DNA of 61,113 bases, filler included, from Stramenopiles sp. TOSAG23-3 (Eukaryota): assembly GCA_900128585.1 (NCBI GenBank). It is 12 parts of 12 records of this genome, joined end to end, with 100 filler letters (N's around TTAATTAATTAA, not from the genome) between each part and the next. Parts side by side here need not be neighbours in the genome. Positions count along the whole stretch, not along the records: positions 15,359 to 20,370 come from LT643638.1; 11 more parts are not named here. One strand, 5' to 3'. Below are positions 1 to 61,113 of this stretch, piece by piece (position 1 is the stretch's first letter; each line of letters begins with the position of its first letter). The position numbers and the translations under genes were made by a program. The notes under the pieces are model-generated. The model was not told the DNA's origin. It saw only the letters and a program-made list of their open reading frames with translations, and made no database searches.

Positions 1-2
1 TT

Positions 3-57
<55 letters not shown>

Positions 58-70
58 CTCTTTCTTTCTC
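1..70. repeat. (TTTC)n microsatellite at contig end
   Basis: Perfect TTTC tandem run from base 1, decaying after about base 56. Confidence 0.95.
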
Positions 71-763
71 TCCTTCCTATTATCCCTTCCTTTCCTATAC
101 TTTATGCCCTTGTGATAATTTAAAGTATAATTTCCTTAGAGCTGAGTGGGAAACTGACATAAATATTTATTAAAAAAAATTTAGAATAAAATTTCAAAAA
201 ATTTATTATCAAATGAATGGGATTTTCAATGCTATTTAGTATATAATGAAATAATACAACTCCTCCTTCCTCCTCTATTCCCTTATATACGAATATATAG
301 CTAATAAGTATAGGCGTCTCAACAACAAATAAGAAGAAGAAGAAGAAAAAAGAATAAAAAAAAATTAATTTATTAAGTTGAATTTGTTAGTTTAGTCCAT
401 ACTATTCTTATGTTGTTATCATATACAAAATAACCTAACTGGAATTATTATAAATTATTATTATTATTATAAAAAAAAAAGAAAAAAGAAGAAGTGTACA
501 GTAGTGGTGAGGAGGAGTGTTTTTCATTTTTTAAATTTACTTTGTGTTGTTGCCTTTGCTTTGTTACCGAAAGTTAACAATCTAACCTCTTCATGGTAAT
601 AGAGTTTTATCATCTATGTCTGTTTCGTTGATAATTTCAAGCCGAAACATCCTACCAGCCAGTCGTTGCCAAAACGCTTGCATTGGGACGATAGTACAAA
701 GTATAAGAATTGACACCGTCAGCCGAACAACTCTCACCCACCCACCACACGGTTAGGACGCCC

Positions 764-3700
764 ATGGACGTAGTAGCGTCAGACCGTGTTATAAAGCCGT
801 CTCCACCGCGCCGCTCGGCAAGGGGGGACAAGGCCATATATACCGTCTTAGAATCGATAAATGGCAGCTCTGCGAGTCAAAAAAGGAGCGGAATAACTTC
901 AATAGCCGAAATATTAAAGCAAAGGAAACTGCCGGACTCCGTTCTTCCGAGCGTCATCGACACGCTCCAGGCCTGCGTCAATGGGAACAACCACAAGATC
1001 TCCTTGCAAGCCCTTCGGTGCTTGAAGCAGCTGATCTCGAGAACGTTCGGCCATGCGGCGATAAAGGGGTTCCTGCCATCCATTGCCGAGACTGTCGGAG
1101 AACGGTGGGGGGACATGAAGGACGAAGTAAGAATGACGGCCCTGGACACGTCGCTGGACATCGCCAGGCTGTCCACGTCGCTGCGGTTCGACTTTTTCCT
1201 GAGAAAGTGCAACGACTCGAAGGCGAAAGTGCGCCAGGCCAGCCTTAGCTTTTTGGGGCAGCTGGCCGAAGATTTTGGGGTATCGGTTGGGGATAAGATC
1301 CAACGCAAATGCGTGGTCGAATGTTGCAAAATGATGGAAGATAGGAACCCGAAAGTGCGCACCGAATCAATAGAAACTCTTGCAGTCTTGTACGGGGTGG
1401 TCGGGGAGAGCATATGGCGCACAACCGTCCTCGGCCGTGCAGAACTTTCGGCCGCCATGGTAGATGTCCTGAAAGACAGGTTCTCCACGGTAACGGTGGC
1501 CCCGCCCCCCTCGCCCGCGGAAGCGAACGAGATGAAAACGGAACGAACGCAGAAGAAAACCAAGAAATTGAAGGTCCGTCCCCGCAAGGGCCTGCGAGCG
1601 AGAAACATGAACCAAACGGCTAGCTCAACGGTATCCCGGACCCCGAAGCAGCCGCCCGTTACCAGTCGGTTTGCAAAGACCCCGTCCTACTCGCAGCCGG
1701 CCACGATTAGGCCCGTGAGCATTGGTTCCGCGAAAAGCCTTGTCGAAGAGATCACGAAGCTGGAGACCATTCTTTGCACGAAAGATACGGATTGGAAGAA
1801 GCGAAACGATGCAATGCACCGGTTGCAAGGAATTTTGGTCGGGGGGATCGTGAAAATCGAGGGCTACGAAACGCAGTTGCGAAGGCTGCTGGAGCCCCTG
1901 CACGTGCAGGTAAAAGAACTAAGGTCGGGTGTGGTGCGGCAAGCCTGCTTGACGCTGACGTCCATGTCGAAAATCATGAAGAGCAAGTTCGAACCGTTTG
2001 CGGAATTGTACACGCCTGATCTTCTGACTTTGACCGCCAACCGTATTGGCGTGATGAGCAAGAGCGCAGACCAATGCCTGCGGTCGATTATAGCCGCCTC
2101 GTTGTACGGAATGCCCAAAGTTCTCCTCAAAATTATTGACGGGACTCGCCCAAAAATCGACAAATTGACGAGGGCTAGAAGTCAGGAGTACCTGCTGCTG
2201 GCCCTTTCGGGGTGGTCCACCAAAGCGCTAGAAAAGCACGTGGACAGTTTGCAGCAGGCGGTAACGTTGGCGTTGGAAGATCGATCGGACGGGGTCAGGC
2301 AGACTGCTCGGTTGACCTTTTGGGCGTTCGAGGTTCACTTCCCCGAGCGCGCGAGTGGAATATTTGACCGTTTGAGTTCGGTAAACCAAGAAAGGCTGTA
2401 CAAGGCAAAGAACATTTACAGAACACAGTATTGCGATTCCTCCAGCAGCCCTTCAACAACCCGCCTAAGAAGTCCTATTAGTACTGAGAAGAAAACACCA
2501 GATGCGGTTGCCAGTGCCGATCAGCTAAGGCCAGAGCGCATGTTCCATACTTCCAAAGTCTCGCCGAGCAAAATTTTCCAGAACCAAGGTGCTGGGACGG
2601 CGCAAAACGGCGCCCAAGAGAACCAGCTCAACTTTCTTAATGTTTTCAAAGAACCCAGCGTGCGGACGCATTCGTTAGGCAAGAAGATCAAGGCCGATCG
2701 AAAAGGGCAAAGCCAATTTCAGCACGGCTCACACAGTGAATTTATCGACGACGGTGCAGGAGCAGAGGCGGTCGTCAAGCCCCAAAAGTCCGTGTTTCAG
2801 AGGCACTCAAATGCCAGCGTCAAGCCGAGAGACACGAACGAGACTTTTGCAAGGAAACGCGGCGGAATTTTTGAAAAGTATGCCAAGTCAGGCAGTAGCC
2901 ACATGAAAAGTAAATATAGTTCACATGTGCGCTACTACGAAGATGACGGAGCAAGCACCGAGAATGACTCCAGTGATGCTGAAGACGCAAGCACGCACGT
3001 TGTTAGCGACAACTACGATGGTGATGCGTCGAAAAAAATGTCTATTTTTGAGCGGTACGCCGCCAGTGGCGCAGAAGTTATGGAAACGACTACGTTCAGG
3101 GACCCTCCCCACGCTTCGACCAGACGCAGCAAAGCGAACAAGTCTTACCGCAGCATGCACATGGTGAGCAAAGGGAAAACCACGAAGAAAACCAACGCTG
3201 CGAAAGCGCCCGTGCCAAAAAAGTTTCGAGTGAAGCAAAAGATAGCGCGTCTCTCCGAGGGAAAGAGGAAGGCAAAAAAGAAGAAAGCACCTGTCAAGGT
3301 TCCAGAGGAGACCCCGGCAGACGGTTTTGCCCACCCTTCTATGTCGAAAGCACTTCAAATATTAGAAAGCTACATCGAGAAGCTAGAAGAAGTCGTTTGG
3401 AGCAAGCGTCTGGAAGCTTTTAAGAACATCGACTCGTTCTTGACGGAGAACGATTGTACATACAAGCGATGCGCCACTCAGTTGGTTGAAAAACTTTGTC
3501 GTGGGGTAGAGAAGCACCTGCCCGATTCCCACCACAGGGTGAGCCAGGCCGCGTTAAAGGTGGTCAACACCATGGTAAATTCCAGCGAATTGGGAAATGT
3601 CATGTTCCAACATCTTGATGTTCTGTTGCCTTGCCTGTTCATAACACTGGCAGAAAAACGGGAAAACTTGAAGCAGGACGCAAATAGGGTGTTGGATTTA

Positions 3701-4882
3701 TTGCGCAAACGCGTGGAGGCTGACCAGCTTGCGCGAGTTTTGTGCAGTGTAGCGGACCATCGTAGCGTGAAGGCGCGCGTTGGTTGCCAAGAGTATCTCC
3801 TGCACATAATCCCTTCGGCTAGCCAAACTTTCAAGTCTTCAACGTTTATGCGCCTTGCCGTGCGCAAAACCTGTGAAAACCTGGAAGAGAAAGACAGCGC
3901 ACTTCGCTCTGTGTCAGGCCTCGTGCTGCATGCCCTGTACAAAGTGAACCGCGCTTCGTTTCTATCTCAGGTCGTTTGCTTGGAGGCGAACAAGCGAGCA
4001 ACAGTTATGAATGCTCTACGCGACTATGTATCGGATCTCAACGAGAGGTTGAAAGGGTTCGTGAGAAAGGGCACGGCTGCCCTGGACCAAGGTAGCAGTG
4101 AAGCAAGTGCCGTGCCAGCAGCTCCCCAGGCGGAGCTCTACAATTTTGCGCCGCCACTGCCGACAACTCAGACGATGCCTACCGCGTCCAATTCGAATTT
4201 GCAAGGCTATGTGACTATCCCAGGGCTGTTGAGCGCATCAAAGTCTGAGAGGGCAGACGACCGCATGAACGCCCTGGCCCATATCGTACAGCTGGCAAAG
4301 CCGTCAAAGTCATCAGGGGAAAACTGGATCCGCATACACTCCCAAGTGCTTAGCATCGTTCTTGGATCCCTCAAAGACCCGGAGACTCACGTGCAGTTGC
4401 GTGCCGTTGAAACCTTGCGTGGCATGCTAAAATTCAAGACCTCCCATATGCTGACAATGTTGGACGTGGTACTCCACAATCTGCTTGAATGCCTGAAAAG
4501 TTCAGCGTCCGAGATGTGCAATGCACTAGGAAATGCCCTGGACATGATGGTCTCCGTGTTTCCAGCCAGTAGGTTTATGAGAGCGCTTCTGCCAATTTTG
4601 CAGACGTCAAAAGGCATTGCGCTGCAGTACGCATTGAATTTAAGCACAAAAACCGTGGCTCGAATGGCCTCAGGGACACTGTTGGATGCTCTGCCAGACA
4701 TCATGCCGCCAATTATTATAGCGATGAACAGTGGAAGGCCTGAACTTAGAAAGGAGTCTGTGTTCTGCTTTGTGGCAGTGTATTTAGCTGTCGGGGAAGA
4801 TGTGTTGCCATACTTTGAGCAGCTGACCCAAGCGCAACGAAAGTTGACAACAATTTACATAAATAGAGCGTCTCAAAAATGA
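764..4882 (+). CDS. CLASP: CLIP-associated protein (CLASP/Orbit/Stu1 family), multiple TOG/HEAT domains
   Basis: Intronless ORF, first ATG at 764. TOG2 motifs DWKKRNDAMHRLQG and ELRSGVVRQAC, basic Ser-rich linkers, further HEAT blocks, C-terminal RKESVFCFVAVY...QRKLTTIYI typical of the CLASP C-terminus. Confidence 0.85.
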   Translation: MDVVASDRVIKPSPPRRSARGDKAIYTVLESINGSSASQKRSGITSIAEILKQRKLPDSVLPSVIDTLQACVNGNNHKISLQALRCLKQLISRTFGHAAIKGFLPSIAETVGERWGDMKDEVRMTALDTSLDIARLSTSLRFDFFLRKCNDSKAKVRQASLSFLGQLAEDFGVSVGDKIQRKCVVECCKMMEDRNPKVRTESIETLAVLYGVVGESIWRTTVLGRAELSAAMVDVLKDRFSTVTVAPPPSPAEANEMKTERTQKKTKKLKVRPRKGLRARNMNQTASSTVSRTPKQPPVTSRFAKTPSYSQPATIRPVSIGSAKSLVEEITKLETILCTKDTDWKKRNDAMHRLQGILVGGIVKIEGYETQLRRLLEPLHVQVKELRSGVVRQACLTLTSMSKIMKSKFEPFAELYTPDLLTLTANRIGVMSKSADQCLRSIIAASLYGMPKVLLKIIDGTRPKIDKLTRARSQEYLLLALSGWSTKALEKHVDSLQQAVTLALEDRSDGVRQTARLTFWAFEVHFPERASGIFDRLSSVNQERLYKAKNIYRTQYCDSSSSPSTTRLRSPISTEKKTPDAVASADQLRPERMFHTSKVSPSKIFQNQGAGTAQNGAQENQLNFLNVFKEPSVRTHSLGKKIKADRKGQSQFQHGSHSEFIDDGAGAEAVVKPQKSVFQRHSNASVKPRDTNETFARKRGGIFEKYAKSGSSHMKSKYSSHVRYYEDDGASTENDSSDAEDASTHVVSDNYDGDASKKMSIFERYAASGAEVMETTTFRDPPHASTRRSKANKSYRSMHMVSKGKTTKKTNAAKAPVPKKFRVKQKIARLSEGKRKAKKKKAPVKVPEETPADGFAHPSMSKALQILESYIEKLEEVVWSKRLEAFKNIDSFLTENDCTYKRCATQLVEKLCRGVEKHLPDSHHRVSQAALKVVNTMVNSSELGNVMFQHLDVLLPCLFITLAEKRENLKQDANRVLDLLRKRVEADQLARVLCSVADHRSVKARVGCQEYLLHIIPSASQTFKSSTFMRLAVRKTCENLEEKDSALRSVSGLVLHALYKVNRASFLSQVVCLEANKRATVMNALRDYVSDLNERLKGFVRKGTAALDQGSSEASAVPAAPQAELYNFAPPLPTTQTMPTASNSNLQGYVTIPGLLSASKSERADDRMNALAHIVQLAKPSKSSGENWIRIHSQVLSIVLGSLKDPETHVQLRAVETLRGMLKFKTSHMLTMLDVVLHNLLECLKSSASEMCNALGNALDMMVSVFPASRFMRALLPILQTSKGIALQYALNLSTKTVARMASGTLLDALPDIMPPIIIAMNSGRPELRKESVFCFVAVYLAVGEDVLPYFEQLTQAQRKLTTIYINRASQK

Positions 4883-5021
4883 GAGTATTCTTAAGGGTAT
4901 TCTCATTATTTATACTTAATCGGGGAATACTTAATGTTTTATAAAAAAAAAAAAAATCAAAATATATAGTATGCTTTAAGACTCTCATTTTAAATCAAAT
5001 ACTAACTTCAAATCCAACCCT

Positions 5022-5121
5022 NNNNNNNNNNNNNNNNNNNNNNNNNNNNNNNNNNNNNNNNNNNNTTAATTAATTAANNNNNNNNNNNNNNNNNNNNNNN
5101 NNNNNNNNNNNNNNNNNNNNN
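5022..5121. other. Artificial contig linker N44-TTAATTAATTAA-N44 (also at 10141, 15259, 20371, 25477, 30573, 35668, 40763, 45854, 50943, 56030)
   Basis: Identical 100-bp spacer with stops in all six frames, seen 11 times; the contigs between them are in descending length order. Confidence 0.98.
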
Positions 5122-5720
5122 GTACTACATCTTACGGTGGAGTAATTCAATGTGAAATTTATATTGAATTCATACTTGAATTAGAAGTATGTATATAATA
5201 ATAGACGACAATATTACGTATTATTATTATTATTTAAAAAAATATGAAATATTAATAAAAAAAATAATACCAATTAATTCATTATAAAATACTATTCTAC
5301 TGTATAGCCTTATATACGAGGAGTACGAATATTATATTCCAATAATAAAACAACGAATAATTTCATTAAATATTTAATTGTGAAGAGGAGCAGAAGAGCA
5401 GGTGCAGGAGTTGTTGTTGAGTCAATAAAAAAGATGATGATGAAAAAAAAATAAGAAGAAAAAAGAGAAGAGAGAAAAATAATGGAGGAGTTAATAGTTC
5501 TTTCTAATAATCCCGGATTATAATACCAACAACAAGAGGGTAGTAGTACTAATATAAAATAATAATTTTTTAAAGAAGAAGAGGGAGAGTCTTGTTTTGT
5601 TGTTCAACTCCGTTATTGTCATTATACATACAGCTTTAAGAAATCCATATTCCGCACTGAACGTAAACAATCAAGAGCGGCAAAGAATAAAAGTAAAGAT
5701 TCTTGAATCATATATTAACA

Positions 5721-6773
5721 ATGTCAAACAGTCAGAACTCAGTAGTAATTCTATTCCTTTTGGGGGCCTTGTGCTTTCAGCACGCTGCTGCAAAACCCGT
5801 AGCGGGTTGCTTGGACGAAACGGGGGCACCCGTAGATTGGTGGGCGGCTCTGAAGTATCCGCATAGCACCACTTATTCTTACGCAGATGCGAACAACAAG
5901 GTGTTTTCAAAATCATCCTATGACATGGCGTCGGACTCTGATGGTGCTTTGTCTCAAACGATCAATCAGATCTACAAGGGAAGCAAGACGGACATGGCCT
6001 ATGCAATGTACAACGACGAAAGTCCGAACGGAGACAAGTGGGGCACTGCTTGGGGCCACTTTAAGGGCGTCCTAGGAGTAGAATCAGACGGCGGCTTCTG
6101 GCTGGTTCATTCCGTTCCTCGTCTCCCCGAAACTGTTGCAAATGGGTGGAAGGGATACCCCGACATGGCCACAAAGTACGGACAGAGCATGCTTTGCACG
6201 ACGTTGTCCCCCGAAGAAATGGACAAGGTGGGGACGCAGATGCAAATGGCACGGGGGCACATATACGACTCCAACGCGCCATCGTTTGTAAAATCTTCTA
6301 TGCCTAATTTGCAGGCAGCCATCGATGGGGAGTATGTGCATACAGCCGATAGCAGCGTGCTTCAGATTACAACCAGGGGCGGAGAAAGCTTTACATCCCT
6401 TGTAAAAAGCCACAAATGGGGAAAAGAATTGTACGAGGATTTGGTAGCGCCGCAGTTTCAAGCCGGTGTCTACGCTGAAACTTGGCAAAATGGGGTTGGC
6501 GCTACACCATCGTTCTGCAACAATTCGCACACATTCAACGCCATAAACATAAATCATCTCTCCACACCCGAAGGAGAGTCATGGAAAAACAGCCAGGATC
6601 ACTCGAAATGGTGCGTTACAATGGATCGAGGTGTAAAAGTGGCATGCATTGGAGACATCAACAGGCAGCATGGTCAGCTGTCTCGCGGAGGTGGCACTTT
6701 ATGCTTCAATGACAACGAAGCGATTTGGGAAAGTATGATCGGGCTAGTAACCGATTTGAAAAAGTGCGGCTAA
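5721..6773 (+). CDS. DNASE2: Deoxyribonuclease II (lysosomal acid DNase, PLD fold)
   Basis: Signal peptide, CLDETGAPVDWW, GHFKG, FWLVHSVPR, YGQSMLC, DHSKW, CIGDINR...RGGGTLC. Confidence 0.92.
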   Translation: MSNSQNSVVILFLLGALCFQHAAAKPVAGCLDETGAPVDWWAALKYPHSTTYSYADANNKVFSKSSYDMASDSDGALSQTINQIYKGSKTDMAYAMYNDESPNGDKWGTAWGHFKGVLGVESDGGFWLVHSVPRLPETVANGWKGYPDMATKYGQSMLCTTLSPEEMDKVGTQMQMARGHIYDSNAPSFVKSSMPNLQAAIDGEYVHTADSSVLQITTRGGESFTSLVKSHKWGKELYEDLVAPQFQAGVYAETWQNGVGATPSFCNNSHTFNAININHLSTPEGESWKNSQDHSKWCVTMDRGVKVACIGDINRQHGQLSRGGGTLCFNDNEAIWESMIGLVTDLKKCG

Positions 6774-7072
6774 ACGAATGGGCGAGATACATGTGCCTGA
6801 GATTAACTTCGAAATGGTTTTAAAAATGAAAAATTGTAAGAATGACGAAATTCGTATCTTGGTACGTATAGTAACGAATGAGTAAAATGTGTTAAAATTA
6901 ACTCTCTCACACCACTAAAGTTTACGGAATACTGAACACTCTCTCCATTTCATAAGTTGTAAACGGCGTTGTAAATCTAAATGTTCAAATGTGGTGAGAT
7001 TCAAGAACTTCTTAGCTCCGTGCGTGCGTTAGAACCAAATCGTCGCGATGCGGTTAATGGGAAAAATTGGGT

Positions 7073-8860
7073 TCACTTCTTGCTACGCTTATGTATAAAA
7101 TTTTGATTCAGCTTTCGACCACCATCCACTTTTGCACCTCGCTGCTTGCGGCCGTTTCCGTACATATTCGCGGCCGCGCGTCGCTTCGTGATTCCATTTT
7201 CCCACACTACAGTCTCCAGCTGGGCCGTCGCAAGCGCTAAAAGTCGTTTCTTAATAGCCTTTTCTATGTCTTCTTCAGACGGTGGCCCCCTCAGGTGGTG
7301 TTTCTTGTTTCTATCGTTTTGGTTCCTGCGTTTCCTTTGTTCCTTGATTTTTGAGTTTATGTTCTCTTTGACTATACTAACAACATTGCTTTTCTTTGAC
7401 AGCCTTAGCTTCTTGCACAGCTCGCGCTCGTTCTTATGCTCTTTCTTTTCCTTCTTTAATGCCTGCCGTAAGTCCCTCCCGTTCGCAAGTTTTTCAGATG
7501 TTTTCTTCTTCGAACCCGTTTTCTTTTTTCGACAACTCCGCTTCGACGCACGGCCTCTTACCGACACTCCCAAGCTTGTTCCTTTGGTAGTTTTCTTCCT
7601 ACCTGCCACTTTTTGGGCAGGTGCGTCACCATCATTGCCCGCGTTTGTCTCTACATTATTATCCACGGTGCTGTCGGAAGAAGATGTATTCGTCCTGGAA
7701 AAAATATCGCAGTTGTTCGTAATCGTGACCGATGAGGATAGGGGTATGTACTTTTGGGTTGGGCTGTCCAGCGGAGGCAAAGGTTTCGCCGGAGAAAGGT
7801 CTATGTTGGCCAAAAAGCGTTTCTTCGCCAATTTACTATTCTTTCGTGGCTTTGGGGGGTTGGCCGAGGCATTTCCGATCAACAGATTGCACGCAAGCCG
7901 GGATTGCTGCTCTGCAATTCGAGCTTTAGCGTTCCCGACGAAGCGACAACGGTCGCAGTAAAGGCTTTGCTGAAATACCTCGGCAGTTAAGTGGGTTTCC
8001 ATTCTCATGGAAAGCACAATTTGGCATATTTCGCAACGGTGAGGTTTCTGCTTCAAAAGCGGCGAATTGCGTTTTTCAAAAGCTGCGCTGGTCGGGGGCA
8101 GGTCCCTTCTGGATTGGTAACTACGAGTGGTCAGGAGCCGTTCCCAATTCTCCAGCTGTAATTTTTCGCTATGGTGAGCTTCCCGAGCATCGTCTTTTAA
8201 GTTTATTAATCGAGACCTGACAATCGTCTCGCTATCGTCTTCCATGGGAAACGGCGGGGAATGCTCAGAAGAATATGGCTTCGACCCACCTTGAAACTTT
8301 ACATTCGGGTTGTTTCTGTATTCTTCGGTGTCCCTGTACAGGTTACCATTCGCTTTGTCATACGCCCGCAAGGAGAACGACGAGGAACTCGCAGTTGCCG
8401 ATAGCATCTTCTCTAAGACCGTGTACTTTGTTTGCGGCAGAACACTAAAGCTACGATGCATGGCCAGCGCGCTAAATTGCCCCTTACAAGACTCGTCCGA
8501 GGAGTCGTCGGAGGACGACACGTCATATGGCATTATTGGCGCCAGCTTGTATTTAAACTCATTCGCGGCAGGCTGTTGCACAGGCCTGAAGCCTTTCTTC
8601 CTAGTAAAGAAACGCTGGGTCCTAAAATTCTGGCTAAAACTGTGGTTCAAAGAGCCCGATTGCTTTAGTGTCTTCGGCTTCAAAAGGGAGATATTCACCG
8701 CAGATTTCTTTGCGATATTCTGCTTCGAAATGTTGTCCCACATTGCCTTCTGGGCCCTTTCCACCGTCTCTTGCACGTTCACGCTGGCGACTTCCCGCCA
8801 CGCCACGACGTCAACTAGGGCCCGAAGCACAGCAGAAATCTGCCGTTCATCGCTGGCCAT
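7073..8860 (-). CDS. Hypothetical protein, basic and low-complexity, with one CxxC...CxxC pair
   Basis: 595-aa ORF with ATG and coding-like GC; HRCEIC...YCDRC; Lys-rich C-terminal half. Confidence 0.6.
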   Translation of the reverse strand: MASDERQISAVLRALVDVVAWREVASVNVQETVERAQKAMWDNISKQNIAKKSAVNISLLKPKTLKQSGSLNHSFSQNFRTQRFFTRKKGFRPVQQPAANEFKYKLAPIMPYDVSSSDDSSDESCKGQFSALAMHRSFSVLPQTKYTVLEKMLSATASSSSFSLRAYDKANGNLYRDTEEYRNNPNVKFQGGSKPYSSEHSPPFPMEDDSETIVRSRLINLKDDAREAHHSEKLQLENWERLLTTRSYQSRRDLPPTSAAFEKRNSPLLKQKPHRCEICQIVLSMRMETHLTAEVFQQSLYCDRCRFVGNAKARIAEQQSRLACNLLIGNASANPPKPRKNSKLAKKRFLANIDLSPAKPLPPLDSPTQKYIPLSSSVTITNNCDIFSRTNTSSSDSTVDNNVETNAGNDGDAPAQKVAGRKKTTKGTSLGVSVRGRASKRSCRKKKTGSKKKTSEKLANGRDLRQALKKEKKEHKNERELCKKLRLSKKSNVVSIVKENINSKIKEQRKRRNQNDRNKKHHLRGPPSEEDIEKAIKKRLLALATAQLETVVWENGITKRRAAANMYGNGRKQRGAKVDGGRKLNQNFIHKRSKK

Positions 8861-9797
8861 TTTTTTGAGTCTGGCAACACCACACTACCGTTGAGCCTCA
8901 ACCGTCCCCAGGCGTTTTCACTCGGTCTGTCGATTTTCACCAGAGAAAACTTAAGTCACAGACTAAAAGAAGATTTTCTGTACAACTCGACAATTACATG
9001 CCTGATGTTCGTACCGTAATACTAGTGACATACTGGTAGTAGTAATATTATTTTTTTATTATTATGCATGCATCATCCACCACAAACCGCAACAAAAGGG
9101 ACAAGTATTTACTGTATAATAGCTGTAATAGCATCTACCTGGTACGTAATAATAAGAAACTCAGGCGAGTATTTTAATCTAAAATGTCAATTCGATATTT
9201 TTATATATTGATTACACACCAACTCTATACCCTGGGTACCTTGAGGTTGTCAATTATTTAAGTAATAATAAAAATGGAGAAGTTTGATTTTTAGATCCTC
9301 GTAGACTAACTAGTACATATTCCTATATACAATTTTAATTTAATACAAATATTACCTATATATCCTATAATTGTATTTTAGAAGGCAAGTTCACCATTAT
9401 TTTTGTCCGTTGATAGCTTAAGGTTAGATCATTTAATCAATCAAAACTTTTTTTAATTAAAAATCAATGAAAATTGAAACAATTCTTCTGACGATAAAAC
9501 AAAATATTATTTCCTTATAGAAACAACAAATCCTTAATTAATTATGCAAATGAAATATAGTTTATAAGTGATTCATTTCCGTTGTTATTATTGTCGTCGT
9601 ATGTATAGCTAACTACCGGAAGAAAATATGTTTTGTTGAACGCAAATTTTTTCTCATCTGTCTGTGTTGGAGAAAAACGCGGATGAACCAAAGAGGAAGC
9701 GGTAAGAGAGAAAGAAAGGTTCACGGTATTTTCCTCCCAGGAAACATATAATACAACAGAGGCAACACAAGTATTATTGTAAAAAAAGAAGGGCACC

Positions 9798-10140
9798 ATG
9801 AGAAGAAGACACTCCAGTGCGGTCACCTCTTCCGCACAGTTTTCTCATAAATTTGCAAACTCCAGCTCCGCTCGTGTAGACGAATTTTTGCAGCGCGTGG
9901 GGAGGCACATACACGGATCAACCAATCTCGCTGCCAATCGAAGGCGCAGCTATAATGGCAGTGTTCCCCGGAAGGCAGCCGGCCCACAGTCCGCTACCGC
10001 TGATAAGACTAAAGTTGTGGTGGGGAGAAGCAAACAAACAAATGCACCCATTGGAAGCAAAGCGTCAAATATGTATCTAAAAGCAATTGCCGGGGCAAGA
10101 AGTTCTATAATACAGGCATACGAAGCCCCGGAAGAAGAGG
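9798..10140 (+). CDS. Hypothetical protein, 5' fragment cut by contig end
   Basis: ATG after AT-rich intergenic DNA, GC shift, open to the linker. Confidence 0.45.
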
Positions 10141-10984
10141 NNNNNNNNNNNNNNNNNNNNNNNNNNNNNNNNNNNNNNNNNNNNTTAATTAATTAANNNN
10201 NNNNNNNNNNNNNNNNNNNNNNNNNNNNNNNNNNNNNNNNTTCTTTCTTTCTTTCTTACAAATTCATCCCTTTCTTCTTCTTAAACACTTCTTCGTATTA
10301 TTGACTTGAAGCACCACAGTTTACAAGGGCCCGAGACTTGAAAAAGCCCGAAATAAGAACCTGCTACAGTGGTCCCGAGACTTTTTTAGGCCTAGAGGCA
10401 CCTCGATTTTCTTCGAAATTATACAGGTAAATAGCACGGGCTAATGGAGGGGCTACGAGGGACCTTAAATATACAACACTATGACTAAATCGTACTTGTA
10501 TCTGTCCTATCTGATTGCCCTTCTGAGCGCCTTGCAGAAAAAACGCTGCACAGGGAGGCAACATCGCTCCTCACTTTTTCCATTGACAAGAAAATCCACT
10601 TGACTATGTAAAGAGACATAAAGGCGAGGCACGGCAACAGCACATTTTTTTTGGCAGATAAAAATGGGGGGGACATAAAACCCTAACTTTGTAACAAATG
10701 CAACAAGCTATTGCCTGCTGCACTGTCATCACGGGAAAAACAATACACTAGCGGTACGGCGGATATTCTATATATTACTGGTATTACTGGCATTATAGTA
10801 ATACTATTCTCTTAGATAATAATAATAAAAAATAGAGTAATTCTCCTCTTGGTAACAATAAATACCAAGTGTAAGTTAGAATACCCAACCCTTGTTTCCA
10901 GAACTGCACTTGAAGCGTTTCAAGAAACTTCCCCGTATAACAGTCAACTTTTCAGACGGATGCGTAAAAGATAAACATCAAAAG

Positions 10985-13900
10985 ATGACAATAATTCTTT
11001 TCCTTCTCTTCACTATTCTCCACGCCACTTCGGCGACGGAACTCTCTACGGTGGCCTATGGACTCCGTGGCTTGGCCAACGCCTCCACCGGTTTCGTCCC
11101 CGAAAATTTCAAAGAGTGTGAAGCGCACTGTCCCATTCGCAAGATGAAAAATCCAATGGAACAGCTAAACGAGAAACGAAACGCCTTTAATTGCCGCAGA
11201 GACAACCGTCAGGTTTGCGAGAGAAAGACTTGCCACTTGGGCTACCACTGCTTCACAGAGACAAAGGACCAGTGGCGGAAGGATATCGGCCTTCTCTTTG
11301 GCGAGAAGCTGTGTCGGCTTGAAAAGCTGAAGGACAAGGTCCTAAGCAAAGACGAAGAAAAAGAGTGCAGCGAAGAGCGCCACGAGCATATCGAATTTCC
11401 AAACACTGTCACGAAAGGCTTCCTTGGCGACAAGTCCTTCTTCTATCCTCTCGCAGGGCAAGGCGACGGCAAAGAGCTTTGGAACTCGGTTCTCCGCTTT
11501 CTTGACGGCGGTACGGACGAGGCAGGGCTCGTTGGCCGCGGCGGGAAGAAGAGCGAAGAGAAGATTGATCTATTCTGCAAGAAATTCACAGGCGACCGCG
11601 AGGCCTTTCGAAAGAATGCGCAGGAGGTCGGCTTCAAGCTGCCCGCGCTAACCTACGACAAGCTGAAGGCCTTAGCTCCAGAGCATAAGGAGATAGCCCG
11701 GACGACTGCAAGGACACTTCTAAGGGTCTACGCCGAGCTGGTGCACGCGGTGGAAAGCGTCTTGGACGAAAAGGACCGCCTCGTCAAATATACACCAGAA
11801 GAGTCTTGGTGTGGGAGCGTTGAAAATGATCCGGTCTGCAAATACTGGTGCAGAAAACCAAAGAATTGGGAAGCGGTCGTAGGCGTAGCAAACGAAAGCC
11901 TTGCTCTTTTTGAGGGCTGCTTTCGGAACAAGGCCTTTGGGCAGAAACGCTGCACTGGCTCCGACTTTACGGCACTGGAGACAAAAGTGAAGGAACTTGC
12001 TCAGGGCTCGGCAGATTCTGAGTGGCTTTTGACGGCAGAGCATATGATGGGGCAGAGTACCGATGGAAGACTATTTGGGAAAGTTTCAGAAGTCAACGGC
12101 ATAGTAGGCTTTGTGACCGACCCAAGTAAGACTGCACAAAAACCTTTTTCAATGCAAGTCTCTGCTGGTTCGAGCAACACCTGTGGCATAACTTCAGAGG
12201 GTGAGATTGAGTGTTTTGGCGACAATGGCTATGGAAAGTCGAATAATTTAAAACCGAAGCAGGCCTCTTCGGGAAAATTTGTGCAGGTCTCTGTTGGTAA
12301 TTGTCACACCTGCGGCCTGACAACGGAGGGACAGATCGAGTGCTTTGGATGCAATTACCAAGACGGACGATCGAATAATTTTAAACCAAAGAAGGCCTCT
12401 TCAGGGCAATTTGTGCAGGTCTCTGCTGGCTATGAGCACACGTGTGGCCTGACAACGGAGGGTCAGATCGAGTGTTTTGGTAAAGATAGTGAGGGACAAT
12501 CGAATGGCTACAAACCAAAGAAGGCCTCTTCAGGGCAATTTGTGCAGGTCTCTGCTGGCTCTCAGCACACCTGCGGCCTGACAACGGGGGGTCAGATTGA
12601 GTGTTTTGGTAAAGATGGCGAGGGACAATCGAATGGCTATAGCACAAAAAAGTCATCATTCGGGACATATACGCAGGTGTCGGCCGGTAATAAACATACC
12701 TGTGGCCTGACAACGCAGGGCGAGATCGAATGCTTCGGTAGTGATGCCAATGGGCGATCGAATAAATTCAGACCAAAGAAGGCCTCTTCGGGGACATTCA
12801 CGCAGGTGTCGGCCGGTTATGAACACACCTGTGGCCTGACAACAGAGGGCCAGATGGAGTGCTTTGGTAGCGATTGGAACGGACGAGCAAATAAGTACAA
12901 ACCAAAAAAGGCCTCTTTGGGAAAATTTGTGCAGATCTCTGCGGGTTATTCTCACACCTGTGGATTGACAACAAAGGGCCAGATTGAGTGCTTCGGTAGC
13001 GATAGTGCGAAACAAACAAATGGTGATAAACCCGCAAAACCTTCTTCGTTGACATTCAAGGATGTCTCTGCAGGTCATTTTCACACCTGTGGCCTGACAA
13101 CGCAGGGCGAGATCGAGTGCTTTGGTAGTGATGCCAATGGGCGATCGAATAAATTCAGACCAAAGAAGGCCTCTTCGGGGACATTCACGCAGGTGTCAGC
13201 CGGTTATAGACACACCTGTGGCCTGACATCAGAGGGCCAGATGGAGTGCTTTGGTGACAATGGTGATGGGCAATCGAATGGCAAGAATCCGAAGAAGGCC
13301 TCTTTGGGAAAATTTGTGCAGGTCTCTGCGGGTTATTCTCACAACTGTGGTGTGACAACGGAGGGTCAGATCGAGTGCTTTGGTAGTGATGGTGAGGGAC
13401 GATCAAATGGCAATAAACCAAAAAAGGCCTCATCCGGGAAATTTATTCTGGTTTCTGCCGGTATGGCTCACACCTGTGGCCTTACAGCGGAGGGCCAGAT
13501 CGAGTGTTTCGGTTATGATGAAAATGCACAATCGAATAACTTTAAACCAAAGCAGGCTTTGATGGGAAATTTTGTGAACCTTGCCACTGGATCCCGTCAT
13601 ACATGTGGCATAACTTCAGAAGGTGCCATTGAGTGTTTTGGTGACAACGGCAACGGAAAATCGAATAATTTCAAACCAAAGAGGGCCTCGTCGGGAAAAT
13701 TTGTGCAGGTCTCTGTCGGTGATAGTCACACCTGTGGCCTGACGGTGGGTGGTGAGATTGAGTGCTTTGGTAGCGATGGCAACGGACGATCGAATAATTT
13801 CAAACCAAAGAAGGCCTCGTCGGGAAAATTTTTACGAGTTTCCGTCGGTTATGCTTACACGTGTGGCCTGACAACGGATGGCCAGATCGAGTGCTTTGGA

Positions 13901-15076
13901 AACGATGGCGATGGACAAGCTAACGGCTATCAGCCGAAGACTCCCTCGCCGAGATTCTTCTTGTTCAATGGCTGCTATGTTGCCGAAAGAAGGCTTGACT
14001 GCGATTGGAACATGAATCTCTTTTTCGAGGCCGGTATTCTTGTTCATAAAGCCTCCGCACACATCGTTCTTCGCGGTGCCGTGGGGAGCAAGCTTGAAGG
14101 CCAAGAGTTTGATATGAAGAAAATAGGAAACCGTGTGGTATTTGGGTCAAGCCACGACACGATGGTATCTGTTGCCTCGATTCCATACGGAAAGAAATCG
14201 TTTTGGGGACATACAACTAATGGATATCGCAGGAAACTTCTAAGTGCTTTCTACAAACGGGCTGGTACGACCAATGCAAGCCGATCTCCTATGAGAGGTT
14301 TGTTGAAGAAGAAAGCAAGCCTAGAGGCAAAGGTAGACAAAAAAGCCGATATTAATGAAGTAGAAATGTTAAAGGAACAAAATGCGCAGCTAGGAGCGGA
14401 AGTCAAGAAACTTAAAACCCACATGGGCATTGTCGAAGGCGTCGTCAAAAGCCTGCGCACGAATCGACCGTACCCAAAGAAGCCCTCACCACACAGAAAA
14501 TGCGGGAGGGCAATCACCCCGCGCTGGTACTATGAGCTGCTCTCCGATGACCGGCGTCGTGAGGTTGCCGGCTGTGCGAGGACAGCTGTGAATCTTGATT
14601 TGGAGAACACCAATGCCGTCGATGTCAAGGACTTAGCCTTGAACGGTGGCGTGGCGGTGCACGAGGAGGCAGCCCTCTTGGAGCTTGGGAGTGTTTCCTC
14701 GGGGGAGGTGTTGGACAAGCAGTTTGTCTACAAGGTTGAGGGAGAGGCGCCATTTTTGAAAGAGTCCGACCTGATCTACAATTTTATGACCAAGCAGACG
14801 GAGGCTGTCTACGACTGCAAGACGACGGCGAAACAGGTCTGTAGTGCCAGCGAGCACTCGCAGAAGCGAAGTAGCCTCAAAGTGACCGTCTACGAAGACA
14901 AGGAATGGTGCTGCAAGTCGAGTTCCCACGATTCGTGTGAAGAGCACTGCTTAGGTGATCTGACGCACCCCCGAGTGTACACGGTGAAGGTGACAGGGAC
15001 AAAGTATGAAATTCACGACGACCAGAAGCGAAGAAGGCTCTTGGTGAAGCGTTTCCGTGGCGGCGGTGGGTCTTAG
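10985..15076 (+). CDS. Secreted Cys-rich protein with 14 RCC1/BLIP-II-like repeats, a coiled coil and a Cys-rich C-terminus
   Basis: ATG 10985 followed by signal peptide MTIILFLLFTILHATSA; 14 copies of (V)QVSAGxxHTCGLTxxGxIECFG; coiled coil near LEAKVDKKADINEVEMLKEQNAQLGAEVKKL. Confidence 0.85.
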   Translation: MTIILFLLFTILHATSATELSTVAYGLRGLANASTGFVPENFKECEAHCPIRKMKNPMEQLNEKRNAFNCRRDNRQVCERKTCHLGYHCFTETKDQWRKDIGLLFGEKLCRLEKLKDKVLSKDEEKECSEERHEHIEFPNTVTKGFLGDKSFFYPLAGQGDGKELWNSVLRFLDGGTDEAGLVGRGGKKSEEKIDLFCKKFTGDREAFRKNAQEVGFKLPALTYDKLKALAPEHKEIARTTARTLLRVYAELVHAVESVLDEKDRLVKYTPEESWCGSVENDPVCKYWCRKPKNWEAVVGVANESLALFEGCFRNKAFGQKRCTGSDFTALETKVKELAQGSADSEWLLTAEHMMGQSTDGRLFGKVSEVNGIVGFVTDPSKTAQKPFSMQVSAGSSNTCGITSEGEIECFGDNGYGKSNNLKPKQASSGKFVQVSVGNCHTCGLTTEGQIECFGCNYQDGRSNNFKPKKASSGQFVQVSAGYEHTCGLTTEGQIECFGKDSEGQSNGYKPKKASSGQFVQVSAGSQHTCGLTTGGQIECFGKDGEGQSNGYSTKKSSFGTYTQVSAGNKHTCGLTTQGEIECFGSDANGRSNKFRPKKASSGTFTQVSAGYEHTCGLTTEGQMECFGSDWNGRANKYKPKKASLGKFVQISAGYSHTCGLTTKGQIECFGSDSAKQTNGDKPAKPSSLTFKDVSAGHFHTCGLTTQGEIECFGSDANGRSNKFRPKKASSGTFTQVSAGYRHTCGLTSEGQMECFGDNGDGQSNGKNPKKASLGKFVQVSAGYSHNCGVTTEGQIECFGSDGEGRSNGNKPKKASSGKFILVSAGMAHTCGLTAEGQIECFGYDENAQSNNFKPKQALMGNFVNLATGSRHTCGITSEGAIECFGDNGNGKSNNFKPKRASSGKFVQVSVGDSHTCGLTVGGEIECFGSDGNGRSNNFKPKKASSGKFLRVSVGYAYTCGLTTDGQIECFGNDGDGQANGYQPKTPSPRFFLFNGCYVAERRLDCDWNMNLFFEAGILVHKASAHIVLRGAVGSKLEGQEFDMKKIGNRVVFGSSHDTMVSVASIPYGKKSFWGHTTNGYRRKLLSAFYKRAGTTNASRSPMRGLLKKKASLEAKVDKKADINEVEMLKEQNAQLGAEVKKLKTHMGIVEGVVKSLRTNRPYPKKPSPHRKCGRAITPRWYYELLSDDRRREVAGCARTAVNLDLENTNAVDVKDLALNGGVAVHEEAALLELGSVSSGEVLDKQFVYKVEGEAPFLKESDLIYNFMTKQTEAVYDCKTTAKQVCSASEHSQKRSSLKVTVYEDKEWCCKSSSHDSCEEHCLGDLTHPRVYTVKVTGTKYEIHDDQKRRRLLVKRFRGGGGS
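12152..13950 (+). repeat. Intragenic tandem array of 14 units of about 129 bp (43 aa)
   Basis: Recurring acctgtggcctgacaac...gagtg(c/t)tttggt...aaggcctc; units 5-6 nearly identical to units 8-9. Confidence 0.92.
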
Positions 15077-15410
15077 GGCGCTCGAGGTTTTATACTCTCT
15101 ACTGTTGCTGCCTAGCATGGCATGCCTTTCCCCTTCTCCAGAGCAATAATTTTCTGAGGCAACCCCCAAACGGGCTCGTACTGCAAGTGAAGATTTCAAT
15201 TATAATATTTGATACTAATACGTAAACCGTTTCTTAAGTAAGAGAGTTATGACCCCAANNNNNNNNNNNNNNNNNNNNNNNNNNNNNNNNNNNNNNNNNN
15301 NNTTAATTAATTAANNNNNNNNNNNNNNNNNNNNNNNNNNNNNNNNNNNNNNNNNNNNTGCTAACGCTCCAGCCTAAACTCCCATTCCAGTGATATTATC
15401 GTCACCATTC

Positions 15411-16553
15411 CTATGTCATTTCGATCGCTGCATCGATCTTGTTCCCCACCAAAGAGCCCGCTCTCAACTGTGATTCTCCCAACAGTCTTGATATTGCTAG
15501 GCATTTCGACTTCACTTGTCTGCAGTAAACTTTCCAGCTGTCGGATTTCCAACGTCCGAATTCCATTATTTCCGCGTCGCTCGCTCCTCCTTCCCACATC
15601 ATCGTTGCGCCTCCTATCCTTCCTGAGTGTGTGTTGTACGAATTGCTTTCGATCCCTATTTTTTCCAGTGCTCTTTTTAGTCTCTTCGCGTATTCGTCTC
15701 TTGTCAAGTCAAACATTTTCTGATTCGCGCACCGAGCCCCTTCGCATTCCTTCACTCTGTCCCACGCTGTCGCTAACTCAATGGGGTCCCAGCTGCCTGC
15801 ACCGCTGTTCCGGTTCTGTTTCCTTTGGCATAGCACGACGTATTCGGGCAGCCCTTCGTTAAATCTTGATGTTTTTGTTTTTCTCAATGTTAACGTTATA
15901 ATCTGTGACGTTCCGGGCTCCGCGCTTCGTGACCCTGGGGTTCTTATCACTTCTGGCTTGATGTCCCTCCACTCCAGGTTCATTACCTCTGATATCCGTA
16001 ACAATCCAAAAATAGTGAACATTAGGATCGTCGCTGTCTGTAGACCATCCCGGTCTCTCACCTCAATCGCCCTCGACCTTTCCATCTCGTCGACCATTGT
16101 CATGAATATCGGCAACTTCCTCTTCTTCCCTGATCCGAATTGTTTCTTGATTCTCTGCATCATTTCTTCTAGTGCTATCGTCGGGTTCCATTCTTCTCTC
16201 GCTTCCTTTGTTGCTCGTATTAACGCCGCTAAATATGCGTTGAACGAATCTGCTGAAGTCATGGCCAATTTTCCTGCGTTCGCTCCTCTTATGACTTTTC
16301 GCTCGGTATTCCACTGCAACCAGTCTGCTATCCTTGCTGTCATTTGCTCTCTGTCTTGCCAACTGGTTCCGAATTTTACGTACGTATCTTGCCCAAATTC
16401 TCTGCAGAAGTTGCACCAATTCTTCACTCCGGTGGCTGTTGATTTCCGTGTGTTCGACGCATATCCATATTTGTAGTTATCCGTTCTACGGCGTTCCGCC
16501 AACTCTGTTCGTCTGTGGTCTTGAGTTTGTACCTCACCTGTTTGAAATTTGGG
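15411..16553 (-). CDS. Tyrosine recombinase (integrase) of the retroelement
   Basis: Catalytic set FGLLRISE (R), RKTKT (K), THSGRIGGAT (HxxR), GRWKSDSWKVY (W/Y). Frame open from the TAA at 16560-16562; no ATG until about 70 codons in. Confidence 0.88.
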   Translation of the reverse strand, partial: PKFQTGEVQTQDHRRTELAERRRTDNYKYGYASNTRKSTATGVKNWCNFCREFGQDTYVKFGTSWQDREQMTARIADWLQWNTERKVIRGANAGKLAMTSADSFNAYLAALIRATKEAREEWNPTIALEEMMQRIKKQFGSGKKRKLPIFMTMVDEMERSRAIEVRDRDGLQTATILMFTIFGLLRISEVMNLEWRDIKPEVIRTPGSRSAEPGTSQIITLTLRKTKTSRFNEGLPEYVVLCQRKQNRNSGAGSWDPIELATAWDRVKECEGARCANQKMFDLTRDEYAKRLKRALEKIGIESNSYNTHSGRIGGATMMWEGGASDAEIMEFGRWKSDSWKVYCRQVKSKCLAISRLLGESQLRAGSLVGNKIDAAIEMT

Positions 16554-18473
16554 ATTCTGTTAGTCACTGATCGAAAATCTGTCAAGTCGTCTCGGCTTAG
16601 TGCATCTGCTAGTCGGTTATCTTTTGATGAAATCCATTCTACTCGTGCTCTGCTTTTGCTCTCTGTTCTCCAGAATTTCAGTATTGTTCCTGCCTTTATC
16701 ATGGCTTTCACAATTAAGCGTACGATGATCGCCAAGTCCACATCTTTTGCTCTTCCTTTCTTGAGGGCGCTTGTCACACTCATGTTATCGCACCTCAGTG
16801 TCAAGTTGACCTTCCTACGGCTTAATTTCTCGCCAAACAACGCTATCAGTGCAAATACTCCTAAGCCTTCCTTGATGTGAATTTTTAAATCTTTTTCCTT
16901 TTCGTTCCATTTTCCGTACGCGTAACCGTCCATGCATACTGCCCCCCATCCTATACTACCAGACGCGTCTGAGGCCGGGGCGATCGTTCCCCTTGCTAAG
17001 CTGAATCCTTCCTTTGGAACGTCTTCCCATTTCTCTCTCATTAGCTTCTGCTTTCCGTTCCAGTTCTCCAAGTGATATAAAATTTCGATCCAATCGTGAC
17101 GAATGTCTTCTAACATTCTCACTCTGATTTCATCGGTCCCTTTACTTCTCTTGCGTTTCTTTCCACTTCCTGTTGATCGTTTTCTGTGACCATTCTTGAT
17201 CGCCCGTATCATGCTCCATGTACTCGTGAGGTACATCCGGATCTGTGGAATCGCTGTCGTCGTCCAGTTCACGACCCCTGTGGTTGATTCCCACTCTCGT
17301 AGTATCCTTTTGAAACCGACCGTCATGAATGCTTTCATTTCGTCCATAATCTCCACGACCCTAGGCCGTGGGATTCCAACCGTCAGGTTGGCCAGGTCGT
17401 ACATCAACCCCAGTACTGTCAACTCGCTGCTTCCTTTAACCCCATTTGGGTTGTCCTCTAAGAACTTTTTGTCTTGTCGTGGTATCTTCCACCTTTTGAA
17501 GAGGTCTAATGCCACCTGGACTGCTTTAGCGATTACGCTCTCATGCGCTATAATTACCAAGTCGTCAAAATACATCGCCGCTCTCGCTCCCCATTTACCA
17601 AAGTCTGTCTTCGTCACTAAGTAGGTGATAATTAACAATGGTAGTCTCAGAAAATTGTATACCGACGTTTTTAGTCCAAACGGCCATCTCTTGTGGTACG
17701 CTCTTTTCTCTCCGACTCGGAAACCTAGCGCCCACCAGTCCGCTGGGTTCGTGCATATCGTTCGAAACGCTGACTTAATGTCGATTTTCACACCTTTTAT
17801 TCCTCTCGGGTCTAGCCCTTCCCGCACGCACCAATCATGCACTTCCCAGATGTTATCATGCACTCTTTTCCCTTGCGGGAGTTCTAGCTTCTCAAACCTG
17901 CCCGTCTCTTCGTTGATCGAAAGGCCATCATGCCCTATTGCGGAGAAGTCGCTAATCGTCCTGCAGTTGTAAGGGTCGCCTCTTTCTTTTGCTTTTCTAT
18001 CAACTCGTGCTTTTGGGATCGCTCCTTGTTTCGTTTCCCGGAAGATCCTCATATTTTCCCCTCTGATCGCCACGTAACCCGCGCTCAATTCTTCTTCAAA
18101 TTTCTTGCTGACCTTCTCCTGTGCATTCTTTGTCATCGCGTAATTCGATTTTATTTCCACTGTCTTAAACGGTAATTCGAAGTTGCAGGGGCCTCCCGAC
18201 CTCAGGTATTGNNNNNNNNNNNNNNGGGTCGTACCGGCGACCCCACAGCTTATTTTTCTTTAACCTATCCCTTATCGTCACGAAATCTGCTGACGGGATT
18301 ATCACTTCGTTCAGGTCCCCAAAGTCGAGTGACCTGTAGATAACTTGGCCTTCTTCCACGCTTAATTGTTCAGGGGCGATTCCCATTTCCGCTCCTATTC
18401 TTCTCGCCTCTATCAGGTCTCGCCCAATGTGACCTGGTTGCGTGAGGCTTGGCGTGTGCGTCTCTTCGCCCTG
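16424..18473 (-). CDS. Reverse transcriptase / RNase H (pol)
   Basis: KIDIKSAFR, WPFGLKTS, MYFDDL (YxDD); RNase H SDASGSIGWG, HIKE, CDN, NRLADALSR. Extends upstream of 18160 (QYLRSGGPCNF) across the N gap 18212-18225 to the gag stop. Confidence 0.88.
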
Positions 18474-20287
18474 TCATTTTATGTTTTCCCATCGTGCGGG
18501 GCAACTCGCTCCACATTTGCCTTCCAAACACTTCATTCCTTCTGGGTACACCTTTTCGCACTCGTGGCTCCTTTTGCAATTATCGGACTTGCATAATCTT
18601 GTTCCTTTCATTCCCAGTTCATTTGCTATTAATTTGCCCCCACATGCGAAGAAACAACCCCACGACTTTGTTGCTGGATCCGCGTGGCGTGGAACTTTCG
18701 CTAGTTTTTCTTTGGTAAACTTAAACCCCGGGATGAATTTTGCCATTTTCCTTTGTAGAGCCGCTCTGACCACTTTCTCGTCTGCCGACAATTCGAAACC
18801 CGNNNNNNNNNNNNNNNNNNNTGTAATTCCTCCCACGTCATTCTTGTCACCTCGTCTCGGAGCCTTCTTTGCAAATCGAATTGCATCGTCCTCCATTTCC
18901 CTTCTTCGAATGTGTCTGCAAAGTTTCTTGACACCTGTTGTCCCAGCTCCCAGAGCACTCTAGTGATCGCTTGATGTGTCACTTCCCATACTGTCGTGAA
19001 TTCCCTGTCAATCAGATGTAGCCAATCTTGAATCTTGTTAAAAATTCCTGGGAGCAATGGCTCCCAATATCGTCGGATCAGCGGCAGCGCTGTTTGCGAG
19101 ATCAAATTTCTCCATCTGTCGAATGATGTGATCGCCCGCGCGTCTCTGCTGAGCACATCCCATGCTTCCGCGTCGCCTCCGTCGATACCCAATGAATCCA
19201 CGATTCTTTCCGTTATCGCTAACTCCTTTGCCCGCGACCTTGATTTAGCCGACCTGAGCTCTTTACCGTACTCCTGTTGTCCTTCTCTCGTCAGAATTGG
19301 CGCCCATTTGAAAAGTTCTCCGAGGTCGAACCTAAAAACTGCGAATGCGAGACTCGTGGGAACTACTGCCGTTTCGGCCTGTGACATCTCGTTTTTCAGT
19401 TCCTGAATCATGAGTTTCTCCGGTTTTGATAACGCTTCCATAAACATTTGTCCCTTATATTGTTTGCATTTCCATATCACTTTTGTCGCCGCCGATATAT
19501 ACGCTTGTCGATTGGGAGAGATAGGAGAGTTATACGTACCTGTTTCTGTGAGCCGGGCTTGTGGCGTGGATACTGTTCTCCGGAACTCTGGTAATGCTCG
19601 CATCTGCTCCGCTTCCGGGTATCCATTCCTTCCTAGCTCTTGATATCTCTGTCCGAGTTGCGACGCTGGTCTGAAACCCCCGCCTTCTGGAAAGCTTTCT
19701 GGTAATGTGGGTGGCGATCTCCCCATACGACTATTCAGCGTCGCCAATGTTTCGTCGTGATTTGCACTGGCTAAGTGCATTCGTGAATTCGGGGGAGTAT
19801 AAAACTCTTGTCGTTGCCAACCCACCTGTGTATTCGGCGTATGCCTTGTCGTTAGTATACCCGGATGTGTCCGCTTTGTCCTCTGTGTTTCCAACACACG
19901 GATCTTAGCTTGGAGGGTGTTCAACAACCTATCTCTTTCTTCTTCTGCCGCGCTCTGCGCTCTTGCATCTTCTTGAAGTGCTTGGATAACCTCGTTTTGC
20001 CGTGCCAGGTCGACGTCCCTCTTCTCCACCTCTGCCCTCAGGCTGGTGATCTCCAAATCCTTGTCGTCAATTTCTGGGAAGTCAAACTCTTCCACTTCGT
20101 TCCCTGGCACTGTTAGTGCGTTGCTGCTTGTCCCATCCTCCGTATTCGCCACTGGTTGGGTCTGCGTGTCTGCGGGTGTCCCTGACCCTGATGCGTCGTC
20201 CCCATTGTGCGGTGCGGTCTGCGCATTTGCGGATGGGCGGCTGGGGTTTTGTCCCCGGCCTTTCCTTTTGCTTGTTCTTCTTGGCAT
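18474..20287 (-). CDS. Gag-like ORF1 with coiled coil and C-terminal Cys/His cluster
   Basis: ATG 20287 (MPRRTSKRK); coiled coil LRAEVEKRD...LETQR. After the N gap 18803-18821 comes CFFAC...CKSDNCKRSHEC...CLEGKCGASC, ending in TGA 18474-18476. The join across the gap is inferred. Confidence 0.7.
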
Positions 20288-20470
20288 ACTTAAAAAATAA
20301 TTTTTCAACAACGTTTGGTTTTCTTTTTGTTTTCCTGATGGTAGATTAAATAAATCTAAGCCACTGTTCANNNNNNNNNNNNNNNNNNNNNNNNNNNNNN
20401 NNNNNNNNNNNNNNTTAATTAATTAANNNNNNNNNNNNNNNNNNNNNNNNNNNNNNNNNNNNNNNNNNNN

Positions 20471-23400
20471 CGAAATGGAGGGCCAAGTGTGCAAATTCTT
20501 TCAACCGTACTGCACTGGCTATGAAATGCCCATATTTATACCTGCCTTCACTTGCGAAATAACCGTCGTTAGCGTTCTCGACGCTTCTTACAGGCTGTAC
20601 GCTGCTGATGGACAGCATCTACCATTTTCGCTTCATCCACCGTTTTCCCAGCTAGAAAAGTTGCTACAGGAAGTAGTCACTGGAATCGTTGATTGCTCGC
20701 AGATGTACCCATCGGTACAGTTTAGCGAAGAAGATGAAATCGTCACGTGTGGGATTCCTGATGCGCAAATGGAAGCTGCTAGGCTAGAAAAGAAGAAAAT
20801 ACTGCGCGAGCAACAACTTGCAGCAGCAATTCAGGCCATGGAGGAAGCGCAAGAGCGAGGGGAAGAGGTCGACCCCGATGATTATTTGATAGAAGAAGAA
20901 AGTGACGATGATAACGAAGATGAGGAGGAGGAAGTGGCAAAGCTAAATGCACCAGTTGTTCCCGGGATTTTTGTCAATAATTCGATTGTTGCGGAAATTC
21001 GTGAAAAGATAACGCGAGTATTCAAGCTCACGGAGCCGGCGGTAAACAAACTCTTGATGAGTTTTGAGGGCTACGCTCCCTTGTTCGCGCCAGGCGTCGA
21101 TGCTAAAATTAAGCGAATGGCGGAAGGCGTGTGCTTTGCAAAGCTTCCGGAGTTTTATCGTACCATCGATTCTTACATGGAAATGCATACAAACATTTGG
21201 AATCACTGTGACCATACGGAATACCTACCACGAGGACTTGTGGAAATCAAGACTTTTAAATTTGTTCGCGTGCTTGCTGCGCGGGCCTTAGAGCTCGGCA
21301 GGGTTCTTTTGGAAGCTGTAAAGCAGCAAGCCTTGAGTTTATGCGAGGAGCTCAGTGTTAAGTACCAACAATTAGTCGATCGATTGCATGAAGAAATGGG
21401 GTCTTCCGACGAAATTTATGAAATGCGTTTGTCTATTGAGAATATAACAAAGGTACAGATCCCCCACCTTAAAGATTCATTCAACGGAGACGAGGGCTTG
21501 ATAAAGTTTGTAGAGCTTTTGATTGAATTTGCATACAAATTTGAGGAAGAAGACCGTTTAGTCTTTCGCAAAGCCTACAGGTGGCCGCAAGAATTGCAAA
21601 CTGAGTTAGGAAAAGCGAATGCAAAGGTGCTTAAGGAGTCTGAAAAATACCTCGGGTTTCTCAAAGTCCAACGAGAGCAAATGGATGGCGATGTTAAAGC
21701 AATTAGCTCGGGACTGAAATCTTTGCAAACGAGGGGAGGGCTGTCGCAGCAAGCAATTATTGAAATGAACGTCAGGATTACTGGCCTTCGCAAAGGCATG
21801 GAAAATGCTCAAAATTTGGCAATAGTCATAAAGAACGAGGAACGAAACCTAGGGCAAAACGACAGCGAGTATGCCGATCAACTAGATACTTTAGACAGTT
21901 TCTTGGAGCCCCTAGAAGCCATGTGGTCTACGCTAGCAAAATACCAAGGCTCATCCCTCCTGTGGTACCACACGCCCATACAGTTTGTCAATAGCAAAGC
22001 CGCCAGGCAAGAAGCCGATGTTATGGTGCGGCAATTTAACAAAATAATGCTGACGGAGGCGGTGGGGCAAGCCCCTCCGTCTTTGATAGCAGGCAAAGGT
22101 GCCGTCAAAGAAATTGAAATTTTTCTTGAAGAACATTTCACACTTCTATCAATGGTTGCCACCCCGGGGCTTACTGAGGAGCATTGGCGGCTGATCTCGA
22201 AAGAAATTGGACTGAAAGTTGAGTTTAGCACAAAAATGACGTTAGACAAGCTCATAAAAATGTACCAGTTGCACCAGAAAACTAGTCTGATGGAGGCTAT
22301 ATGCTTACGTGCACATCAAGAGTGGGACGTACACCTTGCTTTGGATTCTATGGAAGGGGAATGGGACGACTTTAATTGTGATATGCTTCAGCACCCGCTG
22401 TTGCCGCATAAAATGATACACCCCCACTGCGACGAAGACACGGAACTTCTTCTTGATGAGCAGGCTTTAAGAACGAAATCACTGTCTGTCGTGGAGGCAG
22501 CAATCCCCCACATGGAAAGAGTGAAATCCTGGATGAAGACGTTGAAAAAAGCGGACGAAACAATGAGGCTATGGCTGTATGTCCAAGACAAATACTTTCA
22601 CTTGGCAGCCATATTTATTCACGATGAAGTCCGAGTACAGCTTCCAGAGGAGGGCGATATTTTGGACGCGGTGAAACTAATCTGGGATAAGGTGATGGAT
22701 ATGGCAGCCGAAGGGAGCATATTTGACCAGTTAATCAACGACGATTTTTCCCAACTCTTAGAGGATAGCAGGGCATCGATAGAAATAGTACAGGAATCGC
22801 TTATGCAATACTTGACGTCGAAACGAAAAGGTTTCCCTCGATTTTACTTTCTTAGCGATGAAGAAATTATGAAGATGCTTTCAGATTCCAAAGATAGCGA
22901 TTCGATTCAAAAACATTTCAGCAAAGTTTTTGACGGTCTTGTGGGCCTACAGTTCGGTGCAACAGACGCAGATGGGGATGCCTCTAGGTTTATTGACCAG
23001 AGCGATATAATTGCTATGAAAGGAGCGGGCAATGAAAGTATAGGTTTTAAAAAACGGCAGTTTCGTCTTAGAAAAGGCGTTACCAAGCAAATGGCCGCGG
23101 ACTATACTGGGGAGGCCATGTCCTACATAAACCCAGATGTCCAAGTCCTCTCTATCGATATATGGCTAGCTCAAGTCGAAGAGGAAATGGGGAATGTATT
23201 GAAGGAAACTACTGACTTTGCTATCCGTGCTTACAGTCGAATGTCGAAAAAGGCCTGGTTATCCAGATGGCCTCTTCAAGCAGTTCTAGCCGTGAAGCAC
23301 ATATTCTGGACTATGAATGTTGAAAGGTGCATTAACGATGGGTTTCTTGAGAATGCGTACAACACTTTATCGGATCAGCACGAAGAAGACTTGAAAGAGA

Positions 23401-25397
23401 CTGTACGGCTGCTGAGACTGGAAAAGAACATTCGGCAATGGAATTCTTTGAACTCTGTGATCACCATGCAAACCTATCAGCGGGACGTCATCAAGCTGGT
23501 AAGAACTGAAAATGTATCAAATATAACGGACTTTTCTTGGACATCGCATATACGCCATTACTACACCCGTCCGATGAAAATGAATGGGATTCAACAACCA
23601 TCCACTTTGGAGGTTGCTTTGCTTGGCGTGTCAAACAAGTATGGATACGAGTATTTAAAAGCTTCTTCCAGGTTGGTGCTGACACCACTTACATTAAGAT
23701 GCTTTAGAAGTCTCAGTGTCGCTGCCCGAATGAAATATTTTGGAGCCTTGCATGGTCCAGGTGGAGTTGGGAAAACAGAGACCATTAAAGATTATACTCG
23801 TTTGTTGGGAAGAATGTGCTTGGTTCTGAACTGCTCAGATGCGGTTACCCCGGCTCTTACAGGAAGGATTATAAAGGGTGTCGCAGCCTCGGCAGTCGCC
23901 ATTTGCTTCGATGATTTTAACCGGATGTCAATGAGCGTAGTGAGCGTTGTGGCCCAGCAATTAGGAGTGATTCGCCAAGCAACTATCGAAGCTGTAAAAG
24001 AAGAATTTCTCTTTGAAGGCGAGAAGATCCGTATAAATGAAACTTCTTATGTTTTTCTAACAATGAACACAATGGTTTTTGAGAAGCACACCGTTCCCGT
24101 TAGCTTTAAGACTTTGTTTCGAGATATCACTCTGACGCATCCTAATTATGGTACGATATGTGAAGCTGTTTTGACTGCTTCAGGGTTTTATTATAGCCAC
24201 GAGATGGCCAAATTGATCACAAGCACTTATGACCATTGCGCAGAAGTGTTTTGCACGGATAGCACCCACGATTGGAGTTTACGCCCAATGAAGGCAGTTT
24301 TTCGAACGGCAGCAGACGAAATACGTCATTCTGTGCGAGTGTCAGATCTGAAAGTGCAAAAACACGAAGAAAAGAACATGATCTACCATTCCCTAATCCG
24401 AATTCATGAGCCTCAATTCGACCACTTTGAAGAAGTGATTTTTCGAAATATTGTTGATCGTGTGTTTGCCGGTGAAAGCGGGGAAAAATTTAATTTTCAG
24501 AATTATGATGTTTACAAAACATTGCAGGGTTTATGTACCACCCCTGCGTTTCACCTAAACCCCACCAAGGCTTTTGTGAAAAGAGCTGTTGCCCTTTACG
24601 AAACGCTGTACGCAAGAAAAGGCGTCTTGTTGCTTGGAGAGACCCTTGTTGGGAAAACAACGTGCTTGAGGCTTTTGACGGCCGCTTTCCCATTGTTGAG
24701 AAACTTAAAACCTGCTCTTCCCACACATTTCAAAGATTTTGTTGATGCTAGTATTGAAACGTACGCCGTGAGCTCAAAAGCGTACTCAATGGAAAACTTA
24801 TTCGGTCGTTTTCACGAATTCGACAATTCATGGGTTGAAGGCTTTGTAGAAAAGGTTTTGGCGGCATCTGGGACTGGCGGACAGTCAAAATGGCGGTCTT
24901 GGTTGATTTTTGATGGCCCCGTGGACACAGTCTGGATTGAATATTTAAACAGCGCTTTGGACGATACTAGCCGTCTTTCACTGGCAAATGGAAAAAGCGT
25001 AGAAGTTCCACAGAATTTTCGTTTTATTTTTGAAACATCTTCTATTGCCTCCTGTACACCAGCATCAATTAGTAGGTGTGGGACAGTCTTCATGACCCCA
25101 ACGGATGTAGGATGGCAATCCCTGGTCGACTCTTGGCTTAAGAAAATCAGCAGCGAAGAAGAAAATATGACAAAGACAGAGAACAAGCGCAAACTGGTCA
25201 AGTCAAAGACCGGTTTGCCCACAGAGAAGAAAAAATCCAAAAGGCTTGTGAGACGCGAGTCCATTATGACTACCCGCTCTTCTTTGAATTCATTTTCAAA
25301 GAAAAAAAAGTTGCACAACCTGAAAGGTTCCCACTGCAGTCATTTTACTGCTCTGTTTGAGTGGTTGATACCCCCAATTAATCTGCTGTTTGAAATG
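20471..25397 (+). CDS. Axonemal dynein heavy chain, partial (tail end, linker, AAA1, AAA2), divergent
   Basis: KRKGFPRFYFLSDEE, YGYEYL..RLVLTPLT.RC, GPGGVGKTET, HDWSLRPMK, GETLVGKTT, WLIFDGPVDTVWIE..N..LDD, CTPASISRCG. Confidence 0.92.
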
Positions 25398-25476
25398 GAA
25401 GGCAGGTATAAATATGGGCATTTCATAGCCAGTGCAGTACGGTTGAAAGAATTTGCACACTTGGCCCTCCATTTCG
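20471..25476. repeat. Exact 79-bp terminal inverted repeat (20471-20549 / 25398-25476)
   Basis: cgaaatggagggcc...cctgccttc is the exact reverse complement of gaaggcagg...ccatttcg. Confidence 0.95.
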
Positions 25477-25655
25477 NNNNNNNNNNNNNNNNNNNNNNNN
25501 NNNNNNNNNNNNNNNNNNNNTTAATTAATTAANNNNNNNNNNNNNNNNNNNNNNNNNNNNNNNNNNNNNNNNNNNNGCGCAGCGCGCTGCGAAAGAACAA
25601 GCTGAAAGCCAACAAAAAGTCCTTTGAAGGTTCGAAACGAGGGTATGAGCCGACC

Positions 25656-26259
25656 GGTCATTGTAGAGTGTATATGTCCTGTCTGTTGGTACGCTAATCG
25701 CTTTCAATTGTAATTTTGAACCATCCCTGTATTTTGAGAGATATTTCGAATTAGGAACTTTTTCAGCAATTGTTCTATTTCGACGCGTATCTTTTGTTGC
25801 ATAGCACATTGTTTCTACATCAACCATGTCAACCATTTTGCTGGTCATATATTGTTTCATATCACGTAGGACATATCTATCCATTGCGAACAGACGTATA
25901 AATCGGTCAGATCCGTTTTCGTTGTAGTTCAAGATGTCCTGTCCATCGATGCATTCACCAGTTATATAGTTATCGGGTATATTATCATTTGGTATGTTTG
26001 GAACCTGTTTGAATTTGCTATCTTTAAACCATTTAATTGTCGTATTATGTCCTGCATATTCGAAAACTTTACTAGCTAGATATGTAATAAAGCTATCTTT
26101 GCTGTATCCAACTGGCATGCGTATACAACAGTGTGGTCTAATGTTGACTATTTTTGCGGCAACCGATTTCCCATCTAATGTCCTTCCTATTAGAAATACA
26201 TCTTTCTTTTTTTCAACTGTGTCTAGGTGTTGGAATACAACACGTTTGGGTTTGTTCAT
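25656..26259 (-). CDS. Family B DNA polymerase (delta-like), N-terminal fragment
   Basis: VFLIGRTLDGKSVAAKIVNIRPHCCI resembles the PolB-delta N-terminal FGRT.DG.SV...V..F.PYFY; later DILNYN....FIRL and YTLYND. No exonuclease or polymerase motifs present (truncated). Confidence 0.65.
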
Positions 26260-26774
26260 TGTGTTTAAATAATAGAAGTTTTATATATGTATCTTTTTAT
26301 ATATTTTTGTAAACAAAAATATATTGTTTGTCTACAATCCATGTGTGTTTTCGAGATTGGGTTGTTGGACCTACGACCCATTCCATAAAAACCGTATGCT
26401 ATTTCTATGTCATAAAACCCGTTAATGGTATTGCATATACTTAAAAATAGATAGCAAAATCCGTACAGTCGCTAAGTACAAACGACCCCAAAAAAATACA
26501 GGTACACAGGCAATTTTGGGGTTTTTGACAGGTGAATACTATACATAATACAGGTAATAATTGATGACAGCAGGAACACATCAAAGGCTAGCATGGACAC
26601 AGGTAGTTGTAAAACACCTTAGGCCGTATACAGCAGGGAACGAAAAAAAATTAACAGGCACACATAGGGTTTTATTTTTTTTAGTATGCAATACCATTAG
26701 GCATACAGGGAGTTAGTGGGTTAATGATGTGTCTATATGTCCAAAAATAAAAAAAAAACCTAAACACCCAAATC

Positions 26775-26826
26775 GAAAAAGATAGAACGCCGATGTGCGT
26801 ACACACTTCGGCGTTCTATCTTTTTC
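26775..26826. repeat. Hairpin with perfect 19-bp arms
   Basis: gaaaaagatagaacgccga (26775-26793) / tcggcgttctatctttttc (26808-26826), 14-nt partly pairable loop. Confidence 0.92.
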
Positions 26827-26985
26827 AAAATGGAGGAAAATATAAAGGGTGTCTTTTTTTATATAGGAAAAGTGTACCTAGTCTAACGGTTGTACTAAGG
26901 GTGCTGAACTGCCGAAGCGTGTACACGGGGCCCTAATTTTAACTCTACTGGTATATAGGATTTATGGTTGTACTTTTATAATTTT

Positions 26986-28176
26986 TTAATACTGGCGAGT
27001 GTCATCGTCCACAAAATATGCTGGTAAGTTTTTCGCTATCCTGTGGTTTGTACGGTCATAGTACATGTAGATAACACTGATCTTTTCCGCTGGTGGGTCC
27101 ACCTTCACCCGTTTTAATATTTCGATTAAGTGCGTCAATCGGTGTTTAAACACTTCGCTTCGTTTTGTCTGCTGTCCTTTGTATCCGTCTGGGTTTAAAC
27201 GCACCACAACATAGTGTTGGGGGACATTATCCTTAAATTCGTCGTAGATGTCGCTTATCCTACGTTCATCGCAATCGTACGACCCATTCTTCCATAGATG
27301 CTGGTGTTCGTCCAATTCGAAGTGAATATGGACACGGCACAATATATCCAACCATATCGCATCGGGTCTGTACCGAAGGCATGCGTCGCCGTTGATTCGA
27401 GAATCGTGTACCATGAAATGGTCGAATTGTTTTCGGATACCTTTAATGTATTGCGATTCAATTCGTTCCTTACGGAATCCATAGTCATCGCAACAGGTAC
27501 GGCAGACATCTGCACCCTTTACATTTTCGTTTGCAGCCTTTATATGGCGTACTTTACCACATGTTTCGTAACAGATATCGCAATATATGTTGCCGATGTC
27601 GTGGATACATGCGAGATGTCTTTTGATATGGTCTTTCCGTAGTGCCGTATAACTGCAATTGGACTGGGGACATTGGTGCCACACCTGATTTATTCCATGC
27701 TTTGTTGTCAGATGTCTTTTGAGAGCGCCTGTCTGTAGTGATTTATAACTGCAATTGGGTTGAGTGCAGTGGTAAAATACCTGGTTTATTTTATGTGTGC
27801 GGGCGAGGTGGGATTTTATAGAGCCTTTCTGTAATGTTTTATAACTGCAATTGGGTTGAGTGCAGTAGTAAAATACCTGGTTTATTTTATGTTTTGCGGC
27901 GAGATGCATTTTGAGAGCGCCTGTCTGTAGTGATTTATAACTGCAATTGGGTTGGGGGCACGGGTGCCACACCTGACCTATTTGATGTTTGTAGGCGAGG
28001 TGTGATGTTAGATGGGATTTCTGTAGTCCTTTATAACTGCAATTGGGCTGGGGACACTGGTGCCATACTTGGTTTATTTTATGCTTTGCGGCGAGGTGGT
28101 GTGTAAGACGGCATTTCCATCCAAACGTGCGATCGCACTTAGGACAGGAGTGTCTTTTGGTGGTTGATTTCACCAT
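26986..28176 (-). CDS. Six C2H2 zinc fingers + C4 zinc knuckle + PD-(D/E)XK-type endonuclease
   Basis: 32-aa repeats CxQPNCSYxxLxxxxLxxHLxxxH; CDIC...CRTC; YRPD...FELDEHQH...Y.CDERR...VRLNPDGY, a motif I recall from giant-virus endonucleases. Confidence 0.8.
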   Translation of the reverse strand: MVKSTTKRHSCPKCDRTFGWKCRLTHHLAAKHKINQVWHQCPQPNCSYKGLQKSHLTSHLAYKHQIGQVWHPCPQPNCSYKSLQTGALKMHLAAKHKINQVFYYCTQPNCSYKTLQKGSIKSHLARTHKINQVFYHCTQPNCSYKSLQTGALKRHLTTKHGINQVWHQCPQSNCSYTALRKDHIKRHLACIHDIGNIYCDICYETCGKVRHIKAANENVKGADVCRTCCDDYGFRKERIESQYIKGIRKQFDHFMVHDSRINGDACLRYRPDAIWLDILCRVHIHFELDEHQHLWKNGSYDCDERRISDIYDEFKDNVPQHYVVVRLNPDGYKGQQTKRSEVFKHRLTHLIEILKRVKVDPPAEKISVIYMYYDRTNHRIAKNLPAYFVDDDTRQY

Positions 28177-28256
28177 TTGAATCGTTCTTTAGGTAAAGTC
28201 TATCTATATTTATAGACTTGTAACATTTCTGAACTACAATCAAAATAAATACCATA

Positions 28257-28357
28257 CCCACCCTGCCTACGACCACCCTACGACCCCCATAGTGGTACCA
28301 TGGTTATAACACTAATCCACCCTGCCTACGACCCACTCTACGACCCATCGATGGGTC
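28257..28357. promoter_or_regulatory. Duplicated ~40-bp element with four CTACGACC motifs in a divergent intergenic region
   Basis: cccaccctgcctacgaccaccctacgaccccatag and tccaccctgcctacgacccactctacgacccatcg; cctacgaccc recurs at 26370. Confidence 0.55.
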
Positions 28358-28436
28358 TTCGTGTAAGTATCGTCTCCCGTTTCAAAAATAAGTTACAATT
28401 ATTGTATATATATATAATAATAAACAAAATTAAACC

Positions 28437-29936
28437 ATGTGGGGTGTTAAGCTATCTACATTCGACAGACAATTCAATTCGTTGCGATCTGCGCAACAGA
28501 AGTATGCCCGTAGATGCGACACAGAAAAAATGACGCAAGTGTCATTGGAAATGCATGCCTCTGGCTATGGCCGTGCTGCATACGACTATATGTCTACTAT
28601 AATGGTAGAAGACAAGTTCCCCAACGGTGCTAATCTGTTATGGAATCATAAACAAAATTTGAAACACTGGAAAAAAATGTCGTCTACACAACAGGCCGAC
28701 GAAATTGCGCAAATGTGTTACAATTTAACCAACGTGAAATCGGACCGCCATCCAGCCTATCTAGCCCGCGTGGCAATGGAATTGGCAACTGGTGACACAC
28801 CAAACGACAACCCCGAACTGGAAATGGCTCGTAAAGCTGAACGTATAATATTACGAATTGCCAAGAAAAATGAAATGCCAACACCTGAAGACATTTCAAT
28901 TGAAGAAGGTATGCGGCAACTTAAACAATTGGTGTTAACGAATCTGAAACACTGTACGTCCAACAACATGTTATTCGATCACTTTTGCAACAACTGGATA
29001 AAACAAGCAAAGAATACTGCCCGTCTATATATATTCAATTTGATAGGTAGAAACTTCCACAAGTACGATCAGAAGAAACAATTCGCGCATATCTACGCCC
29101 CTGAACTAAGGAAAGTTGACCTGGACGACTTTGTATTTGACAAGCACACGGTAGAAGGAAAGAAGCGAAAACGTGGTGTTGAACATTTCTTGAATGAAGG
29201 TGCTTTAATTAAAAACCCATCGATTGGTATAGAAAACCGTGGGGCAGTGAAGCGGAAAGCTGAAAAGCTGTACGTGCGCATGGAAAAGGAACACGGGACC
29301 CGCAATGCCAATTCAAGGTTCGAACGAAAGCGCCTCCGTGCCACTTTCAACGAACTAAAGACTATACTGGGTGAAGATGTTACCAGTACAACACTTTGTC
29401 AGAAGCCGTGTGGGTCAAAGCCAAAAACACTGTACGTAAGGACGTCATCTGGCAAGGAATGGTTTGTGAAGGGACCCTACAAAGACACCAAATCGATTGA
29501 ATTTCAGGTCGATATCGATACAAGAAAGGAAAGCATTCGTCCAATGTGCATCAAACTAATCCAAGAAGGTCGTCTTTATTACCTGGTAGCGCCTAAAAGA
29601 AAGGGATTTCAAAATATGTCGTCTGGAAAGCTGTACAACGATACTATCTTATGGAATTTGATTAAAGTGTTGATATTTCGCGCTGCTCACAATATATCGG
29701 ACACAAATATGCGTAATGTGATGGTGAACTTCGAAACAAACGAAGTGCTTTCCGTGGACGAAATGACATGCAACCGAACTCCTACCCGTGGAAAACGTCT
29801 GGTGGACTATCTGTTCACGAAAACACCGCAAAAGATGATGTGCGACCAGATAATGGCATTGGTTCGGACGAAGAAAGACCAATTCAATGAAGAAGTGGCA
29901 AGATATGGTGTAATAGCCAAGCATTTGATTGTTTAA
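28437..29936 (+). CDS. Virus-type protein: MgsA/RarA C-terminal-like helical domain plus atypical kinase-like C-terminus
   Basis: LRSAQQKYARR...IMVED, FVFDKHT..G...RG..HF..EGA; C-terminal WFVKGP, SDTNMRNVMV, VLSVDE. Confidence 0.55.
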   Translation: MWGVKLSTFDRQFNSLRSAQQKYARRCDTEKMTQVSLEMHASGYGRAAYDYMSTIMVEDKFPNGANLLWNHKQNLKHWKKMSSTQQADEIAQMCYNLTNVKSDRHPAYLARVAMELATGDTPNDNPELEMARKAERIILRIAKKNEMPTPEDISIEEGMRQLKQLVLTNLKHCTSNNMLFDHFCNNWIKQAKNTARLYIFNLIGRNFHKYDQKKQFAHIYAPELRKVDLDDFVFDKHTVEGKKRKRGVEHFLNEGALIKNPSIGIENRGAVKRKAEKLYVRMEKEHGTRNANSRFERKRLRATFNELKTILGEDVTSTTLCQKPCGSKPKTLYVRTSSGKEWFVKGPYKDTKSIEFQVDIDTRKESIRPMCIKLIQEGRLYYLVAPKRKGFQNMSSGKLYNDTILWNLIKVLIFRAAHNISDTNMRNVMVNFETNEVLSVDEMTCNRTPTRGKRLVDYLFTKTPQKMMCDQIMALVRTKKDQFNEEVARYGVIAKHLIV

Positions 29937-30043
29937 AAAAAGTATTCTAGTGTTAATAAGATCACAAACGCAACCCCAATGATGATGTAGCACCATTTGA
30001 TTCTACATGCCAGCTGTCTGTCGTGTTCGTCTTCATCTATCAT
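29933..30043 (-). CDS. Small 36-aa single-TM protein (MIDEDEHDRQLACRIKWCYIIIGVAFVILLTLEYFF)
   Basis: Hand-translated. Fills the gap between neighbours, its stop overlaps the convergent stop at 29934-29936, and it has one clear hydrophobic helix. Confidence 0.5.
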   Translation of the reverse strand: MIDEDEHDRQLACRIKWCYIIIGVAFVILLTLEYFF

Positions 30044-30070
30044 TTAATATAATAAAAGTGTTATTTATAG

Positions 30071-30572
30071 TTATAGAATAAGAATAGCGCCCCTCTCACT
30101 TTCCAGCACGGCTGTCTTTTCAATGGACTTCATTTGCTGGACAAACCCATCCCATGTCTCTGCCACTGGTTGGTCGTTTATTTTGGCGAGGACGTCACCT
30201 GGCATAATGTTTCTGGCGTGGAATGCGGGTGAACCAACCTTTAAGTCTGCGACAACGATTTTGAATTGATTTTGCATGTGTGGATTCATGTAGGTACCCA
30301 ATTTAAATTGCATGACGTGATGTAGTCTCAATGGTGTAAGCGTGATACCTGCAATGTTGGCAACTTGCCTGGATAGTGGCATGTCTTGCAGTGAATCGAG
30401 TGAGCGGATGTGTGGTTTGAATTGCTGTTTGAGGTAGGTGTAGTCCATGTCCAATGTTTTGAGTTCCTGTCCACGTACCACATTGATCGCAACTTTATCT
30501 CCAAATTTGGTGCGGTGGATGATGTCGTTGATGGGCAGGGATACCTGAAGGTCTGCTCGCCACGATTCGCCG
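30071..30572 (-). CDS. PDZ-domain C-terminus of an HtrA/DegP-like serine protease (5' truncated)
   Basis: IVVADLKVGSPA....IMPGDVLAKINDQPV PDZ motif, preceded by the end of another PDZ (FGDKVAINVVRG). Confidence 0.65.
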
Positions 30573-30672
30573 NNNNNNNNNNNNNNNNNNNNNNNNNNNN
30601 NNNNNNNNNNNNNNNNTTAATTAATTAANNNNNNNNNNNNNNNNNNNNNNNNNNNNNNNNNNNNNNNNNNNN

Positions 30673-31338
30673 GTACTTGGTGTCCTTCAACGTGGACGGC
30701 AGCACGTACCCGTGCGGCCGCTTCCGCTTCGTCCCGGCCTCGCTGCCCGACGATTTCTGACCCTGCTTCCGCTTCTTGCCCCGTTTGGAATTGCTACTTC
30801 TAGACGACTCCGACGAGTTCGACCGTGACGATAATGTAAATTTAATTTTTGTCCCACTAGAGGCGTTGGACCCCGCCCCCTTCTTTTTGTTGGCGTTGTT
30901 GCCGTTCGAGTTGAAGGCGAGGAGGCTCCCCATCCCTGAGCTTCTGGAAATTCCCTGCAAGCAGCTCCGTAGCTTTTCTACGTCGGAGGTCTTCGGCTGG
31001 CCGAACGCGGCGTCCGCCAGGCTCTGCAAGGGTTCTAAGTGACTCAAAGAGCGGGGCCTCATGGGCATAATCCGCGGAGAGACGGACAAGAGAAGCTGCG
31101 CCGCGGCGTCCAGCTCACTCTTGTCCATCGGCACGTCGCTGTCGCTGTCCTCGTCCGTGATCGTCCTGTCGGCGTCGTCCATCTCGTCCTCTTCCTCCGT
31201 CCCAGAGTAGTCGACGTCCTCCGCTTTCACGCGCTCCCCACCGTCGTCCAGGGCAAACTCTCCAATGGCCTTCGCATCTTCCGGGAGCACTCGTATGGGA
31301 GGGAACGCCGGGGACTTGCTCGATTTCTTGTTAGGCAT
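30673..31338 (-). CDS. Hypothetical, probably nuclear protein, 3' truncated
   Basis: GC-rich ORF with an acidic tract, AAAQLLLSVSP, and NLS-like KRGKKRK and KRKRP, running into the linker. Confidence 0.55.
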
Positions 31339-32317
31339 GCTGCCCGACAATTGTTAACGGTACGGTTCTGAAAAATGTGTAACCTGCAACTGCACGTCTG
31401 AATACTGCACAAGCACTGTGGGCGGCGAAATATTCAGATCGCCAAGGTATTAACGTGTTCAATGCAGTACACAATATTGTTGTTGTTCAAACACGTCAAT
31501 CTGTGATGCCTTTTCTTTCACCGTTTTCACGCGCACCACAACGATCGCAAAAACCAAGCACCAACGTAAGAATGCGAAGGGGGAATGAGCAACAAATCTG
31601 TTCCTTTCTTCCATTATTAACAAAGCGTTATTTTTACAACAAAATACATTGTATACATAAAGAATACTCTATATGATGTTTTAATAATATTATTTGGAAC
31701 ACTTTAATATTACAAGGAGATTGCATTTGGTTTAAATTATGAAACTAATAAGTATTAAACATTAAGGTTACGTTTAAAAAATATCTTCCTTTTTTTTTTG
31801 CCAACCAACATGAGAGGTGAATACCTCTATGCTATGTTAATGTAATGTATGAAAAAATTATAACCCTTGCCTTACAGATAACGCCGTGAACAATGTATTT
31901 TTTAAATGCTTTAGAATACATTGTTATCCTATGTAAATGATAAATATCAATAAAATCGCTAATTTTTTATTTTGTATAATATAGAAATAGCATTACAACT
32001 GGTTTTGAAACAACGTGGATGATATTGAATACTTCAAGTGGAATCTTTAATGATTCTAATTTTAAATGCTATTCCTATATAATTTAACTGTATTAAAAAT
32101 CATTTCTTCTGGCATTTTGTGCGGCTTGGCTTTGTTTTGCTAAGAAAGAAAGAAATACTAGGCTCACGCACAGGAAATTTAGAAAAGAATATAAAATAAT
32201 ATATTATAACTACGAAAGAAAGTTCCTAAGAAAAAAGGAAAAGAAGAGGAAAAAACTTCAGTACTGAACAGTGATGTACACAGTGTATATAATAATAGTA
32301 TCACATTAATTAAATTG

Positions 32318-32380
32318 AGAAGAAGAAGAAGAAGAAGAAGAAGAAGAAATAAGTAAGAAGAAATAAGTAAGAAGAAGAAG
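32318..32380. repeat. (GAA)n microsatellite with a short duplication
   Basis: gaagaagaa... followed by aaataagtaagaag twice. Confidence 0.85.
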
Positions 32381-33022
32381 ACTCGTATACGTAACTATAG
32401 CTATTTATAACAGGTACTTGGTAATAATTCATACAGTAGTAATAAATAAAACTAAATAGTATACAATGTTACAAATAATTATACTTTACAATACATTGTG
32501 TACAAGTATTAAATAACACATCTAATAACAACAACCTGAAAATAATAATAATATTATTATAACACGATTTACATTAAATTATTCAAAAGGAATTAGCTTA
32601 GCAGCACAAAGCAAGCACAAGCAGCAGGCAGCAGTGGGGGCGAATAATAATAAATAGAAAAAAAAAAGAAGGAATGAAAAAAAAAAGAAGAGAAGAAGAA
32701 GAGAAGAACAAGAAGAAGAAGAAAAAAAAAAAAAAAAGAAGAAGAAGAAAAAAAAAAAATAAAAAATATATAATATTGAATGATGATCATTACATAATAG
32801 TTTTTAAATCCAGAAGATAGATACTACGGTAATAGAGTATCCTCAATGTTTCAATTGTTATTTTAATTCACATTTGCATGCGTTCGATTAAGGAATAATT
32901 TGAAAGACGTAGTGAGTAAGTGACGGTAGTACAAGATTTAGTTGTTTTGTTGTGGGAAATAAACCCCCCGTTTACAGTAACTTTCTACAGATCCCCCCCC
33001 CTCCTTCCCTCGGTAACTAAGA

Positions 33023-33833
33023 ATGTCTGGTTTTGACGGTGACCTTCAGGTCGCCCGTGGGTTGGTAAAGACAATACAGCAAAACATGGCCAGGCGTGAC
33101 AGGCTCCGGCGTGAAGGTGGGAGCGCTGGTGCTCTTAACGGTAGCAAAACACGCGATCAGCTTGCAAAGCTAGAGAAACGTTTGGACACTATGGAGCGGC
33201 AGCTAAATCAAGCTGCTCGCTCGCCCGCAGATTACGGAGTGTAAGTTTCCACTTTTCTTTCCTTCAAACCCCCTTTACATACTAACACGCCTCCTGCTCT
33301 TTTTTTCTTGTAGAACGCCAAACGAAATCGATCGTCGGCGAGGCTGCCTGGCGGACGTTAAACGGTCCAAACTAGAACTTTCAAGGATGTTGACTGGGAG
33401 CGGTTCCTACGGGAGCGTTTCCCGGGACGCACTGCTGTACTCGTCCAACAAATCCAAGCAAACGGATTATTCTGGTAGACAGTTTGAGGACGAAAACACC
33501 CGCGAGAAGGACACTCGTGAGATCCTTCGGCTCCAGGAGCAAATGATGCGAAAGCAAGATGCGGGGTTGGGGGAGCTAGAAGATGCCGTGGTGGGGTTGA
33601 AGCATGTGGGGCTGGCGATCGGGGAGGGCGTGGACCTAACGAGCGCGCTGTTAGATGATGTCGGCAGGAACGTAGACCGGACCGACGGGGCGTTGCAGAA
33701 ACGCACCGCGAAGGCAAAAGAATTGCAACAGCAAGTCTCTGGGAATTGCTGCCTATACGTAGTCATCGTTTTGTTAGTCATCCTCACCGTGATCAACATC
33801 TCGACGAAAGGCTTTACTACCCTCTTTAAGTGA
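33023..33833 (+). CDS. Qc-SNARE syntaxin (Stx6/Stx8/SYP5-6-like), two exons 33023-33240 and 33314-33833
   Basis: 73-bp GTAAGT...TACTAAC...TAG intron joins the 73-aa and 148-aa ORFs in frame (YGV/TPNEIDRRR). SNARE motif QEQMMRKQDAGLGEL and C-terminal TM. Confidence 0.88.
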
Positions 33834-34036
33834 TTGACCACGGGGGCGCCCCCACCATTTTTGTTTAAATCTGCTCTTTGTTCTCACTGGCGGCGAGATT
33901 AATTTTTAAAAACACCGCACGCGGGCCGTTTCTCTTATGTTAACATATTATTGTAAAGACCGCGCTACTTCTAAAAAAAATAATACACCTTTTTAAAATT
34001 TAAATATTACTTAAACCCTGGCGCGCTGCGTGCCAC

Positions 34037-35143
34037 TCACTCCTCGTGGTATATGCTGCCTGGGGACGTCAGCCACGTCTTGCAATATTCGTACGCCGTC
34101 CAACTGACCCCGACCGCGGGAGCGTGCGCCACCATGCGCAACATGGACCCCCGCATCAACGCGGACGCCCCTTCCTCCCGTGCCACCCGCTTCATGGTGT
34201 CGAACAAGCCTTTGTACCTCAGCTGTGGGGTGGGCTTGCTGACTGCAAAGTGTGTCGTCCTCACGTTTTCAAAGGCGCCCGCAGTGGCGCCGACGGACGT
34301 CGAGAGCCCGCGGGTGCTTGTCCCGGCACTCTTTTTCATCGATTGGCTGCTTCCCAGGGCAGAAAAGTTTATGGATTGAGTCTGCAGGCGCGTTTTCGCG
34401 ACGTCTAACGGGTTCGTGAACAACGCTGCGACGGCTCCAGCGATTGCTCCGCTGGACAAAAATGTTTTCGTGTCGAAGTTTCCACTCGGGTTGATGATCC
34501 TCCGCGCGCTCTCGTTAACGGCAACGTTCACTGCGGAGTACGGTATGTTCATCAACATCGTGGTCGGCAGACTCCGAAACAGCGCAATGTACCCTTCCTC
34601 TCGAACTATCCCAAGGGCGCAATCCGCGACCCCATTGTAACACTGGTTTGTGTTCTGGCATATGCATCCTAACTGAAGGCGTTGCTTGACCACGTCTAAA
34701 GGGGTCATAAACATGTCGTGCGCAATTACCGCGGCCGCCCCGGACGCGGCGGCGGCGAGCGGGTGGTGCCCTTTTCGGTTCGCCCCGAACTGCTCCTTCG
34801 CCACCTCGTAGATGCTAAAATACGCCGAGTGCGCTGGCACTACCCCCAAAATGACCGCAAAAATTCCCCTGTACATGCGCCTAAACCCGCCTTCCTTCCA
34901 CGTGTTCATCAGCGCTTTCTTCCCTGACGTGGTTTCCCCGCCGGCCGAATCGTACCGTGCCTGGTAAAACGTTTTCACGGTGTCGATCGGGTACACAATA
35001 CCGTGCTCGGCCAGCCCGGCGATGGACCCCGCGATCATGTGCGCCACGAAGGGACCCTTGGACGGGTTATACTCTTCCCAATCTTCGTCAATCTCTTCAA
35101 TCACTTCCTGCGCGACACGCTTTGCCGATACCGTTCTGTTCAT
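34037..35143 (-). CDS. Mitoferrin-like mitochondrial iron carrier (SLC25A28/37, Mrs3/4 family)
   Basis: Three carrier signatures PIDTVKT, PLDVVKQRLQ, PLDVAKTRLQ; HMIAGSIAGLAEH, PAHSAYFSIYE, MNIPY. Confidence 0.88.
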   Translation of the reverse strand: MNRTVSAKRVAQEVIEEIDEDWEEYNPSKGPFVAHMIAGSIAGLAEHGIVYPIDTVKTFYQARYDSAGGETTSGKKALMNTWKEGGFRRMYRGIFAVILGVVPAHSAYFSIYEVAKEQFGANRKGHHPLAAAASGAAAVIAHDMFMTPLDVVKQRLQLGCICQNTNQCYNGVADCALGIVREEGYIALFRSLPTTMLMNIPYSAVNVAVNESARRIINPSGNFDTKTFLSSGAIAGAVAALFTNPLDVAKTRLQTQSINFSALGSSQSMKKSAGTSTRGLSTSVGATAGAFENVRTTHFAVSKPTPQLRYKGLFDTMKRVAREEGASALMRGSMLRMVAHAPAVGVSWTAYEYCKTWLTSPGSIYHEE

Positions 35144-36072
35144 TGTTTAAGGGGTACTTTGAACAACGGCACAAAAACAAACAAAAAGATCCTCCGCACA
35201 CAACTCCTGCGACGACGACTACTACTACTGGCGGTGCTCGTCTCTTCTGTCTGTCCAACTGACCGCGCAACACTTTGATCGGAAAAGGACGACCACCCCA
35301 CTCACTCACTGCTGGAGAAACCTATGTACGTAAAATACCAACAAATATATAAAGTATTTTAAATGTTCCCTTTCTTCACACTCAATCACTCGCTCATTCG
35401 CTCACTGCCTTTCTCTCACTCTCTCTCCCTATCTTTCTCTCCCTCTCCTTCCTTTTTCTTTTCTATTTATCTTTCTTGGATTACTTCTTACTTTCCTTTC
35501 TGGTCGGTCTACCTATTTATATTCTCATCTTCTTCTCTTCTATTATTATTATTATTTTTTTTATTAATAATTATTATTTATTCTTCTATCTCTCTTCTTC
35601 TTCGCATTTTCGTTCTTTCTTTCTTTTTTCTTTCTGCTAAAGCCTCCTCCTTATTTATATATTATTANNNNNNNNNNNNNNNNNNNNNNNNNNNNNNNNN
35701 NNNNNNNNNNNTTAATTAATTAANNNNNNNNNNNNNNNNNNNNNNNNNNNNNNNNNNNNNNNNNNNNAAGAAGAAAGAAGAAAGAAGAAAGAAGAAGAAA
35801 GAAGAAGAGCGGATTTGTATTAAATACCTGGTATATTACTACTACCTACTCAAAAAATTGGCTGTTGTTGTTATTTTTTTTTCTAAACATATATTATAGT
35901 TAAGTTTACGTTCCTTCATATTTCATATTATAAAATTATAATAAATAACTGCGAACTTATTTAACTCTCTCTACTCCTCCTGTAATTTTACTATTCTTTA
36001 TAATAATATTTATATACAGTATTAAATAACTATAATCAATTTTATTTACTCAAGACTCAAGACCCAAGACTA

Positions 36073-36340
36073 ATGAATGAATGAATGAATGAATTTTATG
36101 AGAGAGAAATGAATGAATGAATGAATGAATGAATGAATGAGTTTTATGAGAGAAATGAATGAATTTTATGAGAGAAATGAATGAATGAAGAATGAATGAA
36201 TGAATTTTATGAGGGTGAAATGGATGAATGAAGTATGAATGAATGAATTTTATGAGAGAGAAATGAATGAATGAAGTATGAATGAATGAATTTTATGAGA
36301 GAGAAATGAATGAATGAAGAATGAATGAATGGTGAAATGA
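36073..36340. repeat. (GAAT)n-based compound minisatellite
   Basis: GAAT runs punctuated about six times by TTTTATGAG(AG)nAAAT-type spacers. Confidence 0.92.
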
Positions 36341-36807
36341 ATTACTTAAATAACAGCCAATTTTCTTGTTTTAATGAAATAAGAAGAAGAAAAAAAAGGA
36401 AACTTCGGTTATATATACAACTATTAAGTACCTATTTCTTAACACACAACACTTTCAATTATATAAGTATCCTTAATAAGAGCTTAAGAGGGTTTAATTA
36501 TATATTTTATACTTCTTTATACTTCTTCTTCTTCTTCTTACTCTTTTACTTACTCTTTTTGTTTCATTCATCACATCTACTTCTTCTTCGCATAAATTCA
36601 TTTCAACTTCAGTTATTTGTTCACTTAGTTCAATATAACAAAAATGATTCGAAAAAAAAGACGACGTTCTGCCCCCATTCAATTGCATGGTCTACTTGAT
36701 TATCGTCCGATTTACACATATACACGAGAGAGGAACGTGTGCTGCGATTTGATCGAACGGTTTGGATTAAACGATTAAGCTTCCAGGCGGGGTCTCAATT
36801 TCAGCAA

Positions 36808-39045
36808 ATGGCAGAAGAGCAAATGGAGATGGCTGTCCGTGGGCGGAAGAAAGCGAGGAAAGCTAAGCGGCGCTCCATTACGGGAAATTTGCTGCGCATG
36901 TCTGTAAAGGAGCTGGAGGCGGAATTGAACTCGTCGGAGAACACGGTGGCGTTCAAGCAGTTTGCGGACCACGTCGACTTGGGCATGAGTGCGGGGGAGG
37001 GGGCGCCGAAGGACGGCGTCTCCCCCGCGGCGCTGGGGCTGGAAGCGAAGGCGGGCAGCGACGCGGAGGAGAAGGCGGGCAGCGACGCGGAGGAGAAGGC
37101 GGGCAGCGACGCGGAGGAGAAAGGCGACGGCTCTGCCGACCCAGGGCGAGCGATAAAAATACAGCGGTACGAAATGGTTGCCCCAAAGGCGATCCGTTCG
37201 GTCGCGACAGGGGACAAAATGACCCTGTTCTTGTCGGTGGAAGGGCGCGTGTTCCAGTGCGGGACGATGCGAGGCAAGCGCATTGAAACGGAGGAGGTGC
37301 GCTTCGAAGCGACGGAAGCGGTCGTAGAGGTGGCCGTCGCGGGGTGCGGGGAGCACCACGGCACCCCTGGGGAAAAGGAGGACCACCTGGCCCTTCTGGT
37401 CGATCGACCGTCTAGAAATTTATTCACCTGGGGGAGCAACGATTACGGCCAGCTGGGCTTGGCGAGTCACGAGTTTCAAAAGTACCCGGTGAACGTGACC
37501 GATGTTCAGGAGCGCGTGGGGCAGGTGGCGCTGGGGTCGAAGACCACTTTCTGCGTTACAGAGAGCAACTTGGTCTACAGCTTCGGTCGAAATTTCAACG
37601 GGGAGCTCGGGCTCGGGGAGATGACGGAAATGTACCGGGGGTACCAGGATTCGGGGGTGCTCAAAACGGTGTGGGCGCCCGAGCTCGCGGACAAGGACAG
37701 GCCGTCGCTGGTGCCGGCCTTTGCCGCCGGGAGAGCCGAAGGCTCGCAGTCGCAGGGAGACGTGAGCGGGGACGCGTTCGGGCCTTGGGCGTTTCGGTGG
37801 GAGTCTGCGGGGGGCGACAGCAGCACCAAGGCGAAGGCGCATTTCCTGAAGAGGCGCGTGCATGCCGGCAAGAATTACAACCTGAGCTGGGTAAGAAAGC
37901 AGCCGTGCAGCGAGGAGGAGAAAAGCATGTACCGAAGCATCACGACCATGAAGGCGGACCTCGTGGAGATCAGCCACGTCATAGAGGACAAGCAAGTCGA
38001 GCTGGAAATGCTCAAGCCCCCGCAGGAGCAGCAAACGAAGACGGCGGAGGAACAGCGGCACAACAACGAGAAGAACGTCCTTATCGGCCTCATCGGCACG
38101 CCGAGCAAAGAGCAGCAGCACATTTACAACAACATTCGAAGGGACCCGTGCATCCAAGAGACGGTGCAAGTCATCCTGGCCCTGGAAGATGAGATGCAGC
38201 AGCTGGAGCACCAGCTGAAGGCGTGGAAAGGGAAGATTGCGCGGACGGACGGGCGCATAAAGTCGTTGGCAAAGGAGATGGACACGAAGGGGGAGAACTC
38301 TCAAATACTGTGGAAGCTGTTGGAGAGCATCCCGTCCCGAATCAACCGCTTCGGCGGGGGCGAGCTCCCCCAGGTCACCACGCAAAACTTGAAACAGCTG
38401 GAGTCCGACAAGCTTGCCCTGTTGAAGGGCGAGGAAGGGGGGATAAAGCAGCAGCGGGTGGAGATGTCCGCGTTGATCAAGAATTTGCACAACTTGCAGA
38501 AGAAAGAGGCGGAACTCAATCGAGAAATTGCCTTATCGAGGACCGAAATAGACACCTTGACGACGCTGGGCAGGAGCCACGCAAACGCGTTGTTTCGAAA
38601 GCAGAGCGAAGACAAGGTCTTCGATTCAATAGACGTTGCGTACGCCATGGGGGCGTACGGTACGGAGATGTTTGAGGCGAAGCACGTGAATGAGCGAAAG
38701 GCGGTGCTGAAGAACGTTCAGGGGGACGTGTTGGGGTGGAGGTACCGGCCAGACAAATCGTTCGCCAACAGCATGTTGGCCAAAAGGGGGGGAACGCGAA
38801 AGGCTGACCCGGAGAAAGTAAAGCTGTTCTCTATCGCACGGGCGTTTGCAGAACTGTGCGCGACCATCCTTGAAGACACGGAGAGGGTCCAATCGGACAT
38901 TGATCTGTTCGAAAAGAGCATGAGCCAGCACACAGAATGGAGACATCAGAAACTGTTGGCCAAGGTGGAGCATGAAAGCGACGACCCAGCGAAAGCGGGC
39001 AGTGGCGGCGGCGGCGGCGGGTTTGCATGTTTCGGTAGTAGGTAG
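36808..39045 (+). CDS. RCC1-repeat plus coiled-coil protein (5' exon possibly missing)
   Basis: LFTWGSNDYGQLGL, VYSFGRNFNGELGLG, VATGDKMT, VHAGKNYN; long coiled coil; AGSDAEEK x3. Confidence 0.75.
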   Translation: MAEEQMEMAVRGRKKARKAKRRSITGNLLRMSVKELEAELNSSENTVAFKQFADHVDLGMSAGEGAPKDGVSPAALGLEAKAGSDAEEKAGSDAEEKAGSDAEEKGDGSADPGRAIKIQRYEMVAPKAIRSVATGDKMTLFLSVEGRVFQCGTMRGKRIETEEVRFEATEAVVEVAVAGCGEHHGTPGEKEDHLALLVDRPSRNLFTWGSNDYGQLGLASHEFQKYPVNVTDVQERVGQVALGSKTTFCVTESNLVYSFGRNFNGELGLGEMTEMYRGYQDSGVLKTVWAPELADKDRPSLVPAFAAGRAEGSQSQGDVSGDAFGPWAFRWESAGGDSSTKAKAHFLKRRVHAGKNYNLSWVRKQPCSEEEKSMYRSITTMKADLVEISHVIEDKQVELEMLKPPQEQQTKTAEEQRHNNEKNVLIGLIGTPSKEQQHIYNNIRRDPCIQETVQVILALEDEMQQLEHQLKAWKGKIARTDGRIKSLAKEMDTKGENSQILWKLLESIPSRINRFGGGELPQVTTQNLKQLESDKLALLKGEEGGIKQQRVEMSALIKNLHNLQKKEAELNREIALSRTEIDTLTTLGRSHANALFRKQSEDKVFDSIDVAYAMGAYGTEMFEAKHVNERKAVLKNVQGDVLGWRYRPDKSFANSMLAKRGGTRKADPEKVKLFSIARAFAELCATILEDTERVQSDIDLFEKSMSQHTEWRHQKLLAKVEHESDDPAKAGSGGGGGGFACFGSR

Positions 39046-39339
39046 TATAGAGGACAGTCATTTTACACACATACAGTACAATATAAACAATTTAAAATGT
39101 TTATAAAACGTTTTTAACCAAATTTATGCTGTTGTTTTTTAGACTGGCGACTTTTTAAAACTAATTTTTAGTCGTCTCCCACAACGTCATTCCATCCAAA
39201 AATAACTGTCGACACTCTCTCCCACCCACACACCCTCTCTCTCTCTCTCTCTAATACCGACGCCTCGTCGTCGTCTGCCACGGGCGTTAAGAATACCGCA
39301 CAGTCTACAGTAGTCTCCACAGTTCGTCTCCCCCCCGGC

Positions 39340-40700
39340 TTACATCAGTCCAAACCCCTCGCTCTGGGTGATCGCCAGCATGAGAAGTCGCTCCAACTTT
39401 GCCCTCGAGTCGTACTCTGGGATGAGCAGGTGGTTGAAACAGGTATGACTCGTCGGCAGCTGGTCGGAATTCGGGCCGGCCCGTGCAACGACAAACTTCA
39501 ACGAGCCGAGGCCCTTGATGGGCGCGCGGTCGCTGCCCGTGGCAAAGGACAACAGCTTGCGCTGCATGCTCTCCTCCAAGCCGTGGACGACCTCCCAAAA
39601 CTCCGTAACAATGCGGTGGTCGGCGTCGTACCCTTCGTACTTGCACGCCTTCTCCAGCTCGTGAAAGTCCAGCTTGGGGCTTCCGCATATCAAAAGCTCG
39701 AGCTCGTCCGCCCGAAAAAACGAAAACGGTTCGGTGTCGCACACCTTGCGGAAGCCGCGGCAGAACGCGTCGAACTGCTTGGCGATGCTGTCCACGAGCA
39801 GGTGCTTCAGGTACAGGGCGACGAACTCCGCCCTGTTCTCGTTCGTGACGTCAACGTCGCCCCCGCCCGGCTTCAACTCCGTCGTGATCACCTCGCCGAA
39901 CAGGCTCGTGCGCTGGACCTCAAACGTGGTGCCCGTCACGGACGCGTCCTCGCACTCGAGCAGCAGCTCCAACGACCGGTGCAAGTCCTTGTCGACGTCC
40001 CGGAGGTCGGAGAGCGCCGGGGCGTACCTCTCCCGCTCCACCAGGCGCTTGAAGACGACGATGGGAAAGTGAACGTCCAGGATGACCTGGTTGTAGATCG
40101 CGATGCCAAGGAGGGTCCCGAACAAGATGAACTTGACGGGGGTCTCGAAAGTGTCCGCATTGAACCAGAGCTGCCTGAGCTTCTCGTTGTACAGGAACAT
40201 CCCGTAGTTCGGGTCGAGCAGCTCCCTCAGCATCACCTGGAAGAATTCCTTCTGGACCCCCCCCCCTCGTCCACCCCCTCCTCCCCTTCGAACATGACCT
40301 TGAGGGGCTTCTTCAGGTCCTGCGAGCTCTGCCGGTCGACGACCGTGAGGGTGTCCTCGACGATGCGGTCCCGCCGCACCTTTACGACCAGGTACAGCAC
40401 GTCCGCGCGGACGCTCACGGGCCCGGGCCCGGCGCCCATCAGCGTCATGCGCTGGAACAGCGTCTGGCGCTGCGTGTGGGACTGCTCCACGAGGGCGTCC
40501 ATGCGCAGCATGTAGGCCTTCGCCGCGGCGTCGAGCACGAAGGGGTAGTTGCAGAACGAGAAGGGGCGCGGCCCGGGCGTTCCCCCGGCCAGGCGCTGCC
40601 GCTCCTTCTGCTTCTTCCCGATGAACCACTGCTGGAAGTCCTTCTTCAGGTCGAAGTCCTCGTTCACGGCGTCGTTCGTGAAGTCCTTGTCCGTGAGGAG
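39340..40700 (-). CDS. HECT E3 ubiquitin ligase (HERC4/UBE3A/HECTD2-like), 5' truncated, frameshift in a G10 run
   Basis: FSFCNYPFVLD, VRRDRIVEDT, DLKKPLKVMFEGEEGVDEGG then VQKEFFQ in the next frame; LPTSHTCFN catalytic Cys; ends GFGLM. Confidence 0.9.
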
Positions 40701-41087
40701 GGAGGAGGCCGCCGGTGGGCGCGCCCCCCCCCCCCCCCTTCCCCCCCCCCCCCCCCCCCCCCNNNNNNNNNNNNNNNNNNNNNNNNNNNNNNNNNNNNNN
40801 NNNNNNTTAATTAATTAANNNNNNNNNNNNNNNNNNNNNNNNNNNNNNNNNNNNNNNNNNNNAATTATTATTAATCAAACTCTGTATCTCTATCTAGATC
40901 TATATGATATTATTATAATTTGTGTACATAGACACTTCCGTTTTTTTTATTGTTTATTGTGATTTCTACATTTTATAACACATTGTATAGGTTTGAATTC
41001 GCGGAGAAGGAAATATTACGAGAGCGCCATAAGGGATTGGGTGTGGTGTGTTTGTCTCTCTCACCTCTCTCTCTCTCTTGTTCTCGG

Positions 41088-42486
41088 ATGTCGCGTCTTG
41101 CTGTGCCTGAAACGGTGTTGGCTCAGCAGCACTATGCGAAGGAGACGAAGCAGCTCAGGGAAAAAATGCGAGATCGATTGTTTTTTGAGAAAACCAACGA
41201 ATTTTTTGTGAAAGATTTAATGAGCGATGAAAAAATTGACGAGGAGAAGTGCAGTGTAAGCCACTCGAGAGTAGGGGACGCTTACCAAGCGGCGGTGCTA
41301 CCAACACCGTCGTCGTCGTCGTCGTCGTCGGAAGAAGTGGTAAGGAAAGGCCGATACAGTGTACTCGTTCGCGTGCTTTCAGTTCGCCAGTTCTCCAAGT
41401 CCTTGAAAATATTAACCGGAATTTTAGTCCAGTGCAACGCAACCAACGCTGGACCGCAAAAGCACCCTGCGCCGATCGTACACAGCCGTGTGCACGTGTT
41501 GGTGAGAAAGGGGAAGAACAATGCCGATGAGTTTAGCAAAGTAGGAAGGCTCGAGGAAGCCTTGTCCAAGGTGTCGCTGGAAGGCAGTAGTGCAACGGTA
41601 GAAACTGCGGGGAAGAAAAAAGATGGTGTTCAAGGCGGCCAAGACGTTATCCTTCGTTGCGACGTTGTGCTTGACTTGAAACGGGACCAGCCTGTTCAAA
41701 CGACAGGCGGCGCCACCGTTTTAAAGTGTACGAAGCTTTATAGTCATACAGTCCAACCCACTTCCATTTTGCCAAAGACGTTTCGGCACCGTGAATTCGC
41801 AACATTTTGCACGGCCAACTTTGCCCAATCAATAAGAAATGGTCATTTGCTTGACGTTGCGGGGGGGAAAGGCAAGCTATCGGTACACCTTCTGCATCAA
41901 AATGCGTCCATGGCGTCTTCAACAGTTATCGACCCAGCGACGAAGAAGGAATATTTCACTGGAATGCGTGGCTAAGCAAAAGTATCGGTTAAGCGCTCAG
42001 CCCACTACCTTTGACGAGTTCGAGGCTAACAACAAGAATCATTGCACTCAAAACGTTACCGCAGTGTTTGGGCTACACCCAGATCAAGCGACGGACTATA
42101 TTTTTGACTTTTCATTGCAGCACGAGCTTCCGTTTGCCTGCATCCCATGTTGTGTTTTTAAAGAAACGTTTCCCCATCGTGCTCTGAAGTCAGGGCAGAA
42201 AGTTTCCAGGTACGGCGGCTTTATTCAGTACTTGCGTGAAAAGGATAGTAGAATCCGTATTGCGCGATTGCCGTTTACTGGGCGCAACCTGGTCTTGTAC
42301 ATGAGACCAGAGGATTACCGTGTGCAAAAGGGCAAGCCAGAGAACGGGCTGTGGCGAGACGACGGATGGTTCTCTGCACCCCCGCCAGCCCTGCCCTCGA
42401 AAGGGAAAAACAAGAAATCTGTGAAGGAGGAAGTCAGCAACGAAGAGGTGGATCATGGGCACTCCTCCGACAGCGATGGCGACTAG
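41088..42486 (+). CDS. SAM-dependent methyltransferase-like protein with an apparent frameshift near 41937
   Basis: LLDVAGGKGKLS and TVIDP in one frame; GLHPDQATD, PFACIPCCVF and LPFTGRNLVL in the +1 frame. Confidence 0.7.
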
Positions 42487-42723
42487 GTAAGAATTACCTA
42501 GTCGAATAACAGCCATTATTTTGTTTTTAATAATCAAAATCAATTTTTTATTTTTATTAACCAAAGATACGAAATAAACAGAAGGAGCAGAGCATTCACA
42601 TTCGCGGTACATGAAGAAGGTTAATTTTAATTACTTCTTAATTACAAAATAATAACAGCAGCCATTATTTTGTTTTTAATTAAAATACGCAACCAATCTC
42701 TACCACTCGCACTCGCACACACT

Positions 42724-45561
42724 TCATACTTCTTCGGTTAACAGCCCTTCCTGAATCACTTTGTGGGTTTCTTCCCCGTTCCGGGCGTCTTGAACTTCGT
42801 TTCGCTTTTTACTGACAAAGCCCTCTTTGGACTCCTGCATAGAACTTTCGGCATGGATTGAGTCCTCCTGGAACAGGGGATCTCGCAATATGTCCACGGG
42901 ATCGTCGAACCCTCCAGTCATCTCCAGCTCGTCGTCATCGCTGAACTCTCCCCCGGATTCCCCTTGTTCCTTTCCTTCGAAATTTTGACTATGGCTCATC
43001 GCCAAATTGGTAACGAACGTGTTGTCATTTTCCACTTGAAAAGTGACTTTCATTGACGGTTGTTTGTCTTCCTCCGCCTTTCGCGCCTCTTCTCGTTTCA
43101 AGTATTCGTAGTCCCGAATGACGCCCACGTATTTTCGCGCCCACATGGCCCGCAGTCCAGCTTGCACAATAACGGCAGCTTCCTCCTCAGTCATTTTCCT
43201 CTGGTTTGCCATTCGAAAATCCTCTACGTACAAGCGGCCGAGCATGCCACGGGCAACGCGCTGAATCTCAGTCGCGGCCTTCTTCCGGCGTTCTTCACGA
43301 GCGCGAAACATTTGGTTCACCCGGCTATTGGGCAAACGGCTCAGGCTTCCCCGCATCAACGCCTGGATCCTCACCGCAGCGCGTTTTTGCCACCTAAAGA
43401 ACCTTCGGGACTCCGTTGCCCCTGGCCGGCGCTTTAGCGACGAACCAAACATAGCACTGGCCCCGTTCGTATCGTACGCCGTGTGCAAACAGCCCTCGTC
43501 TTCCAATAGTTCGTTCAGGCGCTCCTCCATCCGTGCTCTGCTCGGCTTCATCGCAGGCACGCCAACGCTGTCTTCGTCAATGTTCCCGGGGTCTTTTGGC
43601 ATAGTCATCGTTCCCGTCAACGCCCCCCGCAAATTTCTCTCCTGCTGTCTGGATCGTAGCTTTGCGTCTGCTTCCCGCCCGGCAGGGGGATGGTCGAGCA
43701 CCGAGTCTAGGATGGCGACCACCCCGCCGCACTCAGCAATGGACGTAATGGCGTCGTAGGTGTCGTCAAGCTCTAAGCGCTGCCGTTTCTGTTCTTCGAT
43801 ATACTTTTCTACTTCATCCTCCATCAAGAGCACCTTTTGCGCCTCCATGACTCTATCGCTAATGCGCTCTTCTAAATTTGGGACAAGGGAATTTTCGAAC
43901 GCCATGTCAAGTGCAAACCAACGCCAGGCCTCGCGAACTACTTTTTGCTGTACCTCAGGCTGCTCCCCCCCTTCTGGCACGGAGGTCTTGGAAGGCTCGC
44001 TGATGATGCTGGCACCCGCTTCCACGTCCGCCGTGGCCGGTGCAGTGGACGGTGGGGCAGAGCTGAAGTCAGCCGTCGAGGGGTTTGTCGCGTTACCCTC
44101 TGCGGTTCCCGTCTTCTCCTCCTCGACCGTATTCTGCGCCACCGGCGCGCTTTCGTCCGTGGTCAAAACACCGCGGAAGTTTTTACTCAAATGCCTGTTC
44201 ATGTACGCCCTCGATATTTCCTCGGCTTCTTCGTGCTTCGCTATTTCCAGCTCCTTTTCCCATTCCGCCTTTTCTTGTTGCAGCGTGTTCACGACGTCCA
44301 GTTCGGCGGGAGGAATGAAGAGGGGGTTGGAGGCCCCGCACTTCATCCCAATCCACAGGGTCAACGGGTCCCTGGAATCGTCCTTTTGCAGCGCTTTGAC
44401 CCGTTCCGCAGGGGGCATTCCTGGGTACAGACCGTTCCGCTTGTTCTTTTTCCGAGCTTTCAAAAAAGGCTTGGTGTCCCGCTTCATCTTCATTAAATAA
44501 TTATAGCCTTGCCACATAAACGTGACAGTGGTGTACTCAGATTTGTCTTGGTTGTTCTCTTCCTCTGCAATCACCCGCCGCCACTCGCATATTGCCTCTA
44601 CCACGGCAACTGACCCTTTTCGAAGATCCCCCAGCAAGCGCTTGAAAAGCTTTTGGTTCGTTCTGACCTTGTCTACCAAGTCCAGTTTCAACGGTTCGCC
44701 CGCGCTCATGCGCGACATAAGAAGCTCTTTGCTGGCTTTCCGCAGCACCTTTCCGACTGCCCTCAAGCGAGACACCAACGACTCCCGCATGCATATGTAC
44801 TTGATGACATCAATCTCCATCATCTGGGCTTTCACCCCTCCCACCCGTCCAAGCTTAACGCTCGTCGACACCACGTCCGATTTCGACGCCGACGTCTTCG
44901 AGTGTCGCTGCTTGGCGTTCAATTCTTTCCCCATCCGAGACACGGACCCCAGTGGCTTCGGTGGTTTGATAATATTGTCTAAATTGTCTAAGTCCTCATC
45001 TGCCGACGGCACATGATTCAACTGGCTACCCCCATCCCTGTTGCCCAAAAGCCCCCCATCCACTTCCGTCAAGTCGAAAATTGCGTCGTCGAGGTTGTTG
45101 TTGCTACTCCTCGGTGCCAAATTGTCACTACCGTTTCCCTCTCCCCCCAGAAGAATGTTTTCGGCCCTTTTCTTGAACGAAGCCCACGACTCTCCCTCTC
45201 CCGTGCCCCCGTACGCTTTTTTAGGCGGCTTAAATGCAATACTATGCGTCTTTACAGCCGGGATGATGACTCTTTTGGAGTCCAACAGAGCCTGCCGTTT
45301 CTCCTCCGCAGTCTGCCTCGAACGAGGGCGCGCGCGGTGGTGCGACGGCGCCGAACGCCTGCTTTTACCTTTCTGGGGAGACGGAGACACTTCCTCCCAG
45401 CTCAATTCACCAGAGACCGAGAGCATGGAACTGCCTTTCGTCACGCGCTGCCCAGGAAGGAGAACACCAGTGCTACTATTGCTATTTAATAACTTTTGGG
45501 GCACCGACGCATCTTCGCTAGACCCCAACAGCTCCAACACTTTGAAATTGGTCGTTGACAT
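42724..45561 (-). CDS. IQ-motif (calmodulin-binding) protein
   Basis: AAVRIQALMRG, AATEIQRVARG, AAVIVQAGLRA; VVEAICEWR...FMWQGYNYLMKM. Confidence 0.75.
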   Translation of the reverse strand: MSTTNFKVLELLGSSEDASVPQKLLNSNSSTGVLLPGQRVTKGSSMLSVSGELSWEEVSPSPQKGKSRRSAPSHHRARPRSRQTAEEKRQALLDSKRVIIPAVKTHSIAFKPPKKAYGGTGEGESWASFKKRAENILLGGEGNGSDNLAPRSSNNNLDDAIFDLTEVDGGLLGNRDGGSQLNHVPSADEDLDNLDNIIKPPKPLGSVSRMGKELNAKQRHSKTSASKSDVVSTSVKLGRVGGVKAQMMEIDVIKYICMRESLVSRLRAVGKVLRKASKELLMSRMSAGEPLKLDLVDKVRTNQKLFKRLLGDLRKGSVAVVEAICEWRRVIAEEENNQDKSEYTTVTFMWQGYNYLMKMKRDTKPFLKARKKNKRNGLYPGMPPAERVKALQKDDSRDPLTLWIGMKCGASNPLFIPPAELDVVNTLQQEKAEWEKELEIAKHEEAEEISRAYMNRHLSKNFRGVLTTDESAPVAQNTVEEEKTGTAEGNATNPSTADFSSAPPSTAPATADVEAGASIISEPSKTSVPEGGEQPEVQQKVVREAWRWFALDMAFENSLVPNLEERISDRVMEAQKVLLMEDEVEKYIEEQKRQRLELDDTYDAITSIAECGGVVAILDSVLDHPPAGREADAKLRSRQQERNLRGALTGTMTMPKDPGNIDEDSVGVPAMKPSRARMEERLNELLEDEGCLHTAYDTNGASAMFGSSLKRRPGATESRRFFRWQKRAAVRIQALMRGSLSRLPNSRVNQMFRAREERRKKAATEIQRVARGMLGRLYVEDFRMANQRKMTEEEAAVIVQAGLRAMWARKYVGVIRDYEYLKREEARKAEEDKQPSMKVTFQVENDNTFVTNLAMSHSQNFEGKEQGESGGEFSDDDELEMTGGFDDPVDILRDPLFQEDSIHAESSMQESKEGFVSKKRNEVQDARNGEETHKVIQEGLLTEEV

Positions 45562-46032
45562 TTCGTACGAACTAGACACGAAAGGACAACGGCGATCAGA
45601 AAAAAACTGCGTAGAATCCTAATGCTACGCTAAAGACACTCTCACTCCACTTTCAAGATTACACACATCAACGCGCACACAAACTCCCTCTCAACAATTC
45701 GTTGTGAAATCTAATTTGAAGGAAATTTCGTCATCTGTGTAATACTCGTCATCTGTGTAAACGACTCTAAAATAATAAAAAAACATACACCATTATAATA
45801 TTATTATAGCTTAATAAAAAAATGTAATAAAATAGATCTCTCTCTCTCTTCTCNNNNNNNNNNNNNNNNNNNNNNNNNNNNNNNNNNNNNNNNNNNNTTA
45901 ATTAATTAANNNNNNNNNNNNNNNNNNNNNNNNNNNNNNNNNNNNNNNNNNNNTCACCAACCAACTGGAACCTGATTTCATGTACCTTCCATTTGGTGCA
46001 GAAAGTTGTCCTTTTCGCGTTGCATCCCCTCC

Positions 46033-46651
46033 CACCGTTCCCAAGAAAATCGTCTTGAGTACGGTTGTTGAAGTATGTACTTAGTCCTACAGCGCCTTGC
46101 GTTTTCTTCCGTTCCATCTTGCCCATATCGGATTCCTTCTTTGTGTACGGAACAATGTACAGGGTCTCCCCATCGATAATATCGCTCACTCTGCAAACCT
46201 GTACGTTCGTGGCGTCAAAAATTGCTTTTACGTGCACCATGCGCAACCGTTCGCAAATGCCACGAAGAAAATTGTCCCAACTAATACTGTTCGGTACTAT
46301 GTACCGCTTTCGTTCGTTGGGTTTATTTTTTTGTGCCAACACTATCTTGAGCGACTCGACCACGGGTTGGACCGGAGCGCTGTATGCTTTTCCCACTTCC
46401 TTGCCACTTTGGGACGTGGACTCACTTCCTCGTTCTATTCCTAAATCATAATCATCCTTTGCGGTACCATTGCTCCGACCCGAGCTGGAAGTAGAACTGT
46501 ATACGCTCATTCCGTCCACCGGCCCCTCTTGCTTTGTATACCTCCGTCTATTATGTTTGTACTCACTATTTCTATCGGTTTCGCGTTGCCTTCGTGGGGG
46601 CACTGGCTGGCGCTCAGTGGCACGGTTGCCACTTCTAATGTACTGATCCAT
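46033..46651 (-). CDS. Hypothetical protein with a ubiquitin-like (KHA/DCX-type) domain, 3' truncated
   Basis: YIVPNSISWDNFL..ICERL....IFDA....V..VSDIIDGETLYI. Confidence 0.5.
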
Positions 46652-47440
46652 TTCCCAGGCTTTCGTTCTCCAGCGACCACCGAACGTATCTTTTGTCTGA
46701 AACGGAAGTATTTAATCCCTGCGTGAAAGAGAAAAAAAAACTGTATTCCAATCGAAGAATACTTTTAAACTAACAAACACTTCATCGTGTCAGTTTATTA
46801 TTATCAAATATATAAATTTAAAAAAAATGACAAACAAACAAAAAACTCTTCTCCTACCCTCTCCTCCTCTTTCTTCTTTTTTTACCTGTTCTTTCCTGTA
46901 TTATTATCCTATAATAATACTGTATTCAAAAATGAAGTTCCCTTCTTCTCTTTCTTATTTATTAGGAGCTAGGAGCTAGGAGCTTCGTAGCAGTACTTTA
47001 ATTATAATATAGTTTTTACTTTTTCTTACTTTTTCGGTGAAACGCTTATAACCCTATTTATAACACTACAATCGGCGACAGGGGTCTTTTTATTAATAAT
47101 AATAATATATAAACACAGCATTAACAATATTTTATATCCTGTGCTATATACTATATACGAGTAGTTAAGTAAAACAGTAAAACCCACTGCCGCCGCCGCC
47201 GCCGCCGCCGGACGACCGACGACCGGAGGAGAGAAGAAGAAGAAGAATCTTTTTTTTTTGTTGAATTTTTTTATTTCAAGAAGCGACAAGTGATAAAATA
47301 TTTTTTTATGATGTTTCACTTAATGGCTTAATGGATACATGGTGTATATTTTATTCCATTTGAATTTATGCATAGACGGATCGTATTTTGGTGTTAGACC
47401 GGAAAAGAAAACTGGAGTATCCCCTCTTCAACGTTTTACA

Positions 47441-49549
47441 ATGGTCCCTCTGTGCAGAACTACCGTCCTGCTGCTCTTGTCGCTCTTGTCGTGGGCAGCT
47501 GTCGTCTTCGGTTATGCACCGTCGGGGTATCGTTCTGTGTTAGGGGATCCAGGTATGCGTTGGAATGGGAAAGATGCAGCAAAACCACTAGGACCGCGAA
47601 TGCAATTGTTCTTTTACAACTTATGCAGCAAAGCAGGATTTACGAATATGTCTGTCATTCCGAGCACCAAAGATACTTGCACAATTACGAAAGGGGCACT
47701 TCTTGGCATGGGAGCCATTAAAAACGTCGCGTCCGACGACTGTTGCACGGCTTGTTTGAATGAGCCGTGGTGTTTGGCATGGACGTACTGGAAATCATCG
47801 AATGGTGTTGGTAACTGTGATTTAAAGGATAACACGGTACCACAGACAATACCGCCACCACTTCCGAGGAAGGATTTCAGTCCAAGGAAAGGAAACTGTG
47901 GGTTGACGAAGTACCAACCGCCGGAAAATTGTATTGACACGAGAGTGGGATCAGGAGCCATCAGGGCACGGGAAAATGGTATCACAAGCTTTGCAACGTG
48001 CCAGGCTTACTGTGAGAAAAATTGTTCGACGGCATGCACGTTTATATCGTACTCCTCCGCGCATGATGATTGCAGCTGGTACACGGAGTGCGATCTGGAC
48101 GAACTTCCTCAGGGGGCTGACTATTACTCCGCTGCGATCCGTCAGCCGATCCCACCAACTTCGTCCGGTGTTCGCGCGTATCATCATCAACAGGCACTTC
48201 CGTCCCCTCGATACGCAAATTGCGTTGTTGATGGTGAGCAGACAATCTCCAAATCCGACAATGAAGCGAAGAATACTGGCGAAATGGACGACGAGTGGTT
48301 TGCGGTCCTCAAGGAGCACGCCCTCGCGTCCAAGTGCGCGCTAACTGACACGAAGACTAGGTTTCCGTCCTTCTTTTGGACAGTGATGAGTCAAAATGGA
48401 AATGCTCCGTCCAGCCTGGGCAGTGCAGACGAGTGTTTGCCATACTGTTTCGTTGATTACGGCCCTAGGTCGAATATTTCGGGTTATCCCCCGGCGGTTA
48501 ATGCTTCCGCTAAACGTTGCATCAATGACGCGTCGGCACCGAAGACCCCAAGACTTCAATTTAATAGCAAGCCAATGAATCAGGCAAAAGTTATGACGGC
48601 TTTTACGGACGCGTCTTCGCCCGAGCTGATTGGTAGTTTCAACTGGACCTTCGAGTTGGACGCTGACCTTACAGTGCCTGAGGCCAAGTTTCCAAAAGAC
48701 AAAAGTTTGGGAGTGTGGTCTTGGCGCTTTGACAAAGCCTCTCAAAAAGGGATTGTCCGGATGTACCAAAGGGTGTCGGAGTTGTACCCCTGGGTCTGCA
48801 CTTATTTCGGCGTCGATGTAGGAATGGGGGTAAAGGGGAACCAGGCGTACGATGGTCGAGGAATGATGACAGAGTCCCCCCTTGCCGGCACCGATTTTAT
48901 CGTTCGATTCTTTTTAAATATCACGCGGGATGATATTGGAGGTGGCGGCGGCATCGGATCGTGGTACTTGCTGAACATGGAAAGCTGTTGGAATCAAGTG
49001 ACAGGAAACAATTGCCGGCCCTATGGCAACACAAACCAAAACTCGCACCAGCAAGTTTTATTGGATTATGGGGGCAGCGATAGCTGTACAGCGGATGAAC
49101 CGTTGGGGTGCCCTGTGTATCATGTTGAAAAGAACGGCACAAAAATTCATCGATTGGACAAGGCACATTTTCCCTACGATGCCTACAAACAGTATTGCTG
49201 TCCATGCACCAGCTGTTCAAAGTGCAACGACCTTAACGTGCCATGTTGTGATCCATTGTCTAACTCTAATGGGCAGTCGATCTACAAAATCGCACCTCAT
49301 CCAATTTGGGCAGTCTATGGGTTCCCAAGAAATGCCACGGACGGGTTTCTGGGCGACCCAAAAATGCACGAATTGCACGTTGGAAAATTATGGGATCAAA
49401 TTTGGTTTCCATGCCCGGCAACGGAATCCATGGAAATTATTACTTTAAATATTGGTCCAGAAACTGGGTATGGGACCGGGACACACGACACTGAATTCTT
49501 TCTTTCTGATTTTGATGTCCTTGTACCAGCAAACAAAGCAAGCAGCTGA
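47441..49549 (+). CDS. Secreted Cys-rich protein resembling an uncharacterised land-plant family (DUF7705-like, by recall), with PAN/apple-like inserts
   Basis: Signal peptide; SVLGDPGM, FWTVMSQNGN, YDGRGM, CPVYH, FPYDAY, CDPLSN, PHPIWAVYGFP, WELxVG-like, LSDFDVL; DDCCTACLNEPWCLAWTY and CQAYC...CTFISYS apple-like units. Confidence 0.65.
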   Translation: MVPLCRTTVLLLLSLLSWAAVVFGYAPSGYRSVLGDPGMRWNGKDAAKPLGPRMQLFFYNLCSKAGFTNMSVIPSTKDTCTITKGALLGMGAIKNVASDDCCTACLNEPWCLAWTYWKSSNGVGNCDLKDNTVPQTIPPPLPRKDFSPRKGNCGLTKYQPPENCIDTRVGSGAIRARENGITSFATCQAYCEKNCSTACTFISYSSAHDDCSWYTECDLDELPQGADYYSAAIRQPIPPTSSGVRAYHHQQALPSPRYANCVVDGEQTISKSDNEAKNTGEMDDEWFAVLKEHALASKCALTDTKTRFPSFFWTVMSQNGNAPSSLGSADECLPYCFVDYGPRSNISGYPPAVNASAKRCINDASAPKTPRLQFNSKPMNQAKVMTAFTDASSPELIGSFNWTFELDADLTVPEAKFPKDKSLGVWSWRFDKASQKGIVRMYQRVSELYPWVCTYFGVDVGMGVKGNQAYDGRGMMTESPLAGTDFIVRFFLNITRDDIGGGGGIGSWYLLNMESCWNQVTGNNCRPYGNTNQNSHQQVLLDYGGSDSCTADEPLGCPVYHVEKNGTKIHRLDKAHFPYDAYKQYCCPCTSCSKCNDLNVPCCDPLSNSNGQSIYKIAPHPIWAVYGFPRNATDGFLGDPKMHELHVGKLWDQIWFPCPATESMEIITLNIGPETGYGTGTHDTEFFLSDFDVLVPANKASS

Positions 49550-49913
49550 AGAAAAAAAGAAGAAGAAGAAAGCAATAATAAAGTAGTGTAAATTTACATA
49601 AGGAATAATGTGTATTATTTATTATCTATAATATTAATCTATAGAATAATATAACTTGTTTTATCCAGGTATTAATATTTCATGATGAGACCTTTCCTTA
49701 ACAAATTGTTTTTCCGTTATTATTTAACTCTTTAGGGACTGCGATTGAACGAATTGGGAATTGAGAAATTGAAAAGGTAAGAGAGCAATAAAAGATAATT
49801 AGAAGAAAACACACGCATAGAACCATTTAAATGTAAACCGTTCACAAAAATCAAACGCTGTGTTGAAAATAACATAGGAAGAAAGTTAGCTGGGTAGCCT
49901 TGGTGTGTTTTTT

Positions 49914-50863
49914 ATGGAGGTTCCAAGGAAAGACGATGCGGGGCACGACGAACATAGGATGCACGCCGGCCTTCACCCCCGGACTGCTGCCAATACCAAC
50001 TTAGAGACGATGTTCACGAAAGCCTCCGAGGATACGCATGGAATGACGCCGTCTGAACGAACGCGGCAGCGGCAGGTTGCACGTGCGCATTCGCATCACC
50101 CCAATTCGACTTTGAAGAAAGATATAAACAACCATGGGCTGCAAGAGGCAGACCCTTTGTCCTCTTTTGTGACTACCGCGCCGATAAAGCGAGAGTGGAT
50201 GAACTACTCCGGCGAGAAACATATTAGAGAAGTTGCGACGGATGGGGACATGAGCAGGAAAGTAATCCCAGACCCGAGAAAGAAGTTCTCTGTAACGGCA
50301 CGGGAAAAGTTAAAAGAGTACGAGTTAAAGACAAAAACCGTCGAAGAACGGGAAGCGGAAACCGAACGGTTCAACGAGTCGATGCGCCAACTGTTGACGT
50401 CTACTTTTTCCCAGGCGAACATAGAGAAACATGAAATAGAAACGCCGGAGGTATTCTCCGTGAACGATACCGTTCTTGTTAAGTGGGGGAAACAGTGGAT
50501 GCAAGGGAAAGTGTTGAAAGTGGAGGAAACGCAGATCCGGGTCTGCTACCATGGGCACAATGCTGAGTCGGAGCGTTGGATCGAGCTCGACAACGGCAGA
50601 GTGCGACACCAAACGATGTATAGAAATCTCCGTTTTACAGAACACCGAAGGGGGGCGTTCCCAAAAGTTGGGGATGGCGTGTTGGTTCGCGTTATCGACA
50701 CAAAGTACTCTGGCATTTTTAAAGGCTTCGGCACAGGACTACTAGGCGTCTGCGTGAAGTGTTTGCCGGACAAAGATGCAAGCATGATACAGGTCGATGA
50801 CAATAAACTTGTACCAGGGTTCTTGGGGATGTTTGCCAACAGTCACCTCTCGATCCGGTATAA
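49914..50863 (+). CDS. Tudor/Agenet-like domain protein (3' end uncertain at the inverted repeat)
   Basis: FSVNDTVLVKWGKQWMQGKVLKV...VCYHGHNAESERWI; a second SH3-like unit PKVGDGVLVRV. Confidence 0.55.
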
Positions 50864-51219
50864 GGAGGGGATGCAACGCGAAAAGGACAACTTTCTGCAC
50901 CAAATGGAAGGTACATGAAATCAGGTTCCAGTTGGTTGGTGANNNNNNNNNNNNNNNNNNNNNNNNNNNNNNNNNNNNNNNNNNNNTTAATTAATTAANN
51001 NNNNNNNNNNNNNNNNNNNNNNNNNNNNNNNNNNNNNNNNNNAATTCAAAAAAAGAAAGTTCCTGAAATTTTTGGTACGGAATATTGCTATGAAAAAATT
51101 AGCTCGCTCTCCATTTATTCATTGTTGGTGCCAGGACAATTTTCAAAAGAAGGAGTAAAGAAAATATTTGTTTTTTTACCGGTGTGTGAATTTCTCACAA
51201 AAGGAAAGTTCTTGTGGAA

Positions 51220-51898
51220 ATGAAAAATCGTGCAAAATTAGGAGTAGCATTATTATGTGCATTAGTTGGATTTTTGATTTCCATAGTGGGCTGTATAGTT
51301 CCCTGGTCAAGAACGAGTTCAACCGTTGGAGGTTGTCGTTTCACAGGAGAATATGGTGTTTTGCAAATGTGTCTCGATGTGGAGTGTCCCGCAATAAAAC
51401 AATATCGTTCTTGCGAGTCTACGACGAATGCACTAAAAGATTGGAGTGGTGAAGGGAAAACTGCTTTTTCAAGAACAACATATGGCGCTCTCGCTTTATC
51501 TATAGTACGTCAAAATCCTTATCTCCCACCCTAACCCTAATCTCCCATACATTTCAACCATACCTAAAAAAAAATGATAACAATATAAAAGTCTTTCTAT
51601 ACACTAACAAAATTACAAATGCTTCCATTTACAATAACTAAAACAGCTTACCGTCACATTATCAAGTATATGTATTGTACTAAATGTATTTTCACTGAGT
51701 TGCTCACCTGGACCTTGCTGGAAATGTGTTCACAGTTTTCTTGGTATACTCGGTGCGATAACAGCAGGAACAGCTGTTATTCTTGCAAACGAATCCAATA
51801 TTCTCCTTGTATTTTCTACATCTAACTCCAACCCTAATATTGTATCATATCTATTTGTATTCATTTTTGTTATTATTGATATATTGTCGACATTGTAG
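51220..51898 (+). CDS. Claudin-like four-TM membrane protein, exons 51220-51504 and 51647-51898 (178 aa)
   Basis: GTACGT...CAG phase-0 intron joins ALSI/LTVTL with no stops to TAG 51896; W...GVLQMC..C first loop; four hydrophobic segments. Confidence 0.65.
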
Positions 51899-52466
51899 AA
51901 TAAACACTACACCTTTAAAGGAATTCACGTAACAACATTTAGTCCGTACATTAGTTTTTATTCTATGTGTTGTGTTTCTTTTCTTTTAACGTGTAGTGGT
52001 TTGCTAACATGGCATGCCAATTTAAGAAAAAATAATCCAGAATATATTCCAGCTTTTCAATATGCACAGTTTCAGCCTTAAGTGGAGTAGAAAATGAAAC
52101 TGAATAATGAGAGAAAGATGAAAAAAACCTAAGTTTCTTTAGGCACAAAATTTCGTATGAAAAAAATAAATTTGATGAGTGTACAGTTGAAGAAAATATT
52201 TTTACCAAACCTTCATCAATTTTCAGTGGAAGAATCTCCTATATAATAAAAAAAATAATATTTGTGTAAAGTTCTTTTTGTTTTACCTTTATTATAATCA
52301 CAACATCTTATTACTTTATATGAACAAATTTTACGTTTTGTTGTGCTTTCCGGTACAAAAAAATGTGTTTTTCATAATTTTCTAATAATTAGAAGTATAA
52401 AGTAGCAATATCGTCTTGCATGAACTATCACTCTTGTGAATAATAAATTTATAAATTTGTCATACA

Positions 52467-53018
52467 TTATTCATAAATACCTACAATTTCAACAGAACCA
52501 TCTGCATTCACACGGGTTTTCTTAATCCGTTTCAACTGCTTTTTACTCATTTTCTTAATTTTTTCAACGTTTGTTATAGTTTGATAAGAACTATTTTTAA
52601 GCTCGTTTAGTTTTCGCCGTTTCTCTTGTTCCGCTCTTCTTTCTCTCTCTGCGACACGTTTTAACCTTTTTTTCTCTTTGATTTCATTTTCTAAAGTTTT
52701 CATTTGTTTCCTCAGTTTGTTTGCTGCTTGTTTCTTTTCCCATAAAGCTTTACTATTTGCTACTTTTTTCCTACCTGCGGCAGAAGATCGACGTGGTTGC
52801 TTCCGTTTCCAATGACGATCACTGACACACTTACCAATAGTTTTATTAGTGGATACATCAATCGCAGCAACAGATTGAACTGCGTATGGTCTTGGTAATA
52901 CTTTACCTGTACTTGCTTTAACATCACATAGTGTTCCATCAGGAAATTTTCTCTCTCGATATGTAGGTGTCTTGGTAACTTTGGCAGTCACGTTATCCTT
53001 TGAAGTCACTGGAGCCAT
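52467..53018 (-). CDS. CCDC86: CCDC86/Cgr1 family nucleolar protein
   Basis: KCVSDRHWK, WEKK, RRKLNELK...QTITN..KIKKMSKKQLKRI. Confidence 0.75.
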   Translation of the reverse strand: MAPVTSKDNVTAKVTKTPTYRERKFPDGTLCDVKASTGKVLPRPYAVQSVAAIDVSTNKTIGKCVSDRHWKRKQPRRSSAAGRKKVANSKALWEKKQAANKLRKQMKTLENEIKEKKRLKRVAERERRAEQEKRRKLNELKNSSYQTITNVEKIKKMSKKQLKRIKKTRVNADGSVEIVGIYE

Positions 53019-53405
53019 GATGTTATGAATTGTATTTTAACTGAAGAATGTATTTAAGTATCTCTCTACTATAATATACTTTTGGAGTGGGTCGTAATGT
53101 CACAATAACTTCTTGGTGGCGGGGAATCCCAATACTTTCTTGCAGGAATAGTACTTTTCAAGATGTAGAGTGTGTGTGACTGTTCTTAATTAAACTGGAT
53201 AGATTTTGAATGTTACCGGGTACGCAAAATGTAACGTCCTGAAATCTGACTACCTCTTTATCTATCTATATCTCGTTCCAAACATTTATGTGGTTGGTAT
53301 AACACAGAAAGTAGTTTGCACCAACGTAATAATGTACTATTTCACCAACATTACCAAATAATAGACACAATACAATTGTTCTATATAGACAAACAAAATC
53401 ATATT

Positions 53406-54509
53406 ATGACATCAAGGTACCTTCCACCAGACATAACTCACTCGACAACAACAAAAAACTTTCAAAAAAATCATTTTCGTTTATTAGAGGTTTTGGAGGC
53501 TACTGTACTAGAAAATGAGGCATTGAAGACTGAAATCTACAATATACACACTAGAGCCATTGAGACTATTAAAGAGGAGAATAAAAAACAGAAACTTTAC
53601 AATATTGATAAACAAATCCTTTTGGAAAAACATAATACCTCATTGTCAAAGGAGATAAATGAGAAAGGCGACTTACAGCAGAAACTAGACATACTTAAAG
53701 AAAACCTAAGAATGCATGAAACAAAATTCTTTACTAAGCAAAATGAATGGCATGCAAACACAAAGACACTTAGTGACGAAATTTCTGATTTGCGAAAAAA
53801 GCTTTGTAATAAAGATAAAAACATTGAAAAGTTATTAGAAAAAGTGAAAAAAGATAAAAAAAAACACAAGGAAAAAAATTGTTTATTATGTGAAAAAAAA
53901 TCACAAAAGTTTCTTCTTCTAAAAGAAAGCAATGCCACATTAGAATTAGAGATGTCTAACTTATTGGTTCAATATAATAGTGTTGTAGACATAAAAAATG
54001 AGTTAGACTTTGAGTTAAAAGAAACATTAGAAAAGTTTAAAAAAACTGAAAAGGAATTGAAAATATTACAGATAGAAAAACAAAAATTTGAAAAAGAAGT
54101 AAAAAGATTACGCTTAGAAAAACAAAATTGTACATCAAATTCAGAATCTTCAAAAAACAATGCTACATTGTCTAGTATCCCACCTCCACCAAAATTTCAA
54201 AAACATAATAACTATAAAGGAACAATTACAGGTGCTAGAATAAAAGAAAGTCAAATTCTTGGGGAATTAGCCTCTTTAAAGAATGAAAATTTCCACTTGA
54301 AACAGAAAAAAGGATATTTTGGAATACGCCATTTACGTGAAACAAAAATGACGATGAATCCATTTGCGGAACAGGAATCAATGTATACATCTAAAATATC
54401 ACTAAATAGTATGACAACTAAGTCTAAGAGAAAACATGAACGCTATAGCGATAAAAATGTTACAAACATTGTAGGGAGTAAAATACTAGACGAATTACTA
54501 CAACGATGA
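53406..54509 (+). CDS. AT-rich coiled-coil protein
   Basis: About 367-aa ORF from ATG 53406, K/E/L heptads. Confidence 0.6.
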   Translation: MTSRYLPPDITHSTTTKNFQKNHFRLLEVLEATVLENEALKTEIYNIHTRAIETIKEENKKQKLYNIDKQILLEKHNTSLSKEINEKGDLQQKLDILKENLRMHETKFFTKQNEWHANTKTLSDEISDLRKKLCNKDKNIEKLLEKVKKDKKKHKEKNCLLCEKKSQKFLLLKESNATLELEMSNLLVQYNSVVDIKNELDFELKETLEKFKKTEKELKILQIEKQKFEKEVKRLRLEKQNCTSNSESSKNNATLSSIPPPPKFQKHNNYKGTITGARIKESQILGELASLKNENFHLKQKKGYFGIRHLRETKMTMNPFAEQESMYTSKISLNSMTTKSKRKHERYSDKNVTNIVGSKILDELLQR

Positions 54510-54715
54510 TTTAGATGTGTGAAAATTTTATATGAGAAAAAACATCCAAGTAAGCAAATAATTGAAAACCAATTTATTACATTTCATCATAGCGTTTTTG
54601 AAAGTAATAAAACATAAATTAAATTGTAGTTTTTAATTTGGTACATTGACAAGCATCATGAATAAAATAAAAGAATTGGTATATGGTCATTTATGCAATT
54701 ACTTTACACACTGAT

Positions 54716-56029
54716 TTATGAAATTGGAGCGTCTGCCAAATTACTACGACATGAACCAGCAGTAGTTAGTAATGGTTTTCCTTGCCACGTAGCAACACAT
54801 TCATCATTCGTTTTCAAATCTTTTGCCATTGCTTCCCACAATTTTTTCTTCTTCACTTGGCTTTTTGTTGCTGGAGTACCACTCAGTCCTTCAATAAATA
54901 TGCGCTCACCATTCGCTGCACCAACAGGAGGTTCCACAAATTGAACTGCGTCGCCTAGTTTTGCACATAATACCATTCCCTCACTAGTCACACCAGCTAA
55001 TTTTGCAGCTTTCAAATTTGCAACTACCAATACTTTTCGTCCTTCCATATCACTTACTTCTGGATAAAACTGTCGAAGACCTGAACTGATTGATCTCATA
55101 CCAATTTCTGCTCCTAAGTCAATTTCTTCACACCATAATTTTTCAGAATCAGGATTTGGCCAAGCCTTTGTTATCGTTCCAACACGTATGTCAATCTTTG
55201 TAAATGAATCTTGATTTGGATCAGATGCTACCTTTTGCTTTTTCTTTCCTTTATTAGCATTTTTGTCACCTTTTTGAATGAGTTTTGCAGCTTCTAGGAG
55301 AGCAGATGGTTGTTGAGGTTTATCACAACATTCTTGCTTCATATTAGTAATTATTTGTTCAATCGTTTTAACTTCTTGTCCATTTGTACCACGAGGACGA
55401 ACCGCAGCCGACTTAATTGACATCTCAGCATCGCCAACTATTAAAATATAGTTATATTGAGCTAGAGACGCCTCACGAATTTTTTTTGGAAACTGTTTTG
55501 ATGATAAATCTACGGAGACATGAAATCCAGCCATGTGTATTTTCTCCTTTACACTTCGAGCATAATCATAATGAGCTTGAGCAATAGGGACAACCATAAC
55601 TTGACGTGGGCTTAACCAAAGCGGCCATTTCCCACCATAATGCTCAGTAAGTATTGCAAACATTCGTTCAACAGACCCAAGCATTGCACGATGAACCATA
55701 ACTGGTCTTTGAAACCCAGGAGCAGCTTCAGGATTTGAATTGGGTAAATTTTTATAAACACCGCGACAAGAGGAGGATGATTCTGATTTCTTTTTTTGTT
55801 TCTTTTCTTTGGATTTTTCATTATCTGATTTTCGAATTTGTTCACCTGTACGATATTGTAAATCGAAACGAATAGGTAGATTAAAATCTAATTGTACTGT
55901 AGCACACTGATGAATTCTGTCCATACAGTCAAATACTTTAATGTCAATTTTAGGACCATAAAATGCACCATCCCCAGGGTTATCTTTCCAATTGCCTTTT
56001 CCAGCAAACTCATCTAAAGCATTTGCTAA
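54716..56029 (-). CDS. TARS: Threonyl-tRNA synthetase C-terminal part fused to an EMAPII/Trbp111-like tRNA-binding OB domain (5' truncated)
   Basis: GDGAFYGPKID, QCATVQLDFNLP.RF, PVMVHRAMLGSVERM, GKWPLWLSPRQ, anticodon domain; then DIRVGTI...PDSEKLWCEEIDLG...NLKAAKLAGVTSEGMVLCA. Confidence 0.9.
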   Translation of the reverse strand, partial: LANALDEFAGKGNWKDNPGDGAFYGPKIDIKVFDCMDRIHQCATVQLDFNLPIRFDLQYRTGEQIRKSDNEKSKEKKQKKKSESSSSCRGVYKNLPNSNPEAAPGFQRPVMVHRAMLGSVERMFAILTEHYGGKWPLWLSPRQVMVVPIAQAHYDYARSVKEKIHMAGFHVSVDLSSKQFPKKIREASLAQYNYILIVGDAEMSIKSAAVRPRGTNGQEVKTIEQIITNMKQECCDKPQQPSALLEAAKLIQKGDKNANKGKKKQKVASDPNQDSFTKIDIRVGTITKAWPNPDSEKLWCEEIDLGAEIGMRSISSGLRQFYPEVSDMEGRKVLVVANLKAAKLAGVTSEGMVLCAKLGDAVQFVEPPVGAANGERIFIEGLSGTPATKSQVKKKKLWEAMAKDLKTNDECVATWQGKPLLTTAGSCRSNLADAPIS

Positions 56030-56259
56030 NNNNNNNNNNNNNNNNNNNNNNNNNNNNNNNNNNNNNNNNNNNNTTAATTAATTAANNNNNNNNNNNNNNN
56101 NNNNNNNNNNNNNNNNNNNNNNNNNNNNNATCGGTAGATTCTGTTTCACTTGAAGGTAAGCAAAAAATTTGGCCAACTGTTTGCGAGCTGATTTTACCAC
56201 AGCGCGTTATTTGGTAAGCTATACCAATACATTTTGTACCAGTACACCTCACGGTAGTA

Positions 56260-58125
56260 ATGAAGAAACGTAATGGTTCGTTGGCAGGCCAAGGGAGGAA
56301 AGCAGCAGAACCAAACCGACCCACACAGAGATCCACCAGCAGAAAAAGCAATGCAAATCGACCAGGAAGAAAGGTTGGGGTTCGCTCGTCCAGTGGCATC
56401 AATGATATGATGATATTGGACCCTGCGGACGAGTCTGCAGTAGAAAAGGAAACCCAAAAGTGCTCGGCGGACCTCGAAGAACGTTTGTCGGAAATAACGA
56501 AGGATGAAATTGAGAACGCCGTCAAGCTGTCCAAACGCCTACGAAAACGGTGCGATTATTTCCAAGCGGCATGTAAACAAAAACAAGATAACATAGAGAA
56601 AATACGCCAAGAAATCAAAATTTTGAGGGGTTCGTCAATTGTCTCGGCCACCCACAGTTTAGAAGAGCAGAAAAAGGAATTAGATGTTCTTCTTCAAAAG
56701 TTGCAGTCGGACAATGACGGCGTAGTGGCGCGCTCGGAAATGCTCGAACACATGTACAAACGCATTAACAGGGATTTGAAGACGGTGGACAAGCAAATGA
56801 TCACTATTCAGGCCAACTTGAGAACCGTGGCAAAAAAGTACGGGGACGTCTATAATAAGCACATGAAAACGATGCAAAAGCGTGATGTTGCTGTGAAAAA
56901 TGCGGCAAGGTTGGAAGCGAAGTTGCAGAAAGGCAAGGAGCGGCAACATGCGGAATTGTTAAAAATTGATAGAGTCATCTACGAAAGTAAAGTTCAGCGA
57001 CAAAAAATTAAAGAGAGTGTCCAGAGCAAAGACAAGTCGTCCTCCAAGCGCGCTACGCTTGGGGCAATGTTTCTATCGTCTCAGCTCCAAGCGTCTTTGG
57101 TCGGGCAGAAAATAAAGGATGAGTCAGAGAAAATGGATTCACTATCGCAAGCGTTTGCGAAAATACAAAATTCTACCGGGCTTAGTGATGTCAACGAAAT
57201 CGTTCAAAAATTTCTAACCAGGGATGAGACTTACGAATCTTTGTGCAAGTCGGCGGAGACTGCCCGGACACAAATTGAAGATTTGAGAAAAGAGCACGTT
57301 ACGCTGAATTCACAGCTAAATGAATTGCAGAGTGGGGGGGGCTCCCTTGGCAATCGAGAACTTTACAAGGAAGTAGATGGGCACGAGAAAAAATTGAACG
57401 AAGCACAACGGCAATATCGCGATTGTCGCGATCGAAACATGAAACTCCAAGTACTTTTGGAAGAGTGTCGTAGCAGCATTCACAAATTTTTGACAATTTT
57501 AGATCCAGATATGGAACATGAAAAACCGGCTTTCGACGGCCTCGTTAATTCGATATCTTCCGTCGAATCCCGGGTAACGAAAATGCTGGACATGGTCGCT
57601 TCGTCGTTGAAAAACCCTCTCGCGAAGCACGGCTCAAAACTGCCGTCGTCACAGCCCACAGAAACGCCAGTTTCGTCGAAGTTAACGCCGGGGTCACAGA
57701 AAGGGGAGAAAATGTCCATTTTGGCTACTCCACAGGCCGACGAGCTTATCTTTCAAAGCATTATGCATGCAAAGCCCGACGTTACCCCGCGCAATGTGCG
57801 CGTGGAAAAACAAAAGTCCCGCCAAGGAGAGGAATCTGCGGTGGCTACTATTATGGGATATGACGTGCCAGTTCTTGCGGAGGATGAGTGGGATGCCAAT
57901 TCCATGATGACGCCGAGTTCGATCGATTCAAGTAGCGAGGAAGAGTCCGACGATGACCGGCCCGTGCACGCAAAGCATACTTTGGACAGACGGCAACTGA
58001 AGAAACACGCCAATAAAGTTATTGAGAAGCATAAGAAGTTAGAAGCCAAAGAAAAGTCCCCAGAAAAATCAAAAAGTCCAGCACGAGGGCCCCCTGGGAG
58101 GGGCGCTCCCAGGCGAATGAGGTGA
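56260..58125 (+). CDS. Outer dynein arm docking complex coiled-coil protein (ODAD1/ODAD3-like)
   Basis: Long coiled coil with AFAKIQNSTGLSDVNEIVQKFLTRDET and RNVRV motifs. Confidence 0.6.
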   Translation: MKKRNGSLAGQGRKAAEPNRPTQRSTSRKSNANRPGRKVGVRSSSGINDMMILDPADESAVEKETQKCSADLEERLSEITKDEIENAVKLSKRLRKRCDYFQAACKQKQDNIEKIRQEIKILRGSSIVSATHSLEEQKKELDVLLQKLQSDNDGVVARSEMLEHMYKRINRDLKTVDKQMITIQANLRTVAKKYGDVYNKHMKTMQKRDVAVKNAARLEAKLQKGKERQHAELLKIDRVIYESKVQRQKIKESVQSKDKSSSKRATLGAMFLSSQLQASLVGQKIKDESEKMDSLSQAFAKIQNSTGLSDVNEIVQKFLTRDETYESLCKSAETARTQIEDLRKEHVTLNSQLNELQSGGGSLGNRELYKEVDGHEKKLNEAQRQYRDCRDRNMKLQVLLEECRSSIHKFLTILDPDMEHEKPAFDGLVNSISSVESRVTKMLDMVASSLKNPLAKHGSKLPSSQPTETPVSSKLTPGSQKGEKMSILATPQADELIFQSIMHAKPDVTPRNVRVEKQKSRQGEESAVATIMGYDVPVLAEDEWDANSMMTPSSIDSSSEEESDDDRPVHAKHTLDRRQLKKHANKVIEKHKKLEAKEKSPEKSKSPARGPPGRGAPRRMR

Positions 58126-58307
58126 GCGATAAAACGACTTCGGAGAGAAAGAATTAGAGTTTTTTACGACACACATTAATTGTGTGCGCGTGGGCCCGTA
58201 AAAACATGATTTGAGGATCTTAAAAGCTTTACTGTCTTTTTACTCTTTTATTTTGAAAATTTTTACTCTTAAAATGTTTGTAAAAAAACATTTCGGTGTG
58301 GCAAATT

Positions 58308-60014
58308 TTAAACTTGCCACTCTTGGAAAAAATCGTTTCCTTTATCGTCGACAACCACGAACGCCGGGAAATTCTCCACTTCCACTTTCCAGACAGCCTC
58401 CATCCCCAATTCTGGATACTCGAGAACTTCAACGTTCTTGATGCACTTTTCCGCCAAAATTGCAGCAGGCCCCCCAATCGAGCCCAAGTAGAAGCCGCCA
58501 TGCTGTTTGCATGCCCTGGTGACTTGCCGACTTCTGTTTCCTTTGGCCAGCATAACAAAGCCTCCCCCAGCCTCCATGAAGCTTCCAACGTACGAGTCCA
58601 TACGGCCTGCCGTGGTCGGCCCAAAGGAGCCCGAAGCATACCCTTCGGGAGTCTTCGCAGGCCCAGCGTAGTAGACAATATGGTCTTGCAGGTATTGGGG
58701 CATGCCTTCCCCTGCATCAAGTCGCTCTTGGATCTTTGCGTGGGCAATGTCGCGGGCTACAACGATAGTTCCTGTCAACGAAACGCGGGAGCGGACTGGC
58801 AGTGCACTCAATGCTTCCCTAATTTTTGACATCGGCTGAGCAAGGTCGATGGAAACGACGTCCTGGCTCAAATCGTCGCCTTGCACTTCTGGAAGGTACT
58901 TGCTGGGGTCCGTTTCAAGCTGTTCCAGAAAAACGCCATCTTCGGTGATCTTTCCAAACGCTTGGCGGTCCGCAGAGCACGAAACTCCGATGCCCACGGG
59001 GCACGAAGCGCCATGCCGAGGAAGCCGAATGACGCGGACATCGTGGCAAAAGTACTTTCCACCAAACTGAGCCCCAATGCCGAGGTCCCGTGATATTTGC
59101 AGAATCTTTTCCTCCCATTCCAAATCTCTGTACCCTCGGCCATGCTCGTTCCCGCTGGTGTGCAATCCGTCCAGGTACTTTGCACTGCCGTACTTGACTG
59201 TTTTCAAGTTTTGCTCGGCCGACAACCCTCCGATCACGATCGAAAGGTGGTAAGGTGGGCACGCGGCGGTGCCTAAGCTTTTGATCTTTTCTTCAACAAA
59301 AGCAAGCAACGACTTTTCGTTCAGCAACGCCTTCGTCTGCTGGTACAAAAACGTCTTGTTGGCGCTACCTCCGCCTTTGGCCATGAACATGAAGCTGTAC
59401 TCGTTTCCCTTCGTTGCATACAGTTCGATCTGGGCGGGCAAATTGGTCTTTGTATTTTGTTCGGTGAACATATCGATCGGCGCGACTTGAGAGTAACGAA
59501 GGTTGCGCTCCGTGTACGTGTCGTAGACGCCGCGCGCCAGGTGCTCCTCGTCGTCTCCGTCGGTGATAACGTTTCCACCACGCTTTCCCACGATTATACC
59601 AGTTCCAGTGTCTTGGCAGCCAGGCAAAACCATGCCGGCGGCGACATTTGCATTTTTCAAAAGCTCAATCGCGACAAATTTGTCGTTTTCGGATGCTTCT
59701 GGGTCTGCCAGTATGTTTGAGAGCTGCTGCAAGTGTGCGGGGCGGAGCAAGTGAGCAATGTCCGTCATACCCGCGGTAGTAATGGCCGTCAGGGCTTCCG
59801 GCTCAACTTTCAGCATTTTTTTGCCGTCCAGTTCGAAAGTAGATACCCATTTTTCCGACCCTTCCAGCTTTTTGTAAGGCGTCTCTGGTTTGTTGGGAGA
59901 TTCAAACAAATCTTGGTAAAAAAATGGTTCCGCCCCACTCGAAAACGTGCGACAGGCATACGCCCGTCTCGTCGCAGTGGCGGCGGCGGTGCGCGAAAAG
60001 ATACGGTTGAGCAT
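58308..60014 (-). CDS. Class I (Fe-S) fumarate hydratase with mitochondrial presequence
   Basis: [46 protein letters not shown]; Arg/Ala/Thr-rich N-terminus [17 protein letters not shown]. Confidence 0.95.
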
Positions 60015-60648
60015 TGTGCACGCTTAGTATTTACGAGCGCAAAGATTGTATATTTTTTTAAGAAACACTTTTACGGTTGCATTAAACGGTTGGTACCGAC
60101 TGCTTCATAAATTCGGTGTTAAAGTCTTGACGACTATCTTACTTTCTATGTTTTTCAATATGTAGTGTTTTAAACTCCAAAGCTCATTCATTCCAACAAC
60201 AAACAAGAACGAAGAAGAAAGAAGAACGAAGAACACGATGAGTTTTTTAATAATAAAAATAAGAAGAATAAAAACTAAAAAAATAATAATTTTTTATTTT
60301 TAAATTTAAAATAAATACCCTAACTCTAACTATATATAATACACACATCCCATAATAGATTTTTACTTCCTCCATAGTATTGTGAATTATTTTTTTATTA
60401 TAATTTTTTTAAAAATGGTGGATTGTCATTGGGTGGCATTTTCATGTTATATTTTTATTCATCAGATGATTGGAAAAATCAAAGAATAAATTGCTTTGAA
60501 AAATTCTCAATAGATAAGTGAATGAACGAGAGTGCATTTTATAATTGGTCCAAAAGTGATTTTTAAATATTTGCTCCTCATCGTCGGACGATTTTGCTCG
60601 TATCGATTGTAGATTTTTATTTTCCAATCTCTTTGAAACCGCACTATC

Positions 60649-61113
60649 ATGATTTCAAATTTTCAACTTTCGATGGTCATGCTGCTTGTGGTTCTTACCG
60701 TTGCTGAAGTAGATGCTGCGAAAGGTTTTCAATCGGCAATTAACGATATTGCGGCAAAAACACAAGCAGAGCAGGAAGACAGGTGCATGGAAATCGTCAA
60801 AGCAGCACGGGCTGGAAATCTTGATTTTATCAGAGGAAAAGGTGGGATGGACATTAATTGCAAAGACAAACATGGGTACGCACCCATACACCATGCCTCC
60901 CGAAAAGGCCGCTCCAAATTTTTACAAGCCATGCTCGACATGAAAGCAGACGTGACGATGCAAAAATCAAATGGGTGGACTGCACTGCATGAAGCTGCAT
61001 ACTGGGGGCAGTACAAAGCTGTAAAGCTGTTGTTGAAAGCGGGAAGTGATCCAAACGCCCGAAGCAAAGATGGACAAGTACCGCTTCACGTTGCCGCTCA
61101 AAGTCAATCAAAG
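60649..61113 (+). CDS. Ankyrin-repeat protein with signal peptide (3' truncated; missing from the ORF track)
   Basis: Hand translation: MISNFQLSMVMLLVVLTVAEVDA... GYAPIHHASRKG, GWTALHEAAYWG, GQVPLHVAAQ; open to the window end. Confidence 0.85.
   Translation, partial: MISNFQLSMVMLLVVLTVAEVDAAKGFQSAINDIAAKTQAEQEDRCMEIVKAARAGNLDFIRGKGGMDINCKDKHGYAPIHHASRKGRSKFLQAMLDMKADVTMQKSNGWTALHEAAYWGQYKAVKLLLKAGSDPNARSKDGQVPLHVAAQSQSK

Follow-up and report, generated by a model that had tools for sequence, protein, structure and literature searches.

A candidate stop-codon readthrough junction between gag and pol in a probable Ngaro-like retrotransposon of Stramenopiles sp. TOSAG23-3

How pol and the recombinase are expressed relative to gag is a question common to the tyrosine-recombinase (YR) retrotransposons (DIRS, Ngaro, PAT, VIPER), for which the searchable literature has overlapping or frameshifted ORFs only. 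A contig from Stramenopiles sp. TOSAG23-3 raises it in another form, as a gag-like ORF ends here at a single UGA behind which pol continues in the same frame. The initial annotation of this DNA proposed that the UGA is read through and that a frameshift between pol and the recombinase adds a second recoding step. We analyzed the window, i.e. the whole stretch of 61,113 nucleotides, which consists of 12 unrelated contigs of about 5 kb and artificial spacers. The element occupies one contig, on the minus strand of positions 15359-20370; all coordinates are positions in the window.

Coding content and class of the element

The ORF map and Pfam searches gave the order gag-like ORF, RT/RNase H, and tyrosine recombinase. 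The upstream part of the gag-like ORF1 (18824-20368, translation P0005) is open from the contig end, has its first Met codon at 20287-20285, and shares 69.7% identity with the protein P0007 over 396 columns. An assembly gap of 19 N (18803-18821) separates it from the C-terminal Cys/His-rich part (18477-18800, P0004), which contains a C-x3-C-x17-C-x4-C module with another Cys cluster behind it and ends ...CPARWENIK. Pfam assigned no family to ORF1, nor did an Atlas search, in which the best score of 0.87 remained under the lead level of 0.9; the name gag thus reflects position and the Cys/His tail only.

The RT/RNase H ORF (16424-18211, P0002) contains the YFDD motif and ends at the UGA at 16426-16424. 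Pfam RVT_1 matched it with an E-value of 8.1e-6 and 26.1 bits, under the cut-off of 29.6. Identity of pol to P0009 and P0010 is 60-63%, and to the relative P0161 it is 60%. The last pol residue (E) is shared with P0009 and P0161, while P0010 ends a few residues earlier. The structural model of P0161 (pLDDT 86) matched solved RT-RNase H structures, namely those of CaMV (8r0s, E 1.2e-14), MoMLV (4mh8), and Ty3 (4ol8), with E-values from 1e-14 to 1e-11. The MoMLV RT-eRF1 complex 5dmq also appeared among the fold matches of this model, which we record as a lead only. The tyrosine recombinase ORF (15411-16559, P0003) lies in the -1 frame relative to pol, overlaps it by 136 nt, and ends at a UAG. 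It carries HSGR (H-x-x-R) and ...WKVY, and matched Pfam Phage_integrase with an E-value of 3.6e-8 and 33.8 bits, over the cut-off of 27.1.

The Pfam matches and the fold of a relative support a gag / RT-RNase H / YR retroelement, as annotated initially. A retroviral/Ty3-type RT with RNase H, combined with a tyrosine recombinase in place of a DDE integrase and with no protease, corresponds to order DIRS (sensu Wicker); neither rve nor RVP was detected in any of the five ORF pieces (Pfam, E<=0.1). Within this order, the layout resembles the Ngaro superfamily, for example the Cafeteria burkhardae Ngaros, in having gag-like, RT/RNase H, and YR ORFs in this order and no methyltransferase domain, protease, or DDE integrase (ORF order and domain content described in PMC8547959, PMC3783388, and PMC3266345). 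A methyltransferase had no Pfam match among the ORFs of the element, and since the end of pol falls within the first part of the YR ORF, there is no room for one. The YR ORF is out of frame with RT-RNase H, as reported for fungal Ngaros (PMC3783388). Judged by ORF layout and published descriptions, the contig is best explained as the coding core of a Ngaro-like YR retrotransposon. The split direct repeats (A1-B1 ... A2-B2) that define Ngaro lie out of view because the contig ends 52-83 nt beyond the ORFs; a repeat search returned only short two-copy matches of 74-88% identity.

Within the window, tblastn with six proteins matched this contig only and revealed no other copies. A profile search of a genome-contig collection (evidently without the source contig) with the pol alignments A2 and A3 yielded 52 and 164 pattern stretches, respectively, and 0 relatives at the DNA level.

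The in-frame UGA between gag and pol

The gag-like ORF ends at a UGA (18474-18476) in the context AUA AAA UGA CAG GGC. The initial reading of this junction was borne out: the minus strand reads ...CCC GCA CGA UGG GAA AAC AUA AAA UGA CAG GGC GAA GAG..., and the stop-to-stop ORFs 18959-18474 and 18473-18165 both have codon starts of 2 mod 3, with the remaining two frames closed at the junction. The downstream ORF holds MGIAPEQ (ATG 18386-18384) and runs into a second assembly gap of 14 N inside pol (18212-18225). The junction itself, from 18800 to 18227, is uninterrupted sequence, and tblastn of P0019 crosses the stop in a single frame (18707-18177). Frame continuity over both gaps had been assumed at first, and comparison with relatives settles this caveat. 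P0007, which reads ...TWEELQKQAVSP...QPKFELSADEK across the gag gap, indicates about 32 hidden residues there, and P0009, P0010, and P0161 indicate about 31 in the pol gap, across which relatives read ...WGRAYDERLDDRP...YCDGQFVQYLRSGGP. The N lengths of 19 and 14 are thus not true lengths, and apparent frame changes across the gaps are artefacts.

By our own estimate (1/3 x (61/64)^20-29), an in-frame, stop-free spacer of 29 codons would arise by chance about once in 8 cases, so the arrangement in one copy is meaningful only through homology. Such homology was found at the protein level. P0007 (531 aa) and P0008 (345 aa), both about 70% identical to the gag tail, end ...CPSRWENNK where the element ends ...CPARWENIK; residues 425-531 of P0007 align to 18797-18477 with 70.1% identity and finish at the same last codon. 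The two proteins are close to each other and therefore count as one further lineage only, and P0019 is without the segment. Short proteins spanning the junction were searched for with P0006 as query (105-335 aa), and 0 of 91 candidates scored. Tryptophan is encoded by UGG in 43 of 43 cases, which shows that UGA is not reassigned, and in-frame UGA is confined to the ends of gag and pol. The UGA is a genuine stop in this element.

These data bear on two alternative explanations. If it marked a dead or decaying copy, through a nonsense mutation or an assembly error, functional copies would carry a sense codon. The contig is indeed a gapped short-read scaffold, and P0019 has gag and pol fused without a stop. 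However, P0007 and P0008 come from other contigs, are only 70% identical, and end at the same residue, which contradicts the private nonsense mutation that had been named beforehand as the refuting outcome. All other ORFs are intact (YFDD in RT, H-x-x-R and the Tyr region in YR), with no further in-frame stops across 1682 codons. P0019, the only fused form found, joins the first Cys module directly to a conserved pol helix; the whole segment of about 45 aa is absent, rather than a sense codon standing at the stop, and the protein is a EukProt gene model (g5393.t1). We therefore regard a dead copy as highly improbable. The same gene model would fit removal of the stop by splicing, as it skips the region of the stop. 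At the protein level, however, the element and P0007/P0008 share this segment in conserved form, which is thus coding and not intron. Decoding of UGA as an amino acid in the host is likewise at odds with the data: a reassigned code with the tryptophan codons, with the confinement of in-frame UGA, and with the residue E at which pol also ends in P0009 and P0161; selenocysteine with an Rfam search over the whole contig (E<=1), which gave 0 matches, SECIS included. Splicing or recoding by the host is the least probable of the explanations considered in this study. P0019 was downgraded as proof of a natural fusion, since its gene model may skip the stop via a predicted intron.

The UGA is flanked by A at -1 and -2 and by C at +4. 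UGA-C is described as the leakiest tetranucleotide, with mammalian cells showing 3-4% readthrough, and a stimulatory effect is described for adenines at -1 and -2 (PMC4615788). The notion of a leaky context thus holds for UGA-C with the upstream AA but not for the full CAR-YYA motif, since CAG is followed by GGC and not by YYA. Viral readthrough motifs fall into three types, UAG-CAAUYA, UGA-CGG or UGA-CUA, and UAG-G with a pseudoknot (PMC4615788); UGA CAG GGC matches none of the known stimulatory contexts (type I CAA-UYA, type II CGG/CUA, UGA-CUAG). The stop of pol itself, GAG UGA A (GAG UGA AGA, 16426-16424), has the least leaky base of the C>U>G>A series after it, unlike the gag stop AAA UGA C.

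Downstream of the stop, the hairpin noted initially (18414-18436; CAGGUC 18436-18431, GACCUG 18419-18414) is present, with 6 bp and an 11-nt loop, from nt 38 after the stop, and is part of the MFE fold. A role as stimulator is not supported: it is 37 nt away and at chance level, since dinucleotide shuffling of the 100 nt produced a perfect 6-bp hairpin in 218 of 2000 cases, and the fold z-score is -0.95. A pseudoknot proposed by eye, pairing the loop UUGGGCG with CGCCAA 20 nt after the stop, was rejected without computation on its geometry, as it would require a loop of 1 nt to span a stem of 6 bp.

The spacer and the beginning of pol

Between the stop and the first AUG lie 29 codons, which the initial annotation suggested to examine for conservation at the protein level. 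Such conservation was found in the proximal 11 codons but not in the distal 18. The latter (18420-18473, QGEETHTPSLTQPGHIGR) form a variable, linker-like stretch that is not alignable to relatives. Its codon-usage score is 0.123 (in-frame mean 0.137, off-frame mean -0.129), a value reached by 8.7% of off-frame windows; all 29 codons together score 0.209 (in-frame mean 0.139), reached by 3.8%. The 11 codons directly before the AUG (18387-18419) read DLIEARRIGAE and contain the conserved motif L-x2-A-R-x-I-G. Including the methionine (L-x2-A-R-x-I-G-x2-M), it is kept in all eight of the 12 aligned sequences that extend upstream of the Met column, among them the distant relatives P0048 and P0049 (25-26% identity). 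Per position, R(-6) is kept in 8/8, L(-10) and G(-3) in 7/8, and A(-7) in 6/8. Over the motif stretch, 7 of 12 residues are identical between the element and P0009 (our own count), equal to the roughly 60% for pol as a whole. The alignment of P0161 residues 5-66 begins at 18425, 13 codons ahead of the AUG, and residues 2-17, equivalent to the pre-AUG stretch, are predicted to form a helix with a pLDDT of 88-93, compared to a model mean of 86.

The first AUG after the stop (18384-18386) opens MGIAPEQL, and the region from there to the gap (18227-18383, P0001; GIAPEQL...SLDFGDLNEVIIPSADFVTIRDRL...) shares homology with the N-terminal ends of P0009, P0010, P0161, and P0011-13. Of the 12 aligned sequences, 11 have methionine in this column, the exception being Q in P0056. 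No AUG occurs between the stop and 18386 in any frame, so translation of the helix needs entry from gag. An AUG ahead of the Met is likewise absent from P0009, for which the gene call begins with V, 18 residues upstream.

Pol might nevertheless be a separate protein that starts at AUG 18386, through reinitiation after gag termination, by internal ribosome entry, or from an RNA that is subgenomic or has an internal promoter, in which case no Gag-Pol would be made. The near-invariant Met, the position of this AUG as the first in any frame, its context GAA AUG G (purine at -3, G at +4), and the gene calls of P0011, P0012, P0013, and P0040, which begin exactly at the Met column, are consistent with such a start. 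In the relatives P0161, P0064, and P0056, a separate AUG precedes the Met column by 11-17 codons; together with the near-invariant Met, this suggests that pol could have its own start in this family. A free pol also seems natural for YR elements, as they have no protease, and there are precedents in the reinitiation used by retrotransposons such as SART1 (PMC10275272) and in the promoter at the gag-pol junction of Tca2 (PMC2194720). A start at 18386 would, however, leave a confidently predicted helix that is conserved in 8/8 sequences untranslated in this copy. Besides the Q in P0056, the Met is internal in P0019, P0048, and P0049. The neighbouring I at +2 and Q at +6 match the Met in conservation, which may thus be a structural residue. 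Leaky scanning is unlikely, since the upstream gag region contains 31 AUG triplets. UGGGA is the core motif of TURBS; it is present 14 nt ahead of the stop and across the AUG, where the W-E and M-G codons dictate it. With 18 occurrences in the 5 kb it carries no information, and TURBS-type reinitiation was discarded. The distance of 87 nt from stop to AUG also exceeds the roughly 20-30 nt described for viral TURBS reinitiation (PMC10275272). Altogether, we consider a separate start at this AUG rather unlikely. A start at a non-AUG codon in the spacer, which would give a free pol with part of the helix, appears very improbable. In-frame near-cognate codons are available (ACG at -25, -23, and -19, AUU at -14, CUG at -10), of which AUU -14 or CUG -10 might serve, and the gene call of P0009 begins at a V codon. 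Ribosomes would still face the 31 upstream AUG triplets, CUG -10 falls within the conserved motif, and the V at which P0009 begins reflects either gene calling in the prokaryotic style or the edge of a contig and is no proof of use.

Readthrough of the UGA and a possible second recoding step

A Gag-Pol fusion produced by readthrough of the UGA at 18476-18474 is, in our assessment, the best explanation and somewhat probable, if unproven; it builds on one DNA copy and protein-level comparison. On the full-length RNA, most ribosomes would terminate at this codon and release the gag-like protein. A minority would decode it via a near-cognate tRNA, aided by the AAA-UGA-C context, cross the variable linker of about 18 codons, and continue through the conserved N-terminal helix into RT/RNase H. 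As the element has no protease, the resulting fusion would stay uncleaved. We infer readthrough itself, its rate, and the fusion as the functional form of pol from the features of the junction described above. Fusions appear to be viable in YR elements, as the YR element TATE is reported to have copies with a single ORF in Bodo saltans (PMC6681497) and P0019 is a gag-pol fusion protein, if an ambiguous one as a gene model.

The arrangement shares several traits with known systems. Gammaretrovirus-type Gag-Pol readthrough (viral type III, UAG-G with a pseudoknot) likewise involves a single in-frame stop immediately followed by the open pol frame, and much Gag with little Gag-Pol would be the expected output. 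It follows an 8-nt spacer rule. The element differs in that its stop is UGA-C and not UAG-G, in that no significant structure lies near the stop, and in that it has no protease to release pol. A further comparison is the UGA-C readthrough that depends on context only, as in the viral type II (UGA-CGG/CUA) and in Drosophila, where 32% of the readthrough candidates use UGA-C (PMC4615788). The element shares the UGA followed by C, and its flanking adenines at -1 and -2 add to this likeness, but its next bases are AG GGC instead of GG or UA(G). Tca2, a copia-type LTR retrotransposon of Candida albicans, has the same layout of gag, UGA, and pol with a putative structure nearby, and its pol is expressed from the gag-pol RNA (PMC2194720); it differs in belonging to the LTR/copia order and in having a protease. 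In the reporter assay described for Tca2, the flanking sequence alone gave no readthrough, and a promoter was found at the junction (PMC2194720), which cautions against deducing the mechanism from the layout.

The searchable literature contains no mention of an in-frame gag-pol stop or of readthrough in any YR element, and an earlier mention for Ngaro is possible. If the in-frame UGA is conserved and acts as proposed, it would provide a concrete expression model for the YR order, in which Gag-Pol is uncleavable as there is no protease. Three features support the model: codons behind the stop are conserved as protein, a usable start codon is lacking, and the stop stands in a leaky context. Such readthrough would not represent a new mechanism; it would add a structure-independent UGA-C case to the readthrough sites of retroelements.

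The recombinase ORF might be reached by a second event. The pol frame contains two candidate -1 slippery heptamers in tandem, C CCA AAU followed by A AAU UUC (16544-16553), 2-3 codons past the opening of the YR frame, with nothing notable in the structure downstream (z 0.05). Two successive recoding events on one RNA can be envisaged, i.e. context-driven readthrough of the UGA yielding an uncleaved Gag-Pol and a -1 frameshift at C CCA AAU UUC extending it to Gag-Pol-YR, which would set the protein ratio of protease-less Ngaro-like elements of microbial eukaryotes. We regard this combined scheme as speculative and doubtful. If true, it would constitute the first recoding described in order DIRS and a nested polyprotein with three products that arise without proteolysis.

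Organization and relatives of the element

The element lies on the minus strand of the fourth contig of the window (15359-20370). Its ORF1, named gag for its position and its Cys/His-rich tail, is open from the contig end, has its first Met at 20287, contains a 19-N gap and ends at a UGA (18476-18474). The RT/RNase H ORF, pol, follows in the same frame and runs across a 14-N gap to a UGA at 16426-16424, and a tyrosine recombinase (YR) ORF occupies the -1 frame from 16559 to 15414, where a UAG follows. In Pfam, Phage_integrase scored above and RVT_1 just under the cut-off, and no family matched ORF1. The AlphaFold model of P0161, a pol relative with 60% identity (mean pLDDT 86), matched the solved RT-RNase H structures of CaMV, MoMLV, Ty3, foamy virus and HIV with E-values of 1e-14 to 1e-11. 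The element carries no protease, DDE integrase or methyltransferase domain. These missing domains and the order of gag, RT/RH and YR agree with the descriptions of the Ngaro superfamily in the accessible parts of PMC8547959, PMC3783388 and PMC3266345, the likeness being one of ORF order and domains, in a contig that ends 52-83 nt outside the ORFs, too near to show the defining split direct repeats.

The gag tail (18477-18680, minus strand) contains a C-x3-C-x17-C-x4-C module that is common to the gag-related proteins P0007 and P0008 and to the gag-pol fusion gene model P0019; it is followed by a second Cys cluster that, of these proteins, only P0007/P0008 share with the window. The module forms no canonical CCHC knuckle and matches no Pfam family. 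The element's protein family is rare. When 5.8 billion proteins were searched by word index with P0006, the junction of the window with the stop written as X, four matches came from proteins of >335 aa and the 105-335 aa class had none; an exhaustive phmmer search with the pol relative P0009 against 1.84 billion representatives had 59 hits at E<=1e-10, of which 11 reached E<=1e-30. Among the fold matches of P0161 was 5dmq, the solved complex of the MoMLV reverse transcriptase with eRF1. In MoMLV, RT is said to promote readthrough by binding eRF1, and a comparable effect of the element's RT would be a possible lead.

A conserved stop and the coding sequence behind it

The junction reads UGG GAA AAC AUA AAA UGA CAG GGC GAA, and the ORF after the UGA shares the gag frame and contains MGIAPEQ at ATG 18386, both as the initial annotation had described. 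Continuity of the frame across the two N gaps had been an assumption and is now settled by homology. The gag gap (18803-18821) is spanned by P0007 with about 32 residues and the pol gap (18212-18225) by P0009, P0010 and P0161 with about 31 residues, so that each short N run replaces, as judged from the relatives, about 31-32 residues (about 95 nt). The lengths of the N runs are therefore arbitrary and the frame shifts across them artefacts; the junction stretch itself (18800-18227) is unbroken sequence.

UGA is a genuine stop in this element: all 43 Trp codons are UGG, and in-frame UGA is confined to the stop codons of gag and pol. The final Glu of pol is common to the window, P0009 and P0161, and P0010 ends a few residues earlier. 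The concern that the gag stop might be a nonsense mutation private to this copy is contradicted by P0007 and P0008, which come from other contigs, are 70% identical to the window's gag tail and terminate at its last gag residue (...CPSRWENNK in both, ...CPARWENIK in the window); the tblastn alignment of P0007 stops at 18477, the last sense codon. P0007 and P0008 resemble each other closely and so represent one further lineage, at the protein level.

The initial annotation had asked for a check on protein-level conservation of the 29 codons between the UGA and ATG 18386, and its outcome is positive for the proximal 11. In an alignment of 12 sequences over the pol N-terminus, four gene calls start at the Met column (P0011, P0012, P0013 and P0040) and eight sequences begin further upstream (the window, P0009, P0161, P0064, P0056, P0019, P0048 and P0049). 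These eight carry the motif L-x2-A-R-x-I-G-x2-M, with R(-6) in all eight, L(-10) and G(-3) in seven each and A(-7) in six. The carriers include P0048 and P0049, whose identity to P0009 is only 25-26% and whose Met lies deep within a longer ORF. The window and P0009 are identical at 7/12 residues before the Met, the same level as in the remaining pol, and residues 2-17 of the P0161 model, which cover the motif, form a helix (pLDDT 88-93). Motif conservation and helix together indicate that the proximal 11 codons are protein-coding. For the distal 18 codons (QGEETHTPSLTQPGHIGR) the check is negative: they align to none of the relatives and have the appearance of a linker. With a codon usage score of 0.123, which 8.7% of off-frame windows reach, they are compatible with the frame, though this is only weakly informative; taking all 29 codons together, 3.8% of off-frame windows come up to the score of 0.209.

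Possible routes into pol

Between the stop and 18386 the window lacks AUG in all frames, and P0009 likewise has none upstream of its Met; gag upstream contains 31 AUG triplets. With a conserved helix encoded in this AUG-free stretch, the simplest route in this copy would be for ribosomes that translate gag to read through the UGA and so enter the helix. We thus somewhat favour UGA readthrough yielding a Gag-Pol fusion. What we see is an in-frame, conserved stop followed by conserved coding sequence that lacks a start codon, and from this arrangement we infer the later steps. The sequence context is in line with the proposal: according to the accessible part of PMC4615788, UGA is the leakiest stop and C the leakiest neighbour at +4, with adenines at -1 and -2 acting as stimulators, which fits the leaky UGA-C context recognized initially. 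The stop contexts of gag (AAA UGA C) and pol (GAG UGA A) are opposite, and the YR ORF ends in UAG G. As the element lacks a protease, the Gag-Pol product would stay uncleaved; the single-ORF YR element TATE of Bodo saltans (accessible part of PMC6681497) indicates that gag-pol fusions are tolerated in this element order. Several results count against readthrough, among them that the six bases 3' of the stop match none of the viral motif types in the accessible text of PMC4615788, that the fold downstream of the UGA is unremarkable (z -0.95), and that Rfam gave no match over the element contig. The CAGGUC/GACCUG hairpin noted earlier is present about 37-38 nt past the stop and gains no support as a stimulator, being at chance level (218 of 2000 shuffles yield one). 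The case for readthrough, built on one DNA copy and on protein-level comparison, is plausible.

Separate initiation of pol at AUG 18386 would account for the retention of this Met in 11 of the 12 aligned sequences and for its good initiation context, and P0161, P0064 and P0056 have an AUG of their own 11-17 codons upstream of the Met column, so that pol could be initiated separately in the family; in view of the conserved helix ahead of 18386 we regard it as unlikely here. Initiation of pol at a non-AUG codon within the AUG-free stretch appears improbable, and the same is true, to a slightly greater degree, of a dead copy, against which speaks the identical position of the gag end in P0007 and P0008 from other contigs. 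Least credence is given to splicing or a reassigned code, to which the fusion model P0019 (EukProt gene model g5393.t1) is relevant: in it a gag-type Cys module (CFFKCGGDLIAAKLGIKGVSLCKGGEC) runs straight into the conserved pol helix, no stop intervening. The approximately 45 residues missing from it, stop included, show protein conservation between the window and P0007/P0008, so the fusion may reflect an intron predicted over the stop. As a natural gag-pol fusion, P0019 is ambiguous.

Gammaretroviruses express gag-pol by readthrough. The mechanism has also been discussed for LTR retrotransposons (accessible part of PMC2194720), where Tca2, a copia-type element of Candida albicans, speaks against the proposal by showing that gag, UGA and pol in this arrangement need not bring about readthrough driven by context. 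Full-text searches returned no paper that links Ngaro or DIRS with translational readthrough, an earlier remark in subscription literature being possible; the accessible parts of PMC8547959, PMC3783388, PMC6681497, PMC3266345, PMC9210276, PMC8226300 and a zebrafish preprint mention only overlapping or frameshifted ORFs or transcriptional readthrough. The junction is hence a plausible and testable site for a mechanism known elsewhere, in YR retrotransposons, an element order for which we found no documented case.

The pol-YR overlap and neighbouring contigs

Relative to pol, the YR ORF lies in the -1 frame; it opens at 16559, and residue 73 is its first Met. Within three codons of this opening (16544-16559, minus strand), the pol frame contains two X XXY YYZ heptamers in tandem that overlap each other, C CCA AAU at 16553 and A AAU UUC at 16550. 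Folding of the 100 nt downstream of them is on a par with shuffled sequence (z 0.05). The overlap is suggestive of a candidate -1 frameshift site, by which, as proposed in the initial annotation, Gag, Gag-Pol and Gag-Pol-YR could all be made from one RNA.

The window comprises 12 separate contigs, length-sorted from 5021 down to 4984 bases and with a G+C of 0.33-0.53, joined every ~5.1 kb by N44-TTAATTAATTAA-N44 spacers (5022-5121, 10141-10240, 15259-15358, 20371-20470 and so on). The adjoining contigs with RCC1-like and dynein-heavy-chain-like ORFs are unrelated to the element and thus provide no genomic context. One holds a 1398-codon ORF (10880-15076, plus strand) in which a ~50-aa unit of the type ...VSAGxxHTCGLTxxGxIECFG... 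recurs about 17 times in tandem, the units resembling RCC1-type propeller blades; the other (20471-25476) holds a 1701-codon ORF, dynein-heavy-chain-like by eye. The latter contig and that at 45954-50942 carry at both ends an exact inverted copy, 79 nt long, of their own terminus, probably a k-mer-sized artefact of de Bruijn-graph assembly.
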